This document shows positions 1 through 64,000 of a stretch of 64,000 bases of DNA, one piece after another. The notes below the pieces were generated by a model. It made no database searches. It was not told the origin of the DNA and saw nothing but the letters and a program-made list of their open reading frames with translations. The DNA comes from Bacteroidota bacterium (lineage in GTDB: Bacteria > Bacteroidota > Bacteroidia > Bacteroidales > UBA6013). Position 1 is the stretch's first letter; each line of letters starts with the position of its first letter. Made by a program: the position numbers and the translations under genes. The stretch spans positions 3,552 through 67,551 of the forward strand of contig JAIFMG010000047.1 of the NCBI GenBank assembly GCA_020048645.1, in the 5' to 3' direction.

Positions 1-389
1 GCGCGGGGCGCCCGCAGGTGGAGGCCCTTCGGGCGAACCTGTCGGCCCCCGGCAGCCCGACGATAGCGCTCCCGGTGGCCAGCGGCTTCGAGTTCGTGCA
101 GAGCGAGCGCATCCTGTCCATCAAGGCCGAGGGCTCTTACGCGCAGGTGCTGCTGCAAGGCGGCGCGAAGGTGCTGGTGAGCCGCAACCTGAAGAGCTTC
201 GAGCTGCTGCTGGCGGACCTGCCCTCTTTCGTCCGGGTACACAAGTCGTACATCGTCAACCTGGCGCACGTGCAGAGCTACCAGCGCTCCGACGGGGGCA
301 CGCTTCTGCTGACGGACGGCTCGTGGGTGCCGGTGGCGGCAGACCGGGTCCCCTCGCTGCTGGAGATGGTCCGGACGCTCAAGCGCTGA
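1..389 (+). CDS. LytTR DNA-binding domain protein, 5'-truncated by the window edge (probable C-terminal half of a LytR/AlgR-type response regulator)
   Basis: The frame is open back to nt 3, and the listed ORF start at 18 is an internal GTG. The translation contains FVRVHKSYIVNLAHV and ILSIKAEGSYAQVLL, which fit the LytTR pattern (RvHRSyiVN). Confidence 0.75.
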   Translation, partial: AGRPQVEALRANLSAPGSPTIALPVASGFEFVQSERILSIKAEGSYAQVLLQGGAKVLVSRNLKSFELLLADLPSFVRVHKSYIVNLAHVQSYQRSDGGTLLLTDGSWVPVAADRVPSLLEMVRTLKR

Positions 390-407
390 GGCGGGGCTTG
401 CGCCGAA

Positions 408-430
408 AGCCCGGTTGGGGCGGGCTTTTA
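408..430 (+). terminator. Weak hairpin plus T-run after the LytTR gene
   Basis: AGCCCG (408-413) pairs with CGGGCT (421-426) across a 7-nt loop and is followed by TTTT. The stem is only 6 bp. Confidence 0.3.
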
Positions 431-466
431 GCAAAAAAGGGTATTTTCGCGAGAAAACGAAGCGAC

Positions 467-1726
467 ATGCTGTACGATTTGGGCATAGGGCTCTATGGCG
501 CGGGCCTGCGGCTGGCCTCGCGGTTCGACGAGAAGGCCGCGGCCTGGGTGGAAGGGCGCCGGGGCTGGCGCGCGCGGCTGCTGGGGCAGTCTCCCCCCGC
601 GGGGCCACGGGTCTGGTTCCACTGCGCCTCGCTGGGCGAGTTCGAGCAGGGGCGGCCGCTGCTGGAGGCCATCCGCGCCCGCCATCCGGGGGTCCGCATC
701 CTGCTGACCTTCTACTCGCCTTCGGGCTACCGGGTGCGCAAGGACTACGCGCAGGCCGACTGGGTGGGCTACCTTCCGCTGGACACGGCGGCCAACGCGC
801 GCTATTTCCTGCGGTGGGCCAGCCCCTCGCTGGCGGTGTTCGTCAAGTACGAGCTTTGGCCCAACCACCTGGCGGAGCTGGCCCGGCAGGGCGTGCCGAC
901 GGTGCTGGTGGCGGGGCTTTTCCGCGAGGGGCACTGGGTTTTCAGGCCCTGGGGCCGGCGGGGGCTTGAGCTGCTGCGCGGCCTGGACCGGGTGTTCGTG
1001 CAGGACCGGGCCTCGCTGGCGCGGCTAAAGTCGGCCTACGTGGACCGCTGCTCCTACGCCCCCGACACGCGGTTCGACCGGGTGTGGCAGGTGGCGGGCT
1101 CGGCCCAGGCGCCGTCGTCGTCGTCCGGGAAGCTGTCGGCCTTCGACACGGGCCAGCCGATCGTGGTGGCGGGCAGCACGTGGCCGGAGGACGAGGCGAT
1201 GCTGGCCCGGCATTTCCACCGGCACGGGCAAGGGCGGAAGCTGGTCGTTGCCCCGCACGAGCTGGGCGAGGGCCGCCTGGAGGCGCTGATGGAGCTTTTC
1301 GCGGGCCAGGGCGTGGCGCGCTACACCCGGGCGGGGCACGAGGAGCTGGCCGAGGCGCGGGTGCTGCTTCTGGACACGATGGGGCAGTTGGCCTGGGCCT
1401 ACGGCTACGCGCGGGTGGCCTACGTGGGCGGAGGCTTCGGCAAGGCGGTCCACAACGTGCTGGAGCCGGCGGCGCATGGGGTTCCGGTGCTGTTCGGGCC
1501 TCGGCACGAGAAGTTCGCCGAGGCCAAGGGGCTGCTGCTGGCTGAGGGCGGGCAGACCGCCGACAGCCCCGAGGAGCTGTCCGCGAAGCTGGAGCGGCTG
1601 CTCGCGGAGCCGGGCCTGCGGCAGACCCTTGCCGAGAACGCCCGCCGCTTCGTCGAAAAGAACACGGGCGGAACCCAGGCCATCCTGGAGCACCTGGAGG
1701 CCCATCTCGGGGCCTTCGACAACTAA
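467..1726 (+). CDS. waaA: 3-deoxy-D-manno-octulosonic acid (Kdo) transferase
   Basis: The ATG at 467 lies inside ORF 323..1726 and gives 419 aa. WFHCASLGEFEQGRPLLEAIR and GGSF-like VGGGFGKAVHNVLEPAAHGVPVLFGP match the WaaA/KdtA glycosyltransferase N- and C-terminal motifs. Confidence 0.85.
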   Translation: MLYDLGIGLYGAGLRLASRFDEKAAAWVEGRRGWRARLLGQSPPAGPRVWFHCASLGEFEQGRPLLEAIRARHPGVRILLTFYSPSGYRVRKDYAQADWVGYLPLDTAANARYFLRWASPSLAVFVKYELWPNHLAELARQGVPTVLVAGLFREGHWVFRPWGRRGLELLRGLDRVFVQDRASLARLKSAYVDRCSYAPDTRFDRVWQVAGSAQAPSSSSGKLSAFDTGQPIVVAGSTWPEDEAMLARHFHRHGQGRKLVVAPHELGEGRLEALMELFAGQGVARYTRAGHEELAEARVLLLDTMGQLAWAYGYARVAYVGGGFGKAVHNVLEPAAHGVPVLFGPRHEKFAEAKGLLLAEGGQTADSPEELSAKLERLLAEPGLRQTLAENARRFVEKNTGGTQAILEHLEAHLGAFDN

Positions 1727-1886
1727 ATGCCTGGACAGGTGGAAAAAGGCAGGTTATTTGCAGTCGCTTTTTCCCAGGGCGGGCACCGCGGCGGGCACGC
1801 CTGGCGGCGATCCGTCGCGACGGCCCAAGGCAGGGCTTTTTGCCAGAAAAACTTTCGGTCAAGACCACAATAAACGACAGCGTTCT

Positions 1887-4800
1887 ATGGAAAATCGAAA
1901 TTCGACCCCCAAAGGCTTGCCCTTTTCCGCCAAGGCGATGCTTGTGCTGCTGGCCCTGCTGGGCCAGGTGGGCCTGCTCATGGCCCAGACCGTGGACGTG
2001 GGCATACGGACCACCTCCAACACCAACCTGGAAGTTTACCTGGTCCCCCAGACGGACATGGGCCCGGCCGAGCTGGCGGAGCTGCGCTTCACCTTCCGCT
2101 GGCCCATCAACGTCATCCCGACGCCCACGGTAACCCAGGCCAACTACGGCCTGTCGCAGTATGGCATGGCGGTTTCGGGAGGATACACCTACCGGACTTT
2201 CCGGGGGACTTCCGGGGAGAGCGTGCAGTGGCTGGCCGGCCAGGAGTACGTGGCCCTGGCCTTCTCCTTCAACTACGGCGGCGGGTGCGGCGGGACCTTC
2301 GAGCTGGCCAACGACGCCTGGACCGCCTCCAACGGACTGGGGTTCCTGGTCACGCTGGGTGGGGCCGACGCCACAGGCCAGATCCTGCCGGCGGCCTCCT
2401 CGGCCGGGGACCTCTCGCCCATCGTGGTCAACTCGGTCTCTGTGACGGACGTTACCTGCTTCGGCGGCGACAACGGCATCATCTCCGTCTCGGCCAACGC
2501 CTACGCCCCGCCGCTGGGCTACTCGCTCGACGGGATAACCTACGACGGGTTCGCCACCAAGACCAACCTGGAGGCGGGCGGCTACACCCTCTACCTGCGC
2601 GACAACAACGGCTGCCAGAAGAACCTGCCGGTAACGGTGGATGAGCCCGGGGAGCTGCTCCTGGCCGTTGACAAGGTGGACGTGACGGTCTGCTCCGACA
2701 ACGCCAACGGCAGCATCAGCCTGGCCGGCTCGGGCGGCAACAGCTCTTCCTACGAGTACTCCATCGGCTCGGGCTTCCAAGGCTCGGGCGAGTTCGAGGA
2801 CCTGCTGGCGGGCAGCTACACGGCCACCGTCCGCGACGCCAACAACTGCCAGACGAGCCAGACCGTGGTGCTGGGCGCGCCCATGCCCATCCAGGTCTTC
2901 GAGACCCACCAGGACGTCTTCCCCTGCAACGGCGACGACAACGGCTCCATCTCGGCCACGGCCACGGGCGGCACGGGCGCGCTGCGCTACAGCCTCGACG
3001 CGGGCCTCAACACCCAGGCCAGCGGCGCCTTCAACGGGCTTTCGGGGGGCAGCTACACGCTGGTGGTGCTCGACCAGAACAACTGCCTGAAAGAGAAGGC
3101 CGTCAGCATCTTCGAGCCCACGGCCGTCACCATCGCGTCGCAGACCTTCAACCACGTCTCCACCTGCTTTGGCGACAACAGCGGCTCCATCATCATCGCC
3201 GCCACGGGCGGTACCAGCCCCCTGAGCTACTCCATCGACGGGACCAGCTTCTCGGGCTCGGGCATCTTCAACAACCTGACGGCGGACGACTACACCATCA
3301 CCATCAAGGACGCCAACAACTGCTTCCTGACCAGCGACTTCACGATCACCCAGCCGGCCGAGATCGTCTTCACCTCGCAAAGCTCGACCAACCTGCAATG
3401 CTTCGGCGCCTCGAACGGCACCATCACCGTAACGGCCTCCGGCGGCACCGGGGCGCTCAACTACTCGGTCGATGGGAGCAACTACCGCGTGGATGGCAAC
3501 TTCACGGGCCTGAACGCGGGCACCTACGAGGTACACGTCCGCGACGCGCGGGCCTGCGTGGTCACGCAGGAGTTCGTGCTGACCCAGCCCGCCGACATCG
3601 TCATCGGCTTCGAGGGCTCGACCAACGTAACGCAGTGCGCGGGCAACGACAACGGCACCATCACGCTGGTGGCCAGCGGCGGGACGGGCACCCTGGCCTA
3701 CTCGCTCAACGAGGGCACTCCTCGGTCGGACGGCAACTTCACGGGTCTGGCCGGGGGCAGCTACGAGGCCCGGGTAACGGACCAGAACGAATGCTTCAAG
3801 AGCCGCTTTTTCACCCTGACGGAGCCCCCGGCCATCGTGGTGAGCTACCAGCAGTCGTCGAACGTCTCGTGCTTCGGTGGGCAGGACGGGGCCATAACCG
3901 TCTTCGCCACGGGCGGCACGGGCATGCTGAGCTACGGCCTGGACGGCGGATCGCCGCAATCGACGGGCGTTTTCGCGAACGTGGCCGCGGGCACCCGCGT
4001 GGTCTCGGTAACGGACCAGAACACCTGCGTGCTGGAGGTGCCCATCGCGATCAGCGAGCCTCCGATCCTGGACGTCAGCCTGACGGCCCAGACGGACGTG
4101 CTCTGCAACGGAGCCACGACGGGCTCCCTCACGGTGCAAGGCACCGGAGGCACGGGCGTGCGGCTGTTCTCGCTGCAAGGCGTCCCGGGCGAGCAGGTCG
4201 AGGGCAGCTTCCCCAGCCTGGGCGCGGGCAGCTACCGCGTCTATGTCCGCGACATCAACCAGTGCCGCGACTCGCTGGAGGTGAGCATCTCGGAGCCCAG
4301 CGCCATCGAGGTGCTGGACGTCATCCTGAACAGCAGCACCGACTGCAACAACAACGACGGCTCGGTAACGGTGATCGGCAGCGGCGGCACCCCGCCGCTC
4401 CAGTACGCCTTCAACGGCGGCGCCTACCAGAGCAACGGCTCTTTCAGCAACCTGTATCCGGGCGCCTATTTCGTCGATATCCGCGACGCGCACTTCTGCA
4501 CGTTGCGGGTGGACGTGGCGCTGGAGCAGGACGCGCCCATCGTGGTCGATGACTTCACCTACACGACCATCGACTGCCACGGCAACAACAACGGCACGAT
4601 CAACATCGCGGCCAGCGGGGGCCAGCAGCCCATCCAGTACTCCATCAACGGGGTGGACTTCTACTCCACGGGCCAGTGGACCAACCTGCCGCCCGACAAC
4701 TACATCGTCATCGCCCGCGACGCGAACAACTGCCAGAAGCAGCAGTTCGCCTACATCAACGAGCCGCTGCCGATAACCATCGGCGTGCAGAACATCACGA

Positions 4801-5957
4801 ACGTGAGCGTGTGCGCGGGCAACGCCAACGGCTCTTTCACGGCCTCGGCCGCGGGCGGGGTCGCGCCGCTGCGCTTCACCATCGACGGGACGAGCTACCA
4901 GGGCAGCGGCCTGTTCACGGGGCTGGGGGCGGCCAGCTACACCCTGACGGTGAAGGACGCCAACGAGTGCCTGGCCAGCCAGACGGTCAGCGTCATGGAG
5001 CCCATGCCCATCACCATCCAGGCCGACCACTTCGACATCACCTGCTTCGGGATGCAGGATGGCAAGACGGACATCGTGGTGCAGGGCGGGGCGCCTCCCT
5101 ACGCCTTCCTGTGGGACAACGGCCAGCAGACCCAGGACCTGTTCAACCTCGGCCCCGGCACCTACAACCTTGAGGTGAGGGACCAGAACTCCTGCGTGAA
5201 GGAGGCCAGCGTGACGATCGACGAGCCGATCCAGTTGGACGCCGAGATCGTCAAGCGCGACATCAGTTGCTACGGCGCGGTGGATGGCCAGGCCAACCTG
5301 ATGGTGCAGGGCGGCACGCAGCCCTACCGCTTCCGCTGGTCGAACGGCTCGGGGGCCGAGGACCTGGTGAACATGCAGAAGGGCGCCTACAACGTCCGGG
5401 TGGTGGACGAGTCCAACTGCGAGACTTTCGCGCAGGTCATCATCACGGAGCCGGAGGCCCTGGCGCTCTCGCACCGGGTGGAAGACGTCGCGTTCTACGG
5501 CCAGTCGGATGGCAGCATCGACCTGACGGTCCGCGGGGGCACCCTGCCTTACCTGTTCCAGTGGTCCGACGGCTCTGCCGATGAGGACCTGTTCGACATC
5601 GAGGCCGGGGACTACTCGGTCATCGTGACGGACGCGAACTTCTGCTACCTGACCGGGGTTTACAAGGTGGACACCGAGAACACCAACATCGCGGACATCC
5701 CGAACGCCTTCTCGCCCAACGGGGACGGCATCAACGACATCTGGACGATCCGCAACATCCAGAAGTACCCGAACGCCGTGTTCAAGGTCTTCGACCACAC
5801 CGGGGTGCTCGTCTATGAGGAGGAGGGCCGCATCCAAGGCTGGAACGGGCAGGACATGCTGGGCCGCGACATGCCCAGCCATGCCATCTACTACTACACC
5901 ATCTACCGCAACGAGCGCGAGGCGCCGCTTACCGGCAGCATCACCCTGCTGCGCTGA
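1887..5957 (+). CDS. Large cell-surface adhesin with SprB-type repeats and a T9SS type-B (gliding-motility/CHU_C) C-terminal sorting domain
   Basis: The ATG at 1887 is followed by a signal peptide (MLVLLALLGQVGLLMAQ). There are 14 tandem modules of the form C-x-G-x-x-[ND]-G. The last three carry the canonical SprB core (VQGGAPPYAFLW, VQGGTQPYRFRW, VRGGTLPYLFQW). The C-terminus reads IPNAFSPNGDGINDIWTI...ITLLR. Confidence 0.9.
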   Translation: MENRNSTPKGLPFSAKAMLVLLALLGQVGLLMAQTVDVGIRTTSNTNLEVYLVPQTDMGPAELAELRFTFRWPINVIPTPTVTQANYGLSQYGMAVSGGYTYRTFRGTSGESVQWLAGQEYVALAFSFNYGGGCGGTFELANDAWTASNGLGFLVTLGGADATGQILPAASSAGDLSPIVVNSVSVTDVTCFGGDNGIISVSANAYAPPLGYSLDGITYDGFATKTNLEAGGYTLYLRDNNGCQKNLPVTVDEPGELLLAVDKVDVTVCSDNANGSISLAGSGGNSSSYEYSIGSGFQGSGEFEDLLAGSYTATVRDANNCQTSQTVVLGAPMPIQVFETHQDVFPCNGDDNGSISATATGGTGALRYSLDAGLNTQASGAFNGLSGGSYTLVVLDQNNCLKEKAVSIFEPTAVTIASQTFNHVSTCFGDNSGSIIIAATGGTSPLSYSIDGTSFSGSGIFNNLTADDYTITIKDANNCFLTSDFTITQPAEIVFTSQSSTNLQCFGASNGTITVTASGGTGALNYSVDGSNYRVDGNFTGLNAGTYEVHVRDARACVVTQEFVLTQPADIVIGFEGSTNVTQCAGNDNGTITLVASGGTGTLAYSLNEGTPRSDGNFTGLAGGSYEARVTDQNECFKSRFFTLTEPPAIVVSYQQSSNVSCFGGQDGAITVFATGGTGMLSYGLDGGSPQSTGVFANVAAGTRVVSVTDQNTCVLEVPIAISEPPILDVSLTAQTDVLCNGATTGSLTVQGTGGTGVRLFSLQGVPGEQVEGSFPSLGAGSYRVYVRDINQCRDSLEVSISEPSAIEVLDVILNSSTDCNNNDGSVTVIGSGGTPPLQYAFNGGAYQSNGSFSNLYPGAYFVDIRDAHFCTLRVDVALEQDAPIVVDDFTYTTIDCHGNNNGTINIAASGGQQPIQYSINGVDFYSTGQWTNLPPDNYIVIARDANNCQKQQFAYINEPLPITIGVQNITNVSVCAGNANGSFTASAAGGVAPLRFTIDGTSYQGSGLFTGLGAASYTLTVKDANECLASQTVSVMEPMPITIQADHFDITCFGMQDGKTDIVVQGGAPPYAFLWDNGQQTQDLFNLGPGTYNLEVRDQNSCVKEASVTIDEPIQLDAEIVKRDISCYGAVDGQANLMVQGGTQPYRFRWSNGSGAEDLVNMQKGAYNVRVVDESNCETFAQVIITEPEALALSHRVEDVAFYGQSDGSIDLTVRGGTLPYLFQWSDGSADEDLFDIEAGDYSVIVTDANFCYLTGVYKVDTENTNIADIPNAFSPNGDGINDIWTIRNIQKYPNAVFKVFDHTGVLVYEEEGRIQGWNGQDMLGRDMPSHAIYYYTIYRNEREAPLTGSITLLR
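2425..5669 (+). repeat. Coding tandem repeat array (14 modules of about 72-78 codons) inside the adhesin gene
   Basis: Recurring peptide frame: CFGxxNGxI..A.GGTG.L.YS.DG......G.F..L.AG.Y...V.D.N.C, for example VTDVTCFGGDNGIISV, NLQCFGASNGTITV, NVSCFGGQDGAITV. The DNA period is roughly 216-234 nt. Confidence 0.85.
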
Positions 5958-6003
5958 GCCTCACGCGACTGAAAAGCGGGCAAATCCGTAAACACCGACA
6001 AAC

Positions 6004-6969
6004 ATGAGCAAGAAGTTCCTGACCCTGGCCGCCTTGGTGTTCGCATTCGCGGGCGCGCGGGCGCAAGAAGCCCCGTTGCTGAACCAGTACCACCTCAACG
6101 GCCTCTACCTGAACCCGGCGGTCGCCGGCTCGGCTGACTACGTGCCCTTCCGCTTCTCGCTTCGGCAGCAGTGGCGGGGCTTCACCGACGCGCCGGCCAC
6201 CTACGCGGTGAGCGGGCACTACCGCCTTTCGAAGGCCACCCTCCGCCGCAACATCTACAACATGTCCGGCCACGGCATCGGCGCCACGCTGTTTTCCGAC
6301 AACAAGGGCGCCATGCGCAACGCTGGCGCGCAGGCGGCCTACGCCTTCCACACCCCGCTGTTCGAGAACGTGCAACTGGGCATCGGCGCCTCGGCGACCT
6401 TCTCGCAGTTCAACATCGACCAGGCGTCGCTCTTCTTCGCCACCGGCGGCGACCCCGTCCTGGGCGGGGAAAACTTCCGGCGCACGATTTTCGACGCCGA
6501 TTTCGGGGTCTATCTGTACTCGACACACGCCGAGCGCGACAACGACTTCTACCTGGGCCTCTCGGGCAACCAGCTCATGCGGCCCAGCGTAACCTTCGAC
6601 GAGACCAGCTACGGCGACGACCGCATGGCCCGCGTGGTGGCCATCAACGCCGGATACGAGCTTTTCGACAGGGCCTACTTCAAGATCGAGCCGGGCTTCC
6701 TCTATGGCGCGCGCCTGGCCACCGACGGGCTGGAGAACGTCATCCACCTCAACCTCCGGGCCTCGCTGATGCACACGCTGCGCACCTTCGAGCAGGAGGA
6801 GATCCAACTGCTGTTCTCGTACCGGGTCGATGAGGGACTGGTCTCCGGGGTCAACTTCCTGCTCGAGAGCATCTACGTGGGCTACTGCTACGAGTATTCG
6901 TTCAGCGACATCATGACCTACAACAACGGCTCGCACCAAGTGGTGCTGGGCTACAACTGGAAACCCTGA
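6004..6969 (+). CDS. PorP/SprF family type IX secretion system membrane protein
   Basis: 321 aa with a signal peptide (LAALVFAFAGARAQ). It contains the N-terminal LNQYHLNGLYLNPAVAGS motif typical of PorP/SprF. It lies 46 nt downstream of a type-B CTD cargo, which is the usual pairing. Confidence 0.85.
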   Translation: MSKKFLTLAALVFAFAGARAQEAPLLNQYHLNGLYLNPAVAGSADYVPFRFSLRQQWRGFTDAPATYAVSGHYRLSKATLRRNIYNMSGHGIGATLFSDNKGAMRNAGAQAAYAFHTPLFENVQLGIGASATFSQFNIDQASLFFATGGDPVLGGENFRRTIFDADFGVYLYSTHAERDNDFYLGLSGNQLMRPSVTFDETSYGDDRMARVVAINAGYELFDRAYFKIEPGFLYGARLATDGLENVIHLNLRASLMHTLRTFEQEEIQLLFSYRVDEGLVSGVNFLLESIYVGYCYEYSFSDIMTYNNGSHQVVLGYNWKP

Positions 6970-7106
6970 GCCGCGTCCGCGGGCTTCCGGGCGCCACCTT
7001 CCCCGGGCAGGGCATCGGCCTCGGGGCTTCCTAGTTCGGGGGCCTTGGGGCCGATGGCCTTTCGCGGAGGGCCGTGGCATTGGCAGAAACTTCATCTTCA
7101 CGACCC

Positions 7107-7718
7107 ATGCGCGACAAAGCGTTTTCCTTGGGCATGGCCGGGCGCCTTCTGGCGGCCTGGATTCTGTTTTCTTCGTTGGGCGCCGGGGCCTCGGCGCAGG
7201 TTCCGGGCTTCCCGGAGCAGGCCGGGCAGGGCGCTTTTCTGCTGGAGCTCGGTGGGCGTCCTTTCGTATTCGGCTCGGCCAGCTACGAGCGGGCCTTGGG
7301 GCCGCGGCTCTCGGCGGGCCTCGGGCTGGGGCTGGCCTATGCCAGCTCGGGCGTGATCACCCGGGAGGCCGGGGGCGTCACGCAGGAGGGGCGCTACCTG
7401 GACCTGGGCAGCTCGCAGTTGCTGTACGCGAACTACCTCGCGGGCCAGGGCCGGCACCGGCTGCTGCTGACGGCCGGGCTGACGCACTACCTGGAGCTGG
7501 CCTTCCGGCGCTATGGCTCGGAGCGGACGCTGGGGACGGACAGCCAGCTCGAGTGGAACGCGGGCGTGGGCTACCAGTTGTCGGGCAGGCGCGTGTTCGG
7601 GCGCTTCACGGGCTACGTGCTGAGCCTCCCCGACCCGGTGGGCTGGCTGCCGAAGTTCATGCCCTGGGTGGGCCTGGGCGTGGGCTGGCGGCTGGGCCCG
7701 CCCGCGGGGCCGGAATAG
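7107..7718 (+). CDS. Hypothetical exported protein, possible small outer-membrane beta-barrel
   Basis: Signal-like MAGRLLAAWILFSSLGAGASAQ, alternating hydrophobic/polar stretches, aromatic-rich C-terminus (WVGLGVGWRL), and high third-position GC. The start is ambiguous (7074, 7107 or 7134). No family was recognised. Confidence 0.45.
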   Translation: MRDKAFSLGMAGRLLAAWILFSSLGAGASAQVPGFPEQAGQGAFLLELGGRPFVFGSASYERALGPRLSAGLGLGLAYASSGVITREAGGVTQEGRYLDLGSSQLLYANYLAGQGRHRLLLTAGLTHYLELAFRRYGSERTLGTDSQLEWNAGVGYQLSGRRVFGRFTGYVLSLPDPVGWLPKFMPWVGLGVGWRLGPPAGPE

Positions 7719-8121
7719 GATGCGCGCCAAAGGGCGACAATCCGCGCCATTGCAGCCCCGCGAAATCCCACTCGGGCGACCCAACGCACAGTCTATCTTC
7801 TTGACAACCAACCCTTCGCGGCCACCCAAGCACAACGCGCCCGCGAGTTCAAAAAAATCCGCACAGGCGCTTGCTTTTCGAAAGCATAGTCTGTATCTTC
7901 GGCTACCATCAATTTACCCCCCCCCGATGAACAAGCTACCTTTCAAAATCGCTGAAATCCAAGGCCAAAGCCGGCTGGTGAACATGCACAGTGGTGCTTT
8001 TGGGTAAGAATTGTAGATGGTGGAAGCAATGACGTTGTGCGCAACTTGAGATAACGGCAAAAAATCAACACATTAAGCAGAAAAGTCGTAAATTTGTAAA
8101 AACAAACGAACATATTTAGCA

Positions 8122-9903
8122 ATGGAAAATAAGAAAATATTAGAAACTGGAATATCAGACTTTCAAAATACAATAGAAAACAATTGCTATTTTGTTGATA
8201 AAACAGCATTGATTTACGAATTTTTTACGCATGGAGCATATATTTCACTAATGCCACGCCCAAAACGTTTTGGGAAAACGCTGAACCTTTCGATGATAGA
8301 ACATTTTTTTGATATTCAGAAACCCGAAAGCGCAAAATTATTTTCAGGATTTGATATATCAAAACAAAATCAGTTTTGCAAAGAACACCAGAACAAATAT
8401 CCGGTGATAAATATCACATTAAAAGATATTAAAGACGCAAACTGGAATGATTGCATAGACAATTTTAAATATACAATATCAAAATTGTACAAACAATATC
8501 GGTTTTTATTAACATCTGACAAATTACAAAATGATGACAAAGAAACATTTCAAAATATTATCTCAAAAACAGCTACTCTAACGGAGTTAAAATCATCATT
8601 GGTCGATTTGAGTGAATATCTGCAAAAACATTTCCAGCAAAAAGTAATCATACTTGTAGATGAATATGATACACCAATAATTAGTGCCTTCAAAAATACT
8701 CAAAAACCATTAAAAAGCCCCAAAGGAGAAACATCTTACTATGAAAATGTAATAAATTTTATGCAAACTTTTCTTGGAAGAGCCTTCAAAGGAAATGAAG
8801 CAAACCTAAGAAAAGGATTAATTACCGGAGTAATGCGCGTGGCAAGAGAAAGTATTTTTTCTGATTGGAATAATTTTACCGTTTATGGAATAACCTCTAA
8901 CTATTTTTCCGATAAATTCGGCTTCACCCAAACCGAGACAGATGAAATGCTCAACTACTTTCAATTGTCAACCCATAAAAAGGATATTGAAAAGTGGTAT
9001 GACGGATATAAATTCGGAGAAACAGAAAGTATATACAACCCTTGGTCAATTGTAAACTTTATTGCGAACCCCAAAGACGGATTTAAAGCATACTGGGTAA
9101 ATACGAGTGATGACAGTTTAATAAAAGAACGAATAGCAGAACCAAACATCAAAGAAAAAATCCAGGAACTAATCGCCGGAGGAACAATTTATAAAACTAT
9201 AAAGGAAAATTTTGTTTTTTCAGATTTTGAATACAATACAGAATTGTTATGGACCTTGCTTTTCCATAATGGTTTTTTAACTTATGTAAAAAAAACAGAC
9301 ATCAATCAATATGAATTAAAAATCCCCAATGATGAACTCAAATATGTATTTACTGATATAATTTTAGACTGGATTAAGCAGACTTACAATTTCAATCAAG
9401 ACCTATTGCTGATCACATCAAAACATCTGATAAACAATAAAATAAAAGAATTTGAAAAAGGGTTTAAACAAATAATCGGAGATACTTTAAGTTATTTTGA
9501 CATTGCACCGACAAAAGACAAACAAAAAAACATAGCAATACCAGAAGAACAGTTTTATCATGTTTACACACTTGGTCTATTAGCCGTTTTGAGCCATGAT
9601 TATATAATCAAGTCAAACAGAGAAAGTGGAAGTGGTAGATATGATATTACATTGATACCCCATGACAAAACAAAGAACGGAATAGTAATTGAAATAAAAA
9701 GCATTGAAAAGCAAAAAGAAACCGAAGACAGAGAAAAATTTATCCAACGAATAGACAAAGAAATAGAAAGTGCTTTGAATCAAATAGAGCGGAATAAATA
9801 TTATAAAGAATTGCTTGCCAATAAAATACCGCTGGAGCGAATAATCAAAGTTCCGATAGTATTTTCAGGTAAAGAACCCTATATCACCCAATCGGACGAA
9901 TAG
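8122..9903 (+). CDS. AAA-ATPase-like domain protein with a C-terminal PD-(D/E)XK nuclease-type domain (PF09820/PF08011-like architecture)
   Basis: 593 aa. The N-terminus YFVDKTALIYEF...RPKRFGKTLNLSMIEHFF is the classic predicted AAA-ATPase signature. The C-terminus ESGSGRYDITLIP...VIEIK fits the PDDEXK_9 core. The gene is strongly AT-rich (14 G+C in nt 8161-8220) in a GC-rich context. Confidence 0.8.
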   Translation: MENKKILETGISDFQNTIENNCYFVDKTALIYEFFTHGAYISLMPRPKRFGKTLNLSMIEHFFDIQKPESAKLFSGFDISKQNQFCKEHQNKYPVINITLKDIKDANWNDCIDNFKYTISKLYKQYRFLLTSDKLQNDDKETFQNIISKTATLTELKSSLVDLSEYLQKHFQQKVIILVDEYDTPIISAFKNTQKPLKSPKGETSYYENVINFMQTFLGRAFKGNEANLRKGLITGVMRVARESIFSDWNNFTVYGITSNYFSDKFGFTQTETDEMLNYFQLSTHKKDIEKWYDGYKFGETESIYNPWSIVNFIANPKDGFKAYWVNTSDDSLIKERIAEPNIKEKIQELIAGGTIYKTIKENFVFSDFEYNTELLWTLLFHNGFLTYVKKTDINQYELKIPNDELKYVFTDIILDWIKQTYNFNQDLLLITSKHLINNKIKEFEKGFKQIIGDTLSYFDIAPTKDKQKNIAIPEEQFYHVYTLGLLAVLSHDYIIKSNRESGSGRYDITLIPHDKTKNGIVIEIKSIEKQKETEDREKFIQRIDKEIESALNQIERNKYYKELLANKIPLERIIKVPIVFSGKEPYITQSDE

Positions 9904-10006
9904 AAAAATATGGTTCACGGAAATTTTTTGTGGATTGGTGGCACGAATTGGGTGGACGGTTGCGGACAAGGCACTGGAAATCAACCTGTTTCATAAACGT
10001 TATTGA

Positions 10007-10046
10007 CCGCTCGAACCAGAACTCCGTAGGGTTCTGGTTCGAGCGG
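10007..10046. terminator. Perfect 16-bp inverted repeat (possible bidirectional terminator between convergent genes)
   Basis: CCGCTCGAACCAGAAC (10007-10022), loop tccgtagg, GTTCTGGTTCGAGCGG (10031-10046). There is no flanking U-run on either strand. Confidence 0.4.
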
Positions 10047-10171
10047 GTTGGTAGATTTCCGAATTTCATCCGGGGCTATTCCAATGCGATCGCTTCGGGA
10101 TTGGGAATAGCAGCCTGATCTTGTCGGGCACGGGGGCTTGGGATGTTTCACCGATCGAAAGCGACTGGTTA

Positions 10172-12139
10172 TCAGATCTTCAGGACCAGGGTGTAGAGGA
10201 CTTTCGTGCCGAAGCCCGTGGTGGGGATGGCGTTGATGTTGGGGGTCTGGCGGATGTACTCGGCCGTGAGCATCTGGCTTCCGGTGAGGTTCTGGACGCG
10301 CAGGCCGTGGAGCAGCTCGAACCGGTCGAGCTTCTGGCGCCAGGTGATGTTGGCGTTGAGCATGAGCTGGGGGTCGATGGTGGCCAGGTGGCCCTCGACG
10401 CTGGTGTGGTAGGTGCCGGAGGCGGCCAGGGCCCAGTCGCCCAGGGGCTTGCTGACGCCGAAGTTGAAGTAGTGGTCGGGCACGAAGCGGTAGTTGTTGT
10501 CGGTCTGCTCGTCGAGGCCGCGGACGTGGCTGTAGTTGAGGAAGAAGTTGGCCAGGTCCTGGTTCTGGTAGCGTAGCTCGAGCTCGGCGCCGTAGCCTTC
10601 GAAGGCGGAGACGTTCTGGTACTGGTTGGGCTGGCCTGGGGCGATGGCGATGCGCTGGATGAGGTTCTCGTAGCGGCTGTAGAAGCCCAGGGCCTGGAAG
10701 AAGAAGTCGCCCTTGCCGAAGAGGTAGGCCAGCTCGTAGGAGGTGCTGAGCTCGGGGGTGAGCTCCTGGTTGCCGCTGACGGTGGGGTGGTTGATGTAGA
10801 GCTCGAAGAGGGTGGGCACGCGGAAGGCCTGCCCGAAGATGAGCTTGAGGCTGTTGCTGGGGTTGAAGGCGTAAACGGCCGAGACGCGGGAGGAGATGTT
10901 GCTGCCGAAGAGGGAGTTCTGGGTCAGGCGGGTGCCGCCCAGGACGGTGAGCCCTCCGGCCTTGGCCTGGAGCTGGGCGAAGAAGGCGGCCTCGGTGATG
11001 GGCACGTCGTTGGTGAGCAGGGAGGCCACCACGGTGTCGCGCATGCCCTGGAGGGCGTCCTGCCCTTGGCTGACGCGGCGCTCGGCCAGGGCGCCGAGCT
11101 CGGCGGAGAGCCAGCCGGCCAGGGGGTAGTTGGCCTTGGCCTCGGCGGCCAGCCGGTACCCGCCGAGCTGGATGGTGTTCATGCGGTCGGGCGAGATGGC
11201 GAAGCGGCGGCGGAAGTCGTCGTAGTTGGCGTTGGCCACCAGGCGGAGCTTCTCCCAGGCCTTGTCGAAGCGGTAGTTGGCCAGCAGGCCGGTGTTCTCG
11301 ACCCAGTTGCCGCCTCCGCTGGCGTAGGAGGGGTTGGCGCCGGGGAAGCTGTGGTTGTAGTGGTAGTGGTTCACCATCAGCTCGTTGGGGCCGTTGCGGA
11401 GCAGGAGGTTGACGTTGTTGGACTCGTGCTTCTCGCGGTACTGGAAGACGGAGTCGGCGTTGTAGAGCGAGCCGCGGGCTCCCTCGAAGGCGTAGGGGCG
11501 GTTGTGGTCGGAAAGGCTGTGGGCCGAGAGGAACAGGTGCCAGTTGCCCGGGTTGAGGGTGGCGTTGAAGCCGCTTCCGCCGAGGTTGGGCAGGCCGGCC
11601 TCGCCGTGGGCGACCACCGTGTTGGCCTCGAAGTCGCGCAGGACGATGTTGACCACGCCGGAGTAGGCGTTGCTGCCGTAGAGCACGGAGGCCGGCCCCT
11701 TGAGCACCTCGACGCGCTCGACGTCGCGGATATCGACCCGGGCGATGTCGCCGTCGCCGTAGATGGGCTGCCAGGTGGGCACGCCGTTGATCATGAACAG
11801 GATCTTGTTGTCGTAGAAGTTCTGGAGGATGCCGCGGGCCGTCACGACGTTGCGGTCGATGATGGTCTGGCGGACCTCGATGCCGGCCAGGGAGGCCAGG
11901 GCCTCGGCCACCGACTGGAAGTTGTAGCGCTGGATTGTTCCCTGGTCGATGACGGTAACGGTGGAGGGGGTGTTGAAGACGTTCTCGCTGCGCGTGGAGG
12001 AGACGTTGACCTCCAGGCCCATCAGCTCTTCGAGGCTCATGTCCCAGATGTCTTCAAGGTCTTGGGCCTGTAGCCTTGGCGAGGCCGCCAAAAGCGCGGC
12101 CACGGCCAGGATGGCCGTCGTGCGTTGTGTTGTGGTCAT
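10172..12139 (-). CDS. TonB-dependent receptor
   Basis: 655 aa with a signal peptide (AILAVAALLAASPRLQAQ). The plug region reads VSSTRSENVFNTPSTVTVIDQGTIQRYNFQSVAEALASLAGIEV and VEVLKGPASVLYGSNA. The C-terminus is a beta-barrel ending in an aromatic residue (VLYTLVLKI). Confidence 0.9.
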   Translation of the reverse strand: MTTTQRTTAILAVAALLAASPRLQAQDLEDIWDMSLEELMGLEVNVSSTRSENVFNTPSTVTVIDQGTIQRYNFQSVAEALASLAGIEVRQTIIDRNVVTARGILQNFYDNKILFMINGVPTWQPIYGDGDIARVDIRDVERVEVLKGPASVLYGSNAYSGVVNIVLRDFEANTVVAHGEAGLPNLGGSGFNATLNPGNWHLFLSAHSLSDHNRPYAFEGARGSLYNADSVFQYREKHESNNVNLLLRNGPNELMVNHYHYNHSFPGANPSYASGGGNWVENTGLLANYRFDKAWEKLRLVANANYDDFRRRFAISPDRMNTIQLGGYRLAAEAKANYPLAGWLSAELGALAERRVSQGQDALQGMRDTVVASLLTNDVPITEAAFFAQLQAKAGGLTVLGGTRLTQNSLFGSNISSRVSAVYAFNPSNSLKLIFGQAFRVPTLFELYINHPTVSGNQELTPELSTSYELAYLFGKGDFFFQALGFYSRYENLIQRIAIAPGQPNQYQNVSAFEGYGAELELRYQNQDLANFFLNYSHVRGLDEQTDNNYRFVPDHYFNFGVSKPLGDWALAASGTYHTSVEGHLATIDPQLMLNANITWRQKLDRFELLHGLRVQNLTGSQMLTAEYIRQTPNINAIPTTGFGTKVLYTLVLKI

Positions 12140-12182
12140 GGCATTGGGTTTTCGGGGTGATGGTTTTCGGGCGAAAGATATA

Positions 12183-12190
12183 CAAATCTA
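12183..12190 (-). promoter_or_regulatory. Candidate Bacteroidota -7 promoter box (TAnnTTTG) for the TonB-dependent receptor
   Basis: The minus strand reads TAGATTTG about 45 nt upstream of the ATG at 12139. No clear -33 TTTG partner was found. Confidence 0.3.
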
Positions 12191-12401
12191 TATTTTTTCG
12201 ATTCCATCGGTTTGCTTTCCGCCCGATGGGCATGCTTATCGTCCTGTTTTTTGTGCTTGGAATACATGGCCTTGCGTTTTGTTTCAGATTCATCGCCTCC
12301 GTCGCAGGGAGGATTTTTTGTTTATTCCATATTCATAAATGGGATTTTTTCTGAAGGTACCTCCAGTCTTGCCGCGGCCAGGGCGCCTGGCGGGGGCGCC
12401 C

Positions 12402-12436
12402 AAAAAAAGGCCGCCTCTCCTTTTGGGAGGGCGGCT
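12402..12436 (-). terminator. Rho-independent terminator after the MORN/YwqK-like gene
   Basis: The minus strand reads AGCCGCCCTCCC-AAAA-GGAGAGGCGGCC followed by TTTTTTT. The GC-rich stem is imperfect. It lies 48 nt past the stop at 12484. Confidence 0.55.
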
Positions 12437-12483
12437 TTCTTGTGCTGGGTTTCTGGCCTTCTGGCGGGGAAACAGGGCAAGGG

Positions 12484-12939
12484 CTAGAAGATCTGCTCCA
12501 TGACGATCTGCCCGTTGGCGTCCCACATGATCCATGTGCCGCTTTTTTCTCCGTTTTCGTAGTGCATCTCGTAACGTTTGTTGCCTTGGTCGTCCCAGAT
12601 GAGCCAGATTCCGTGCTTCTTGCCTTCGCGGTAGCTGGCAAGCCCTGTCTGCTGTCCGGCATCGTTGAAAGTGAGCCAGGTGCCGTCGAAGAGGCCGTTC
12701 TTGTAGGCTCGGACCTCGCGCTGGTTTCCGTTCTGGTAATACCAGAGGTACTGCCCGTTGAGGGTTCCGTTGCTGATCTGTGCTTCGACTTGCCTGTTTC
12801 CGTTTTCGTAGAAGCTGGTGTATTCGCCTTCGAAGTCGGTGCTGAGGCCGGACTGGTAGAGGAACTCGTGCGCGTCGGTCTGCGCGATGAGGGTGCCCGC
12901 GGCGAGCACCAGTGCCAGGAGAGTGAGGATTCGTTTCAT
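12484..12939 (-). CDS. MORN-repeat (YwqK-like) exported protein
   Basis: 151 aa with a signal peptide (ILTLLALVLAAGTLIAQ). It has repeated G-x-W/Y-x-x-Y/W-x-x-G units: NGTLNGQYLWYYQNGN, KNGLFDGTWLTFNDAGQ, EGKKHGIWLIWDDQGN, ENGEKSGTWIMWDANGQ. Confidence 0.7.
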   Translation of the reverse strand: MKRILTLLALVLAAGTLIAQTDAHEFLYQSGLSTDFEGEYTSFYENGNRQVEAQISNGTLNGQYLWYYQNGNQREVRAYKNGLFDGTWLTFNDAGQQTGLASYREGKKHGIWLIWDDQGNKRYEMHYENGEKSGTWIMWDANGQIVMEQIF

Positions 12940-13114
12940 GGTGTGCCCTTTCGTTTGGTTTGTCCTTCTTGTTTGCTTAATGCAAATTTAACAATAAGAT
13001 AATATAGGAGCAAATGTTAAGCCATGTTTAAGGGCAAGCCGGGGCATGTTCTTGAGCAAGTCTGGGCAGCCTTGGGCCGGCAGGGTTCCTCGAGCTTCTT
13101 TTGAGGAGTCTTTT

Positions 13115-13145
13115 TTTGGAAGTTCGCGGGTTTGCGCTATTTTTA
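13115..13145 (+). promoter_or_regulatory. Candidate Bacteroidota sigma-A promoter (-33 TTTG / -7 TAnnTTTA)
   Basis: TTTG at 13115-13118, a 19-nt spacer, then TATTTTTA at 13138-13145. The element ends 51 nt upstream of the ATG at 13197. Confidence 0.4.
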
Positions 13146-13196
13146 GAGCCTCCTGAACGACGCCACCCCAAGCCCTCGAACCAGCACCCCAAGCCC

Positions 13197-16100
13197 ATGT
13201 GGTCCAATTTGTTAGAAAAGTTACGTCCTTATCTGTTGAGCTTTTTCAACATCAAGGAGGAGGAAGCGCCCAAGTTCTACCTGCTGTTCTGGCACTCCTT
13301 CTTCTTGGGCATTTTCATCGCGATGTACTTCGTGCCGGCCAACGCCGTCTTCGTGAAGGACTACGGGAGCGAGACGCTGCCGCTGGCCTACATCGTCTCG
13401 GGCGTGGTGGGCTGGGCCGTGAGCACGGGCTACTCGCAGTTGCAGAAGAACGCCAACAGCAAGCGGCTGTTCGTCGGGGCGCTGCTGTTCACCTCGCTGG
13501 CCACGCTGACCATCCGCTTCCTGGGCCAGGGCATCCTGCCCGGCAAGACGGTGAGCTTCCTGGCCTTCGTGGGGGCCTGGCCCCTGACCACGCTGGTGGG
13601 CATCGTCTCCGGCGGCCTGGTGCTGGACCAGCTCAACCTGCGGCAGGCCAAGCGGCTGTTCGGCTCGATAGGCATGGGCGGGGTCCTGGCCGCTGTGATG
13701 AGCTACTTCCTGATACCGGTGCTGGTCAACCACCTGGGCCAGCCGCTCGACTTCTTCATCATCGCGGCCAGCGGCACCCTGGTGAGCACCGGGCTGCTGA
13801 TGGTCATCTACCGCCGCTACGACCCCTCGAAGAAGGACCAGGAGAGCGTTTACATAAAGTCCAAGGCCAAGCTCAAGGAAGAGCAGGACGCGCCCAAGCA
13901 CTCGCTCGGCTTCGCCGACCTGTTCCAGGACAAGTACCTGCGCTGGGTGATGGTCGTGGCCATGATGTCGAGCGTGCTGAACTACTTCACCGACTTCGGC
14001 TACCTCGCGGCGGTGCGGTCGCGGGGCATGTCGGCCGACCAGGTGGCGGTCTTCCTGGCCCTTGTCGGGGGCACCTTCAAGTTCGGCGAGCTGCTGATCT
14101 CGTACTTCTCGAGCCGGCTGCTCAGCCGCTACGGCGTCCGGCTGGGCCTGTCGATGCTGCCGTTCACCTCGCTGGCCTTCATCGGCCTGGCCACGGCCGT
14201 GGTGCTGGTCTTCGGCGTGGAGAGCGTCTTCTTCCTGGTGTTCATGGCCACCAACAAGATCTTCGACCGCGTCCTGCGCCACGGGCTCGACACGCCCTCC
14301 ATCAACATCCTCTACCAGCCCCTGCCCGACCACCAGAAGCTGGAGGCGCAGTCGCTCGTGGGCGTGGTAACGCAGATGTCCACCGGCCTCGCGGGCCTGC
14401 TGCTGCTCCTGCTCTCGTGGCTGCTCACGGGAGAGCACGGCTTCCAGCTCCGGTTCTACAACTTCTTCTTCCTGCCCATCCTGCTGCTCTGGGCCTTCTT
14501 CTCGCGCCGGCTCTACGAGAGCTACAAGGTCAAGCTCCGCGAGATCCTCAGCCAGAAGAAGCAGGAGCCCAGCCGCCACGAGCTCGAGCTGATGTACGGC
14601 AGCGAGCTGCTCTTCAGCCAGCTCGACAACGACAACATCGACGAGGTCAAGATGAGCGCCACCATCCTCTCGGAGACCAACCCGCTGGTGCTGCGCCCGG
14701 TGGCCGAGCGCCTGCTGGCCATTCCCAGCGCCACGGTCCAGAAGGCCATCCTGCGCAACGTGGACAGCACCTACCCGCCCGAGCTGCTCGGCCCGATCAG
14801 GTCCCTGCTCGAGTCGCCGCAGCAGACCATCCGCAGCCTGGCCGAGAAGGCCGCCGTCAGCATCGCCGCCGACGCCGAGCCGCCCCTCAAGGCCCGGGAG
14901 CTCGAGGCCCTCTGCCTCTCGGGCGAGCCCGACAAGCAGATCCGGGCCATCAAGCAGATGTTCCGCGCCAAGCTGCTGGGCGACGACCTCTGGATAGCCC
15001 AGCTCCTGGAAAGCCCCGACAACCGCGTCCGGCACTCGGCCATCGCCCTGGCCAGCCAGCGCGACTCGGCCCAGCTCAAGGCCCGCCTGGTGGACATGCT
15101 CAACTCGCCGAAGAACCACCACGTCGTGGCCAACGCGCTGGTCTTCCTGGGCGACCGCGTCCTGCCGCAACTGGCCATGTTCTTCGACCCTGAGCAGGCC
15201 CGGCTGGAGGTCCTGCTCAAGGTCGTCGAGGTCTGCGCCCGCGTCGGCTCCGAGGCCGCGCAGGACCTCCTGCTCAAGAACATCGACTACCAGGACCGCG
15301 AGGTCCAGGCCGCCATCATCCGGGCCCTCTACTTCAGCGAGTTCCAGGCCCGCGAGAACCAGAGCCAGCGCGTCAAGGACAAGATCGTCGATACCATCCG
15401 CACCATCGTCTGGCTGTTCGCCTCCATCAACGACGTGGTCAGCGAGCGCAACACCCTCAAGCTCATCCAGTCGCTCGACCTCGAGCGAGAGGCCAGCTTC
15501 GAGCGCCTCTTCATGCTCCTGAGCTTCCTCTACCAGCCCGCCACCATCGACCTCATCAAGAAGAACATCATCGGCGAGAACACCATCTTCGCCCTCGAGA
15601 TCATCGAGAACTTCATCCGGCAAGACCTCAAGGAGATGCTCGTCCCCCTCTTCGACGACATCTCCCTGAGCCAGAAGGTCAAGAAGCTCCAGCACTTTTT
15701 CCCCCAGGAGAAGCTCCGATTCACCGACAGGCTCCGCGACATCATCGTCAAGGACTTCGACAGCATCGACCTCTGGTCCAAGACCAAGGCCATCGAGCTG
15801 CTCGGCAAGATACACCGCCGCAAGAAGGAAGGCGTCGAGCCCGGAAGCAAGGCCGTGGCCGAGGAGCAGGTCGAAAGCAACATCAGGGTCTGGGTCCGCG
15901 AGGAGGTGGACAAGCTCCTGCTCCAGATCCGCCGGTCCGAGATGCCCGACGAGATCTTCGCCTGCCTCTACCACGCCGACGAGCTCATCTACTCCACCGC
16001 CGCCAAGATCATCTACGACGAGAACCCCGCACGCTGCTTCGACTACCTCAAGAAGCTCTCGCCCGAGAAGCAGGAGATGATGGAGATGCTCTCTTCCGGC

Positions 16101-16511
16101 AACACCGACAAGAAGCTCCTGGTCGAAAAGGTCAAGATGCTCAAGCGCCTGACCCTCTTCTTCTCCGTGCCCGAGAACGTCCTGGTCAAAATGGCCAAGA
16201 TCATGAACGTCTGGCAGCTCAAGAAAGGACAGGTCATCGACCTCAACTCCGAGACCTACCGCGACGACATCTTCGTGGTCGTCCGCGGAGGGCTCAAGGT
16301 GCAGCACCAGGACGACGACTCCGAGATCCTCTTCAACAAGAACGACATCCTGGTCCGAGGCCTCAACTTCGCCCCCGAGACCGACAGCATCATCGCCGAC
16401 AAGCAGACCATCGTCCTGCACGGAAACCGGTACAACTACTTCAACCTCCTGCTCGAGGAGACCGACATCATCTCCCACATCTTCGAGCAACTGCTCTGGA
16501 AACGCCCCTGA
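13197..16511 (+). CDS. Giant fusion protein: N-terminal 12-TM MFS/TLC(Npt1)-like permease, central HEAT-like repeat region, C-terminal cyclic-nucleotide-binding-like domain
   Basis: The ATG at 13197 gives 1104 aa. About 12 hydrophobic helices in a 6+6 layout are separated by a charged loop (KKDQESVYIKSKAKLKEEQDAPKH). The middle carries helical repeats (ESPDNRVRHSAIALAS, DREVQAAIIRALYF). The C-terminus reads LKRLTLFFSVPENVLVKMAKIMNVWQLKKGQVI...FVVVRGGLKV (a CNB beta-roll pattern). The domain family names are inference. Confidence 0.75.
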   Translation: MWSNLLEKLRPYLLSFFNIKEEEAPKFYLLFWHSFFLGIFIAMYFVPANAVFVKDYGSETLPLAYIVSGVVGWAVSTGYSQLQKNANSKRLFVGALLFTSLATLTIRFLGQGILPGKTVSFLAFVGAWPLTTLVGIVSGGLVLDQLNLRQAKRLFGSIGMGGVLAAVMSYFLIPVLVNHLGQPLDFFIIAASGTLVSTGLLMVIYRRYDPSKKDQESVYIKSKAKLKEEQDAPKHSLGFADLFQDKYLRWVMVVAMMSSVLNYFTDFGYLAAVRSRGMSADQVAVFLALVGGTFKFGELLISYFSSRLLSRYGVRLGLSMLPFTSLAFIGLATAVVLVFGVESVFFLVFMATNKIFDRVLRHGLDTPSINILYQPLPDHQKLEAQSLVGVVTQMSTGLAGLLLLLLSWLLTGEHGFQLRFYNFFFLPILLLWAFFSRRLYESYKVKLREILSQKKQEPSRHELELMYGSELLFSQLDNDNIDEVKMSATILSETNPLVLRPVAERLLAIPSATVQKAILRNVDSTYPPELLGPIRSLLESPQQTIRSLAEKAAVSIAADAEPPLKARELEALCLSGEPDKQIRAIKQMFRAKLLGDDLWIAQLLESPDNRVRHSAIALASQRDSAQLKARLVDMLNSPKNHHVVANALVFLGDRVLPQLAMFFDPEQARLEVLLKVVEVCARVGSEAAQDLLLKNIDYQDREVQAAIIRALYFSEFQARENQSQRVKDKIVDTIRTIVWLFASINDVVSERNTLKLIQSLDLEREASFERLFMLLSFLYQPATIDLIKKNIIGENTIFALEIIENFIRQDLKEMLVPLFDDISLSQKVKKLQHFFPQEKLRFTDRLRDIIVKDFDSIDLWSKTKAIELLGKIHRRKKEGVEPGSKAVAEEQVESNIRVWVREEVDKLLLQIRRSEMPDEIFACLYHADELIYSTAAKIIYDENPARCFDYLKKLSPEKQEMMEMLSSGNTDKKLLVEKVKMLKRLTLFFSVPENVLVKMAKIMNVWQLKKGQVIDLNSETYRDDIFVVVRGGLKVQHQDDDSEILFNKNDILVRGLNFAPETDSIIADKQTIVLHGNRYNYFNLLLEETDIISHIFEQLLWKRP

Positions 16512-16521
16512 CAGCGGGGCC

Positions 16522-17850
16522 TCACTGCCCTTCGGACACCAGCCCGCCGGTCAGGACCACCAGTTGGGTGTGGCTGTCCACCAGGTCGAACTTGGCCTGG
16601 GCGGCGGCCAGGGCCGACTGCAGGTAGAGCATCTGTATGGCGCGGTAGTCGAAGGAGTTGATGGCTCCGGACTTGTACTTGTCCTCGGCGATCTGGAGGT
16701 TGAGCCGCGCGGCCTCGAGGTTCTGCTCGGCCACCCGCTCTACCTGCTTGCGGGCCTCGTAGATGGCGTTGGCCGAGACGACCTGGCTGGCCAGTTGCAA
16801 CTGCGCCTGCTCGACGCGGACCTGGGCGATCTCGTGCTGGAGCTGCGCGTTCTCGATCTGCCGGTGGCGGTTCTGGCCGTCGAAGATGGTGTAGGCCACG
16901 CCGAGGTTGCCGTAGAAGTCGTAGCCGGTGGTGGTGATGCTGCGCTTCTGCTCCTCGACGGTCAGGGCGAAGCGCGAGCCTTGGAAGTCGGTGCCCAGGT
17001 TGAGGGTGACGCGGGGGTAGAGGGCCGTGCGGGCCTGGTCGATGGCGGTCTCGTTGAGGCTCCGGCTGAGGCGGAGGCTCTGGAGGTTCTTGTTCTCGGC
17101 CTCGGCCTTGGCGACCATCTGCTGGAGGTCGTAGGCCTGGGTCATGGGGCTGAGCCGCTCGGAGGGCAGGTAGGGCGCGTCGGGCTGCTCGCCCATGGCC
17201 AGGTTGAGGGCGCGCAGCGAGTTCTCGAAGTTGATCTTCTGGAGCAGGTAGTTCGAGGAGTCGCTCAAGAAGGCGTTCTGCTCCTGCAAGACCTCGAAGG
17301 TGACGGCGCTGCCGAGCTCCTTGCGGCTGAGGACGTACTGGTAGCGGTCTCGGCTGAGGGCCATGACCTCGGCGGTGACCTCGAGGCGCTCCTTCTGGAG
17401 CGAGGCGTCGTGGTAGGCCAGGATGACCTGCTGGAGGGTCTGCTCGATGGTGGCGGCGTAGGCCACCTGCGCGGCCTCCTCCTGGAGGCTGAGGCTCTCG
17501 CGGCTGGCGCTGACGGCGAACCCGTTGAAGAGCACCCAGTTGAGGTTGAGGTTGGGCGAGACGCTGTTGGTGGTGGCCCGGAACCGCTGGTCGGGGAAGG
17601 CCTGGTTGGGGCGGTCGTCGTAGCGGTTGTTGAAGTTGACGCTGGCCGTCAGGGTGGGCAGGGCGCCGGCGTTGGCCAGGGTGTTGTTGTTCTGGGCCAC
17701 CTGCCGCTCGCGCGTCACGATTTGGATCTGGTGGTTGTTTTCCAGGCCGATCTGGACGGCGTCGGCCAGGCTGATGGGCTTTTCCTGGGCCCGCGCGGGC
17801 GCTGCCAGGGCCAAGGCGGCGAGCAGGGGGGCGAATTTCCAAAATCTCAT
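16522..17850 (-). CDS. TolC family outer-membrane efflux protein
   Basis: The start is at 17850 (MRFWKFAPLLAALALAAPARAQ), giving 443 aa. ISLADAVQIGLENNHQIQ and repeated coiled segments are typical of OEP/TolC. It is the last gene of the efflux operon. Confidence 0.85.
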   Translation of the reverse strand: MRFWKFAPLLAALALAAPARAQEKPISLADAVQIGLENNHQIQIVTRERQVAQNNNTLANAGALPTLTASVNFNNRYDDRPNQAFPDQRFRATTNSVSPNLNLNWVLFNGFAVSASRESLSLQEEAAQVAYAATIEQTLQQVILAYHDASLQKERLEVTAEVMALSRDRYQYVLSRKELGSAVTFEVLQEQNAFLSDSSNYLLQKINFENSLRALNLAMGEQPDAPYLPSERLSPMTQAYDLQQMVAKAEAENKNLQSLRLSRSLNETAIDQARTALYPRVTLNLGTDFQGSRFALTVEEQKRSITTTGYDFYGNLGVAYTIFDGQNRHRQIENAQLQHEIAQVRVEQAQLQLASQVVSANAIYEARKQVERVAEQNLEAARLNLQIAEDKYKSGAINSFDYRAIQMLYLQSALAAAQAKFDLVDSHTQLVVLTGGLVSEGQ

Positions 17851-17897
17851 GCGGGTAGGGCGTTGGGTATGGGGTTCAGGGTGCGTTGGCGGGGCCT

Positions 17898-20800
17898 TTA
17901 GTCGATGTTGCGCTGCTGGTTCTCCACGGCCACCTCGACATGCTCTCGGTCGAGCCGTTTTCCGGTCCAGAACCAGATGGCGTACATCTTCAGGTCGTTG
18001 GCCACCAGGATGAGGGCCGGGAAGAAGAGCAGGATGAAGACGGTTCCCACGAGCACCCCGTAGGCCAGGGAAATGGCCATGGGGATCAGGAACTGCGCCT
18101 GCACGCTCTTCTCGAGGATCAGCGGGTAGAGCCCCAGGGTGGTGGTGATGGTGGTCAGCAGGATGGCCCGCAGGCGGGATGTCCCGGCCTCGTGCGCGGC
18201 CTCCTGCACGCGCTTGCCCTCCTCGAGCAGCGAGTTGTACTTCGAGAGGAAGACCACGGCGTCGTTGATGACGACCCCCGAGAGGGCTATCATGCCCCAG
18301 GCGCTGAGGGTGGAGACGGGGAATCCCTCGATGCCGTGCCCCCACAGGGCGCCCAGCCAGCCCAGGGGGATCATGAAGAGCACCAGCACGGCCTGAAGGC
18401 CCGACTTGAAGTGGATCATCAGGATCAGGGCGATGACGGCCAGGGCCAGGCCGAAGTACTTCTTCATCTCGGCGGTGTTCTCGGCGTTGCGCTTGGCCTG
18501 CCCCTGCGCCTCGACCAGGACCCCGGGGAAACGGGCGTTGAGCTGGGGGATGATTTCCTGGTCGATGCGCGCCAGGATGGGCGGGACGGGGTCGGCGGGG
18601 TTCTTCAGGTCGGCCTCCACGCGCACCTCCTTCTGGCCGTTGAAGCGCTTGATGTTGACGTAGCCGCGGGCGATCTGGTAGTCGGCCAGCTCCGAGAGGG
18701 GGTACTCGCCCAGTGCGGTCTTGATCTTCATCTGCTCGAGCTGCCCGAGGTTGAGGCGGTCCATCTCAGGGTAGCGGACCCAGACGCGGAGCTCGTCGCG
18801 GCCCATCTGGAGGCGCTGCGCCTGGCCTCCGAAGAAGCCCTGGCGCACCTGGTTGCTGATGGCGGCGTGGTTGAGGCCCAGGAAGTAGGCCTGGGGCTTC
18901 AGCTCGAGCTGCACCTCGAGCTTGCCCTCGGCGTTGTTGTCGTTGATGTTGTCGAGCTCGGCGAGCTTGGCCAGCTCCTCCTTGAAGAAGGCCTTGGCCA
19001 GCTCCAGCTCGTGGCCGTCCTTGCCCAGCAGGCTGTACGAGACGGGGCTTCCCCAGCGGTTTCCGCCGCCGACGGTGAACTTGTCGGCCTCGGGCACCGG
19101 GCCGATCTTCTCTCGCACGCGGGTAGAGACGTCCGTGGCGGCGATGGCGGCTCCCTCCATGTTGCGGAGGATGACCTCGATGCTGCCGGCGTGCCCGCCT
19201 GCCTCCTGCCCGCTGAAGGCGGAGCCCATGGTCGCGAAGGTGTACTTCACGTAGGGGACCGTGTCGCCGTGCTCGGCCATGAGCTCGTCGTTGGCCTCCC
19301 AGACGGCCTTCTCGAAGCGGACCAGGAACTCCTTGGTGCGGGCCTCGCCCGCCCCGGGCGTGAAGGCCAGGTTGATGCTGAAGGTGTCGAACTGGACGAA
19401 GGGGAAGAAGGTCGCCTGGATGAAGCCGCCGCGCACCAGGCCCACCGTCAGCAGGATCAGGGCCACGGGTAGGGTCGCCATGACCCACTTGTGCCGGATG
19501 ATCACGAGCAGCAGCCGCCCGTAGAGCTTGTCGCGCAGGTAGTCGATGGCGTCGTCCAGGCGGTCGCGCAGCGTCTTGGTCTGGCCCTTCTCGCTCTCCT
19601 TGAGCACATTCGAGTTGGCCAGGTGCGCCGGCAGCACGAAGAAGGCCTCCAGCAGCGAGAAGGCCAGGCTGAAGACCACCACGAAGGCCATCTCGTACAT
19701 GAACTCGAGTGAGCCCTCAATCAGGAAGAGAGGCAGGAAGGCCACGATGGTCGTGGTCACGGACGTGATCACCGACGGCAGAACCTCCATGGTGCCGTCC
19801 ACGGCGGCCCGCGCCGGGCTCTTGCCCATCTTGAAGTGCGTGAAGACGTTCTCCCCGATCACGATGCCGTCGTCCACCAGGATGCCGACCACCAGGATCA
19901 TCCCGAAGAGCGAGATCATGTTGATGGTGACGCCCGAGAGCGCGGCCACGATGAACATGGCCAGGAAGGCCGAGGGGATGCCCCAGGCCACCCAGAACGA
20001 GAGCCGGATGCTCAGGAACAGCGACAAGGCCAGGACCACGAGCACCAGCCCTTGGATGCCGTTGGTTATCAGCAGGTCGAACCGCGAGTTGAGCAGCTCC
20101 AGCCGGTCGAAGGTTACTACCAGGCTGACGTCCTGGTGCTGGGCGTTGAAGTTGGCCGCGTACTGGTTGCAGTAGTCGGATATGGCCTCCAGGTCCTCCT
20201 CGGTCAGGCGGTCGATGCGGAAATAGACGGCCTGCTTGCCGTTGATCAGCGACTCGGAGGCCACGTCGGCGAAGGCCAGCCGCACCTGGGCCACGTCGCG
20301 CACGCGCAGGAAGCTGCCGTCGGGGTTGGCCCGCAAGACGATTTCCGCTATCTTGTTGGGATCCACGCTGCGCGCCCGCGAGCGGATGAGGACCTCCTGC
20401 TCGTCGGACTTGATCTGCCCTCCGGAAACGTCGCTGTTGTTCAGGGCGATGGCCGCGGAGACCTGGTCGATGGTCAGGCCGTAGCGGCGCAGGTCCTCCT
20501 CGCTGACCTCGACCGAGAGCTCCAGGGCCGGGTAGCCCGAGAGGGCTATCTGCGACATGACGCCCGAGCGCAGGAACTCGTCCTCGATGTCCTCGGCCAT
20601 GGCCTTGAGCGTCAGCAGGTCGGCCTCGCCGTAGAGGGCCATCTGCATGGCCGGCGAGAAGGGGCGCTGCTTGAAGATGACCGGCGGCTCGGCGTCCACG
20701 GGGAAGCCCGAGATGCCGTCCACGGCGTTCTTGACCTCGGTGAGCATCTCGTCGAGGTCGTACTGCCCGGTGGACTCGATGGTCACGGAGGCGAAGTTCT

Positions 20801-21059
20801 CGGACGAGGTGGAAGTGATTTCCTTGATGCCGACGATGCCCCGCACGGACTCCTCGATGCGGGTGGTCACGCCCTCCTCCATCTCCTTGGGCGATGCCCC
20901 GGGGTAGGCCACCTGGATGCTGATGATCTTGGCCTCGGTCTCGGGGAAGAAGGACTTCTTCATGTTCAGGTAGCTGATCGACCCGAAGACCATGAGCACC
21001 ACCACGATGATGTTGGCGTAGAAGGGATACTTGACGAAGGCTTTGATCAGATTTTCCAT
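17898..21059 (-). CDS. RND efflux transporter permease (AcrB/AcrD/AcrF family)
   Basis: 1053 aa. The N-terminus is MENLIKAFVKYPFYANIIVVVLMVFGSISY. It has a 12-TM layout with two large periplasmic loops, and VGILVDDGIVIGENV in TM4. Confidence 0.9.
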   Translation of the reverse strand: MENLIKAFVKYPFYANIIVVVLMVFGSISYLNMKKSFFPETEAKIISIQVAYPGASPKEMEEGVTTRIEESVRGIVGIKEITSTSSENFASVTIESTGQYDLDEMLTEVKNAVDGISGFPVDAEPPVIFKQRPFSPAMQMALYGEADLLTLKAMAEDIEDEFLRSGVMSQIALSGYPALELSVEVSEEDLRRYGLTIDQVSAAIALNNSDVSGGQIKSDEQEVLIRSRARSVDPNKIAEIVLRANPDGSFLRVRDVAQVRLAFADVASESLINGKQAVYFRIDRLTEEDLEAISDYCNQYAANFNAQHQDVSLVVTFDRLELLNSRFDLLITNGIQGLVLVVLALSLFLSIRLSFWVAWGIPSAFLAMFIVAALSGVTINMISLFGMILVVGILVDDGIVIGENVFTHFKMGKSPARAAVDGTMEVLPSVITSVTTTIVAFLPLFLIEGSLEFMYEMAFVVVFSLAFSLLEAFFVLPAHLANSNVLKESEKGQTKTLRDRLDDAIDYLRDKLYGRLLLVIIRHKWVMATLPVALILLTVGLVRGGFIQATFFPFVQFDTFSINLAFTPGAGEARTKEFLVRFEKAVWEANDELMAEHGDTVPYVKYTFATMGSAFSGQEAGGHAGSIEVILRNMEGAAIAATDVSTRVREKIGPVPEADKFTVGGGNRWGSPVSYSLLGKDGHELELAKAFFKEELAKLAELDNINDNNAEGKLEVQLELKPQAYFLGLNHAAISNQVRQGFFGGQAQRLQMGRDELRVWVRYPEMDRLNLGQLEQMKIKTALGEYPLSELADYQIARGYVNIKRFNGQKEVRVEADLKNPADPVPPILARIDQEIIPQLNARFPGVLVEAQGQAKRNAENTAEMKKYFGLALAVIALILMIHFKSGLQAVLVLFMIPLGWLGALWGHGIEGFPVSTLSAWGMIALSGVVINDAVVFLSKYNSLLEEGKRVQEAAHEAGTSRLRAILLTTITTTLGLYPLILEKSVQAQFLIPMAISLAYGVLVGTVFILLFFPALILVANDLKMYAIWFWTGKRLDREHVEVAVENQQRNID

Positions 21060-21101
21060 GCTGGGAACCGGTGTTGTGTGGGGAGGTGGGGGCGGGCGGG
21101 C

Positions 21102-22232
21102 TTAGGCCTCGGGCTCGAGGGTCTGGACGGGGTCGTTCTCGCGGGCGTTGGCCAGGGGCTCCACCACCAGCTCGGCTCCCTGGGGCAGCCCGTCGAAGAT
21201 GAGGGTCTCGTCGTTGTACTTCAGGACGCGTATCTCGCGCTTGGCGAGCCTTCCGTCCTGCACGATGAAGACCTGGTTCTGGTTGAAGACGGCGTTGCGG
21301 GGCATCTCCATGGCCTGCTCCCAGCTTCCGCCGGGGAAGGTGGCCGTGAGGAACTGGCCGTTGTAGAGCGGGTGCCCGGGGTCCTGGTTGACGCCCACGA
21401 ACACGGCCACCGACTGGGTGTTGGGGTCGATGAAGTCCGACTTGCGGGACACGGTGCCGCCCCACTGGTGCGAGCCGGCCTTGTCCGTGACGGTGACGGC
21501 GTCGCCCAGGCGTATCCAGGTGGCGTTGGTGGCGTCCACGGGCACCTCCAGCTCGAGGCGGTCGGTGCTGATGATGCGGGCCAGGCGGGCGCCCGGGTTG
21601 GCCACGGAGCCCACCTCCATGACCACATCGGCGTAGGTGCCGTTGAAGGGGGCGTGGAGGAAGTACTTGAGCTGCCGGAGCTCCTCGCTCTTGATGGCGT
21701 AGAAATCGGCCAGGATGTTGCGGCTGGCCAGGTAGATCTTCTCCTGGTCGGAGCGGGGCTGGGGCATGTCGGGCATGGGCTTGTCGAGGTCGATGGCGTT
21801 GAAGAACGCGAGCCAGGCCGGGTAGCTGGCCGGATGGTCGATCTTGAAGTCGGGCAGCAGGTTGGCGATCGAGTTGAGGAAGCGGCTCTTGAGGCCCTTG
21901 AGGGCCAGGACGGCCTCGTCGTTGAGGATGCGCAGGAGCAGTTGTCCCTCGCGGAAGCTCTGTCCCTTCTTCAGGGGCACGCTGCCGGCCAGGATCTTGC
22001 CCTGGACCTCGGCCATGAGGTCCAGGTCGCGCTGCGAGTTGAGGCGCCCGGAGGCGGTTATCCCGGCCCGGATGTCGGCGTAGCGGACGCTCTGGGTCCG
22101 CACGAAGCGGGCCTCCTGCTGCCGGTTGGGCGCGGCCGGGGCCTCGGCCTGCGCGGCGAGCATGCGCATGCCCAGGAAGCCCAGGGCCATGATGGCGAAC
22201 ATGGAGGTCAGGATGGCGATCTTGCGTTTCAT
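21102..22232 (-). CDS. RND efflux periplasmic adaptor (membrane fusion protein, HlyD family)
   Basis: 376 aa with a single N-terminal TM (IAILTSMFAIMALGFLGM), followed by lipoyl/beta-barrel-like segments. It sits directly upstream of the RND pump. Confidence 0.85.
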   Translation of the reverse strand: MKRKIAILTSMFAIMALGFLGMRMLAAQAEAPAAPNRQQEARFVRTQSVRYADIRAGITASGRLNSQRDLDLMAEVQGKILAGSVPLKKGQSFREGQLLLRILNDEAVLALKGLKSRFLNSIANLLPDFKIDHPASYPAWLAFFNAIDLDKPMPDMPQPRSDQEKIYLASRNILADFYAIKSEELRQLKYFLHAPFNGTYADVVMEVGSVANPGARLARIISTDRLELEVPVDATNATWIRLGDAVTVTDKAGSHQWGGTVSRKSDFIDPNTQSVAVFVGVNQDPGHPLYNGQFLTATFPGGSWEQAMEMPRNAVFNQNQVFIVQDGRLAKREIRVLKYNDETLIFDGLPQGAELVVEPLANARENDPVQTLEPEA

Positions 22233-22301
22233 TTTCGTTGTCGGTCTTATGGGTCCTTTTGTCGTTCGGGTCGTTCTGTCGCGGGGGGGGGCGGGCGGGC
22301 C

Positions 22302-22757
22302 TCAGAGGCATCCCGTGCCTTCGAAGTCGGGGCTGGTGTTGGCGGCGATCTTGTCGAGCACGCGCAGGGCCAGGGCCAGCTCGTCGGGCGGGATGCCGCG
22401 GGTGGCGCCGCTGAGGGTCTGCTCGATGACCAGGGCCAGCTCGGCCTGGCGGTCGCGGCCGGCGGGGGTGAGCACCACGCGCTTGTTGCGCCGGTCCCTG
22501 GGGTCTCCCTCGCGCCGCACCAGGGCGTCCCGCTCGAGCTTGTCGAGCAGGTTGGTGATGCTGGCCTTGTTCAGGAAGATCTTGTGGGCGAGCTCCTGCT
22601 GGTTCATGCCGTCGGAGTGGGTCAGGGCGAAGAGCACCAGGAGCTGCTCCTTGGTGGTGGGGTAGCCCTTCTCGGCGAACCCCCGGTCTAAGGCGTTGCC
22701 CAGCACGCGGGCCGTCCGGCCGATGACGCGTCCGACTTTGCTCAGGTCCATTTCCAT
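22302..22757 (-). CDS. MarR family transcriptional regulator
   Basis: 151 aa starting at MEMDLSK. The winged-helix core reads QLLVLFALTHSDGMNQQELAHKIFLNKASITNLLDKLERDALVRREGDPRDRRNKRVVLTPAG. An alternative upstream ATG at 22820 would overlap the AT-rich palindrome, so it is less likely. Confidence 0.85.
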   Translation of the reverse strand: MEMDLSKVGRVIGRTARVLGNALDRGFAEKGYPTTKEQLLVLFALTHSDGMNQQELAHKIFLNKASITNLLDKLERDALVRREGDPRDRRNKRVVLTPAGRDRQAELALVIEQTLSGATRGIPPDELALALRVLDKIAANTSPDFEGTGCL

Positions 22758-22778
22758 CTCCAGGCTCCGTCCGATTAA

Positions 22779-22792
22779 GTTTGAATTCAAAC
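22779..22792. promoter_or_regulatory. Perfect 14-bp palindrome, candidate MarR operator
   Basis: GTTTGAATTCAAAC lies 22 nt upstream of the marR start, inside a locally AT-rich stretch (22770-22815). Confidence 0.5.
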
Positions 22793-23524
22793 GGTCGCGA
22801 ATTAAATCAATTCGTGCCATATGCCAAAGATGTTCTAAAGCATCGACCGGAAAAAGGCTCGGGCGCCATTGCGCGGGCCTGGCGCCGCCGGGGCCGCAGG
22901 GGAGGCCCTGGCAAAAGTTTTTCGGCATGGGCGATTGGCCTGGCGGTCCGCGCGCGCCCGTGCCAGCCATTGCCTGGGTGCCGCGCGATTTTGCCCAGCG
23001 ACGGGCAGGCGACAGGGCAGGCCCCGCGGTGCCGGGCCGGGCGCGGCGGAGACCGGGAAAGTCGTCGGCCGACGGGCCCGCGCCCGGGCGTGGTGTCCAT
23101 CGCGTTGGAAAACAAGCGAATGCCCAATTCTTTCCATCAGGGGAAAGCCCCCGCGCGGCTTGCCGGGTGGCCAAGGCGAATGCCGGGCTCCCGGCTCCGG
23201 TGGCCGCCCCCAAAAGGCGGGGAGCGCTGGCGGGCTCCCCATCCTGGCCAGGGCAAGGCTGGAGGCCCTCCGGGGCCATGCCGAAAGACTTTCCGGTCGA
23301 GGCCGCCGGGGCCTCGCGCGTAGTTTCAGGGTAGGAGGGGCCCCGCTCCGGGCTGCGATTATTTGCCTATATTTAAGCGCCAAAACGGCGACAAGGGAAT
23401 GCGGAAAAACATTTCCGGGTTTGGCAAGGTCGAAATTAGAAGGGATCTTGTGGCCTCGAAAGCGAGCGCGGGCGGCCCTGCGCGCGGCTGGCCTCAAGAA
23501 CACCCGAACAAAGCACCCTTCGGC

Positions 23525-24955
23525 ATGGCATTCAAAGACAAACTGCGCGTTTTCCAATCCCGGCTACTGAACATCGTCTTCTGGTCCGTGGTGTCGGCCG
23601 CCTTCATCGGGCCGGGCACCATCACCACGGCCACGAAGGCAGGCGCCGCCTATGGTTTCGACCTGCTGTGGGCGATAGCCTTCTCGACCTTCGCGTGCCT
23701 GCTGCTGCAGGAGGCCAGCGCGCGCATCACGATCTACTCGGGCCGCGACCTGGGCCAGGCCATCGCCAAGCAGTTCGAGGGCAAGCCCTCGGGCGTGGTG
23801 GTGCTGGTGCTGGTGATCGGGGCCATCATCCTGGGCTCGGCGGCCTACGAGGCGGGCAACGTCCTGGGCTCGGTGGAGGGCCTGAAGATGCTCTTCCCTT
23901 CGGTGCCGTCATGGCTGCTGGTGAGCGCCACGGGCCTGCTGGCCTTCCTGGCCCTGAGCCTCCGCTCGCTGGCGGCGATCTCGAAGTTCATGGGCCTGCT
24001 CGTGATGCTGATGGGGATTGCCTTCTTCTTCGCCATCTTCAGCGTGGACCTGGACTGGCCCAGGCTGCTGGAGGGCATGGTGGTGCCCCGGATACCCGAG
24101 TTTTCGCCCCTGACGGGCGACCCGGGCGCGGGCCTGCTGATCCTGGCGCTGATCGGCACCACGGTGGTCCCCTACGACATCTTCCTGGGCTCTGGGGTGC
24201 TAGAGAAGAAGCAGACCATCAAGGAGATGCGCTTCGGCCTGAGCATCGCCATCGTGCTGGGCGGGATCATCTCGATGGCGGTGCTGGTGGTGGGCACGCT
24301 GGTGGACGCCGAGGTGGTCCGGAAGGTGTCCGGCCAGGAGCAGGTGACCGAGGCGGTGCTCTCGGAGCACCTGTACGAATCGCTGACGCTGACCCTGAAC
24401 GACAGGCTGGGCATCGCCGGGGTGGCGGTGCTGGGCTTCGGGATGTTCGCGGCGGGCTTCTCGTCGGCCATCACGGCGCCGCTGGCCTCGGCCCTGACGG
24501 CCAAGAGCCTGTTCGAGAACCGCAACCGCGACCGCTGGGACACCCGGTCGCGCAACTACAAGCTCATCTGGGGAGGGGTGCTTTCCTTCGGGCTGGCCTT
24601 CGGCTTCGCGGGGGTCCAGCCCGTCCCTGCGATCATCTTCGCGCAGGCGCTCAACGGGCTGATACTCCCGTTCATCAGCATCTTCCTGATCTTCGTGATC
24701 AACGACATATCCATCATGGGCAAGGAGGGCATCAACGGCTGGTCCTCGAACATCCTGATGGCGGTGGTGGTCTGCGTGAGCCTCATCATGGGGCTGATCA
24801 AGGTGCGCGACGCCGTGGCGGAGGTCTGGGAAATCGTGATCGAGAAGGGCTGGATGAGCCTGGAGATGATCGCCATGACGGCCCTGCTGATCAGCCTGGC
24901 CATCCTGACGCGCATCTACGTGGTGCGCAGCCGGAAGCTCAAGAACCTGAAATGA
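23525..24955 (+). CDS. Nramp-family divalent metal cation transporter
   Basis: 476 aa starting at MAFKDKLRVF. FIGPGTITTATKAGAAYGFDLLWAIAFSTFACLLLQEASARITIYSGRDLGQAI matches the Nramp TM1-TM2 region, and there are about 11 TM helices. In-frame upstream starts (23363, 23399) are possible but poorly coding-like. Confidence 0.8.
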   Translation: MAFKDKLRVFQSRLLNIVFWSVVSAAFIGPGTITTATKAGAAYGFDLLWAIAFSTFACLLLQEASARITIYSGRDLGQAIAKQFEGKPSGVVVLVLVIGAIILGSAAYEAGNVLGSVEGLKMLFPSVPSWLLVSATGLLAFLALSLRSLAAISKFMGLLVMLMGIAFFFAIFSVDLDWPRLLEGMVVPRIPEFSPLTGDPGAGLLILALIGTTVVPYDIFLGSGVLEKKQTIKEMRFGLSIAIVLGGIISMAVLVVGTLVDAEVVRKVSGQEQVTEAVLSEHLYESLTLTLNDRLGIAGVAVLGFGMFAAGFSSAITAPLASALTAKSLFENRNRDRWDTRSRNYKLIWGGVLSFGLAFGFAGVQPVPAIIFAQALNGLILPFISIFLIFVINDISIMGKEGINGWSSNILMAVVVCVSLIMGLIKVRDAVAEVWEIVIEKGWMSLEMIAMTALLISLAILTRIYVVRSRKLKNLK

Positions 24956-25067
24956 ACCGCACCAACGCGCAAAATTGGCCCCGCTGGAAAATGGAGAGCT
25001 TTTTTTTCGTTAATTTGAAGGCTTGCGCGGAAGCGCGGCACCTCAACAACATAAGCAGACGCGCCCA

Positions 25068-28000
25068 ATGGCAACGCTCGAGATGAAACCGTTTTTGCTG
25101 AAAACCTTTAATCTCAAACCTGAGGAAGGCTTGAAGTTCACGCTGTTGTTCTTCCACTCCTTCTTCCTGGGCCTGTTCATCGCGTTCTATTTCGTGACGG
25201 CCAACGCGGTCTTCATCGACCACTACGACAGCAAGATGGTCCCCGTGGCCTACCTGGTGGCGGGCATCTCGGGCTACCTGATGACCTCGATCTACTCCTA
25301 CATGCAGAAGCGGGTCAACAGCCTGGTGCTCTTCCTGACGGCCCTCTCGTTCATGCTGGTCATCCCGCTGGCCGGCCGGCTGGGCCTGAACTTCTTCGAC
25401 GAGCAGCGCCTGAGCTTCTTCGTGTTCATCTGGGGCTGGCCCTTCATCTCGCTGGTGGGCATCGAGTCGGGCGGCCTGGCCCTGCGCTTCTTCAACCTCC
25501 GGCAGGTCAAGCGCCTGTTCGGCCTGGTGAACATGGGCGGGGTCATCGCCTCCATCATCGGCTACCTGGTCATCCCCGTGCTGCTGCGCCACCTGGGCCA
25601 CGCCTACGACCTGCTCTACTTCGGGGCCGTCAGCGTGCTGGTCAGCGTGGTGATGCTGCTGCTCATCTACAAGAACTTCTCGACCGAGACCACCCAGATG
25701 ACCTCCCTCCAGAAGCCCAAGGACAGCGAGAAGAAGGGCTTCCTCAAGCTCTCGCACGACCGCTACTACGCGCTGATCTTCTTGTCGGCCTGCTTCTCCA
25801 TGACGGTCATCTACATCATGGACTTCGGCTTCCTGGCCACCACCAAGTCGCAGATCAGCGACCCGGCCAAGCTCTCCTACTTCCTGTCCATCGTCTTCGC
25901 GGCCCTGAAGATCGGCGAGCTGATCCTCTCGTACTTCTCGGGCCGCATCCTGAGCAACCGCGGGGTGAAGCTGGGCCTGACCATCCTGCCCGTCACCCTG
26001 AGCCTGCTGCTGGTGGGGGCCCTGGCCTCCGAGCTGGTCTCGTCGGTGGCCAGCGTCGGCTTCTTCGCCTTCATGGTGCTGGGCAAGTCCCTCGAGCGCA
26101 TCATCCGCCGGGCCCTGGACGACCCCGCCTTCAACATCCTCTACCAGCTCCTGCCCGACGACGAGAAGCTCTCGGTGCAGACCCGCGTGGGCGTCATCAT
26201 GCAGCTCTCCATCAGCATCGCCGGAGGGGTGCTCTGGCTCTTCACCGAGATCTTCAAGACCCCCGACCAGGGCTTCGACCTCTACTACTTCCCCTTCATC
26301 TTCCTGCCCATCCTCCTGGCCTGGAGCTTCATCGCCTTCAAGCTCTACAAGCGCTACAAGCTCAAGCTCCGCGACATCCTCGAGGAGCGCAACCGCAAGA
26401 AGGCCAAGCAGGTACACCGGGACATCTACGGCAGCGACGTGCTCAGCAACGAGCTCAAGACCGAGCGCGACATCGAGTCGCTCCGGCTGGCCGTCACCAT
26501 CCTCTCCGAGACCAACCCCCGCAACATCGAGCCCCACGCCGCCCACCTGCTGCGCCTGAACGACTCCACCATCCGCAAGGCCATCCTGAGCAACATCAAC
26601 CCCTCCTGGACCCTCGACGTCAAGGCGCCCATCCAGGAGATCCTCGCCAGGCCCGACCAGGCCGACGAGGAGACCCTCGAGCTGGCCCAGCTCGCCCTGT
26701 GCAGCTTCGACTACGCCGACATCGAGGCCCACCAGCCCGAGCAGATCCTGGCCATGGTCGATTCCAACTCCATCCGCGACCGCATCACCGTGGTCAAGTA
26801 CCTCTTCTACAAGGAGCTGCCCGACGACGAGCGCGTCATCTTCCGCCTGCTCGAGGACCCCGACAAGACCATCCGGCAGGCGGCCATCCGCCTGGCCGGC
26901 AAGGCCCGCACCCCGGCCCTGACCCGGCACCTGGTCCACCTGATCGAGACCCCCGAGTTCCACCACATCACCGGGAGCACCCTGGTCGAGCTCGGCGAGG
27001 AGGTGCTGCCCGAGCTCAACGGCCTGGTCAGGCCCGCGCAGGACGCCATCGTCATCAAGAAGGTCATCGAGATAGGCGCCCGCATCGGCACCCTGGCCGC
27101 CAAGGAGATGCTCCTGGCCCTGGTCAACTACCCCGACAAGGAGGTCCAGCGCGCCGTCATCCAGGGCCTGTACTTCTGCCATTTCCAGGTCACCGAGGAG
27201 CAGGCCCCCGTGGTCAAGAAGAAGATACAGGAGGTCGTCGGCAACATCCTCTGGGCCTACGTCACCATCAGCGACATCGAGGCCGAGAAGAACACCCTCA
27301 AGCTCGTCCAGGCCATCGACCTCGAGCGCGAGAACGAGTTCGAGCTGCTCTTCACCCTGCTCAGCTTCGTCTATCAGCCCGCCACCATCGAGCTCATCAA
27401 GACCAACATCATCGGCGAGAACATCATCTTCGCCCTGGAGATCATCGACAACTTCATCGCCCAGGACGTCAAGCAGCTCATCATCCCCATCATCGACAAG
27501 GTCTCGGTCAACCAGCGCGCCAAGAAGCTCAAGGCCTACTTCAACTTCGAGCGGATGCGGCTGGCCGAGCGCCTCAAGGACATCATCCTCGAGGACTACT
27601 CCCGGGTGGACATGTGGTCCAAGAACAAGGCCATCGAGCTGCTGGCCAAGCTCTTCAAGGGCAAGAAGTCCCAGGAAATCAAGGCCAAGGAGGAGGACAC
27701 CTACCGAGACGTCCCGATCTGGACCAAGGAGGAGGCCGCCGACGTGCTCTCCAAGATCCGCCGGAGCGAGATCCCCGACGAGATCTTCCTCTGCCTGCAC
27801 CACGCCGACGAGCTGGTGTACAGCACCGCCGCCAAGATCATCTACGACGAGCACCCCGTGACCTGCGTCAACCACCTCAAGAAGCTCTCGCCGGTCAAGC
27901 AGGAGATGATCGAGATCCTCGAGAACTCCATGTCCGACCTGCTGCTCGAGCGGGTCAAGCTGCTCAAGCGCATCCCCCTGTTCTTCCGCCTGCCCGAGAA

Positions 28001-28334
28001 CACCCTGGTCAAGCTGGCCAAGCTCTTCAAGAGCCAGACCATCGGCAAGGAGGGCGTGGTCATGCTGGTCAACCAGGACGGCTCGGAGAACATCTACATC
28101 ATCCTCCGGGGGAAGATGTTCTACAAGAAGCACGACAAGGTGGTCTCGAAGTTCACCAACCGCGACATCGTGGTCCGCGGGCTCAACGTGGAGCTCAACG
28201 CCCGCGAGATCTTCTCGGAGCGCAACACGACCCTGCTGGCGGGCAACCGCTTCTCGTACTTCAACCTGCTGGTGGACGAGACCGAGATCATCCGCTACAT
28301 GTTCGAGGTGCAGCAGCCCAGCGGCAAGAAGTGA
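25068..28334 (+). CDS. Second copy of the giant permease / HEAT-like / cNMP-binding-like fusion protein
   Basis: 1088 aa from the ATG at 25068 (alternative start at 25083). It is colinear with 13197..16511. Examples: IRRSEIPDEIFLCLHHADELVYSTAAKIIYDEHP against IRRSEMPDEIFACLYHADELIYSTAAKIIYDENP, and LLSFVYQPATIELIKTNIIGENIIFALEIIDNFI against LLSFLYQPATIDLIKKNIIGENTIFALEIIENFI. Confidence 0.75.
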   Translation: MATLEMKPFLLKTFNLKPEEGLKFTLLFFHSFFLGLFIAFYFVTANAVFIDHYDSKMVPVAYLVAGISGYLMTSIYSYMQKRVNSLVLFLTALSFMLVIPLAGRLGLNFFDEQRLSFFVFIWGWPFISLVGIESGGLALRFFNLRQVKRLFGLVNMGGVIASIIGYLVIPVLLRHLGHAYDLLYFGAVSVLVSVVMLLLIYKNFSTETTQMTSLQKPKDSEKKGFLKLSHDRYYALIFLSACFSMTVIYIMDFGFLATTKSQISDPAKLSYFLSIVFAALKIGELILSYFSGRILSNRGVKLGLTILPVTLSLLLVGALASELVSSVASVGFFAFMVLGKSLERIIRRALDDPAFNILYQLLPDDEKLSVQTRVGVIMQLSISIAGGVLWLFTEIFKTPDQGFDLYYFPFIFLPILLAWSFIAFKLYKRYKLKLRDILEERNRKKAKQVHRDIYGSDVLSNELKTERDIESLRLAVTILSETNPRNIEPHAAHLLRLNDSTIRKAILSNINPSWTLDVKAPIQEILARPDQADEETLELAQLALCSFDYADIEAHQPEQILAMVDSNSIRDRITVVKYLFYKELPDDERVIFRLLEDPDKTIRQAAIRLAGKARTPALTRHLVHLIETPEFHHITGSTLVELGEEVLPELNGLVRPAQDAIVIKKVIEIGARIGTLAAKEMLLALVNYPDKEVQRAVIQGLYFCHFQVTEEQAPVVKKKIQEVVGNILWAYVTISDIEAEKNTLKLVQAIDLERENEFELLFTLLSFVYQPATIELIKTNIIGENIIFALEIIDNFIAQDVKQLIIPIIDKVSVNQRAKKLKAYFNFERMRLAERLKDIILEDYSRVDMWSKNKAIELLAKLFKGKKSQEIKAKEEDTYRDVPIWTKEEAADVLSKIRRSEIPDEIFLCLHHADELVYSTAAKIIYDEHPVTCVNHLKKLSPVKQEMIEILENSMSDLLLERVKLLKRIPLFFRLPENTLVKLAKLFKSQTIGKEGVVMLVNQDGSENIYIILRGKMFYKKHDKVVSKFTNRDIVVRGLNVELNAREIFSERNTTLLAGNRFSYFNLLVDETEIIRYMFEVQQPSGKK

Positions 28335-28573
28335 GCCTGCCGGCCTTGCCCTAGGCTTCCGCCTGGTCTTTCGCGTCCCCCCCCCCCGGGGCTGCCTTCT
28401 GGAATGGCGCGCCGGGGGCGCGGATCGGGCAGATGGGCACCGGCGAGCCCTTGGAATTGGCGCCCTCCGTCCGTCACCGGCCCCCAAGTTTCCACAAAGG
28501 AAAGCGGAGCAGCCGTTTTTTTTGTTTTTTTGGGCCGCCAATCCCGCCGCCCGCAACTTCACCCGCTGACAAC

Positions 28574-29263
28574 ATGATCCTCTGCATCGAAAGCTCATCC
28601 CAGAACTGCTCGGTGGCCCTGTGGCACCAGGGCCGCGTCGCGGGCCTGATCGAGGAGGACACTCCCCGGGCCCACGCCAGCCTGCTCTCGGTCTTCGTCG
28701 AGAGGCTGCTGGCCCAGGCGGGCATCTCGCCGAGGGAGCTCGACGCCGTGGCTGCCAGCGCCGGGCCGGGCTCCTACACGGGCCTGCGCATCGGCGTCTC
28801 GCTGGCCAAGGGCATCGCCTTCGGGGCCGGCGTCCCGCTGCTGGCCGTGGACACCCTGGCCAGCCTGGCCCACCACGCGGGCCAGGCGGCCGGCAATCCG
28901 CCCGGCGCGCTGTTCTACCCGACGGTCGATGCCGGCCGCACGGAGCTCTTCGCGGGCATCTACGACGGCCAGGGCAGGGCCCTGCGCGCGGCGGGGCCCG
29001 AGTTCGTGGAGCAGGAGCCCTGGATGCCCCAGCTCGGGCAGGGGCCGCTGGTGGTGCTCGGCTCGGGCGCCCCCAAGTGCGAGCAGGCCATCCGCCACCC
29101 CAACGCCAGCTTCCGCCCCGAGGTCCTGCCTTCGGCCAGCCACCTGGGCCCCCTGGCCCAGCGCGCGCTCGAGGCTGGCCAACTGGCCGACCTGGCCTAC
29201 TTCGAGCCTTTGTACCTCAAGGCCTACGTGGCCAAGTTGCCCAGCAAAAACGTTTTCCGATGA
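28574..29263 (+). CDS. tsaB: tRNA N6-threonylcarbamoyladenosine (t6A) biosynthesis protein TsaB
   Basis: 229 aa. MILCIESSSQNCSVAL...LDAVAASAGPGSYTGLRIGVSLAKGIAFGAGVPLLAVDTL is the YeaZ/TsaB signature. Confidence 0.85.
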   Translation: MILCIESSSQNCSVALWHQGRVAGLIEEDTPRAHASLLSVFVERLLAQAGISPRELDAVAASAGPGSYTGLRIGVSLAKGIAFGAGVPLLAVDTLASLAHHAGQAAGNPPGALFYPTVDAGRTELFAGIYDGQGRALRAAGPEFVEQEPWMPQLGQGPLVVLGSGAPKCEQAIRHPNASFRPEVLPSASHLGPLAQRALEAGQLADLAYFEPLYLKAYVAKLPSKNVFR

Positions 29264-29862
29264 GCAAGATGACCCACCGGCGGCGCAAGGTCGCCATTCT
29301 GGTTTACGAGGGGGTCGAGGCCATGGACCTGGCCGCCCCGGCCGAGGTCTTCGGCTTCCTGAAGGAGCACTTCGAGGCCTGGACCGTGGGCCTGGACCTC
29401 GGGCCCGTGCGCAGCCAAGGCTTCCTGGCCCTGCTGCCCGACCACGACCTGGAGTCCTGCCCGCCGATGGACATCCTGGTGGTGCCCGGAGGCGAGGTGG
29501 ACGCGCTCATGGGCCATGCCGCGCTGCGCCGCTGGCTGGCCGACCGGAGCCAGGGCGTGGAGATCCTCTTCTCGATCTGCACCGGCGCGGGCCTGCTGGC
29601 CGACGCCGGCCTGCTCCGCGACATGGAGGTCTGCACTTTCCACAACTACTACCAGAAGCTCCGGGCCCTGGAGCCGACCTGCCGCGTGGACGTCCACTCG
29701 CGCTTCCGCCTGAACGGCAAGGTGCTCACGGCGGCCGGGGTCAGCGCGGGCATCGACGCCTCGCTCTTCCTGGTGGGCCGCCTGCTGGGCACCTCCGTGG
29801 CCCAGATGGTGGCCGCCTACATGGAGTATCCCCTGTCGAACGAGTGGCAGCACGAGCGTTGA
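29260..29862 (+). CDS. DJ-1/PfpI family protein
   Basis: 200 aa. KVAILVYEGVEAMDLAAPAEVF, DILVVPGG and the nucleophile-elbow-like FSICTGAGLLADAGLL are present. Its ATG overlaps the tsaB stop (ATGA). Confidence 0.75.
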   Translation: MSKMTHRRRKVAILVYEGVEAMDLAAPAEVFGFLKEHFEAWTVGLDLGPVRSQGFLALLPDHDLESCPPMDILVVPGGEVDALMGHAALRRWLADRSQGVEILFSICTGAGLLADAGLLRDMEVCTFHNYYQKLRALEPTCRVDVHSRFRLNGKVLTAAGVSAGIDASLFLVGRLLGTSVAQMVAAYMEYPLSNEWQHER

Positions 29863-31010
29863 AGATAGCCGTCAACACCCGCCTGCTGCTCGAAAACCGG
29901 CTGGAGGGCATCGGCTGGTTCGCCTACGAGACGCTCTCGCGGCTGGCCCGCTGGCATCCCGAGGTGGAGTTCGTCTTCCTGTTCGACAGGCCGTTTTCGC
30001 AGCAATTCGTCTTCGGGCCCAACGTCCGGGCGGTGGTGCTGGGCCCGCAGGCCCGGCATCCGGTCTTGTTCGTGGCCTGGTTCGAGCTGTCGGTGGCCCG
30101 CTTCCTGGACCGCGAGAAGCCGGACCTGTTCCTTTCGCCCGACGGCTTCCTCTCGCTGCGGACGCGGGTGCCGAGCCTGGCGGTCATCCACGACCTGAAC
30201 TTCATGCACCGCCCGCAGGACCTGCCGTGGCTGGTGCGCTCGTACTACCGCTTCTTCTTCCCGCGGTTCGCGGCGGCGGCGGCCCGGGTGGCCACGGTGT
30301 CGGACTACTCGCGGCAGGACCTGGTGCGGACCTTCGGGCTGGAGGCCGGGCGGGTGGACGTGGTCCTGAACGGGGCCAGCGCCAGCTTCGCGCCGCTCGG
30401 CCCGGCCGAGCGGGAGCAGGCCCGGGCGGAGTTCGCCCAGGGGCAGGGCTACTTCGTGTTCGTGGGGAGCCTGCACCCGCGCAAGAACGTCGAGGGGATG
30501 CTGGAGGCTTTCGAGCGCTTCAAGAGCGAGTCGCCCACGCCGGCCAAGCTGGTGGTGGTGGGCCGCGAGATGTTCAAGACGGGCGGCATCGGGCGGCTGC
30601 TGGGGCGGATGCGCCACCGGGCGGACGTGCTGTTCACCGGGCGGCTGGAGCCCGACAGGCTCCGGCTGGCCCTGGGCGGGGCCGAGGCGCTGGTGTTCGT
30701 GCCCTTCTTCGAGGGCTTCGGCATCCCGCTGCTGGAGGCCATGCAGGCGGGCGTGCCGGTGCTCAGCTCCGACCGCACCTCTTTGCCCGAGGTGGCCGGA
30801 GGCGCGGCCCTGCTGGTCCCGCCCGACGACATCGGGGCCATCGCCCGCGGCATGGCCGCGCTCTGGCACGACAAGGCCCTGGCGGCCCGGCTGGTCGCCA
30901 GGGGGCTCCGCCGGGCGCAGGACTTTTCCTGGGACAAGACCGCCCGCGCCCTCTGGCGCAGCGTCGAGAAGGCCCTGGCGCAAGGAGGCCCGGCGGCGGC
31001 GCGGCCGTGA
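29859..31010 (+). CDS. Glycosyltransferase family 4 (GT-B, RfaG-like)
   Basis: A probable TTG start at 29859 (LKIAVNTRLL, where homologues usually begin MKIAVNTRLL) overlaps the upstream TGA. A GTG at 29844 is the alternative. The C-terminal motif reads FVPFFEGFGIPLLEAMQAGVPVLSSDRTSLPEVAG (EX7E-type). Confidence 0.8.
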   Translation: MKIAVNTRLLLENRLEGIGWFAYETLSRLARWHPEVEFVFLFDRPFSQQFVFGPNVRAVVLGPQARHPVLFVAWFELSVARFLDREKPDLFLSPDGFLSLRTRVPSLAVIHDLNFMHRPQDLPWLVRSYYRFFFPRFAAAAARVATVSDYSRQDLVRTFGLEAGRVDVVLNGASASFAPLGPAEREQARAEFAQGQGYFVFVGSLHPRKNVEGMLEAFERFKSESPTPAKLVVVGREMFKTGGIGRLLGRMRHRADVLFTGRLEPDRLRLALGGAEALVFVPFFEGFGIPLLEAMQAGVPVLSSDRTSLPEVAGGAALLVPPDDIGAIARGMAALWHDKALAARLVARGLRRAQDFSWDKTARALWRSVEKALAQGGPAAARP

Positions 31011-31137
31011 CCCCATCCGCCGCTTTGCCGCGCGCGCCAAGCGAATGCCGCGTTTGGACCTGGTTCGCTTTCCGAAATTGCCCGAAGTCGCGTAACTTGC
31101 GCGGACGTCAAGGCACGAACCTAAAACCAACCCTCCC

Positions 31138-32499
31138 ATGAAAAGGCATCTCGCTTTCTTGGTTTCCTTCCTGTGCTCGGGGGCGCTTCTCGCGCAGATC
31201 CCTTCGGGCTACTACGCTTCGGCCCAAGGGCTGACGGGCCAGCCGTTGCGCCAGGCCCTGCACAACATCATCGACGGCCACAGCCAGCAGTCCTACACCT
31301 CGCTCTGGACGCATTTCCAGCAGACCGACAAGAAGGACAACGGGAAGGTCTGGGACATGTACTCCGACGTGCCCGGAGGCACTCCGCCGTACCAGTACAC
31401 CTTCAGCTCCGACCAGTGCGGCAACTACACCGGCGAGGGCGACTGCTACAACCGCGAGCACTCCTGGCCCAAGAGCTGGTTCAACGACCAGTATCCGGCC
31501 TACTCGGACCTGTTCCACCTTTACCCCACCGACGGCTACGTGAACTCCAAGCGCAGCAACTACCCCTTCGGCGAGGTCTCGAACCCCTCGTGGACCTCGC
31601 AGAACGGCAGCAAGCTGGGCCAGAACACGCACCCGGGCTTCACCGGCACGGTCTTCGAGCCCATCGACGCCTACAAGGGCGACTTCGCCCGCACCTACTT
31701 CTACATGTCCACCCGCTACTACACCGAGGACAGCGGCTGGGGCTCCAACGAGATGGTCGATCGCTCCACCCTCCGCGAGGGGGCGGCCAGCATGCTCATG
31801 GAGTGGCACCTGGCCGACCCGGTCTCGGAGAAGGAGCTCGAGCGCAACGACGCCGTCCACGACATCCAGGGCAACCGCAACCCCTTCATCGACCACCCGG
31901 AGTACGCCCAGCAGATCTGGGGCGCGCCCAACCAGCAGCCCTACTTCGTCTCCGAGCCGGTGACCCAGGCCGAGCAGGGGCAGCCCTACACCTACCAGGT
32001 GCAGGCCCAGGACCCCGAGTCCGACCCGCTCGACTTCATCTTCCCCTTCGGCACCGCCCTGCCCACCTGGCTGCAGCTCGAGGACTACGGCAGTGGCCAG
32101 GCCCGCCTGTTCGGCACGCCCCCCGCGACGGTCTCCGGCCCCGTGTCCCTGACCCTGACCGTCACGGACGGCATCTCGGGCAACGTGAGCCAGCCCTTCA
32201 CCTTGGAGGTGGACGTGGCCACGGGCGTTTCCAGCCCGGCCCAGGCCAGCCTGCGCTTCGACGCGCTGCCGGCCGACGAGCGGCTGGGCTGCCACCTCTG
32301 GCTCGACCGGGGCTCCGAGGTCGGCCTGGCCTTGTTTGACGCCACGGGCCAGATGGTCTGGGCCAGCCACCTGGGCGGGCGCCCGGCGGGCGAGCTCTCG
32401 TGGGAGGTGCCCACCGCCGGCCTGGCCGAGGGGCTCTACTTCCTGCGGGTGGAGGCCAACGCGCTCGTGGCCAGCCACAAGGTGATGGTCAAGCACTGA
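31138..32499 (+). CDS. Secreted endonuclease I family nuclease with an Ig-like insert and a T9SS type-A C-terminal sorting domain
   Basis: 453 aa with a signal peptide (FLVSFLCSGALLAQ). NREHSWPKSWF, DLFHLYPTDGYVNSKRSNYPFGEV, GDFARTYFYMSTRY and GNRNPFIDHPEYA fit the Endonuclease_1 family. The C-terminus (GLYFLRVEANALVASHKVMVKH) resembles a Por secretion tail. Confidence 0.8.
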   Translation: MKRHLAFLVSFLCSGALLAQIPSGYYASAQGLTGQPLRQALHNIIDGHSQQSYTSLWTHFQQTDKKDNGKVWDMYSDVPGGTPPYQYTFSSDQCGNYTGEGDCYNREHSWPKSWFNDQYPAYSDLFHLYPTDGYVNSKRSNYPFGEVSNPSWTSQNGSKLGQNTHPGFTGTVFEPIDAYKGDFARTYFYMSTRYYTEDSGWGSNEMVDRSTLREGAASMLMEWHLADPVSEKELERNDAVHDIQGNRNPFIDHPEYAQQIWGAPNQQPYFVSEPVTQAEQGQPYTYQVQAQDPESDPLDFIFPFGTALPTWLQLEDYGSGQARLFGTPPATVSGPVSLTLTVTDGISGNVSQPFTLEVDVATGVSSPAQASLRFDALPADERLGCHLWLDRGSEVGLALFDATGQMVWASHLGGRPAGELSWEVPTAGLAEGLYFLRVEANALVASHKVMVKH

Positions 32500-32636
32500 G
32501 GAGGCGTCCTGCCCTGGCCGGAGCCCAAGCCCAGGGGGCAGGATGGGAAGACCGCGAGAGAGCCTGAAGCCGCGCGGCCAGGCAAGCCCTTGGCCTTCTG
32601 GCCTTTGAAGTCCGAACCCAAACCCAGCGGCGCCCC

Positions 32637-33431
32637 ATGACGACGACCGACAGCCCGATGCTGGACCTGGAGCAGGTCAAGGAGCTCCTGGACGAGAAGC
32701 TAGACGCCTTCAACCGCCACGACTTCTACGTGCCCAGCGACCCGATACAGGTGCCGCACCTGTTCGGCGGCCGCGAGGACATCGAGGTGGCGGCCTTCTT
32801 GGCGGCGGCCATCGCGTGGGGCCAGCGCAAGACAGTGGTGGCCAACGCGCTGGAGCTGGCCCGGCGGATGGACATGCGCCCGGGGCAGTTCGTCCGCGAG
32901 GCCAGCGACGCCGAGCTGGCCAGCTTCGCCGACTTCAAGCACCGGACCTTCAACGGCCAGGACTGCGTCTTCTTCCTGCGCTCGCTGCGGTGGATCTACC
33001 AGCGGCACGGGGGCCTCGAGGAGGTCTTCAGCCGGGGTTTCGCGCTGGGGCGGGGCTCGTTCGGGGCCTTGGCGCATTTCAGGGAGGTGTTCCTGGAGGT
33101 TGACCATCCGCCGCGCTCGCGCAAGCACGTGGCCGACGTGCGGGCGGGCTCGGCGGCCAAGCGGCTGAACATGTTCTTGCGCTGGATGGTCCGCCGCGAC
33201 GACCGCGGGGTGGACTTCGGGCTGTGGAGCCGGGTGCCGATGGCGGAGCTTTCGATCCCGCTGGACGTGCATGTGGGCAGGGTGGCACGGGCTTTGGGCA
33301 TCTTGTCGCGCCGGCAGGACGACTGGCGGGCCGTGGAGGAGCTTGACGCCGTCTTGCGCGGCTTCGACCCCTCGGATCCGTGCAAGTACGACTACGCCCT
33401 CTTCGGCCTGGGTGTGTTCGAGAAATTCTGA
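32637..33431 (+). CDS. TIGR02757 (DUF2400) family protein
   Basis: 264 aa. DPIQVPHLF, EVAAFLAAAIAWGQRKTVV, FKHRTFNGQDCVFFLRSL, LSIPLDVHVGRVARALGIL and KYDYALFGLGV match my recollection of this family. Confidence 0.65.
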   Translation: MTTTDSPMLDLEQVKELLDEKLDAFNRHDFYVPSDPIQVPHLFGGREDIEVAAFLAAAIAWGQRKTVVANALELARRMDMRPGQFVREASDAELASFADFKHRTFNGQDCVFFLRSLRWIYQRHGGLEEVFSRGFALGRGSFGALAHFREVFLEVDHPPRSRKHVADVRAGSAAKRLNMFLRWMVRRDDRGVDFGLWSRVPMAELSIPLDVHVGRVARALGILSRRQDDWRAVEELDAVLRGFDPSDPCKYDYALFGLGVFEKF

Positions 33432-33460
33432 CACCAGGGCCATCCCCCCAAAAAAAGAAA

Positions 33461-34066
33461 ATGACACTACCCTTTGAGAAAACATTCGGCGGCATGGCCA
33501 TCGGCTTCCGGCTGCTGTCGCCCTCGGACAGCGCGGCGCTGGTCGATTTCTACGAGCACCTATCGCGCGAGACGCGGATGAAGCGCTTCCAGGTGGACAC
33601 GAGCCGTGTCTCGCCCGAGCGGGTCCAGGAGCACGCCCGGTCGCTGTGCGAGCTGGTTCCGCACCAGCACGTCGCGGTGGTGGCCTCGCACCAGGGCGCG
33701 CTGGTGGGCGTGGCGCGCTTCGCCCGCGAGAAGTCGCGCTACAACGTGGCCGAGATGGCCGTGGTGGTCCGGGACGACTACCAGAACATGGGCATCGGCT
33801 CGCAACTGATGGAGCTGGCCCGCGAGCTGGCGGTGGCGGACGGCATCGAGCACTTCTACGCTCTGGTGCTGGCCTCGAACCAGCGGCTGCTGAACTTCCT
33901 CAAGCGGGTGAGCCTGCACATCGAGACGCACAGCTCGCAGGGGCAGACGGAGGTCTTCGCGCGCATCAGCCCGTCGGCCGGGCCGCTCCCGCCGCCCGAG
34001 GAGGTGCATCCGGGCGAGCTCCGGCCGGACCGGAGCTTCTTCAAGAAGATGTTCGACTGGGTGTGA
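33461..34066 (+). CDS. GNAT family N-acetyltransferase
   Basis: 201 aa from the ATG at 33461. The acetyl-CoA binding core reads VVVRDDYQNMGIGSQLMELARELAVADGIEHFYALVLASNQRLLNFLKRV (Q/R-x-x-G-x-G/A). Confidence 0.75.
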   Translation: MTLPFEKTFGGMAIGFRLLSPSDSAALVDFYEHLSRETRMKRFQVDTSRVSPERVQEHARSLCELVPHQHVAVVASHQGALVGVARFAREKSRYNVAEMAVVVRDDYQNMGIGSQLMELARELAVADGIEHFYALVLASNQRLLNFLKRVSLHIETHSSQGQTEVFARISPSAGPLPPPEEVHPGELRPDRSFFKKMFDWV

Positions 34067-34148
34067 GGCTCGGCGCCGCGAGGGTGGGGCAGGCGAAAAA
34101 AAGCGTAAGTTCGCGGGGCGTCCGCGGCCAAATCCGGGACGCGAGAAC

Positions 34149-34814
34149 ATGAGCAACCCTACCGACGTGATCTACCCGGAACGGGAACCGATCCTGCGGC
34201 GTTTCGCCGAGGTCTCGGGCCGCCTGGGGGCCTTCCCCACCGACTGGTCGGCCTTCGCCAAGAGCCTTGGCCAGGAGCCGCACGGCCTGCGCGAGCATTT
34301 CGACGACTTCGAGCAGATGCACCAGGCCACCTGGGTCTGGCTGTTCAAGCAGACGCTCGGCAAGCTGGAGGAGGACCCGGTTTACCTGGACTACTCGGTG
34401 CGCGAGAAGATGCTGGCCTTCTACTTCACCTGGCTGGAGGCCCTGGAGGAGCACCGCCCCTTCGCGAAGCTGTCGCTGGCCCGCGACTGGGCGCGGCCTT
34501 CGCTCCTGCCCGCGGGCCTCGAGGCCCTTCGCGGGAAGTTCGACCAGTATGTGGCGAGCCTTTTGGACGAGGGCGAGCAGACGGGCGAGGTGCTGCGGCG
34601 CCCCATCCTGACCGACCAACTGGCCAAGACGCTGTGGCTGAAGCTGGTCTTCGTGCTGCGCTTCTGGTGCAAGGACGAGAGCCCCAGCCGCGAGCGCACC
34701 GACGCCGCCGTCGAGAAGGCCGTCCACCTGGCCTTCGACCTGCTGGGCCGCACGCCGCTCGACACGGCCTTCGACCTGGGCAAATTCCTCTGGCAGAGCC
34801 GCGGGGGCCGCTGA
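34149..34814 (+). CDS. TetR/AcrR-like transcriptional regulator (divergent HTH)
   Basis: 221 aa. ILRRFAEVSGRLGAFPTDWSAFAKSLGQEPHGLREHFDDFEQM aligns by eye to the TetR N-terminal HTH pattern. The rest is all-helical. The assignment is tentative. Confidence 0.5.
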   Translation: MSNPTDVIYPEREPILRRFAEVSGRLGAFPTDWSAFAKSLGQEPHGLREHFDDFEQMHQATWVWLFKQTLGKLEEDPVYLDYSVREKMLAFYFTWLEALEEHRPFAKLSLARDWARPSLLPAGLEALRGKFDQYVASLLDEGEQTGEVLRRPILTDQLAKTLWLKLVFVLRFWCKDESPSRERTDAAVEKAVHLAFDLLGRTPLDTAFDLGKFLWQSRGGR

Positions 34815-34865
34815 TCGGCGGGCTTGGCCTTCGCATTTTTCCGAACCAAAAACACAAGCAAGCCC

Positions 34866-36167
34866 ATGGAAGAGCAGTCGAAAATCCCCACGAGCAAGGT
34901 CAAGCGCGCCGGAAAGTTCATCAGCACCGGGGCCAAGGTGGGAGGCAACTACATCAGGCACTACACCAAGAAGGTCTTCAACCGAGACCTGGGCAAGGAA
35001 GAGCTGCACGAGGCCAACGCCCAGCAGATCTACGACTCGCTGAGCGAGCTCAAGGGCAGCGCGCTGAAGGTGGCCCAGATGATCAGCATGGAGAAGAACG
35101 TCCTGCCCTCGGCCTACGCCGAGAAGTTCGCGATGGCGCAGTTCAACGCCCCGCCCTTGTCGTACCCGCTGGTGGTCAAGACGTTCCGGCAGCAGTTGGG
35201 CAAGGCCCCGCACGAGGTGTTCGACGAGTTCGGGCAGAAGGCCGTGAACGCGGCCTCGATGGGCCAGGTCCACCAGGCGGTGAAGGACGGGCAGAAGCTG
35301 GCCGTCAAGGTGCAGTATCCCGGGGTGGCCGACAGCGTGAAGGCCGACCTGCGGATGGTGCGCCCCTTCGCGCTGCAACTGCTGAACATGACGGGCAAGG
35401 AGCTGGACCACTACATGGAGGAGGTGGAGGTGATGCTGCTCCAGGAGACGGACTACGAGCTGGAGCTGCGCCGGTCGGTCGAGATCTCGGGGGCCTGCGC
35501 GCACCTGCCGAACATCGCCTTCGCGCGCTACTTCCCGGAGCTCTCCTCTGGCCGCATCCTGACGATGAGCTGGCTGGAAGGCAGGCTGCTCAAGGAGTTC
35601 ATCGAGTCGGGCCCCGACCAGGCCAGTCGCGACAAGGTGGGCCAGACGCTGTGGGACTTCTACGAGTACCAGGTACACGTGCTGCGCCAGTTGCACGCGG
35701 ACCCGCACCCGGGCAACTTCATCGTGCAGGACGACGGGCGGCTGGCGGTCATCGACTTCGGGGCGGTCAAGCAGATACCGGCGGACTTCTACGAGCACTA
35801 CTTCCGGCTGATGAAGCAGCCGCTGGCCGGCCTGCCCCAGGGCGAGCTGGAGGCCATGTACGCGGACCTGGGGCTCCTGCTGGAGACCGACACGGCCCAG
35901 GAGCGGGAGCTGTTCATGGGCCTGCTCACGGAGATGATCGGCCTGGTGGGCGAGCCGTTCTTCGTGGACGAGTTCGACTTCAGCGACCCGTCGTACTTCC
36001 AGCGCCTCTACGAGGCGGGCGACCGCCACTCGCGGAACAAGGAACTGCGCAAGGCCAACGCCGCGCGGGGCTCGCGGCACGCCATCTACGTCAACCGCAC
36101 CTACTTCGGCATCTACTCGATATTGAACCAGTTGGGGGCCAGGGTGCGCACCCGGGGCCGCTTTTGA
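34866..36167 (+). CDS. ABC1/UbiB-family atypical protein kinase
   Basis: 433 aa. LKGSALKVAQMISM, FDEFGQKAVNAASMGQVHQAV..GQKLAVKVQYPGV and HADPHPGNFIVQDDGRLAVIDFGAV are the ABC1 kinase motifs. Confidence 0.85.
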   Translation: MEEQSKIPTSKVKRAGKFISTGAKVGGNYIRHYTKKVFNRDLGKEELHEANAQQIYDSLSELKGSALKVAQMISMEKNVLPSAYAEKFAMAQFNAPPLSYPLVVKTFRQQLGKAPHEVFDEFGQKAVNAASMGQVHQAVKDGQKLAVKVQYPGVADSVKADLRMVRPFALQLLNMTGKELDHYMEEVEVMLLQETDYELELRRSVEISGACAHLPNIAFARYFPELSSGRILTMSWLEGRLLKEFIESGPDQASRDKVGQTLWDFYEYQVHVLRQLHADPHPGNFIVQDDGRLAVIDFGAVKQIPADFYEHYFRLMKQPLAGLPQGELEAMYADLGLLLETDTAQERELFMGLLTEMIGLVGEPFFVDEFDFSDPSYFQRLYEAGDRHSRNKELRKANAARGSRHAIYVNRTYFGIYSILNQLGARVRTRGRF

Positions 36168-36324
36168 TGGGCACGAGTGCCGCGTCTTGCCATTTTTCGA
36201 TGAAAATCGCTACATTTCGCACGGCTTTCCGGCCTGTCCCGTCCCGCCATGGGCCTGGCCTGGGCCTTTTCCGTTATCCTGTCCTCTCCCGATTCACAAC
36301 AAACCCTTAAAAAATCGCAGTTCA

Positions 36325-37716
36325 ATGAAAAAGCATTTCGTTTACGCGCTGGCGGCCGCCTCCTTCCTGGCCGTCGGCTGCGAGGAGGTCGAAGAGGCCC
36401 CCTTCGCCGGGCCGCTCGAGCTGGGCAAGTACATCTCCGTGGGCAACTCCCTGACCGCGGGCTACACCAACGGCGAGGTCTATCTGAGCGCCCAGGGGCA
36501 TTCCTACCCGGCCATCATCGCCGAGCAGTTCGCCCTGGTGGGCGGCGGCGCCTTCAAGCAGCCGCTGATGGCCAACGACGTGGGCTTCGGCCAGCGGCGC
36601 TACCTGGACTCCATCCGCACGGTCAACGGCGCGACGACCACCTACATCACGCAGCACGACGTGGCCGACATGCAGTCCATCGGGGCGAACATGGCCCGGA
36701 TCAGCGGCCCGTTCAACAACCTGGGCGTGCCCGGCGCGCGCTCGTTCCACCTGCCCTTCGCCGGCTACGGGCACGCCACCCTGGGCAACCCCTACTACAG
36801 CCGCTGGGCCACCGACCCCAACAACTCCAGCATCCTGAGCGAGCTCCCGGGCGACCACACCTTCTTCACGCTCTGGATCGGCAACAACGACGTGCTGGGC
36901 TACGCCACCTCCGGGGCCGACGACGCCCTGGACAGCATCACCCCGCAGGCCATCTTCGACGCCTCGCTGGAGGCCACCGTCGCCGCGCTGATGAGCTCCT
37001 CGGCCACCGACAAGGTGCGCGGGGCCATCGCCAACATCCCCGACGTGACCACGATCCCCTACTTCACGACCGTGCCCTACAACGCCCTGCCGCTCGACAC
37101 GGCAAAGGCAGCAGCGCTCGACTACGCCTATGACCTGACCGAGGCCGGCCTGGCCCAGATGGGCATCGTGCACGACTACGACGACAAGTTCCATGTGGGC
37201 GCCAACGCCTTCATGATCCAGGTCGAGGGCCTGCTCTCCGACGACGGCAAGCCCCTGCCGGCCCCCTACAACGTGCGCCCCGCGACGGCCGGTGACAAGA
37301 TCACCCTGACGCTGCCCACCAGCCTGGTGGCCACCGCCGGCATGGGCAGCTTCGACGCGGCCAACTCCGTGCCCTACGGCATCCCCGACCGCTACGTGCT
37401 GACGCCCGACGAGGCCCAGCGCATCAAGACGGCCACCGACAACTTCAACGCGAAGCTGGCGGCCCTGGCCCAGGCCAACGACCTGGCCTACGTGGACATG
37501 AACGCCTTCATGACGCAACTTTTCACCACGGGCTTCAGCCATTCGGGCGTTTCCTACACGGCGGCCTACATCACGGGCAGCGCCTTCTCGCTCGACGGCG
37601 TGCATCCGACTTCCATGGGCTACGCCTTGCTGGCCAGCCTCTTCATCGACGAAATCAACGCCAAGTACGGCTCGCGGATCCCGCGCCCCTGGTCGGCCGG
37701 ACGCCCCACCTTCTGA
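36325..37716 (+). CDS. SGNH/GDSL-type hydrolase lipoprotein
   Basis: 463 aa with a lipobox (FLAVGC). Block I is ISVGNSLTAGY (GDS-like, GNS). FTLWIGNNDVLGYA is block III. DGVHPTSMGYALLA is block V (D-x-x-H). Confidence 0.7.
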   Translation: MKKHFVYALAAASFLAVGCEEVEEAPFAGPLELGKYISVGNSLTAGYTNGEVYLSAQGHSYPAIIAEQFALVGGGAFKQPLMANDVGFGQRRYLDSIRTVNGATTTYITQHDVADMQSIGANMARISGPFNNLGVPGARSFHLPFAGYGHATLGNPYYSRWATDPNNSSILSELPGDHTFFTLWIGNNDVLGYATSGADDALDSITPQAIFDASLEATVAALMSSSATDKVRGAIANIPDVTTIPYFTTVPYNALPLDTAKAAALDYAYDLTEAGLAQMGIVHDYDDKFHVGANAFMIQVEGLLSDDGKPLPAPYNVRPATAGDKITLTLPTSLVATAGMGSFDAANSVPYGIPDRYVLTPDEAQRIKTATDNFNAKLAALAQANDLAYVDMNAFMTQLFTTGFSHSGVSYTAAYITGSAFSLDGVHPTSMGYALLASLFIDEINAKYGSRIPRPWSAGRPTF

Positions 37717-37748
37717 GCCATCCGACCAGGCCGAAAGGCGCCCTTCAG

Positions 37749-37779
37749 GGAGGCCCGCGCGAGCGGGCCTCCTTTTTTT
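37749..37779 (+). terminator. Rho-independent terminator
   Basis: GGAGGCCCGC-gcga-GCGGGCCTCC is a perfect 10-bp stem followed by TTTTTTT, 33 nt after the stop at 37716. Confidence 0.85.
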
Positions 37780-38005
37780 CGCAAAAAGGATTTGAAAATG
37801 TGGGATTTAGATAAAAAAGACTATTTTTGCAGCCGCTTAAATGACGGCGTCCCGCGAAGGGTCGATGTCTTTTTTTCGAGGGGGCAGCCGGTGTTTCAAC
37901 GGGCCTGGACAAGGTCGAGTGGTTTCATCTGGGTTTAATTCGCTCTTTTTCAAGTGGTTATTCCGCTTGTGAAGGGCATTTTGTCTGTCTTTGCGAAAAA
38001 AAGAT

Positions 38006-38035
38006 GTTGGAATGAGCGAAATAGTTCTACCTTTG
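38006..38035 (+). promoter_or_regulatory. Candidate promoter of the str/S10/spc/alpha ribosomal cluster
   Basis: GTTG at 38006-38009, an 18-nt spacer, then TACCTTTG (TAnnTTTG) at 38028-38035, about 42 nt before the rpsL ATG. A second TAnnTTTG (TATTTTTG) lies at 37822-37829. Confidence 0.35.
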
Positions 38036-38076
38036 CCCGCCGTTTTGCCCGAGAAACAAGTAATATCAAAGCGTTT

Positions 38077-38499
38077 ATGCCTACTATTCAGCAACTCGTA
38101 AGAAAAGGGAGGAAACAAATGCAGGACAAGAGCAAGTCGCCTGCATTGGATGCTTGCCCCCAAAGAAGGGGAGTATGTGTAAGGGTTTACACCACTACTC
38201 CCAAAAAGCCCAACTCAGCCATGCGCAAAGTGGCCCGGGTACGCCTGACCAACGGTAAGGAGGTCAACGCCTACATCCCCGGAGAAGGCCACAACTTGCA
38301 AGAGCACTCCATCGTGCTCGTGCGCGGCGGAAGGGTAAAAGACTTGCCCGGCGTCCGTTACCACCTCGTCCGCGGCACTTTGGACGCGGGCGGTGTTGAC
38401 AAGCGCATGCAAAGTAGGTCGAAGTATGGCGCCAAACGACCCAAAGCCAAAGGAGGCGCCGCCGCCGCTGCCACAAAAACACCCGCCAAGAAGAAATAA
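38077..38499 (+). CDS. rpsL: 30S ribosomal protein S12
   Basis: [14 protein letters not shown]...[34 protein letters not shown]; 140 aa. Confidence 0.97.
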
Positions 38500-38508
38500 G
38501 GCCGAACC

Positions 38509-38988
38509 ATGAGAAAGTCGAAACCAAAGAAAAGAATCCTTCTGCCCGATCCCCGCTACCAGGATCCCCAGGTCACGCGGTTCGTCAACGACATGATGTA
38601 CGACGGCAAGAAGAGCGTCGCCTTCAAGGTGTTCTACGACGCGATGGACCTGGTCGAGCAGCGCTCCCAAGGCAAGATTGACAAGCCCGCCTTGGAAATC
38701 TGGAAGAAGGCCCTGCAGAACGTCATGCCCGCCGTGGAGGTCAAGAGCCGCCGGGTGGGAGGGGCCACCTTCCAGGTTCCCCGCGAGATCCGCCCCGAAC
38801 GCCGCAACTCCATCAGCATCAAGAACCTGATCCTTTTCGCCCGCAAGCGCAACGGCAAGTCCATGAGCGAGAAGCTGGCCGCCGAGATCCTGGCCGCCTT
38901 CAACGAGGAGGGGGGAGCCTTCAAGAAGAAGGAGGACACCCACCGCATGGCGGAGGCGAACAAGGCATTCGCCCACTTCAGATTCTAA
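38509..38988 (+). CDS. rpsG: 30S ribosomal protein S7
   Basis: [38 protein letters not shown]...[15 protein letters not shown]; it follows rpsL. Confidence 0.97.
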
Positions 38989-39020
38989 TTGGCAACCAAT
39001 AACAACGGGAGATCATCGTC

Positions 39021-41114
39021 ATGTCAACAGACCTCAAGTTCACGCGCAACATCGGTATCATGGCCCACATCGACGCGGGCAAGACGACCACCACGGAGCG
39101 CGTCCTCTTTTACACCGGCCTCACGCACAAGATTGGCGAGGTCCACGACGGAGCCGCCACCATGGACTGGATGGTCCAGGAGCAGGAGAGGGGCATCACC
39201 ATCACCTCCGCCGCCACGACCACCTTCTGGAACTACCTGGGCAACCAGTACAAGATCAACATCATCGACACCCCCGGCCACGTTGACTTCACCGTCGAGG
39301 TGGAGCGCTCGCTGCGGGTCCTCGATGGAGCCGTCGCGGTGTTCTGCGCCGTCGGCGGCGTGGAGCCCCAGTCCGAGACCGTCTGGAAGCAGGCCACCAA
39401 GTACCACGTCCCCCGCATGGGATTCGTGAACAAGATGGACCGCGCCGGAGCCGACTTCTTCACCGTGGTGGCCCAGGTCAAGGACAAGCTCAAGGCCAAC
39501 GCCGTGCCGATCCAAGTTCCGATTGGCTACGAGGAGAACTTCAAAGGTGTGGTTGACCTGATCAAGAACAAGGCCATCCTGTGGCACGACGAGACCATGG
39601 GCGCCGCCTACGACGTCATGGACGTCCCCGCCGACATGCTCGAGACCGTCGCCGAGTGGCGCGAGAAGCTCATCGAGAGCGTGGCCGAGTCGGACGACAG
39701 CCTGATGGAGAAGTTCTTCGAGGATCCCGCCTCCATCACGGAGGAGGAAATCATCGCGGCGCTGCGCAAGGCGACCATCAGCATGACGGTCGTCCCGATG
39801 TTCTGCGGCACGGCCTTCAAGAACAAGGGCATCCAGCTCATGCTCGACTACGTGGCGGCCTTCCTGCCCAGCCCGATGGACGTCGGCGCCATCGAGGGCA
39901 TCAACCCCGACACCGAGGAGGTGGAGACCCGCCTGCCCAGCGAGAAGGAGCCCCTGGCCAGCCTGGCCTTCAAGATCGCCACCGACCCCTTCGTCGGCCG
40001 CCTGGCCTTCATCCGGGTTTACTCGGGCATCCTCAACTCGGGCGCCTACGTGCTGAACATGCGCACGGGCAAGCGCGAGCGCATCTCCCGCCTGTTCCAG
40101 ATGCACGCCAACAAGCAGAACCCCCGCGACCTGATCGCCGCGGGCGACATCTGCGCCGCCGTCGGCTTCAAGGACATCCGCACCGGCGACACCCTCTGCA
40201 ACGAGGACAAGCCCATCATCCTCGAGTCGATGGACTTCCCCACCCCCGTCATCGGCGTGGCCGTCGAGCCCAAGAGCCAGAAGGACCTCGACAAGCTCGG
40301 CATGGCCCTGGCCAAGCTGGCCGAAGAGGATCCCACCTTCACGGTCCGCACCGACGACCAGACCGGCCAGACCGTCATCAGCGGCATGGGCGAGCTGCAC
40401 CTGGAGATCCTCCTGGACCGCCTCAAGCGCGAGTTCAAGGTGGAATGCAACCAGGGCGCCCCCCAGGTGACCTACAAGGAGGCCATCGCCGGCAAGGTGA
40501 CCAACCACCGCGAGGTCTTCAAGAAGCAGACGGGAGGACGCGGCAAGTTCGCCGACATCATCGTGACGGTCGAGCCCGCCCCCGAGGGCACCGAAGGCCT
40601 GCTCTTCGAGAGCGCTGTCAAAGGCGGCAACATCCCCAAGGAGTTCATCCCTTCTGTCGAGAAGGGCTTCAAGGAGGCCATGAAGAACGGCGTGCTGGCC
40701 GGCTACGAGATGGACAGCCTGAAGGTCACCCTGATCGACGGCTCGTACCACGCGGTGGACTCCGACCAGCTCTCGTTCGAGCTGTGCGCCAAGCACGCCT
40801 TCCGCGCGGTCCTGCCCAAGTGCTCGCCCATCATCCTGGAGCCCATCATGAAGCTGGAGGTCATCACGCCCGAGGACTACATGGGCGACGTGATCTCGGA
40901 CCTGAACAAGCGCCGGGGCCAGATCGAGGGCATGGAAGACAAGTACGGGGCCAAGGTGGTCCGCGCGAAGGTGCCCCTTTCCGAGCAGTTCGGCTATGTG
41001 ACGGACCTGCGCACGATTTCCTCGGGCCGGGCCAGCTCCACCATGGAGTTCTCGCACTTCGCCGAAGTGCCGGGGAACATCGCCAAGGCGGTCATCGAGA
41101 AAGCCAAAGGATAA
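39021..41114 (+). CDS. fusA: Elongation factor G
   Basis: 697 aa. [58 protein letters not shown]. Confidence 0.97.
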
Positions 41115-41138
41115 GAAACAGTTTAACGTCAATTTGAG

Positions 41139-41444
41139 ATGAGCCAAAAAATCAGAATCAAACTCAAATCCTACGACTACAACCTGGTGGACAACTCCGC
41201 CAGCAAGATCGTCAAGACAGTCAAGGCCACAGGCGCGGTGGTGAGCGGTCCCATACCGCTCCCCACCAACAAGAAGATCTACACGGTCTTGCGCTCGACC
41301 TTCGTCAACAAGAAGTCGCGGGAGCAGTTCGAGCTGGCGTCGTTCAAACGATTGATCGACATCTACAGCTCCAACGCCAAGACCATCGACGCCCTGATGA
41401 AGCTGGAACTGCCCAGCGGGGTCGAGGTCGAAATCAAAGTGTGA
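41139..41444 (+). CDS. rpsJ: 30S ribosomal protein S10
   Basis: [25 protein letters not shown]...GPIPLPT; 101 aa. Confidence 0.97.
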
Positions 41445-41507
41445 TGAGTCGTCCAATAAGGTTCTGTTAACCCGCTGTTGGACTTAAACATTGAAAACAA
41501 AATCAAC

Positions 41508-42125
41508 ATGTCTGGATTGATTGGAAGAAAAATCGGAATGACGTCCGTCTTCATGGAGAACGGCAAGAACGTGGCCTGCACGGTTCTTGAGGTCGGCCCC
41601 TGCGTTGTGACGCAGATGCGGACGGTCGAGAAAGACGGATACGAGGCTGTCCAGTTGGCCTTCGCCGACAAGAAGGAGAAGAACACGACCAAGCCGCTGC
41701 TGGGCCACTTCAAGAAGGCGAACACCACGCCCAAGCGGAAGATCGTGGAGTTCGACGGCCTTGAGGGCGCCGAGCTGGGCAAGGTTTACCGCGTGGAGGA
41801 CGTCTTCACGGAGACCACGTGGGTTGACGTCACGGGCACGAGCAAGGGCAAGGGCTTCCAAGGCGTCGTCAAGCGGCACGGCTTCGGCGGCGTGGGTGGC
41901 CAGACGCACGGCCAGCACAACCGGGAGCGCGCCCCTGGCTCGGTCGGGGCATCCTCATTCCCCTCCCGCGTGTTCAAGGGCACGCGCATGGCGGGCCGCA
42001 CAGGTGGAGACCGGGTTACGGTCCAGAACTTGGAAGTCCTGAAAGTGATTCCCGAGACCAACCTCCTGGTAGTAAAAGGTGCCGTACCCGGTGCCAAAGG
42101 TTCATTCGTAATCATCAACAAGTGA
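41508..42125 (+). CDS. rplC: 50S ribosomal protein L3
   Basis: The ATG at 41508 gives [15 protein letters not shown]. The listed ORF start at 41478 is an upstream TTG. Confidence 0.95.
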
Positions 42126-42754
42126 TGGAAGTAGCAGTATTCGACATCAACGGAAAAGAAACGGGGCGCACCGTCCAACTGGACGAGTCGGTCTTCGGCA
42201 TCGAGCCCAACGACCACGCCATCTACTTGGACGTGAAGCAGTACTTGGCCAACAACCGTCAAGGGACGCACAAGGCCAAGGAGCGGGGCGAGATCAAGGG
42301 CAGCACCAAGAAAATCAAGAAGCAGAAGGGCACAGGCGGCGCGCGCGCGGGCAGCATCAAGTCGCCGCTGTTCCGCGGCGGCGGACGCGTGTTCGGCCCC
42401 CGTCCGCACAGCTACCGCTTCAAGCTGAACCAGAAGCTCAAGCGGCTGGCCCGGAAGTCGGCCCTGAGCTACAAGGTCAAGAACGATGAGCTGAAGGTGG
42501 TCCAGGACTTCCAGTTCGAGGCGCCCAAGACCAAGAGCATGGTCTCCTTGCGCGAGAAGCTGTCCCTGGCCAACAAAAAGACCTTGGTCATCTTACCAGA
42601 ACCAAATAAAGTCCTATATTTGTCGTCCCGCAATTTGAAGGGTTTTGACGTTGTAAGTGTTTCAGAACTAAACACTTACCGGATTATGAACGCGAAGACG
42701 GTCGTGCTCACCGAGCAGTCGTTGGGCAAGCTCGAGGAGCTGTTCAAGTCCTGA
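42125..42754 (+). CDS. rplD: 50S ribosomal protein L4
   Basis: [12 protein letters not shown]...[27 protein letters not shown]. The ATG shares one nt with the rplC TGA. A GTG at 42122 is the alternative. Confidence 0.95.
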
Positions 42755-42795
42755 ACCTGGAAACAAAGCGGCAGACAGCCAAAAAGAAGAGCAAA

Positions 42796-43086
42796 ATGGA
42801 AATCCTCCTCAAGCCCCTGATCACGGAAAAGATGACCAAGATCGGTCCCAAGCAGAACCGCTACGGCTTCTACGTCCACCCCGACGCGAACAAGGCACAG
42901 ATCGCCGAGGCGGTTGAGAAGTCGTACAACGTGTCCGTGCTTTCCGTGAACACCATCCGCGTCGCGGGCAAGCACAAGTCGCGCTACACCAAGAAAGGCG
43001 TGGTCAGCGGAAAGACCGTGCTGCGCAAGAAGGCCATCGTCAAGCTGGTCGAAGGTGACGAAATCGATTTTTTCAGCAACATTTGA
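42796..43086 (+). CDS. rplW: 50S ribosomal protein L23
   Basis: MEILLKPLITEKMTK; 96 aa, in the conserved S10-operon position. Confidence 0.95.
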   Translation: MEILLKPLITEKMTKIGPKQNRYGFYVHPDANKAQIAEAVEKSYNVSVLSVNTIRVAGKHKSRYTKKGVVSGKTVLRKKAIVKLVEGDEIDFFSNI

Positions 43087-43140
43087 TTTGGCCTTTTGCG
43101 TCCTGAAGGGGCGCCTGGTCCAAATTCCAACCGATAAACA

Positions 43141-43965
43141 ATGCCAGTAAGGAAAATCAAACCCACCACGCCCGGACAACGGCAGAAGGTAGCCAGCACC
43201 TTTTCGGAGCTGACCACCAGCAAGCCGACCAAGTCGTTGCTCGAGCCGCTGAAGAAATCGGGCGGCCGCAACAACACGGGCAAGATGACGGTCCGCAACA
43301 TCGGCGGAGGCCACAAGCGCCGTTACCGCGTCATCGACTTCAAGCGCGACAAGGACAACGTCGTGGCCACGGTGCAGACGATCGAGTACGATCCGAACCG
43401 CACGGCCCGCATCGCGCTGGTCGCATACGCGGATGGCGAGAAGCGTTACATCATCGCCCCCAACGGCCTTCAGGTAGGCCAGGAGATCGCCTCCGGGAAA
43501 GGTGTCGCCCCTGAGGTCGGCAACACCTTGTTCCTTTCGGACATTCCCTTGGGCACGATCGTCCACAACGTCGAACTCAACCCTGGACAGGGTGCGAAAA
43601 TGGCCAGGAGCGCGGGGTCTTACGCCCAGTTGACCTCCCGCGAGGGCAATTTCGCGATTTTGAAACTCCCATCCGGCGAGTCCCGCAAGGTCCTGGTGAC
43701 CTGCAAGGCCACCGTCGGGTCGGTGTCCAACTCGGACCACGCGCTCGAGGTGCATGGCAAGGCCGGCCGCCGCAGGTGGCTGGGCCGCAGGCCCCGCGTG
43801 CGCGCCGTGGCGATGAACCCCGTTGACCACCCCATGGGCGGCGGCGAGGGACGCGCCTCGGGTGGACATCCGCGCTCGCGCAAAGGCTTGTTGGCCAAGG
43901 GTTACAAGACCCGCCACAAGAAGAAGCCGTCGAGCAAGTACATCGTCGAGCGGAGGAAGAAATAA
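43141..43965 (+). CDS. rplB: 50S ribosomal protein L2
   Basis: [17 protein letters not shown]...[15 protein letters not shown]...[14 protein letters not shown]. Confidence 0.97.
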
Positions 43966-43984
43966 CCCCTAATCCAAATTCAAA

Positions 43985-44254
43985 ATGAGTCGATCCCTCA
44001 AAAAAGGACCCTACATCAACTTCAAGCTGGAGAAGAAGGTCCTTGGCATGAACGAAGCTGGCAAGAAGACCGTGATCAAGACATGGGCCAGGGCGTCCAT
44101 GATTTCTCCGGACTTTGTGGGCCATACCGTGGCCGTGCACAACGGCAACAAGTTCATCCCGGTTTACATCACCGAGAACATGGTGGGCCACAAGTTGGGT
44201 GAGTTCGCTCCCACCCGCACCTTCCGCGGGCACGGTGGCAAGAAAAAGAAGTAA
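43985..44254 (+). CDS. rpsS: 30S ribosomal protein S19
   Basis: [15 protein letters not shown]...[38 protein letters not shown]. Confidence 0.97.
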
Positions 44255-44275
44255 CGCACGATAAATAAACTCGTC

Positions 44276-44713
44276 ATGGGTGCACGCAAACGTTTAATGG
44301 CAGAACGCCTGAAAGAAGAAAAGCGCGAAAAGTCGTTCGCCAAGCTCAACGACTGCCCCAGCTCGCCTCGGAAGATGCGCCTGGTGGCGGACCAGATCCG
44401 CGGCTTGGACGTGAACAGGGCCTTGGACATCCTCAAGTTCAGCCCCAAGGAGGCCTCTGGGAAAATGGAGAAGCTCCTGTACTCGGCCATCGCCAACTGG
44501 GAAGTCAAGAACGCGGACTCGGGCCTTAAGATCGAGGACGCGGACCTCTACGTCAAGGAGGTTTTCGTGGACGCCGGCAAGACCCTGAAGCGTCTTCGCC
44601 CCGCCCCGCAGGGCCGGGCGCACCGCATCCGCAAGCGCTCCAACCACGTGACGCTGGAGGTAAGCGCCCGGATTTACGAAGTACCAACCGAAAAACTAAT
44701 CGACCAAGAATAA
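44276..44713 (+). CDS. rplV: 50S ribosomal protein L22
   Basis: [29 protein letters not shown]...[26 protein letters not shown]; 145 aa. Confidence 0.95.
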
Positions 44714-45430
44714 ATGGGACAGAAGTGCAATCCGATCAGCAACAGGCTTGGCATCATCAAGGGTTGGGACTCCAACTGGTACGGTGGCAAGAAATACGCG
44801 GACAAGCTTGTTGAGGACGACAAGATCCGCAAGTACCTGAACACCCGCCTGTCGGGAGCCAGCATCTCGAACATCATCATCGAGCGGACGCTGAAGCTGG
44901 TGACGGTCACCGTCAACTCGTCCCGTCCTGGCGTCATCATCGGCCCCGGGGGCAAGGCGGTGGACCAGCTCAAGGAAGAGCTCAAGAAGCTCACGGGCAA
45001 GGAGGTCCAGATCAACATCAACGAGATCCGCAAGCCCGAGCTGGACGCGACCATCGTGGCCACGAACATCGCCAAGCAGCTCGAGGGTCGCATCGCCTAC
45101 CGCCGCGCCTGCAAGTCGGCCATCGTATCGACCATGCGCACGGGCGCCCAAGGCATCAAGGTGCAGGTTTCCGGCCGCCTGAATGGCGCCGAGATGGCCC
45201 GTTCCGAGACCTTCAAGGAGGGACGCATCCCCTTGCACACCTTCCGGGCCGACATCGACTACCACCTGGCGGAGGCCTTGACGAAGGTAGGGCTGATCGG
45301 CATCAAGGTCTGGATCTGCAAGGGTGAGGTGTATGGCAAGCGGGACTTGTCCCCGGCCCCAGTCGCCAAGCCTACCAAGCCTCGCCCGAGCGCCGGTGGT
45401 GGCCCCACGGGCAAGAAAAGGAAGAAGTAA
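44714..45430 (+). CDS. rpsC: 30S ribosomal protein S3
   Basis: [24 protein letters not shown]...[13 protein letters not shown]. It starts immediately after the rplV TAA. Confidence 0.97.
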
Positions 45431-45454
45431 CCCTTTGAAACTCCATAGCGAACC

Positions 45455-45871
45455 ATGCTACAACCTAAGAGAACCAAGTACAGGAAGACGCAGAAGGGCC
45501 GGATGAAGGGCATCGCCCAGAAAGGTCACCAGATTGCCTTCGGCTCCTTCGCCATCAAGTCGCTCGACTCGCACATGCTCACCGGCCGGCAGATCGAGGC
45601 CGCCCGCCAGGCCATGACTCGGCACATGAAACGTGAAGGCCAGACCTGGATCCGGATATTCCCGGACAAGCCCGTGACCCGCAAGCCGGCCGAGGTGCGG
45701 ATGGGCAAGGGCAAGGGCGCGCCTGACCACTTCGTGGCCATCGTCAAGCCAGGGACCGTCCTCTTCGAGGTGGAAGGTGTGCCCATCGAGGTGGCACAAG
45801 AGGCCCTTCGCCTGGCCGCCCAGAAACTTCCTGTCCTGACCAGGTTCGTGGTCAGGAGAGATTACGCTTAA
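45455..45871 (+). CDS. rplP: 50S ribosomal protein L16
   Basis: [19 protein letters not shown]...[19 protein letters not shown]. Confidence 0.97.
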
Positions 45872-45885
45872 AACCAGTCCGAACA

Positions 45886-46086
45886 ATGGTACCCTACTCA
45901 CAAATCCAGCAGATGACCATCGGCGAGCTGAACGCTGGCGTGGTCGAGAGCAAGGCGGAGCTGTCCCGCATGAAGATCAACCACGCGGTCTCGCCCATGG
46001 AAAACCCTAACAAGCTCAGGGAGATGCGCAAGCACATCGCCCGCTTGCTGACCGAGCTCCGCCAAAGAGAAATCAACAACAAATAA
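45886..46086 (+). CDS. rpmC: 50S ribosomal protein L29
   Basis: 66 aa. MTIGELNAGVVESKAELSRMKINHAV, in the conserved position between rplP and rpsQ. Confidence 0.9.
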   Translation: MVPYSQIQQMTIGELNAGVVESKAELSRMKINHAVSPMENPNKLREMRKHIARLLTELRQREINNK

Positions 46087-46095
46087 TTCCTCCAG

Positions 46096-46371
46096 ATGGA
46101 AGAAGAGAAAAATCCACTTGAGCGCAACATGCGCAAGGAGCGCGTAGGGGTGGTGGTGAGCGACAAGATGCAGAAGTCGATCACCGTCGCCGTTGAGCGC
46201 AAGGTGAAGCACCCCAAGTACGGAAAGTTTGTCAAGATGACAAGCAAGTTCATCGCCCACGACGAGAAAGACGAGTGCTCGATCGGCGATACGGTCCGCA
46301 TCATGGAAACCCGCCCGTTGAGCAAACGGAAATGTTGGAGACTCGTCGAAATCATCGAAAAGGCTAAGTAA
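46096..46371 (+). CDS. rpsQ: 30S ribosomal protein S17
   Basis: [45 protein letters not shown]. Confidence 0.95.
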
Positions 46372-46373
46372 CA

Positions 46374-46739
46374 ATGATACAGCAAGAATCCAGACTGACT
46401 GTGGCCGACAACAGCGGGGCCAAGGAGGTGCTTTGCATCCGGGTGCTGGGCGGCACGGGCAAGCGTTACGCGAGCCTGGGCGACACCATCGTGGTGACGG
46501 TCAAGAGCGCCATCCCCTCCAGCGACATGAAGAAGGGCACGGTGTCGAAGGCCATCGTGGTCCGCACCCGGAAGGAGGTCCGCCGGGCGGACGGTTCGTA
46601 CATCCGCTTCGACGACAACGCCGCGGTGTTGTTGAAGAACGATGGCGAGATGCGCGGGACCCGCATCTTCGGCCCAGTCGCCCGCGAGCTCAGGGACCAC
46701 AACATGAAGATCGTCTCCCTGGCCCCCGAAGTTTTGTAA
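46374..46739 (+). CDS. rplN: 50S ribosomal protein L14
   Basis: [27 protein letters not shown]...; 121 aa. Confidence 0.97.
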
Positions 46740-46760
46740 TCCCAAAAACACGCAGACGCA

Positions 46761-47084
46761 ATGCACAAAAAATTCCACATCCGCAGCGGCGACCTGGTCT
46801 TCGTGAACAAGGGCGAGTATGCGGGCCAGACTGGCAAGGTCTTGTCGGTTGACCGCAAGAAGTACCGCGCCATAGTCGAAGGCGTGAACCTCATGCACAA
46901 GCATACCAAACCCAACGCGAAAAGCCCACAAGGCGGAATCATCGAGCAGGAAGCCCCCGTCCACATCTCCAATTTGATGTTGGTTGACCCTTCGACCGGA
47001 CAGCCCACGCGCATCGGCCGCAGGAGGAATGACAAAGGGAAGCTGGTTCGCTACGCCAAAAAATCAGGAGAGGAGATCAAGTGA
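46761..47084 (+). CDS. rplX: 50S ribosomal protein L24
   Basis: [27 protein letters not shown]...[13 protein letters not shown] (KOW motif). Confidence 0.95.
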
Positions 47085-47641
47085 TGAGTTACGTACCCCA
47101 CTACAAGAAGAAGTACACCGAGGAAATCGTTCCCGCCCTCATGAAGCAGTTCAATTACACGAGCGTCATGCAGGTGCCCCGAATCGAGAAGATCGTCATC
47201 AACCAGGGTGTCGGCGAGGCCGTCTCGGACAAGAAGCTCGTGGAGGTCGCCGAGAAGGAGCTGACCCTGATCGCGGGCCAGAAGGCCGTCAAGACGATAT
47301 CCCGCAAGGACATCTCGAACTTCAAGCTGCGCAAGAAGATGCCCATCGGCGTGATGGTCACCCTCCGGAAGGAGCGCATGTACGAGTTCCTGCAGCGCCT
47401 GGTCTCCGTGGCGCTTCCCCGCATCCGCGACTTCCACGGGATACCCGAGAAGCTCGACGGCAAGGGCAACTACAACCTGGGAATCACCGAGCAGATCATC
47501 TTCCCGGAGATGAACATCGAGCAGGTGGGCAAGGTCAAGGGCATGAACATCACCTTCGTGACCACCACTGACAACGACGAGGAGGCCTTCGCGCTGCTCA
47601 AGGAGTTCGGACTGCCTTTCAAAAACAAAAACAAGAACTGA
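47084..47641 (+). CDS. rplE: 50S ribosomal protein L5
   Basis: [11 protein letters not shown]...[16 protein letters not shown]...RDFHGI...[15 protein letters not shown]. The ATG shares one nt with the rplX TGA. A GTG at 47081 is the alternative. Confidence 0.95.
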
Positions 47642-47644
47642 ACC

Positions 47645-47914
47645 ATGGCAAAAGAGTCAATGAAAGCCCGCGAGGTCAAGCGCCAGAAGTTGGTTGACAA
47701 GTACGCGGAAAAGCGCAAGCAGCTCAAGGAGGCGGGCGATTACGTCGGTTTGCAGAAACTGCCCCGCAACTCTTCGAAAGTCCGGCTCCACAACCGTTGC
47801 AAGCTCACCGGTCGGCCCAAGGGATACATGCGGCAATTCGGAATCAGCCGTATCACGTTCCGCGAGATGGCCTCCAAGGGTCTCATCCCTGGGGTTAAAA
47901 AGGCAAGTTGGTAA
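47645..47914 (+). CDS. rpsN: 30S ribosomal protein S14 (long form)
   Basis: [24 protein letters not shown]...[26 protein letters not shown]; 89 aa. Confidence 0.95.
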
Positions 47915-47936
47915 AACGTAAAGACAAGACAAACAA

Positions 47937-48335
47937 ATGCTTACTGATCCAATCGCAGATTATCTGACCCGAGTTCGCAACGCCATCATGGCCAAGCACA
48001 AAGTCGTCGAGATTCCAGCGTCAAACCTGAAGAAGTCGATCACGAAGATTCTCCATGAGCAGGGCTACATCCTCAGCTACCGCTTCCTGGAGGACGACAA
48101 GCAGGGCATGATCAAGATCGCGCTCAAGTACCATCCCCAATCCAAGGTGTCCGCAATAAAGAAACTTGTTCGTGTGAGCAAACCGGGCTTGAGGAAGTAC
48201 GTAGGACATGACAACATCCCCCGCGTCATCAATGGCCTGGGCGTTGCCATCCTCTCCACCTCGAGGGGCGTCGTGACCGACAAGCAGGCCCGCGAGCTGA
48301 ACGTGGGCGGCGAGGTGCTTTGCTACGTTCATTAA
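47937..48335 (+). CDS. rpsH: 30S ribosomal protein S8
   Basis: [16 protein letters not shown]...[30 protein letters not shown]. Confidence 0.97.
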
Positions 48336-48366
48336 CCTTCAGCGCAACCGCTAAAACTGAAAAGAC

Positions 48367-48930
48367 ATGTCAAGAATTGGAAAAATGCCCATCGTACTGC
48401 CCGCGGGTGTCAGCCTCAGCGTTGACAAGTCGAACGTGGTGACGGTCAAGGGCAAGCTGGGCGAGCTCAAGCAGGCCGTGAACCCGGAGATCGGAGTCGA
48501 GCTCAATGGCAACGTGGCGCATTTGTCGCGCCCCTCGGACAGCAAGCGGCACAAGGCCCTGCACGGGCTTTACCGCTCCCTGGTCAACAACATGGTCGTG
48601 GGGGTGTCGCAGGGCTTCGAGATCAAGCAGGAGCTCGTGGGCGTGGGCTACCGCGCGGCCGTGAGCGCCTCGAACAAGCAGCTCCTGGAGCTCTCCTTGG
48701 GCTACTCGCACGAGATCCACTTCGAGCTTCCCAGGGAGATCAAGGTGGAGGCCGTCTCCGAGCGCCGCTCTAACCCGATCATCACCCTGAGGAGCCACGA
48801 CAAGCAGCTCATCGGCATGGTGGCCGCAAAGATCCGCTCGCTCCGCAAGCCAGAGCCTTACAAGGGCAAGGGTATCAAGTTCGTGGGTGAGGAGCTTCGC
48901 CGGAAAGCGGGCAAGACTTCCTCCAAATAA
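48367..48930 (+). CDS. rplF: 50S ribosomal protein L6
   Basis: MSRIGKMPIVLPAGVSLSVD...EPYKGKGIKFVGE. Confidence 0.97.
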   Translation: MSRIGKMPIVLPAGVSLSVDKSNVVTVKGKLGELKQAVNPEIGVELNGNVAHLSRPSDSKRHKALHGLYRSLVNNMVVGVSQGFEIKQELVGVGYRAAVSASNKQLLELSLGYSHEIHFELPREIKVEAVSERRSNPIITLRSHDKQLIGMVAAKIRSLRKPEPYKGKGIKFVGEELRRKAGKTSSK

Positions 48931-48957
48931 TCTGGATGAACCTCAAAAAAGACCACC

Positions 48958-49311
48958 ATGGCTTTCTCAAAAACTCTCAGGAGACAAAAAATCAAGCAGC
49001 GCATCCGCAAGCGCATCACCGGAACCACCAGTCGTCCTCGGTTGTCGGTCTTCCGGAGCAACAAGCAAATTTCGGTTCAGCTCATTGACGACACACAAGG
49101 AAAAACGCTTACATTCGCGTCCTCTTTGGAAAAGGACTTTGAAGCGAAGGGAACCAAGACCCAGGTGGCCTCCGAGGTTGGCAAGCGCATCGCCCAGAAG
49201 GCGATCGCCGCGGGCCATGAGGCCATCGTCTTCGACCGAAACGGCTACTTGTATCATGGTCGCGTGAAGGCCCTGGCGGACGCTGCCAGGGAAGCGGGAC
49301 TTAAATTCTAA
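48958..49311 (+). CDS. rplR: 50S ribosomal protein L18
   Basis: [20 protein letters not shown]...[27 protein letters not shown]. Confidence 0.97.
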
Positions 49312-49317
49312 GCAAAC

Positions 49318-49833
49318 ATGTCTGGAACAATCAGAAAAGTGAATCCCACAGGTCTTGACTTGAAAGACCGCCTGGTGGCCATCAACCGCGTAACCAAGGT
49401 TACCAAGGGTGGACGCACCTTCACCTTCTCGGCCATCGTCGTCGTCGGCGATGAGAACGGGGTCGTCGGATACGGCCTCGGCAAGGCCAGCGAGGTGACC
49501 GCAGCCATCACCAAGGGTGTCGAGGAGGCCAAGAAGAACCTCTACAAGATCCCGGTGCACAACAAGACCATCCCCCACGAGCAGGACGCCAAGTACGGCG
49601 GCGCAAAGGTGTGGATCAAGCCGGCCACGCCGGGCACCGGCGTGAAGGCGGGAGGCGCGATGCGCCAGGTTCTCGAGGGCGTCGGCATCCATGACCTTCT
49701 GGCCAAGTCGAAAGGATCGTCCAACCCGCACAACCTGGTCAAGGCCACCATGGCGGCCTTGTTGGAGCTCCGCGACCCGGCCACCGTGGCCCAGCATCGG
49801 GGCATCTCCGTACAGAAAGTCTTCAAAGGATAA
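49318..49833 (+). CDS. rpsE: 30S ribosomal protein S5
   Basis: [42 protein letters not shown]...[11 protein letters not shown]. Confidence 0.97.
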
Positions 49834-49854
49834 TCCTACAAAGCCAAGGAAACC

Positions 49855-50040
49855 ATGACCCAATCAATCAAAATCAAGCAGGTCAAGAGCCGCATTGGCA
49901 GCACCAAGCGCCAAAAGAGCACGCTCGACTCCCTGGGGTTGAGGAAGATGAACGCCAGCGTGGTGAAGCTTGCCAGTCCCGAGATTCTCGGGATGGTGGC
50001 CAAGGTATCGCATCTGGTGCAAGTTGAAGAAATCGCCTAA
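49855..50040 (+). CDS. rpmD: 50S ribosomal protein L30
   Basis: IKIKQVKSRIGSTKRQKSTLDSLGLRKMNASV; 61 aa. Confidence 0.93.
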   Translation: MTQSIKIKQVKSRIGSTKRQKSTLDSLGLRKMNASVVKLASPEILGMVAKVSHLVQVEEIA

Positions 50041-50058
50041 CCCGCAAAACAACAAGAA

Positions 50059-50505
50059 ATGGAACTTTCAAACCTACGGCCTGCCAAAGGCTCAACCCAC
50101 AGCAGCAAGCGCATCGGCCGCGGACAAGGCTCTGGCAAGGGTGGCACCTCCACCCGCGGGCACAAGGGCGCCAAGTCGCGTTCGGGATACTCCAAGAAGG
50201 TCGGCTTCGAAGGCGGCCAGATGCCCCTCCAGCGCCGCGTCCCCAAGTTCGGCTTCAAGAACATCAACCGCGTCGAGTACGTGCCCGTCAGCCTTGAGCT
50301 CCTCCAGAAGCTTTCCGACAAGCTCGGGGTGACGACCATCACCATCGAGAACCTGATCGACGAGCGGATCATCTCCAAGCGCGGCCGGGCCAAGGTGCTT
50401 TGCAACGGCGAGCTGAGCGCTAAACTGGACGTAACCGCCCACGGGTTCTCGAAGGCCGCCATCGAGGCCATCGAGGCCAAGGGCGGCACCGCAACAAAAC
50501 TCTGA
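50059..50505 (+). CDS. rplO: 50S ribosomal protein L15
   Basis: LSNLRPAKGSTHSSKRIGRGQGSGKGGTSTRGHKGAKSRSG...MPLQRRVPKFGF. Confidence 0.97.
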   Translation: MELSNLRPAKGSTHSSKRIGRGQGSGKGGTSTRGHKGAKSRSGYSKKVGFEGGQMPLQRRVPKFGFKNINRVEYVPVSLELLQKLSDKLGVTTITIENLIDERIISKRGRAKVLCNGELSAKLDVTAHGFSKAAIEAIEAKGGTATKL

Positions 50506-50509
50506 GCTG

Positions 50510-51847
50510 ATGAAATTCATTGAGACGATTCGTAACATCTTCAAAATCGAAGACCTGCGGGCAAGAATCCTGACCACCCTTGGATTCTTGCTCATCTACC
50601 GCTTGGGCTCATACGTGGTGCTCCCCGGCATAGACCCGCAGCAGCTCGACCAGTTGAAGGTGCAGACCTCCGACGGCCTCCTGAGCATGATCAACATGTT
50701 CTCGGGCGGGGCGTTCTCCAACGCCTCCATCTTCGCGCTGGGCATCATGCCGTACATCTCGGCGGCCATCGTGATCCAGCTTCTGGGCATGGCCGTGCCC
50801 TACTTCCGGCGGTTGCAGACCGAAGGGGAGAGCGGGCGCAAGAAGATCAGCCAGATCACCCGATACCTGACGGTGCTCATCACGGCCGGCCAGGCCCCGG
50901 GCTACATCGCGAACTTGCAGATGCAGTTGCCGACCTCGGCCTTCGTGGTGAGCGGCACTTTTTTCTGGCTGTCCTCCATCCTGATCCTTGTGGCGGGCAC
51001 CATCTTCGTCATGTGGCTGGGCGAGCGGATAACAGAAAAGGGCATCGGCAACGGCATATCGCTTCTGATCATGATTGGCATCATCGCCAGCCTTCCGTCG
51101 GCCCTCTTCCAGGAGTTCGCCTTCCGCCTCGAGGACCAGAGCGGTGGTGGGCTGGTGATGTTCATCGTCGAGATGGCGATCATGTTCGTGGTCTTCATGG
51201 CGGTCATCCTGCTGGTGCAGGGTGTGCGCCGCATCCCGGTGCAGTATGCCAAGCGCATCGTTGGCAGCCGCCAGTATGGCGGCGCGCGCCAGTACATCCC
51301 CTTGAAGATCAACGCCGCGGGCGTCATGCCCATCATCTTCGCCCAGGCGCTGATGTTCATCCCGATGATGTTCACCGGCTTCGACTCGGACGCCATGAGC
51401 TCGGTAGGCAGCGCCTTCTCGGACATCATGGGCTTCTGGTACAACTTCGTGTTCGCGGTGCTGGTCATCGTCTTCACCTACTTCTACACGGCCATCACGA
51501 TCAACCCCACGCAGATGGCCGAGGACATGAAGCGCAACAGCGGCTTCATCCCTGGCGTCAAGCCGGGCAAGAAGACGGTCGAGTTCCTGGACGCGGTCAT
51601 GTCCCGCATCACGCTTCCCGGTTCCATCTTCCTGGCGCTGGTGGCCATCCTGCCGGCCTTCGCGATGGCGGTGGGCGTGAACATGCAGTTCGCCCAGTTC
51701 TTTGGCGGCACCTCGCTGCTGATCCTGGTCGGTGTAGTGCTTGACACCCTGCAACAAATCGAGAGCCACCTGCTGATGCGGCATTACGATGGCCTGATGA
51801 AATCAGGTCGAATCAAGGGCCGCGTAGGCGCAGGCGCTTCAATCTAA
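50510..51847 (+). CDS. secY: Preprotein translocase subunit SecY
   Basis: 445 aa with 10 TM helices. [45 protein letters not shown]. Confidence 0.97.
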
Positions 51848-51861
51848 ACCGTCCCACCCAA

Positions 51862-52086
51862 ATGTCAAAGCAGCAAGCGATCGAGCAAGATGGCACCATC
51901 ACGGAGGCCTTGTCCAATGCGATGTTCCGCATCGAGTTGGAGAACGGCCACGTCATCACAGGGCATATCTCTGGGAAGATGCGTATGCACTACATCAAGA
52001 TTTTGCCTGGCGACAAGGTCAAGGTGGAGATGTCCCCCTATGACCTGACGAAGGGGCGTATCGTTTTCCGTTACAAAAACTCTTAA
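51862..52086 (+). CDS. infA: Translation initiation factor IF-1
   Basis: [66 protein letters not shown]. Confidence 0.97.
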
Positions 52087-52090
52087 CAAG

Positions 52091-52207
52091 ATGAAAGTAA
52101 AAACATCCATCAAGAAGCGTAGCGCCGATTGCAAGATCGTCAAGCGGAAGGGCCGCCTCTACGTGATCAACAAGAAGAACCCCAAATTCAAACAACGTCA
52201 GGGTTAA
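52091..52207 (+). CDS. rpmJ: 50S ribosomal protein L36
   Basis: This gene is absent from the supplied ORF track because it is too short. My translation is [38 protein letters not shown] followed by a stop (38 aa), in the conserved infA-rpmJ-rpsM position. Confidence 0.9.
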
Positions 52208-52237
52208 CTCTTTGACCCTCAACCAAAAGAACGAACA

Positions 52238-52609
52238 ATGGCACGAATCGTTGGTGTTGATTTACCTAAAAACAAGCGGGGCGTCATCGGTCTCACTTAC
52301 ATCTTCGGCGTAGGCAGGAGCAAGGCCAAGAAAATCCTCGACACCTTGGGTATCGACGAGAACATCAAGGTCAAGGACTGGACGGACGCCCACATCGCCA
52401 GCATCCGCGAGGAGATGGCGAACCACACCGTCGAGGGCGAGCTCCGCTCCGAGGTGCAGATGAACATCAAGCGCCTCATGGACATCGGATGCTACCGTGG
52501 GATCCGCCACCGCCTGGGTCTTCCTGTGCGCGGCCAGAGCACGAAGAACAATGCCCGCACGCGCAAGGGCAAGAAGAAAACTGTCGCTAACAAAAAGAAA
52601 GCACGTTAA
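52238..52609 (+). CDS. rpsM: 30S ribosomal protein S13
   Basis: [26 protein letters not shown]...[28 protein letters not shown]. Confidence 0.97.
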
Positions 52610-52611
52610 AA

Positions 52612-53007
52612 ATGGCTAAAAAGAAGAAAGTCGCCGCGGCGAAGAAGCGCATCGTGAAGGTGGAGTCTGTAGGCCAGGCCCACATCCATGCTTCCTTCAA
52701 CAACATCATCATCTCGCTGACCAACCTCAACGGCGAGGTGATCTCATGGTCTTCCGCGGGCAAGATGGGTTTCAAAGGTTCGAAGAAGAACACTCCTTAC
52801 GCGGCGCAGACCGCAGCAGGCGACTGCGCCAAATCAGCCCATGACGCTGGCCTTCGGAAGGTGAAGGTCTATGTCAAGGGACCCGGAAACGGACGCGAGT
52901 CCGCGATACGCGCGCTCTACAACAGCGGCATCGAGGTTTCCGAAATCATCGACGTGACACCATTACCCCATAATGGTTGCAGACCACCTAAGAAAAGAAG
53001 AGTTTGA
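52612..53007 (+). CDS. rpsK: 30S ribosomal protein S11
   Basis: [46 protein letters not shown]...[16 protein letters not shown]. Confidence 0.97.
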
Positions 53008-53036
53008 GTTCTTACCTTTAAACTGATCATCTCCCA

Positions 53037-53645
53037 ATGGCAAGATACATCGGCCCCAAAACCAAAATCGCCCGGAAGTTCGACGAACCGATCTACGGCC
53101 CTGACAAGTACTACGAGAAGAAGAAGTACCCTCCTGGAATGCACGGCGCCAACCGCAAGCGCAAGAAACAGTCCGTCTATGCCCTCCAGCTCAAGGAGAA
53201 GCAGAAGGTAAAATATACCTACGGCGTATTGGAGCGCCAGTTCTCCATAATCTTCGAGAAGGCCAGCCGCAGCAAGGGCGTGACGGGCGAGGTGTTGCTC
53301 CAACTCCTCGAGTCCCGCCTGGACAACGTGGTCTTCCGCCTGGGCATCTCTCCGAGCCGCGACGGGGCCCGGCAGTTGGTCACCCACCGGCACATCACCG
53401 TGAACGGCAAGGTCGTCGGCATCCCCTCGTTCCTGGTCAAGAGTGGCGACGTGGTGGCCGTCCGCGAGCGTTCCAAGGCCTTGGAGGTCATCGAGAGCGC
53501 CGTGGCCTCCGGGCGCGCTTCGCGCTACGCCTGGCTCGAGTGGGACAAGCTGAGCAAGGTGGGCAAGTTCCTGAACCCGCCAAGCCGCGAGGAGATCCCT
53601 GAGAACTTCAACGAGCAGGCCATCGTCGAGCTTTTCTCCAAGTAA
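53037..53645 (+). CDS. rpsD: 30S ribosomal protein S4
   Basis: [15 protein letters not shown]...[34 protein letters not shown]. Confidence 0.97.
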
Positions 53646-53722
53646 CAGCAACTTGGCGCATCTCCTGGCCTTCGTGGGGTGGGAGATGCTTGCTTTTCCT
53701 TTTTCAAACAACAAAATCATCT

Positions 53723-54712
53723 ATGGCAATCCTAGCTTTTCAAAAACCAGACAAGGTCATCATGCTCGAAGACAGCCTCACCTACGGCAAGTTCGAGTTT
53801 CGGCCTTTGGAGCCTGGTTACGGCATCACGGTTGGCAACGCGCTCAGGAGGATTCTGCTTTCTTCGTTGGAAGGCTTCGCGATAACGAACATTCGTATCG
53901 AGGGGGTCGATCACGAGTTCTCGACCATCAAGGGCGTGGTGGAGGATGTGACGGAGATCATCCTGAACCTCAAGCAGGTGCGTTTCAGGAGGGTGGTGGC
54001 CGAAGACCAGGAGCGGTTCACTGTAACCATCTCGGGCAAGGATACCTTGCGTGCGGGCGATTTCAACAAGTTCTCGTCCGTATTCAGCGTCCTCAACCCG
54101 GACCTGGTCATTTGCCACATGGAGCCCAAGACCGAGATCAGCGTCGAGATCCACATTGGCAAAGGACGCGGATACGTTCCCGCCGAGGAGAACAAGCTGC
54201 CTGACCCTCCCTTCGGGATGATTGCCATCGACTCGATTTTCACCCCGATCAAGAACGTCAAGTACTCGGTCGAGAACTTCCGCGTCGAGCAGAAGACCGA
54301 CTATGAGAAACTGGTCGTCGAAATCCAGACCGATGGCTCCATCCATCCCAAGAGCGCCCTCGAGGACGCCGCGAAGATCCTCATCCACCACTTCATGCTT
54401 TTCTCCGACGAGAAAATCAAGATCGACACGGAGGAGAGCTTCCACAGCGAGGAGTTCGACGAGGAGTCCCTGCACATGCGGCAACTGCTCAAGTCGAAGC
54501 TCGTGGACATGGACCTCTCGGTCAGGGCGCTCAACTGCCTCAAGGCCGCCGATGTCGAAACCTTGTCGGACCTGGTCGTTTACAATAAAAACGACCTGTT
54601 GAAATTCCGCAACTTCGGCAAGAAGTCCCTCACCGAGCTGGAAGACCTGCTCACGAGCCTGAGCCTGACTTTCGGAATGGACATCAGCAAGTACAAGGTC
54701 GAAAAGGACTAA
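53723..54712 (+). CDS. rpoA: DNA-directed RNA polymerase subunit alpha
   Basis: The ATG at 53723 gives [42 protein letters not shown] is present, and the C-terminal domain reads [21 protein letters not shown]...[11 protein letters not shown]. Confidence 0.97.
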
Positions 54713-54757
54713 AGCCGCCAGCTTTTGCTTTTCGCAAACAAAAATCCATAAGTTCAA

Positions 54758-55231
54758 ATGAGACACAGAAAGAACTTCAATCACCTTGGCCGCAATAGCG
54801 CTCACCGGAAAGCAATGCTGGCGAACATGGCCATTTCGCTGATTGAGCACAAACGAATCCGCACCACGGTGGCCAAGGCAAAGGCCCTGCGCACCTACGT
54901 GGAGCCTCTGATCACCAAGGCCAAGACCGACAGCACGCACTTCCGCCGCCTGGTCTTCCAGAAGTTGAACAACAAGTACGCCGTGACCGAGCTCTTCCGC
55001 GAAATCTCGGTCAAGGTGGGCGACCGTCCTGGTGGATACACCCGCATCATCAAGCTCGAGAACCGGCTGGGAGACAACGCCGAGATGTGCTACATCGAGC
55101 TGGTGGACTACAACGAGCTGATGCTCGCCAGCAAGGCCGCCGCCTCCGGCGCTGCCGATCCCAAGAAAAAGCGCACCCGCCGCGGACGCAAAAAGGCCGA
55201 TGGGACCGATGCCCCAGAGCAGCAGGATTGA
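54758..55231 (+). CDS. rplQ: 50S ribosomal protein L17
   Basis: [45 protein letters not shown]. It has a basic C-terminal tail. Confidence 0.97.
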
Positions 55232-55270
55232 TCACCGTCTTTTTGATGACGACCTTTTTCCAAAAAATGT

Positions 55271-55278
55271 TATTTTTG
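55271..55278 (+). promoter_or_regulatory. Candidate -7 promoter box (TAnnTTTG) upstream of eno
   Basis: TATTTTTG lies 69 nt upstream of the eno ATG. The nearest upstream TTTG (55242-55245) is 25 nt away, which is a longer spacer than the consensus. Confidence 0.25.
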
Positions 55279-55289
55279 AGAGGGACTAG

Positions 55290-56633
<1,344 letters not shown>

Positions 56634-56657
56634 GCTTCCTTCCCGACCTTCCGCCCC

Positions 56658-56691
56658 AGCCGCCCCTTGCTCGCCAGGGGGCGGCTTTTTT
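56658..56691 (+). terminator. Rho-independent terminator after eno
   Basis: AGCCGCCCC (56658-56666), an 11-nt loop, GGGGCGGCT (56678-56686), running into a T6 run. Confidence 0.7.
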
Positions 56692-57137
56692 CATCATTTG
56701 TGGGGATTGCCGAACGGGAACTGTTCGGCGAGTTTTTCCTCAACCTGTTATCCAGTTGCGTTCAATGGTGGAATAAGTAAGACTTCAAAATTAACTAGCA
56801 TTAAATTTCAAATTAATGTTCAAATGAATATCTACTTATTCTTCATCACATTGAATTAAAACACATGGGCAAATATTTTGAAATCAAATAGTTACATATA
56901 AAAAACTATGGGCCTATGTGTTTTCACTACTGTGCCTATGTGATTAAAGGCGCCATAAGGATAATAAAAATAATTTTAGGAACTTACTTATACGTTTGAA
57001 AGCAACTTCCTGCATATGAATTTCCCCAAGTTGGCAAATGATTTTAGTCATAGAATGGGCGCATTGGCTTTGGTGTTTTTGCATCATTGTTGCAAATATA
57101 TCAGATCAACCCAAAAAAAGACGCCATGTGCCAGTTG

Positions 57138-59438
57138 ATGAAAACAAGAATGAAGGCCAGGATCGTGCCGCTGCTCGTGCTGCTGTTGGCGGGCGGTTGG
57201 GTTTCGGGGCAGACCCAGCTCGAGGGAAGGGTCGTTGATGAGCAGGGGGAGGCCCTGCCGGGAGTCAACATCGTGCTGCACCAGAACGGCCTGGGAACCA
57301 TGACGGACACGGAGGGCGGCTACCGGCTGCGAGTCGCCCCGGAGCTCAGGCGGGTTGACGTGCTGTTCAGCTTCGTCGGCTACAAGCCGCATTTGGCGAG
57401 CCTGTGCCTGGATGGGGCCTCGTCCACGGTCCGGATGGATGTCGTGCTGGTGGCCACACCGCTGGAGCTGGAGGAGATCACCGTTACGGCAGGATTCCTG
57501 CAAAGCCGCGAGGCGGTTCCATACCCGATCAGCACGATGCTCAAGCGCGAGGTCGCCTTGGCGGGCTCTGCCAATTTCACGGAGGTGCTGGCCCGGACGC
57601 CTGGCGTCTATGCCATCTCGTTGGGCAACGGGGTCGGCAAGCCGGTCTTGCGCGGCCTGAGCAACGCGAACCTGGTGATGCTCAACGACGGCGCGAAGCT
57701 GGAGAACTTCAACTTTTCGGCCAGCCACCCCTTCTTGCTGGACGAGCTTTCTGCCGGCCGCGTGGAAATCATCAAGGGGCCGGCCTCGCTGCAATACGGC
57801 TCGGACGCCGTGGCGGGGGTCGTCAACGTCCTGGGCGAGCGCCCGGAGCAGCCCGGGGCCTTGTCGGGCGAGCTGCTGGCGGTTTACAGCTCGAACACCG
57901 GGGGCTACCAGGGCAGCCTGGCGCTGAAAGGCGCCTCGGAAGCGCTTTTCTTCAGCCTCCGCGGAAGCACCAAGTCGCATGGGGACTTCACCGACGGCCA
58001 GGGTGGGCGGGTCTTCAACACCCGCTTCAACGAGGACAACCTTTCCGCCACGGTCGGGACCCGACAACGCCTGGGCAACTTTTCGCTCAACTACCACTAC
58101 ACCACTGCCCGGTACGGGCTCCAAAACGCCAGCCTGCTGGCCCTGCTCGCGGCGCGCCCGGAGCTCCTGGCCGAGGGGCGCGAGAACCAGCTCTGGTTCC
58201 AAGACCTTGAAAACCAGGTGGTGGGTTCGAAGAATACCATCTTCGTGGGGGGAGCGACCCTTGACCTTGACCTGGCCTACCAGTCCAACTCGCGCGAGCT
58301 GGTGGCCGGGGGGCTCGACACGCAGGGGCAGGCCCTGGTAAGGCCTACCACCGCCTCGATGCGCCTGGCCACGGTCTCTTACAACGCCAGGCTGAACCTT
58401 CCGCTAGACCAGAAAAAGATCATCGTCGGGCTCAACGGCGCCAACATCCGGAACCAGGCCGATGAGACCAAGCCCGGCAACCCCTTGCTCGATTCCGACA
58501 TCGACGACCTGGGAGCCTACGCGCTCGCGGACCTGTCCCTTTCCGAACGGCTCCAGCTCAGCGGCGGCCTCCGCTTCGACCATCGGGGCATGCGCTCCTA
58601 CCCGGTGGCCACGCCCACCACCGAGCAGTTCCTGGTCGATCGCGGCTACGACAGCTTCAGCGGCTCGCTGGGCTTCTCCTTCAACTTCTCGCCCCAGCAG
58701 TTCCTCAAGCTGAACGTGGCCAGGGGCTTCCGCTCGCCCACGATGCCAGAGCTGACCCAGAACGGCATCCACGGCTCGCGCTACGAGCGCGGCGATCCCG
58801 GCCTGCGGGCGCAGGCCAACGTCCAGCTCGACCTGAACTACCACTGGCACACGCCTTGGCTGGTCATTGACCTCAGCCCATTCTACAACCGCATCGACAA
58901 CTACATCTACGTGGTCATGACAGACCTGCCGGCCCCCATCGGCCAGGGCATGGTCTTCCAGCATGTGCAGGACGACGCCGTCTTCGCCGGCGGCGAGCTG
59001 GCGATGGACATCCATCCCAGCCCGTGGCTCGGCCTGCACGCCAGCTACAGCATGGTGCGGGCCTCCATCGAGGGCGGCGGCCCGGGCGTGGAGCATCCCA
59101 CCTTCATCCCTCCTGACCGCCTCACCGCCGAGCTCAAGTTCTCGTGCCAGGAGCTGGCCTTCCTGCACAAGCCTTTTGCCAGCTTCGGCATGGCGCGCCT
59201 TTTCGACCAGGACCAGGTAGGCCAGAACGAGGCGGCGACCCCCGGCTACACCCTTTTCAATGCCCGGCTCGAGACCAACATCAAGGTGTCCGGCAACGAG
59301 TGGACGTTCTTCCTCCAGGCCAACAACCTCTTCGACCGGGCCTACATCGACCACCTGTCCATCACCAAGCAACTGGAATTGAACATGATGGGCCGGAACA
59401 TCCTCTTCGGGGCACGGCTGTCTTTCAACAAGCGTTAA
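57138..59438 (+). CDS. TonB-dependent receptor with an N-terminal carboxypeptidase-regulatory-like domain
   Basis: The start is at 57138 (MKTRMKARIVPLLVLLLAGGWVSGQ), with 57126 as the alternative. LEGRVVDEQGEALPGVNIVL is the CarbopepD_reg-like segment. The plug region reads VEIIKGPASLQYGSDAVAGVVNV. The terminal barrel ends GARLSFNKR. Confidence 0.88.
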   Translation: MKTRMKARIVPLLVLLLAGGWVSGQTQLEGRVVDEQGEALPGVNIVLHQNGLGTMTDTEGGYRLRVAPELRRVDVLFSFVGYKPHLASLCLDGASSTVRMDVVLVATPLELEEITVTAGFLQSREAVPYPISTMLKREVALAGSANFTEVLARTPGVYAISLGNGVGKPVLRGLSNANLVMLNDGAKLENFNFSASHPFLLDELSAGRVEIIKGPASLQYGSDAVAGVVNVLGERPEQPGALSGELLAVYSSNTGGYQGSLALKGASEALFFSLRGSTKSHGDFTDGQGGRVFNTRFNEDNLSATVGTRQRLGNFSLNYHYTTARYGLQNASLLALLAARPELLAEGRENQLWFQDLENQVVGSKNTIFVGGATLDLDLAYQSNSRELVAGGLDTQGQALVRPTTASMRLATVSYNARLNLPLDQKKIIVGLNGANIRNQADETKPGNPLLDSDIDDLGAYALADLSLSERLQLSGGLRFDHRGMRSYPVATPTTEQFLVDRGYDSFSGSLGFSFNFSPQQFLKLNVARGFRSPTMPELTQNGIHGSRYERGDPGLRAQANVQLDLNYHWHTPWLVIDLSPFYNRIDNYIYVVMTDLPAPIGQGMVFQHVQDDAVFAGGELAMDIHPSPWLGLHASYSMVRASIEGGGPGVEHPTFIPPDRLTAELKFSCQELAFLHKPFASFGMARLFDQDQVGQNEAATPGYTLFNARLETNIKVSGNEWTFFLQANNLFDRAYIDHLSITKQLELNMMGRNILFGARLSFNKR

Positions 59439-59462
59439 ATTTGTATGTTTAAATAAAATCTC

Positions 59463-59930
59463 ATGAAAAAGAAAATGTTCTTCGCGCTCCTCGGAGCCAT
59501 GTCCTTGATGGCCGGCTGCTCGGCCCCACCGCAGACGCCGCCGCAGGCCGAGCCAGCCCCTGCCGCCGCGACGCACGAAAGCCTCATCATCAACCTGACC
59601 AGCGACCCCATGGAAAGCGCCCACGGCGCGATGATGGGCCTGCACCTGGCCCAGAAGGCCCTGGCCGACGGCATGTCCGTCACGGTCTTCCTGAACGTCG
59701 ATGGCGTCAAGCTGCTCCAGGCCGGGGCGGATACCCTGGTGTTCCATGGCGAGAACATCTCCGAGCTGCTCGGCTCCGTCTCGGGCGAAGGAGGCAAGAT
59801 CCTGGCCTGTCCCCACTGCCTGCACGTGCATGGCCTTTCGGAAGCCGACTTGAGGCCGGGTGTGGAATTGGCGCAAGACAGCGTGCTGCTCGGCAAGATT
59901 CGCCAGGCCCCGACGGTCTTCACCTACTGA
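59463..59930 (+). CDS. DsrE/DsrF-like family lipoprotein
   Basis: 155 aa with a lipobox (LMAGCS). LIINLTSDP..SAHGAMMGLHLAQKALADGMSVTVFLNVDGVKLL...GKILACPHCLHVHGL fits the DsrE-fold pattern (vtvfl..dGV...v.vC..c...rGl). It lies 24 nt after the receptor gene. Confidence 0.6.
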   Translation: MKKKMFFALLGAMSLMAGCSAPPQTPPQAEPAPAAATHESLIINLTSDPMESAHGAMMGLHLAQKALADGMSVTVFLNVDGVKLLQAGADTLVFHGENISELLGSVSGEGGKILACPHCLHVHGLSEADLRPGVELAQDSVLLGKIRQAPTVFTY

Positions 59931-59946
59931 AACCAGTGGCAGAGAA

Positions 59947-59985
59947 ACGGCGGGCGGCCCCACGGCCAGAGGGGCTGCCCGCCGT
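59947..59985. terminator. GC-rich hairpin between convergent genes (possible bidirectional terminator)
   Basis: ACGGCGGGCGGCCCC (59947-59961), a 9-nt loop, GGGGCTGCCCGCCGT (59971-59985). That is 15 bp with one mismatch and no U-run. Confidence 0.4.
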
Positions 59986-60015
59986 CCGTCCATGCGGAAG
60001 GCGGGCCGCGCCGCC

Positions 60016-60537
60016 TTATCGGCCCAAGATGGCCAGCAGGTCCAGTTCGAGGCTGGCCTGCGGGGTCTCGATGATGCGGCCCAGCTCGCGGCCGTCGCGC
60101 AGGACGATGAAGGTGGGCACCTTCTGGATGTCCAGCCCCGAGAGGTCAACCCCGTGCGAGGACTTCTCGGCGTCGAGGCCCACCACCGCGACCTGGTCGG
60201 GCGGGAAGGCGAGCTGGTCCAGGATCTTGTAGAAGCGGGGCACCTCGCGGCGGCTGTCGGAGCACCAGGTGCCCAGGACGATCATGACCTCGTGCAGGGC
60301 CAGGCTGTCCGAGGGGATGCGCGCGAGGGCGGTCGCGTCGGGCTCGTATTCGTTGTAGCTGGCGTTGAACCATTGGGCGTGCTCGCCCGATTGCAGGCCG
60401 TTGCGGTCGCAGTGGCCCACGAGCACCTCCTGCTCGGCCTTGGCGTCGTAGAAGCTCTGGTTGCGCGGGGCGGGGGCGGGGCAGCCTGTCGCCAGCAGGG
60501 CCAGCAGGGCCAGGAAGATTGTTCGGGTCTTTTTCAT
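60016..60537 (-). CDS. Thioredoxin-fold lipoprotein (Thioredoxin_9-like, C-x-x-S motif)
   Basis: The start is at 60537 (MKKTRTIFLALLALLATGC), giving 173 aa. IVLGTWCSDSRREVPRFYKIL and KVPTFIVLRDGRELGRI are the thioredoxin-fold landmarks. The active-site position reads WCSDS, not CxxC. Confidence 0.65.
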   Translation of the reverse strand: MKKTRTIFLALLALLATGCPAPAPRNQSFYDAKAEQEVLVGHCDRNGLQSGEHAQWFNASYNEYEPDATALARIPSDSLALHEVMIVLGTWCSDSRREVPRFYKILDQLAFPPDQVAVVGLDAEKSSHGVDLSGLDIQKVPTFIVLRDGRELGRIIETPQASLELDLLAILGR

Positions 60538-60608
60538 TTCGTGGGGAAGGATTGTTGTTTGGTCTGTGGGGAAAGCTAAGCAAAAACCACCAAGCAGGCA
60601 AGTTCTCG

Positions 60609-61949
60609 TCAGGCTTTGGGCGCGAGCAGCCGAAGCCGGCGCCGGGTGTGCCACCAGGCGAAGAGCGCCGCCGACCAGTTGATGCCCAGGATGGACCACC
60701 AGATGCCCCAGATGCCCGTGCGCAGCCAGAAGACCATGGCCCCGAACAACAGGGCCGGCATGGCGATCTGGCGAAAAAGCCCGATCCAAAGCCCGAACAT
60801 CGGGCGCTTGAGGGCTTGCGTGACCGAGACCGACAGGTTCAGCAGCACGTAGGAGTTGAACACCAGCACGGCCACGGCCAGGTAGTCCTCGCCAATGGCC
60901 ACGACCGAGGCCTCGTCCGTGAAAAGCCGGATGAGCCAGCCGTCGGCCAGGAAGACCAGCGCCATGCCCACGCTCATGATGATGATGCCGTAGCGCAGGG
61001 TCAGGCCGTAGGCTTCGCGGGCCCGCGCGACCAGGCCCGCCCCCAAGCTCTGCCCCGCGACCGAGAGCAGTGCGATGTTCAGGCCGATCGTGGGCAGCAG
61101 CGCCAGTTGCTCGATGCGCGTGGCGATGCCGTAGGCGGCCACGGCCTCCTTGCCGTAGTGGCTGATGAAGTAGGTGATGACGAACACGCCGATGGCCACC
61201 GTCATCATGTTCAGGCTCGAGGGGATGCCCTGGCGGCTGATCTCGGCGTAATACCGGGCCGAGGGCATGAAGTCGCGCCAGCCGTAGCCTTTCCAGAGGC
61301 CCGAGGCCAGCAGCTTGTAGAGCAGGAACACCGACCCGAAGGCCTGGATGGCCACCGTAGCCCACGCGATGCCGGCGATGCCCATGGCCGGGACCCCGAG
61401 CCCGCCGTAGAGGAACCAGGGGTCGAGCACGATGTTCAGGAAGAAGCCCAGCACCAGGAAGTCGCGGTAGCTGCGGCTGTCGCCCCGGGCCGTCAGCGCC
61501 CCGTTGATAACGCCGTTCGGCACGAAGAACAAGCCGCCCAGCAGCACCACTTCCATGTAGGCCATGGCCGTGTCGAGGTACTCGCCCTCGGCCCCCATGA
61601 GCCGGAACAGCGGCTCGGCCACCTCCTGCCCCACGAGCGCCAGGCCGACGCCCAGCCAGAGCGAGAGCACGAAGGCCTGGGCCGAGACCCGCTGCGCCTC
61701 GGCCATATCGCCCCTTCCCAACGCGTTGGCCACCAGCGCGGTGGTGGCCGTCCCGTAGCCCATGCCCAGCGAGAGGATCATGAAGAAGACCGGAAACGAG
61801 AGCGAAAGCCCTGCGAGGGCCTCCGTCGAGATCTCGCCGGCGAAGTAGGTGTCCACCACGTTGAGCAGCGTGTTGAACAGGAAGCCCAGGCTGGCGGGCA
61901 GGGCCATGCGCGCCAAGGTCTTCGGCAGAGGGCCGGTCGTCAGGTCCAT
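60609..61949 (-). CDS. MATE family efflux transporter
   Basis: 446 aa. LARMALPASLGFLFNTLLNVVDTYFAGEISTEALAGLSLSFPVFF is present. There are 12 TM helices and an internal duplication (GIATRIEQLALLP). Confidence 0.88.
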   Translation of the reverse strand: MDLTTGPLPKTLARMALPASLGFLFNTLLNVVDTYFAGEISTEALAGLSLSFPVFFMILSLGMGYGTATTALVANALGRGDMAEAQRVSAQAFVLSLWLGVGLALVGQEVAEPLFRLMGAEGEYLDTAMAYMEVVLLGGLFFVPNGVINGALTARGDSRSYRDFLVLGFFLNIVLDPWFLYGGLGVPAMGIAGIAWATVAIQAFGSVFLLYKLLASGLWKGYGWRDFMPSARYYAEISRQGIPSSLNMMTVAIGVFVITYFISHYGKEAVAAYGIATRIEQLALLPTIGLNIALLSVAGQSLGAGLVARAREAYGLTLRYGIIIMSVGMALVFLADGWLIRLFTDEASVVAIGEDYLAVAVLVFNSYVLLNLSVSVTQALKRPMFGLWIGLFRQIAMPALLFGAMVFWLRTGIWGIWWSILGINWSAALFAWWHTRRRLRLLAPKA

Positions 61950-62024
61950 GTTTTCGTTTTGGGGGATGGGGTGGGAGAGGATGGAGGCAGTGTCAAAGCC
62001 GGCGGAGTGAAGGCCGGGCGGCTG

Positions 62025-62477
62025 CTATTGGGGGCGGGCGTAGCGGATGAGCTTGCCTTCCGAATGGGGATCGGTGGCCAGGCGCAGGAACTCGCGCTCG
62101 TCGAGGCTGTCCAGGAGCAGCCAGCGGGCGGCGTAGCTGAAGTAGGTGAAGGTCTTGACGAAGTAGTTGTGCCGCTCGGCCCGCTCGTTGAACAGGTTGC
62201 TGACCACCACTTGGTAGGGCCCGCTGGTGAGCACGGCCGTCCGGCCCTTGCGCTCCTGGCTCTCGCGCTCGAACCGCTGGTCGATGTAGTGGTTCAGCTC
62301 GTCCACGTTGAACAGGAACTCCGCCTTCCGAAGGTCCGAGATGGAGTCGTAGTCGGGCGAGTAGTCCGGGTCGGACAGCACGAGCCGCATGTAGCCGAAG
62401 ACATCCTCGATGGATATGGCTCCCTCGAAATATTGCAGGGTCAGCTTTCTTTCAGGGATGATCTTGTAAAGCAGCAT
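62025..62477 (-). CDS. Hypothetical protein (150 aa)
   Basis: The ORF has good third-position GC bias and sits between rpe and the MATE gene on the same strand. No motif was recognised with confidence. A SpoIIAA/STAS-like fold is only a guess. Confidence 0.55.
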   Translation of the reverse strand: MLLYKIIPERKLTLQYFEGAISIEDVFGYMRLVLSDPDYSPDYDSISDLRKAEFLFNVDELNHYIDQRFERESQERKGRTAVLTSGPYQVVVSNLFNERAERHNYFVKTFTYFSYAARWLLLDSLDEREFLRLATDPHSEGKLIRYARPQ

Positions 62478-62502
62478 GTTGTCGGCGTGTTGGGGCAGGG
62501 CC

Positions 62503-63153
62503 TCAGCCCCTTTTCAGGTTGGCGATGGCCTCGATGGGCTCCTTGGCCTTGAACACGTAGCTACCCGCCACCAGCACGGTGGCCCCGGCGCGGACCAGCG
62601 AAAGGGCGTTCTCGGCGTTGATGCCGCCGTCCACCTCCACCAGCGGCTCACTGCCCGTCCGGGCCATCATCTCCTTGAGCTTGGCCAGCTTGAGCAGGGT
62701 GCTGCCGATGAACTTCTGCCCGCCGAAGCCCGGGTTGACGGACATGATGAGCACCAGGTCGAGCAGCGGCAGGACCTCCTCGAGGGCCGAGACCGGAGTG
62801 TGCGGGTTCAGGGCCACGCCCACCTTCATCTTGTTCTCGCGGATCAGCTCGATGGTGCGGTGCAGGTGCCGGCAGGCCTCCACGTGGACCGTCAGGATGT
62901 CGGCCCCCGCCCGCGAGAAGGCCGACACGTAGCGCGCCGGATCCTCGATCATCAGGTGGACGTCCAGCGGCTTCTGCGTGCGCGCCCGGACGGCCTCCAG
63001 GATTGGGAAGCCGAACGAGATGTTGGGCACGAACAGGCCGTCCATCACGTCAAGGTGGATCCAGTCCGCGGTGCTGCGGTTGAGCATCTGCACGTCTTTC
63101 TCAAGGTTGGCGAAATCCGCCGAAAGCAAGGAGGGCGCTACGAAGTGGGGCAT
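62503..63153 (-). CDS. rpe: Ribulose-phosphate 3-epimerase
   Basis: 216 aa. APSLLSADFANLEKDV, HLDVMDGLFVPNISFG, MSVNPGFGGQKFI, VDGGIN. Confidence 0.95.
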   Translation of the reverse strand: MPHFVAPSLLSADFANLEKDVQMLNRSTADWIHLDVMDGLFVPNISFGFPILEAVRARTQKPLDVHLMIEDPARYVSAFSRAGADILTVHVEACRHLHRTIELIRENKMKVGVALNPHTPVSALEEVLPLLDLVLIMSVNPGFGGQKFIGSTLLKLAKLKEMMARTGSEPLVEVDGGINAENALSLVRAGATVLVAGSYVFKAKEPIEAIANLKRG

Positions 63154-63229
63154 GTCGCGGGGGGGCTTTGTGGGTTTTGGGACAAGGGAGCCAAGCGGGC
63201 TCCCTGGGTGCGAATTTCAACCATCTTCG

Positions 63230-63264
63230 CCAGAAAAACAAGAGCCCGCGCCCGAAAGGCGCGG
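63230..63264 (-). terminator. Possible rho-independent terminator downstream of the AbiEii-like gene
   Basis: The minus strand has a CCGCGCC-tttcg-GGCGCGG 7-bp stem followed by GCTCTTGTTTTTCTG. It lies about 110 nt after the stop at 63372. Confidence 0.35.
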
Positions 63265-63371
63265 CGGCTTGCCGCGGTGGGGCATTTTTGCAACAACAAT
63301 AGTGCGGTCAGGGCTGGGCCCAGGCCACTTTCAAGCACAACAAGCCATTGGTGATGAAAACATTGTTGAGG

Positions 63372-64000
63372 CTATTTTTTTATGTATTCATTGGCTTTCG
63401 AAGTGATTTGCTTTTTTATTTTGCCCCAGTTCGACTTCTCAATCGTTTGTGGATCAGGTTCTAATTCAGCATCATCGAAATAGGTCAGACTTTTGAGAAT
63501 ATGGAATTTATTTGTGTTTGGAAATTTTCTTTCGAAAAAGTCAAACATTTGTTCAAAGCTGAAAATATTTAGAAGATAGTGAATGTCGTAAAAATCCTTT
63601 TTTGAACCTCTTCCTGCAACTGCTGATAGTTTCATTGGAATAATATCTTCTATCGAAAGCAATCGGATAGAATCTTCTTCAAGGATGGGATTTATCAAGG
63701 GATACGAATATTTGATCAAATCGATTTTGACGATATTATCAGACTTTTCGGGAAATATGATGTTGAAATTGAGGGTATTGTTTGCTTCTGTCAAATCTTT
63801 GATTTCAAAAACATTGCCAAGCCTTTCCGAAAGTCTCTTTGTGTCAAAATCTTTTTGAGTGAACAAGCCTATATCCACCGAGAATCGGTGTCCCAATTGT
63901 AGTGCCAATGCGGTTCCGCCTACAAGAAAAAAATCTTGAAGCTCCTGCATTTTCATTAGCTCTTTTAATAATTCCAAAGTTTTTGGATAGACGGTTCTGT
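63372..64000 (-). CDS. Nucleotidyltransferase AbiEii/AbiGii-type toxin family protein, 5'-truncated by the window edge
   Basis: The frame stays open upstream of the listed TTG start (...RTVYPKTLELLKELMKMQELQDFFLVGGTALALQLGHRFSVDIGLF). GRGSKKDFYDIHYLL fits the DUF1814/AbiEii pattern. The gene is AT-rich, unlike its neighbours. Confidence 0.7.
   Translation of the reverse strand, partial: RTVYPKTLELLKELMKMQELQDFFLVGGTALALQLGHRFSVDIGLFTQKDFDTKRLSERLGNVFEIKDLTEANNTLNFNIIFPEKSDNIVKIDLIKYSYPLINPILEEDSIRLLSIEDIIPMKLSAVAGRGSKKDFYDIHYLLNIFSFEQMFDFFERKFPNTNKFHILKSLTYFDDAELEPDPQTIEKSNWGKIKKQITSKANEYIKK

Follow-up and report, generated by a model that had tools for sequence, protein, structure and literature searches.

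The window analyzed here is a 64,000-nt stretch of contig JAIFMG010000047.1, from a high-GC Bacteroidota genome, and it carries two genes for large permease fusion proteins on the plus strand. The gene under study (hereafter, copy 2; positions 25068-28334, 1088 aa, defined by its ORF and translation) encodes a fusion of an NTT-type MFS domain, HEAT repeats and a CNB-like domain. Its free-standing paralogue (copy 1; 13197-16511, 1104 aa, defined by its ORF and alignment to copy 2) ends 8.56 kb before copy 2 starts. An efflux operon lies between them on the minus strand (16522-22757; Pfam and public gene calls), consisting of genes for MarR (22302-22757), MFP (21102-22232), RND (17898-21059) and OEP (16522-17850). 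Directly upstream of copy 2, on the same strand, is a gene for a 518-aa Nramp-fold carrier (23399-24955), separated from copy 2 by a 112-nt spacer (24956-25067). This arrangement is as described in the first-pass annotation, which had placed a colinear second copy about 8.6 kb downstream of the first, an Nramp gene 112 nt upstream of copy 2 (it ends at 24955) and a marR-RND-TolC operon convergent with copy 1 (closed by the OEP gene).

The AF2 model of copy 2 (pLDDT 85.8, pTM 0.77) is all-helical over residues 455-955, and the protein divides into four parts. Residues 1-445 (25068-26402) would form a secondary carrier with 12 helices that belongs to the NTT branch of the MFS, as judged by Foldseek and hhalign. 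The next 500 or so residues make up a putative cytosolic HEAT solenoid, which comprises proximal HEAT repeats (residues 446-700; 26403-27167) and a distal helical scaffold (residues 701-970; 27168-27977). The HEAT part was matched by Pfam HEAT_2 (E = 1.3e-10 in copy 2, also 2.7e-8) and by a PDB alphaRep/HEAT profile (E = 1e-15). The C-terminal residues 971-1088 (27978-28334) are predicted to adopt a cyclic-nucleotide-binding fold, a CNB-homology beta-roll in which the phosphate-binding cassette is not conserved (AF2 and family profile).

The carrier and CNB labels rest on profile-profile comparison, fold and intermediate sequences, because neither PF03219 (E ≤ 0.1) nor PF00027 was detected by the Pfam scan of copy 1 and copy 2, and MFS_1, below its cut-off, was the sole carrier model detected in the N-terminal domain of copy 2. 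Profile-profile alignment of the copy 2 family to PF03219-positive NTT-HEAT proteins was strong (hhalign, 100% probability, E = 7e-77, 958 columns, starting at residue 4). Copy 2 is also homologous over its full length to P0136, a protein with PF03219, HEAT and PF00027 (phmmer, E = 1e-84, 98% coverage), and PF00027 is likewise carried by the homologues P0142 and P0144. The best structural matches of the MFS domain were AtNTT1 (9j3l; E = 1.2e-7, TMt 0.72) and then Chlamydia pneumoniae NTT1 (CpNTT1, 9j3n; E = 2.7e-7), with TM-scores of 0.67-0.72 on the target. Sequence identity to these translocators is only 14-16%, and both lack the HEAT and CNB tail of copy 2. The PDB profile match to AtNTT1 was marginal (E = 0.028), and a smaller N-terminal profile found no match in the PDB.

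Fusions of an NTT-type MFS domain, HEAT repeats and a cyclic-nucleotide-binding domain have been described, and are functionally uncharacterised, in organisms ranging from Chlamydia and cyanobacteria to oomycetes, free-living bacteria included; no NTTs were reported in Chlorobi (Major et al. 2017, PMC5381601). Copy 2 has the same three domains in the same order and full-length homology, and by these homologies both copies belong to the NTT-HEAT-cNBD fusion family. Copy 2 falls in a Bacteroidota/Chlorobi-labelled clade that is too diverged for the Pfam NTT and cNMP models. At E ≤ 1e-30, about 970 clusters (50% identity) match copy 2. Paralogue pairs and an Nramp-like or Cache-GAF/LytTR neighbourhood are mentioned neither in that study (PMC5381601) nor in the later NTT/HEAT/cNBD literature that we found.

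The two copies align colinearly over their full length with 44% identity and 65% positives (BLASTP, 1096 columns), and their codon-aligned DNA is 63% identical. Copy 2 is therefore no assembly duplicate, as the first-pass annotation had also held when it described a genuine diverged paralogue in which a permease is fused to a helical scaffold and, at the C-terminus, to a CNB-like part. The proposal that copy 2 is an assembly duplication or a decaying pseudogene can be dismissed with near certainty: all that speaks for it is that two similar genes lie at a distance of 8.6 kb, and it is refuted by the nucleotide divergence, by two intact, full-length ORFs that keep the family-invariant residues, and by the occurrence of both genes on independent public assemblies (7-12 public contigs carry a protein identical to copy 2). 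GC3 is 96-98% in both copies and alike in the neighbouring genes, so both have long been resident.

Conservation between the copies is patchy (20-75%), and both conserved peptide blocks quoted in the first-pass annotation were recovered in the alignment. Identity reaches 54-64% in the distal scaffold (64% over residues 887-970), with peaks of 75% at residues 766-805 and 70% at 886-925, and the blocks most conserved across the family (about residues 760-805 and 886-940) both lie in this scaffold. The transmembrane helices had been reported as much lower and among the least conserved parts, but the MFS domain, at 44%, equals the whole-protein mean, and the minimum falls in the proximal HEAT repeats (34% over 446-700; 20-35% within 442-645). 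Profiled over 40 residues at a time, identity between the copies follows conservation across the family (Pearson r = 0.79), so the patchiness is no paralogue-specific signal, and the proposed interaction core with diverged substrate or ligand specificity is not supported. Only one alignment column separates Nramp-linked from free copies.

The CNB-like domain is 38% identical between the copies. In copy 2, AF2 places beta strands at residues 987-1060 with helices on either side. The family profile matched the PKG CNB-B domain (E = 1e-5) in its N-terminal half only, its PBC segment failing to align to PKG, and Crp-family regulators were matched at E = 0.011. Across an alignment of 22 sequences the canonical cassette Gly-Glu ... 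Arg-[Ser/Thr]-Ala is absent from this domain: only the PBC Gly is invariant, and the next residue is L, I, M or S, not the canonical Glu. An Arg of copy 2 lies eight residues after the Gly, near the expected position of the PBC Arg, in a variable column (E/D/K/T/Q/N/H) where copy 2 alone has Arg (1/22). The first-pass annotation had contrasted this Arg (in NAREIF) with a Thr in copy 1 and taken it as a mark of ligand specificity; it aligns with an Asp in copy 1 and is not conserved. The domain thus appears to have lost the conserved phosphate-holding Glu and Arg, which argues for a regulatory or docking CNB-homology module, and it is probably not a cAMP or cGMP sensor. The CNBHDs of KCNH/EAG-type channels have a CNB fold and do not bind cyclic nucleotides, and they too are without the canonical phosphate-binding Glu and Arg. 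As far as the general CNB fold goes, the tail of copy 2 may resemble them in its predicted beta-roll flanked by helices and in lacking this Glu/Arg pair.

A neighbour-joining tree of the family with 100 bootstrap replicates did not recover copy 1 and copy 2 as sisters in any replicate (0/100). Copy 2 grouped with the copies at L016-L018 in 91/100 replicates, and copy 1 with those at L020/L072/L074, from the same three MAGs, in 58/100; copy 1 also grouped with P0025 and P0038, away from copy 2. Eleven other Bacteroidota MAGs carry two copies, and two mirrored clades, each with 100/100 support, cover eight of them. Neither mark of a recent duplication or artefact, near-identical DNA or sister copies, was observed. 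The duplication is old, and each copy has its own orthologues in other MAGs. Nramp-linked copies are spread over several clades of the tree.

The gene upstream of copy 2 matches Pfam Nramp (PF01566, E = 1.4e-62) over profile positions 1-352 of 357, and its product is thus assigned to the Nramp fold. Its scores against the metal-transporter models are far below their cut-offs (115.5 bits vs 430 for NCBIfam MntH; 97.9 vs 272.5 for TIGR01197). Structures of Nramp proteins have established the metal-binding motifs Asp-Pro-Gly-Asn in TM1 and Met-Pro-His in TM6. None of the canonical metal ligands (DPGN, MPHN) is found in the partner, which reads AAFIGPGT in TM1 and GTTVVPYD in TM6, invariantly in 28 partner sequences. 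The label of Nramp metal transporter given by the first-pass annotation is therefore doubtful, since the canonical metal-binding residues are all replaced.

The adjacency itself is biologically meaningful and conserved: an Nramp-like gene lies directly upstream on the same strand in 24/80 related loci, where the gap has a median of 49 nt and mostly falls between about -19 and +83 nt. The same order occurs in P0003, whose contig reads dCache, Nramp, Nramp, fusion gene. Exactly one copy is Nramp-linked and the other demonstrably free in 8 of the 11 two-copy MAGs; in the remaining three, one copy is too near a contig end for linkage to be judged. Copy 2 is of the Nramp-linked type and copy 1 of the free-standing type. 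The linkage is one-directional, as a fusion gene was downstream of the same Nramp-like subfamily in 0/65 informative metagenome loci. No plus-strand terminator was predicted in the 112-nt spacer by a terminator scan, and its RNA fold was no more stable than shuffles (z = +0.59); the Nramp-like gene and the linked copy are probably in one transcript. Most relatives have a shorter spacer, and a separate promoter for copy 2 could lie in this one.

Relatives of the partner occur in operons with hydantoinase/oxoprolinase genes in 36/80 metagenome loci (and, for example, on pHV4 of Haloferax volcanii), and 15 Bacteroidota loci have a GGACT-like gene ahead of the partner. In the window neither an oxoprolinase nor a GGACT gene stands beside it, in contrast to the Nramp-family proteins YcsG/MntG of B. 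subtilis and PxpT of C. glutamicum, which lie in oxoprolinase or nitrogen-metabolism operons. These proteins resemble the partner in the Nramp fold and in the operon context of the partner's relatives. Ligand loss argues against Mn or Fe transport. The literature on YcsG itself is split, the substrate of YcsG/PxpT being given as 5-oxoproline (PMC13274462) or as Mn2+ (PMC10448178).

Considering these results together, we moderately favour the reading of copy 2 as an old duplicate within the NTT-HEAT-cNBD family, a tail-regulated carrier that acts in one pathway with the upstream Nramp-like carrier. The MFS domain would be an active carrier, given that the invariant intramembrane polar and charged residues are retained, and its activity may be set by the HEAT-CNB tail. 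The pathway that copy 2 is suggested to share with the Nramp-like carrier probably concerns a small solute, organic or anionic, and not Mn2+/Fe2+, because the partner has no metal ligands. A bolder version, which we offer only tentatively, is that in Bacteroidota the two proteins make up an undescribed two-component membrane module for a small organic nitrogen compound, 5-oxoproline or a gamma-glutamyl derivative for example. The giant cytosolic tail would sense a metabolite and either gate the Nramp-like carrier or act as its partner. The free-standing and Cache-GAF/LytTR-flanked copies would then be variants of this sensing carrier that feed different outputs.

The window itself yields a modest result, an ordinary and ancient pair of paralogues; the closeness of the copies, the efflux operon between them and the upstream T-runs are incidental. 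For the family, which is large and functionally uncharacterised, two testable handles emerge, namely a Bacteroidota paralogue lineage locked to a non-metal-type Nramp-like carrier and another clade in which the lock is to signalling genes of the Cache-GAF and LytTR types. Such neighbourhoods suggest a partner for co-expression and candidate substrates. The analysis also draws attention to a widespread subfamily with the Nramp fold, whose members are routinely labelled divalent-metal transporters, yet have no canonical metal ligand.

The genes that flank other members of the family bear on a different, possible but clearly less probable role, that of a transceptor or signalling scaffold, in which the MFS domain senses a solute, the HEAT-CNB tail relays its occupancy to partners and net transport is not the main role. 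Copy 2 would signal to the Nramp-like carrier; in other clades the tail would address Cache/GAF sensors, LytTR regulators, SpoIIE phosphatases or MCPs. At loci that are not Nramp-linked, the neighbours that recur are signal-transduction genes: in 21 loci a dCache-HAMP-GAF gene comes directly before the fusion gene, in 13 loci a LytTR response regulator directly follows it, and in the rumen clade PBP-SpoIIE and MCP genes flank it; the P0003 contig, with its dCache gene ahead of the Nramp genes, fits as well. Conservation peaks in cytosolic segments, namely the distal HEAT blocks and the beginning of the CNB domain, and HEAT repeats are typical protein-binding scaffolds (PMC5381601). However, the transmembrane domain equals the cytosolic core in conservation and has many invariant polar and charged positions, as in a working carrier, and no conserved partner accompanies copy 1 or its relatives. 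Import or exchange of ATP/ADP or other nucleotides by both copies, gated by cAMP and with paralogues that differ in nucleotide specificity, is unlikely. Major et al. (PMC5381601) speculated about NTT function under cyclic-nucleotide control in this family, the closest solved folds are ATP/ADP translocators, some sources label relatives as AAA-family ATP:ADP antiporters, and distant members keep Pfam-detectable PF03219 and PF00027. Yet both models go undetected in the two copies, the PBC Glu is replaced and the Arg column variable, and other MFS carriers (NupG, SPNS2 and VMAT) score almost as well as NTT1 in Foldseek. The hosts, moreover, are free-living Bacteroidota, and the genes conserved beside the fusion gene encode an Nramp-like carrier and sensors rather than enzymes of nucleotide metabolism.

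The reading of the first-pass annotation, in which metal import (Nramp) is paired with efflux (marR-RND-TolC) around an interaction core, with an Arg/Thr specificity switch and a shared GAG..C-T7/8 signal, is very improbable. The gene order of the window, the conserved Nramp adjacency and the patchy conservation agree with it, but the partner is without the D, N and M metal ligands and the identity profile mirrors family-wide constraint. Its RND, Arg and T-tract parts are largely refuted. The Arg is unique to copy 2 (1/22), and the efflux operon is no functional bracket: MFP, OEP or MarR homologues were found within 10 kb in 0/80 related loci, where the only RND hit was one unrelated fragment, and no MFP, RND, OEP or MarR genes were near the five closest copy-1 relatives examined. 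T-tracts do precede both genes, as a T8 in the spacer (25000-25007) and, about 80 nt upstream of copy 1, as GAGTC-T7 (13106-13117, with the T7 at 13111-13117, rather than the reported 13107-13120, which was off by one) in a weak hairpin-plus-T-run at 13082-13112. They are not a specific shared signal, because T7 runs are common in the intergenic DNA of the window (21 observed vs 4.7 expected in the window as a whole, many of them intergenic). The next gene, tsaB, also has a T-run (28516-28531) some 50 nt ahead of it.

Pfam assignments and gene calls on the identical public contig confirmed the gene order that the first-pass annotation had drawn around the two fusion genes. Upstream of copy 1 (13197-16511, +; an ORF of 1104 aa from the ATG at 13197) lie genes for a TonB-dependent receptor (10172-12139, −) and a MORN-repeat protein (12484-12939, −). 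Between the copies, the minus strand encodes OEP/TolC (16522-17850), RND (17898-21059), MFP (21102-22232) and MarR (22302-22757), followed on the plus strand by an Nramp-family gene (23399-24955), a 112-nt spacer and copy 2 (25068-28334, +; an ORF of 1088 aa), with tsaB next (28574-29263, +). The two proteins aligned end-to-end by BLASTP (44% identity and 65% positives over 1096 columns). At the DNA level they were 63% identical when codon-aligned, and blastn matched partial segments only (68–73%); the assembly duplication considered in the first-pass annotation is therefore absent, and the copies are a diverged paralogue pair. Both proteins recur unchanged in independently assembled public data (a JGI metagenome contig, the NCBI MAG GCA_002428105.1 and Logan assemblies), and a megablast search of copy 2 against plasmids returned no match.

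The host is placed among the high-GC Bacteroidota (window G+C ~65%), since the ribosomal protein S12 of the window clusters at ≥90% identity with those of Prolixibacteraceae and Muribaculaceae. GC3 was 96–98% in both copies and 92–98% in every gene tested window-wide, a similarity that argues against recent import of either copy. Because this composition pins synonymous sites, the dN/dS comparison proposed earlier (NG86, dN 0.52, dS 0.44) is uninterpretable, and dS estimates are meaningless throughout the window. The high GC3 also gives rise to very long antisense ORFs that are spurious, among them one of 1219 aa opposite copy 2 (24939-28598, −).

Pfam matched only MFS_1 and HEAT_2 in both copies, detecting neither PF03219 (NTT) nor PF00027 (cNMP), and an NCBIfam scan of both returned nothing. 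Despite these blanks, both copies belong to the NTT-HEAT-cNBD fusion family, as indicated by sequence, profile and structure comparisons together. Using phmmer, copy 1 matched a database homologue carrying PF03219, HEAT and PF00027 (P0136; E = 1e-84, 98% of length) and further proteins with these domains, and hhalign of a 36-member family profile against 14 PF03219-positive proteins gave 100% probability (E = 7e-77, 958 columns). In the AlphaFold2 model of copy 2 (pLDDT 85.8, pTM 0.77), 12 long helices are followed by a solenoid made up wholly of helices and, at residues 987-1060, by a C-terminal beta-roll with helices on either side. Foldseek ranked two ATP/ADP translocators first among PDB matches to the model, AtNTT1 and C. 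pneumoniae NTT1 (E ~1e-7, TM-score ≤0.72 by target), with other MFS carriers scoring close behind; a small N-terminal profile had no match in the PDB. The family profile also matched designed HEAT proteins (E = 1e-15) and the cyclic-nucleotide-binding (CNB) domains of cGMP-dependent protein kinase (PKG; E = 4e-4, or 1e-5 with a C-terminal-only profile). This architecture has been described as monophyletic, widespread and functionally uncharacterised (Major et al. 2017, PMC5381601), and the later literature that we found on it added no functional data. Scanned in full, a set of 1.84 billion representative proteins gave 972 clusters at E ≤ 1e-30. Copy 2 is a real but ordinary gene, an added member of a known uncharacterised family.

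Conservation between the copies is patchy, as had been reported. Along copy 2, identity to copy 1 was 44% in the MFS domain (residues 1-445), 34% in the proximal HEAT region (446-700), 54.5% in 701-865, 64% in 887-970 and 38% in the CNB-like domain (971-1088), and the peaks of 70–75% coincide with both blocks quoted in the first-pass annotation. The pattern, taken in the first-pass annotation to suggest a conserved interaction core with specificity diverged between the two copies, is not particular to the pair, because their 40-residue identity profile tracks conservation across 93 other family members (r = 0.79), with which the most and least conserved segments are shared. A search for specificity-determining positions between Nramp-linked and free copies yielded a single separating column, near residue 20.

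The C-terminal domain aligned with PKG over the N-terminal helices and first strands, and again from an invariant Arg that immediately precedes the C-terminal helix. In between, the phosphate-binding cassette failed to align. The cassette is not conserved: in a 22-sequence alignment its Gly alone is invariant, L, I, M or S takes the place of the canonical Glu, and there is no conserved Arg column. Copy 2 does have an Arg (NAREIF) 8 residues past the cassette Gly, near the expected position, which had been contrasted with a Thr in copy 1; the copy 1 residue is in fact Asp, and copy 2 alone of the 22 sequences has Arg in that column. The domain thus keeps the CNB fold and lacks the conserved cyclic-nucleotide ligands.

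To place the two copies among their relatives, we used 80 loci from a one-genome-per-species scan of Bacteroidales-, Bacteroidota- and Chlorobi-labelled MAGs (80 of 108 matches kept) and a neighbour-joining tree (100 bootstraps) with distant family members as its root. The duplication is ancient. Copy 1 and copy 2 were sisters in none of the 100 bootstraps; copy 2 grouped with the homologue P0002 and loci L009 and L016-L018 (91/100), and copy 1 with the homologues P0025 and P0038 and loci L020, L072 and L074 (58/100). L016-L018 on the copy-2 side and L020, L072 and L074 on the copy-1 side come from the same three MAGs, and two mirrored clades (both 100/100) each hold one sequence from every one of 8 further MAGs. 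Pairs therefore recur, in at least 11 of 69 assemblies, but they are not universal; the count is a minimum, since the MAGs are fragmentary and 80 of 108 matches were kept. At no other locus among the 80 were two copies within 10 kb.

A homologue of the Nramp gene lies immediately upstream of the fusion gene on the same strand at 24 of the 80 loci (median gap 49 nt, many gaps between −19 and +83 nt), including a tandem Nramp-like pair at 4 loci, and at 15 loci the Nramp-like gene itself follows a GGACT-like gene. This linkage separates the copies. In 8 of the 11 two-copy MAGs one copy is Nramp-linked and the other demonstrably unlinked; in the remaining 3 one copy is near a contig end, where linkage is not readable. 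All copy-2 clade members with enough upstream sequence are Nramp-linked (L009, L011, L016-L018 and P0003), as are none of the copy-1 relatives (L020, L072, L074, P0010, P0039, P0048, P0025 and P0038). One Nramp-linked copy and one free copy is thus a recurrent split. Homologues of MFP, OEP, MarR, TsaB and the TonB receptor were found at none of the 80 loci, and RND only as one unrelated fragment, so the efflux operon that separates the two copies here is incidental. The first-pass annotation was largely right in what it observed, and its interpretation held for the adjacency to Nramp alone. Useful by-products are a conserved module of Nramp-like and fusion genes and a ligand-less Nramp-like subfamily.

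By Pfam the 518-aa partner is of Nramp fold (E = 1.4e-62), but its scores fall far short of the cut-offs for NCBIfam MntH and TIGR Nramp. Its TM1 and TM6 motifs are AAFIGPGT and GTTVVPYD, compared with the canonical DPGN and MPHN, and both are invariant in 28 of 28 partner sequences. In solved Nramp structures the metal is coordinated by the Asp, Asn and Met of these motifs, all of which are replaced here. The partner is non-canonical, and its transport of transition metals looks unlikely. Its subfamily is widespread: a pattern scan of metagenomes confirmed 588 relatives among the 600 matches listed, hence at least 588. Among the 80 best metagenome loci, none of the 65 with ≥600 nt downstream had a fusion gene there, so the partnership is limited to a part of the family in Bacteroidota and does not hold for the Nramp-like gene in general; 36 of the 80 had a hydantoinase/oxoprolinase-like neighbour. 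A Haloferax volcanii homologue on pHV4, with the same TM1 motif as the partner, is followed by hydantoinase/oxoprolinase A and B genes, its stop codon overlapping the next start. Reports are divided on the substrate of PxpT and YcsG, Nramp-family proteins of oxoprolinase operons: both are described as 5-oxoproline importers (PMC13274462), and YcsG as a Mn2+ importer (PMC10448178). The wider subfamily has AAFIGPGT and GTTVV(P/G)Y(D/N) for DPGN and MPHN (in 23399-24955, 4995-6212 of locus L173, and loci L093-L172), and its members are annotated in databases as divalent-metal transporters.

The 112-nt spacer holds no plus-strand terminator-like site and its fold is no more stable than that of shuffled sequence (z = +0.59), which is compatible with transcription of copy 2 together with the Nramp-like gene. 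Relatives, in which the junctions are short or overlap, lend this support, although an internal promoter in the spacer could also give copy 2 its own start. At gathering thresholds Rfam found nothing in the whole window, and thus no riboswitch before the Nramp-like gene or either copy. The GAG..C-T7/8 tract noted in front of both genes is one of many generic T-runs: the window has 21 T7 runs against 4.7 expected, many intergenic and one ahead of tsaB, which leaves such a run before each copy uninformative. A Bacteroidota-type promoter, TTTG-N19-TAnnTTTG, considered as a common element behind the T-runs, had a near match at copy 1 only (TTTG 13115-13118, TATTTTTA 13138-13145), the copy 2 layout being different. 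A terminator-like hairpin with T7 lies upstream of copy 1 (13082-13117, +; 13 pairs, 4 of them G-C) where no plus-strand gene ends; it may represent a leader structure, or it may have arisen by chance. The divergent intergenic region between marR and the Nramp-like gene (22758-23398) is unusually long (641 nt) and blank in Rfam.

The MFS domain would be a working carrier, judging from invariant intramembrane residues, among them N46, D252, K281, E284, Q371 and Q379, which are kept in both copies. The HEAT-CNB tail may regulate this carrier or dock partners, and copy 2 may share a pathway with the Nramp-like carrier. The main rival to a working carrier is a transceptor or scaffold role for the fusion protein, prompted by signalling neighbours in other clades, where a dCache-HAMP-GAF gene lies directly upstream (21 loci), a LytTR response regulator gene directly downstream (13 loci), or PBP-SpoIIE and MCP genes on the flanks (rumen clade); the retained intramembrane residues speak for the carrier. 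A classical cAMP-gated nucleotide importer is a less likely reading of a protein with ATP/ADP translocators as its top structural matches and a cassette that is not conserved.

The signalling-flanked clade comprises L013, L021, L022, L024, L026, L028, L029, L032-L036, L045, L050, L052, L056, L065, L076, L077 and L086. Its upstream dCache-HAMP-GAF protein has no output domain (gap mostly 0–30 nt), the LytTR gene follows at ~7 nt (13 loci), and no histidine kinase is in view; dCache-HAMP-GAF, fusion and LytTR may form an unconventional signalling cassette. At L010, L039, L080, L081 and L177 (the P0003 contig) the fusion gene follows a tandem pair of Nramp-like genes, and at L177 a dCache protein ahead of this pair joins both context types.

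Elsewhere in the window, a ~2-kb island of ~30% G+C (7900-10050), within a genome of 65–70% G+C, looks like a recent horizontal acquisition. Its sole gene (8122-9903, +) carries PF09820 (AAA-ATPase_like) and PF08011 (PDDEXK_9), and a perfect 16-nt inverted repeat marks its right edge (10007-10046). In the region 38000-56000 G+C is lower and the AT skew strongly positive (+0.2 to +0.28); the region opens with rpsL (38119-38499), then a 697-aa ORF (39021-41114) that we take, by position and length, to be a putative fusA. With rpsL and putative fusA annotated, the whole stretch resembles an ordinary ribosomal-protein region with high expression from the plus strand.
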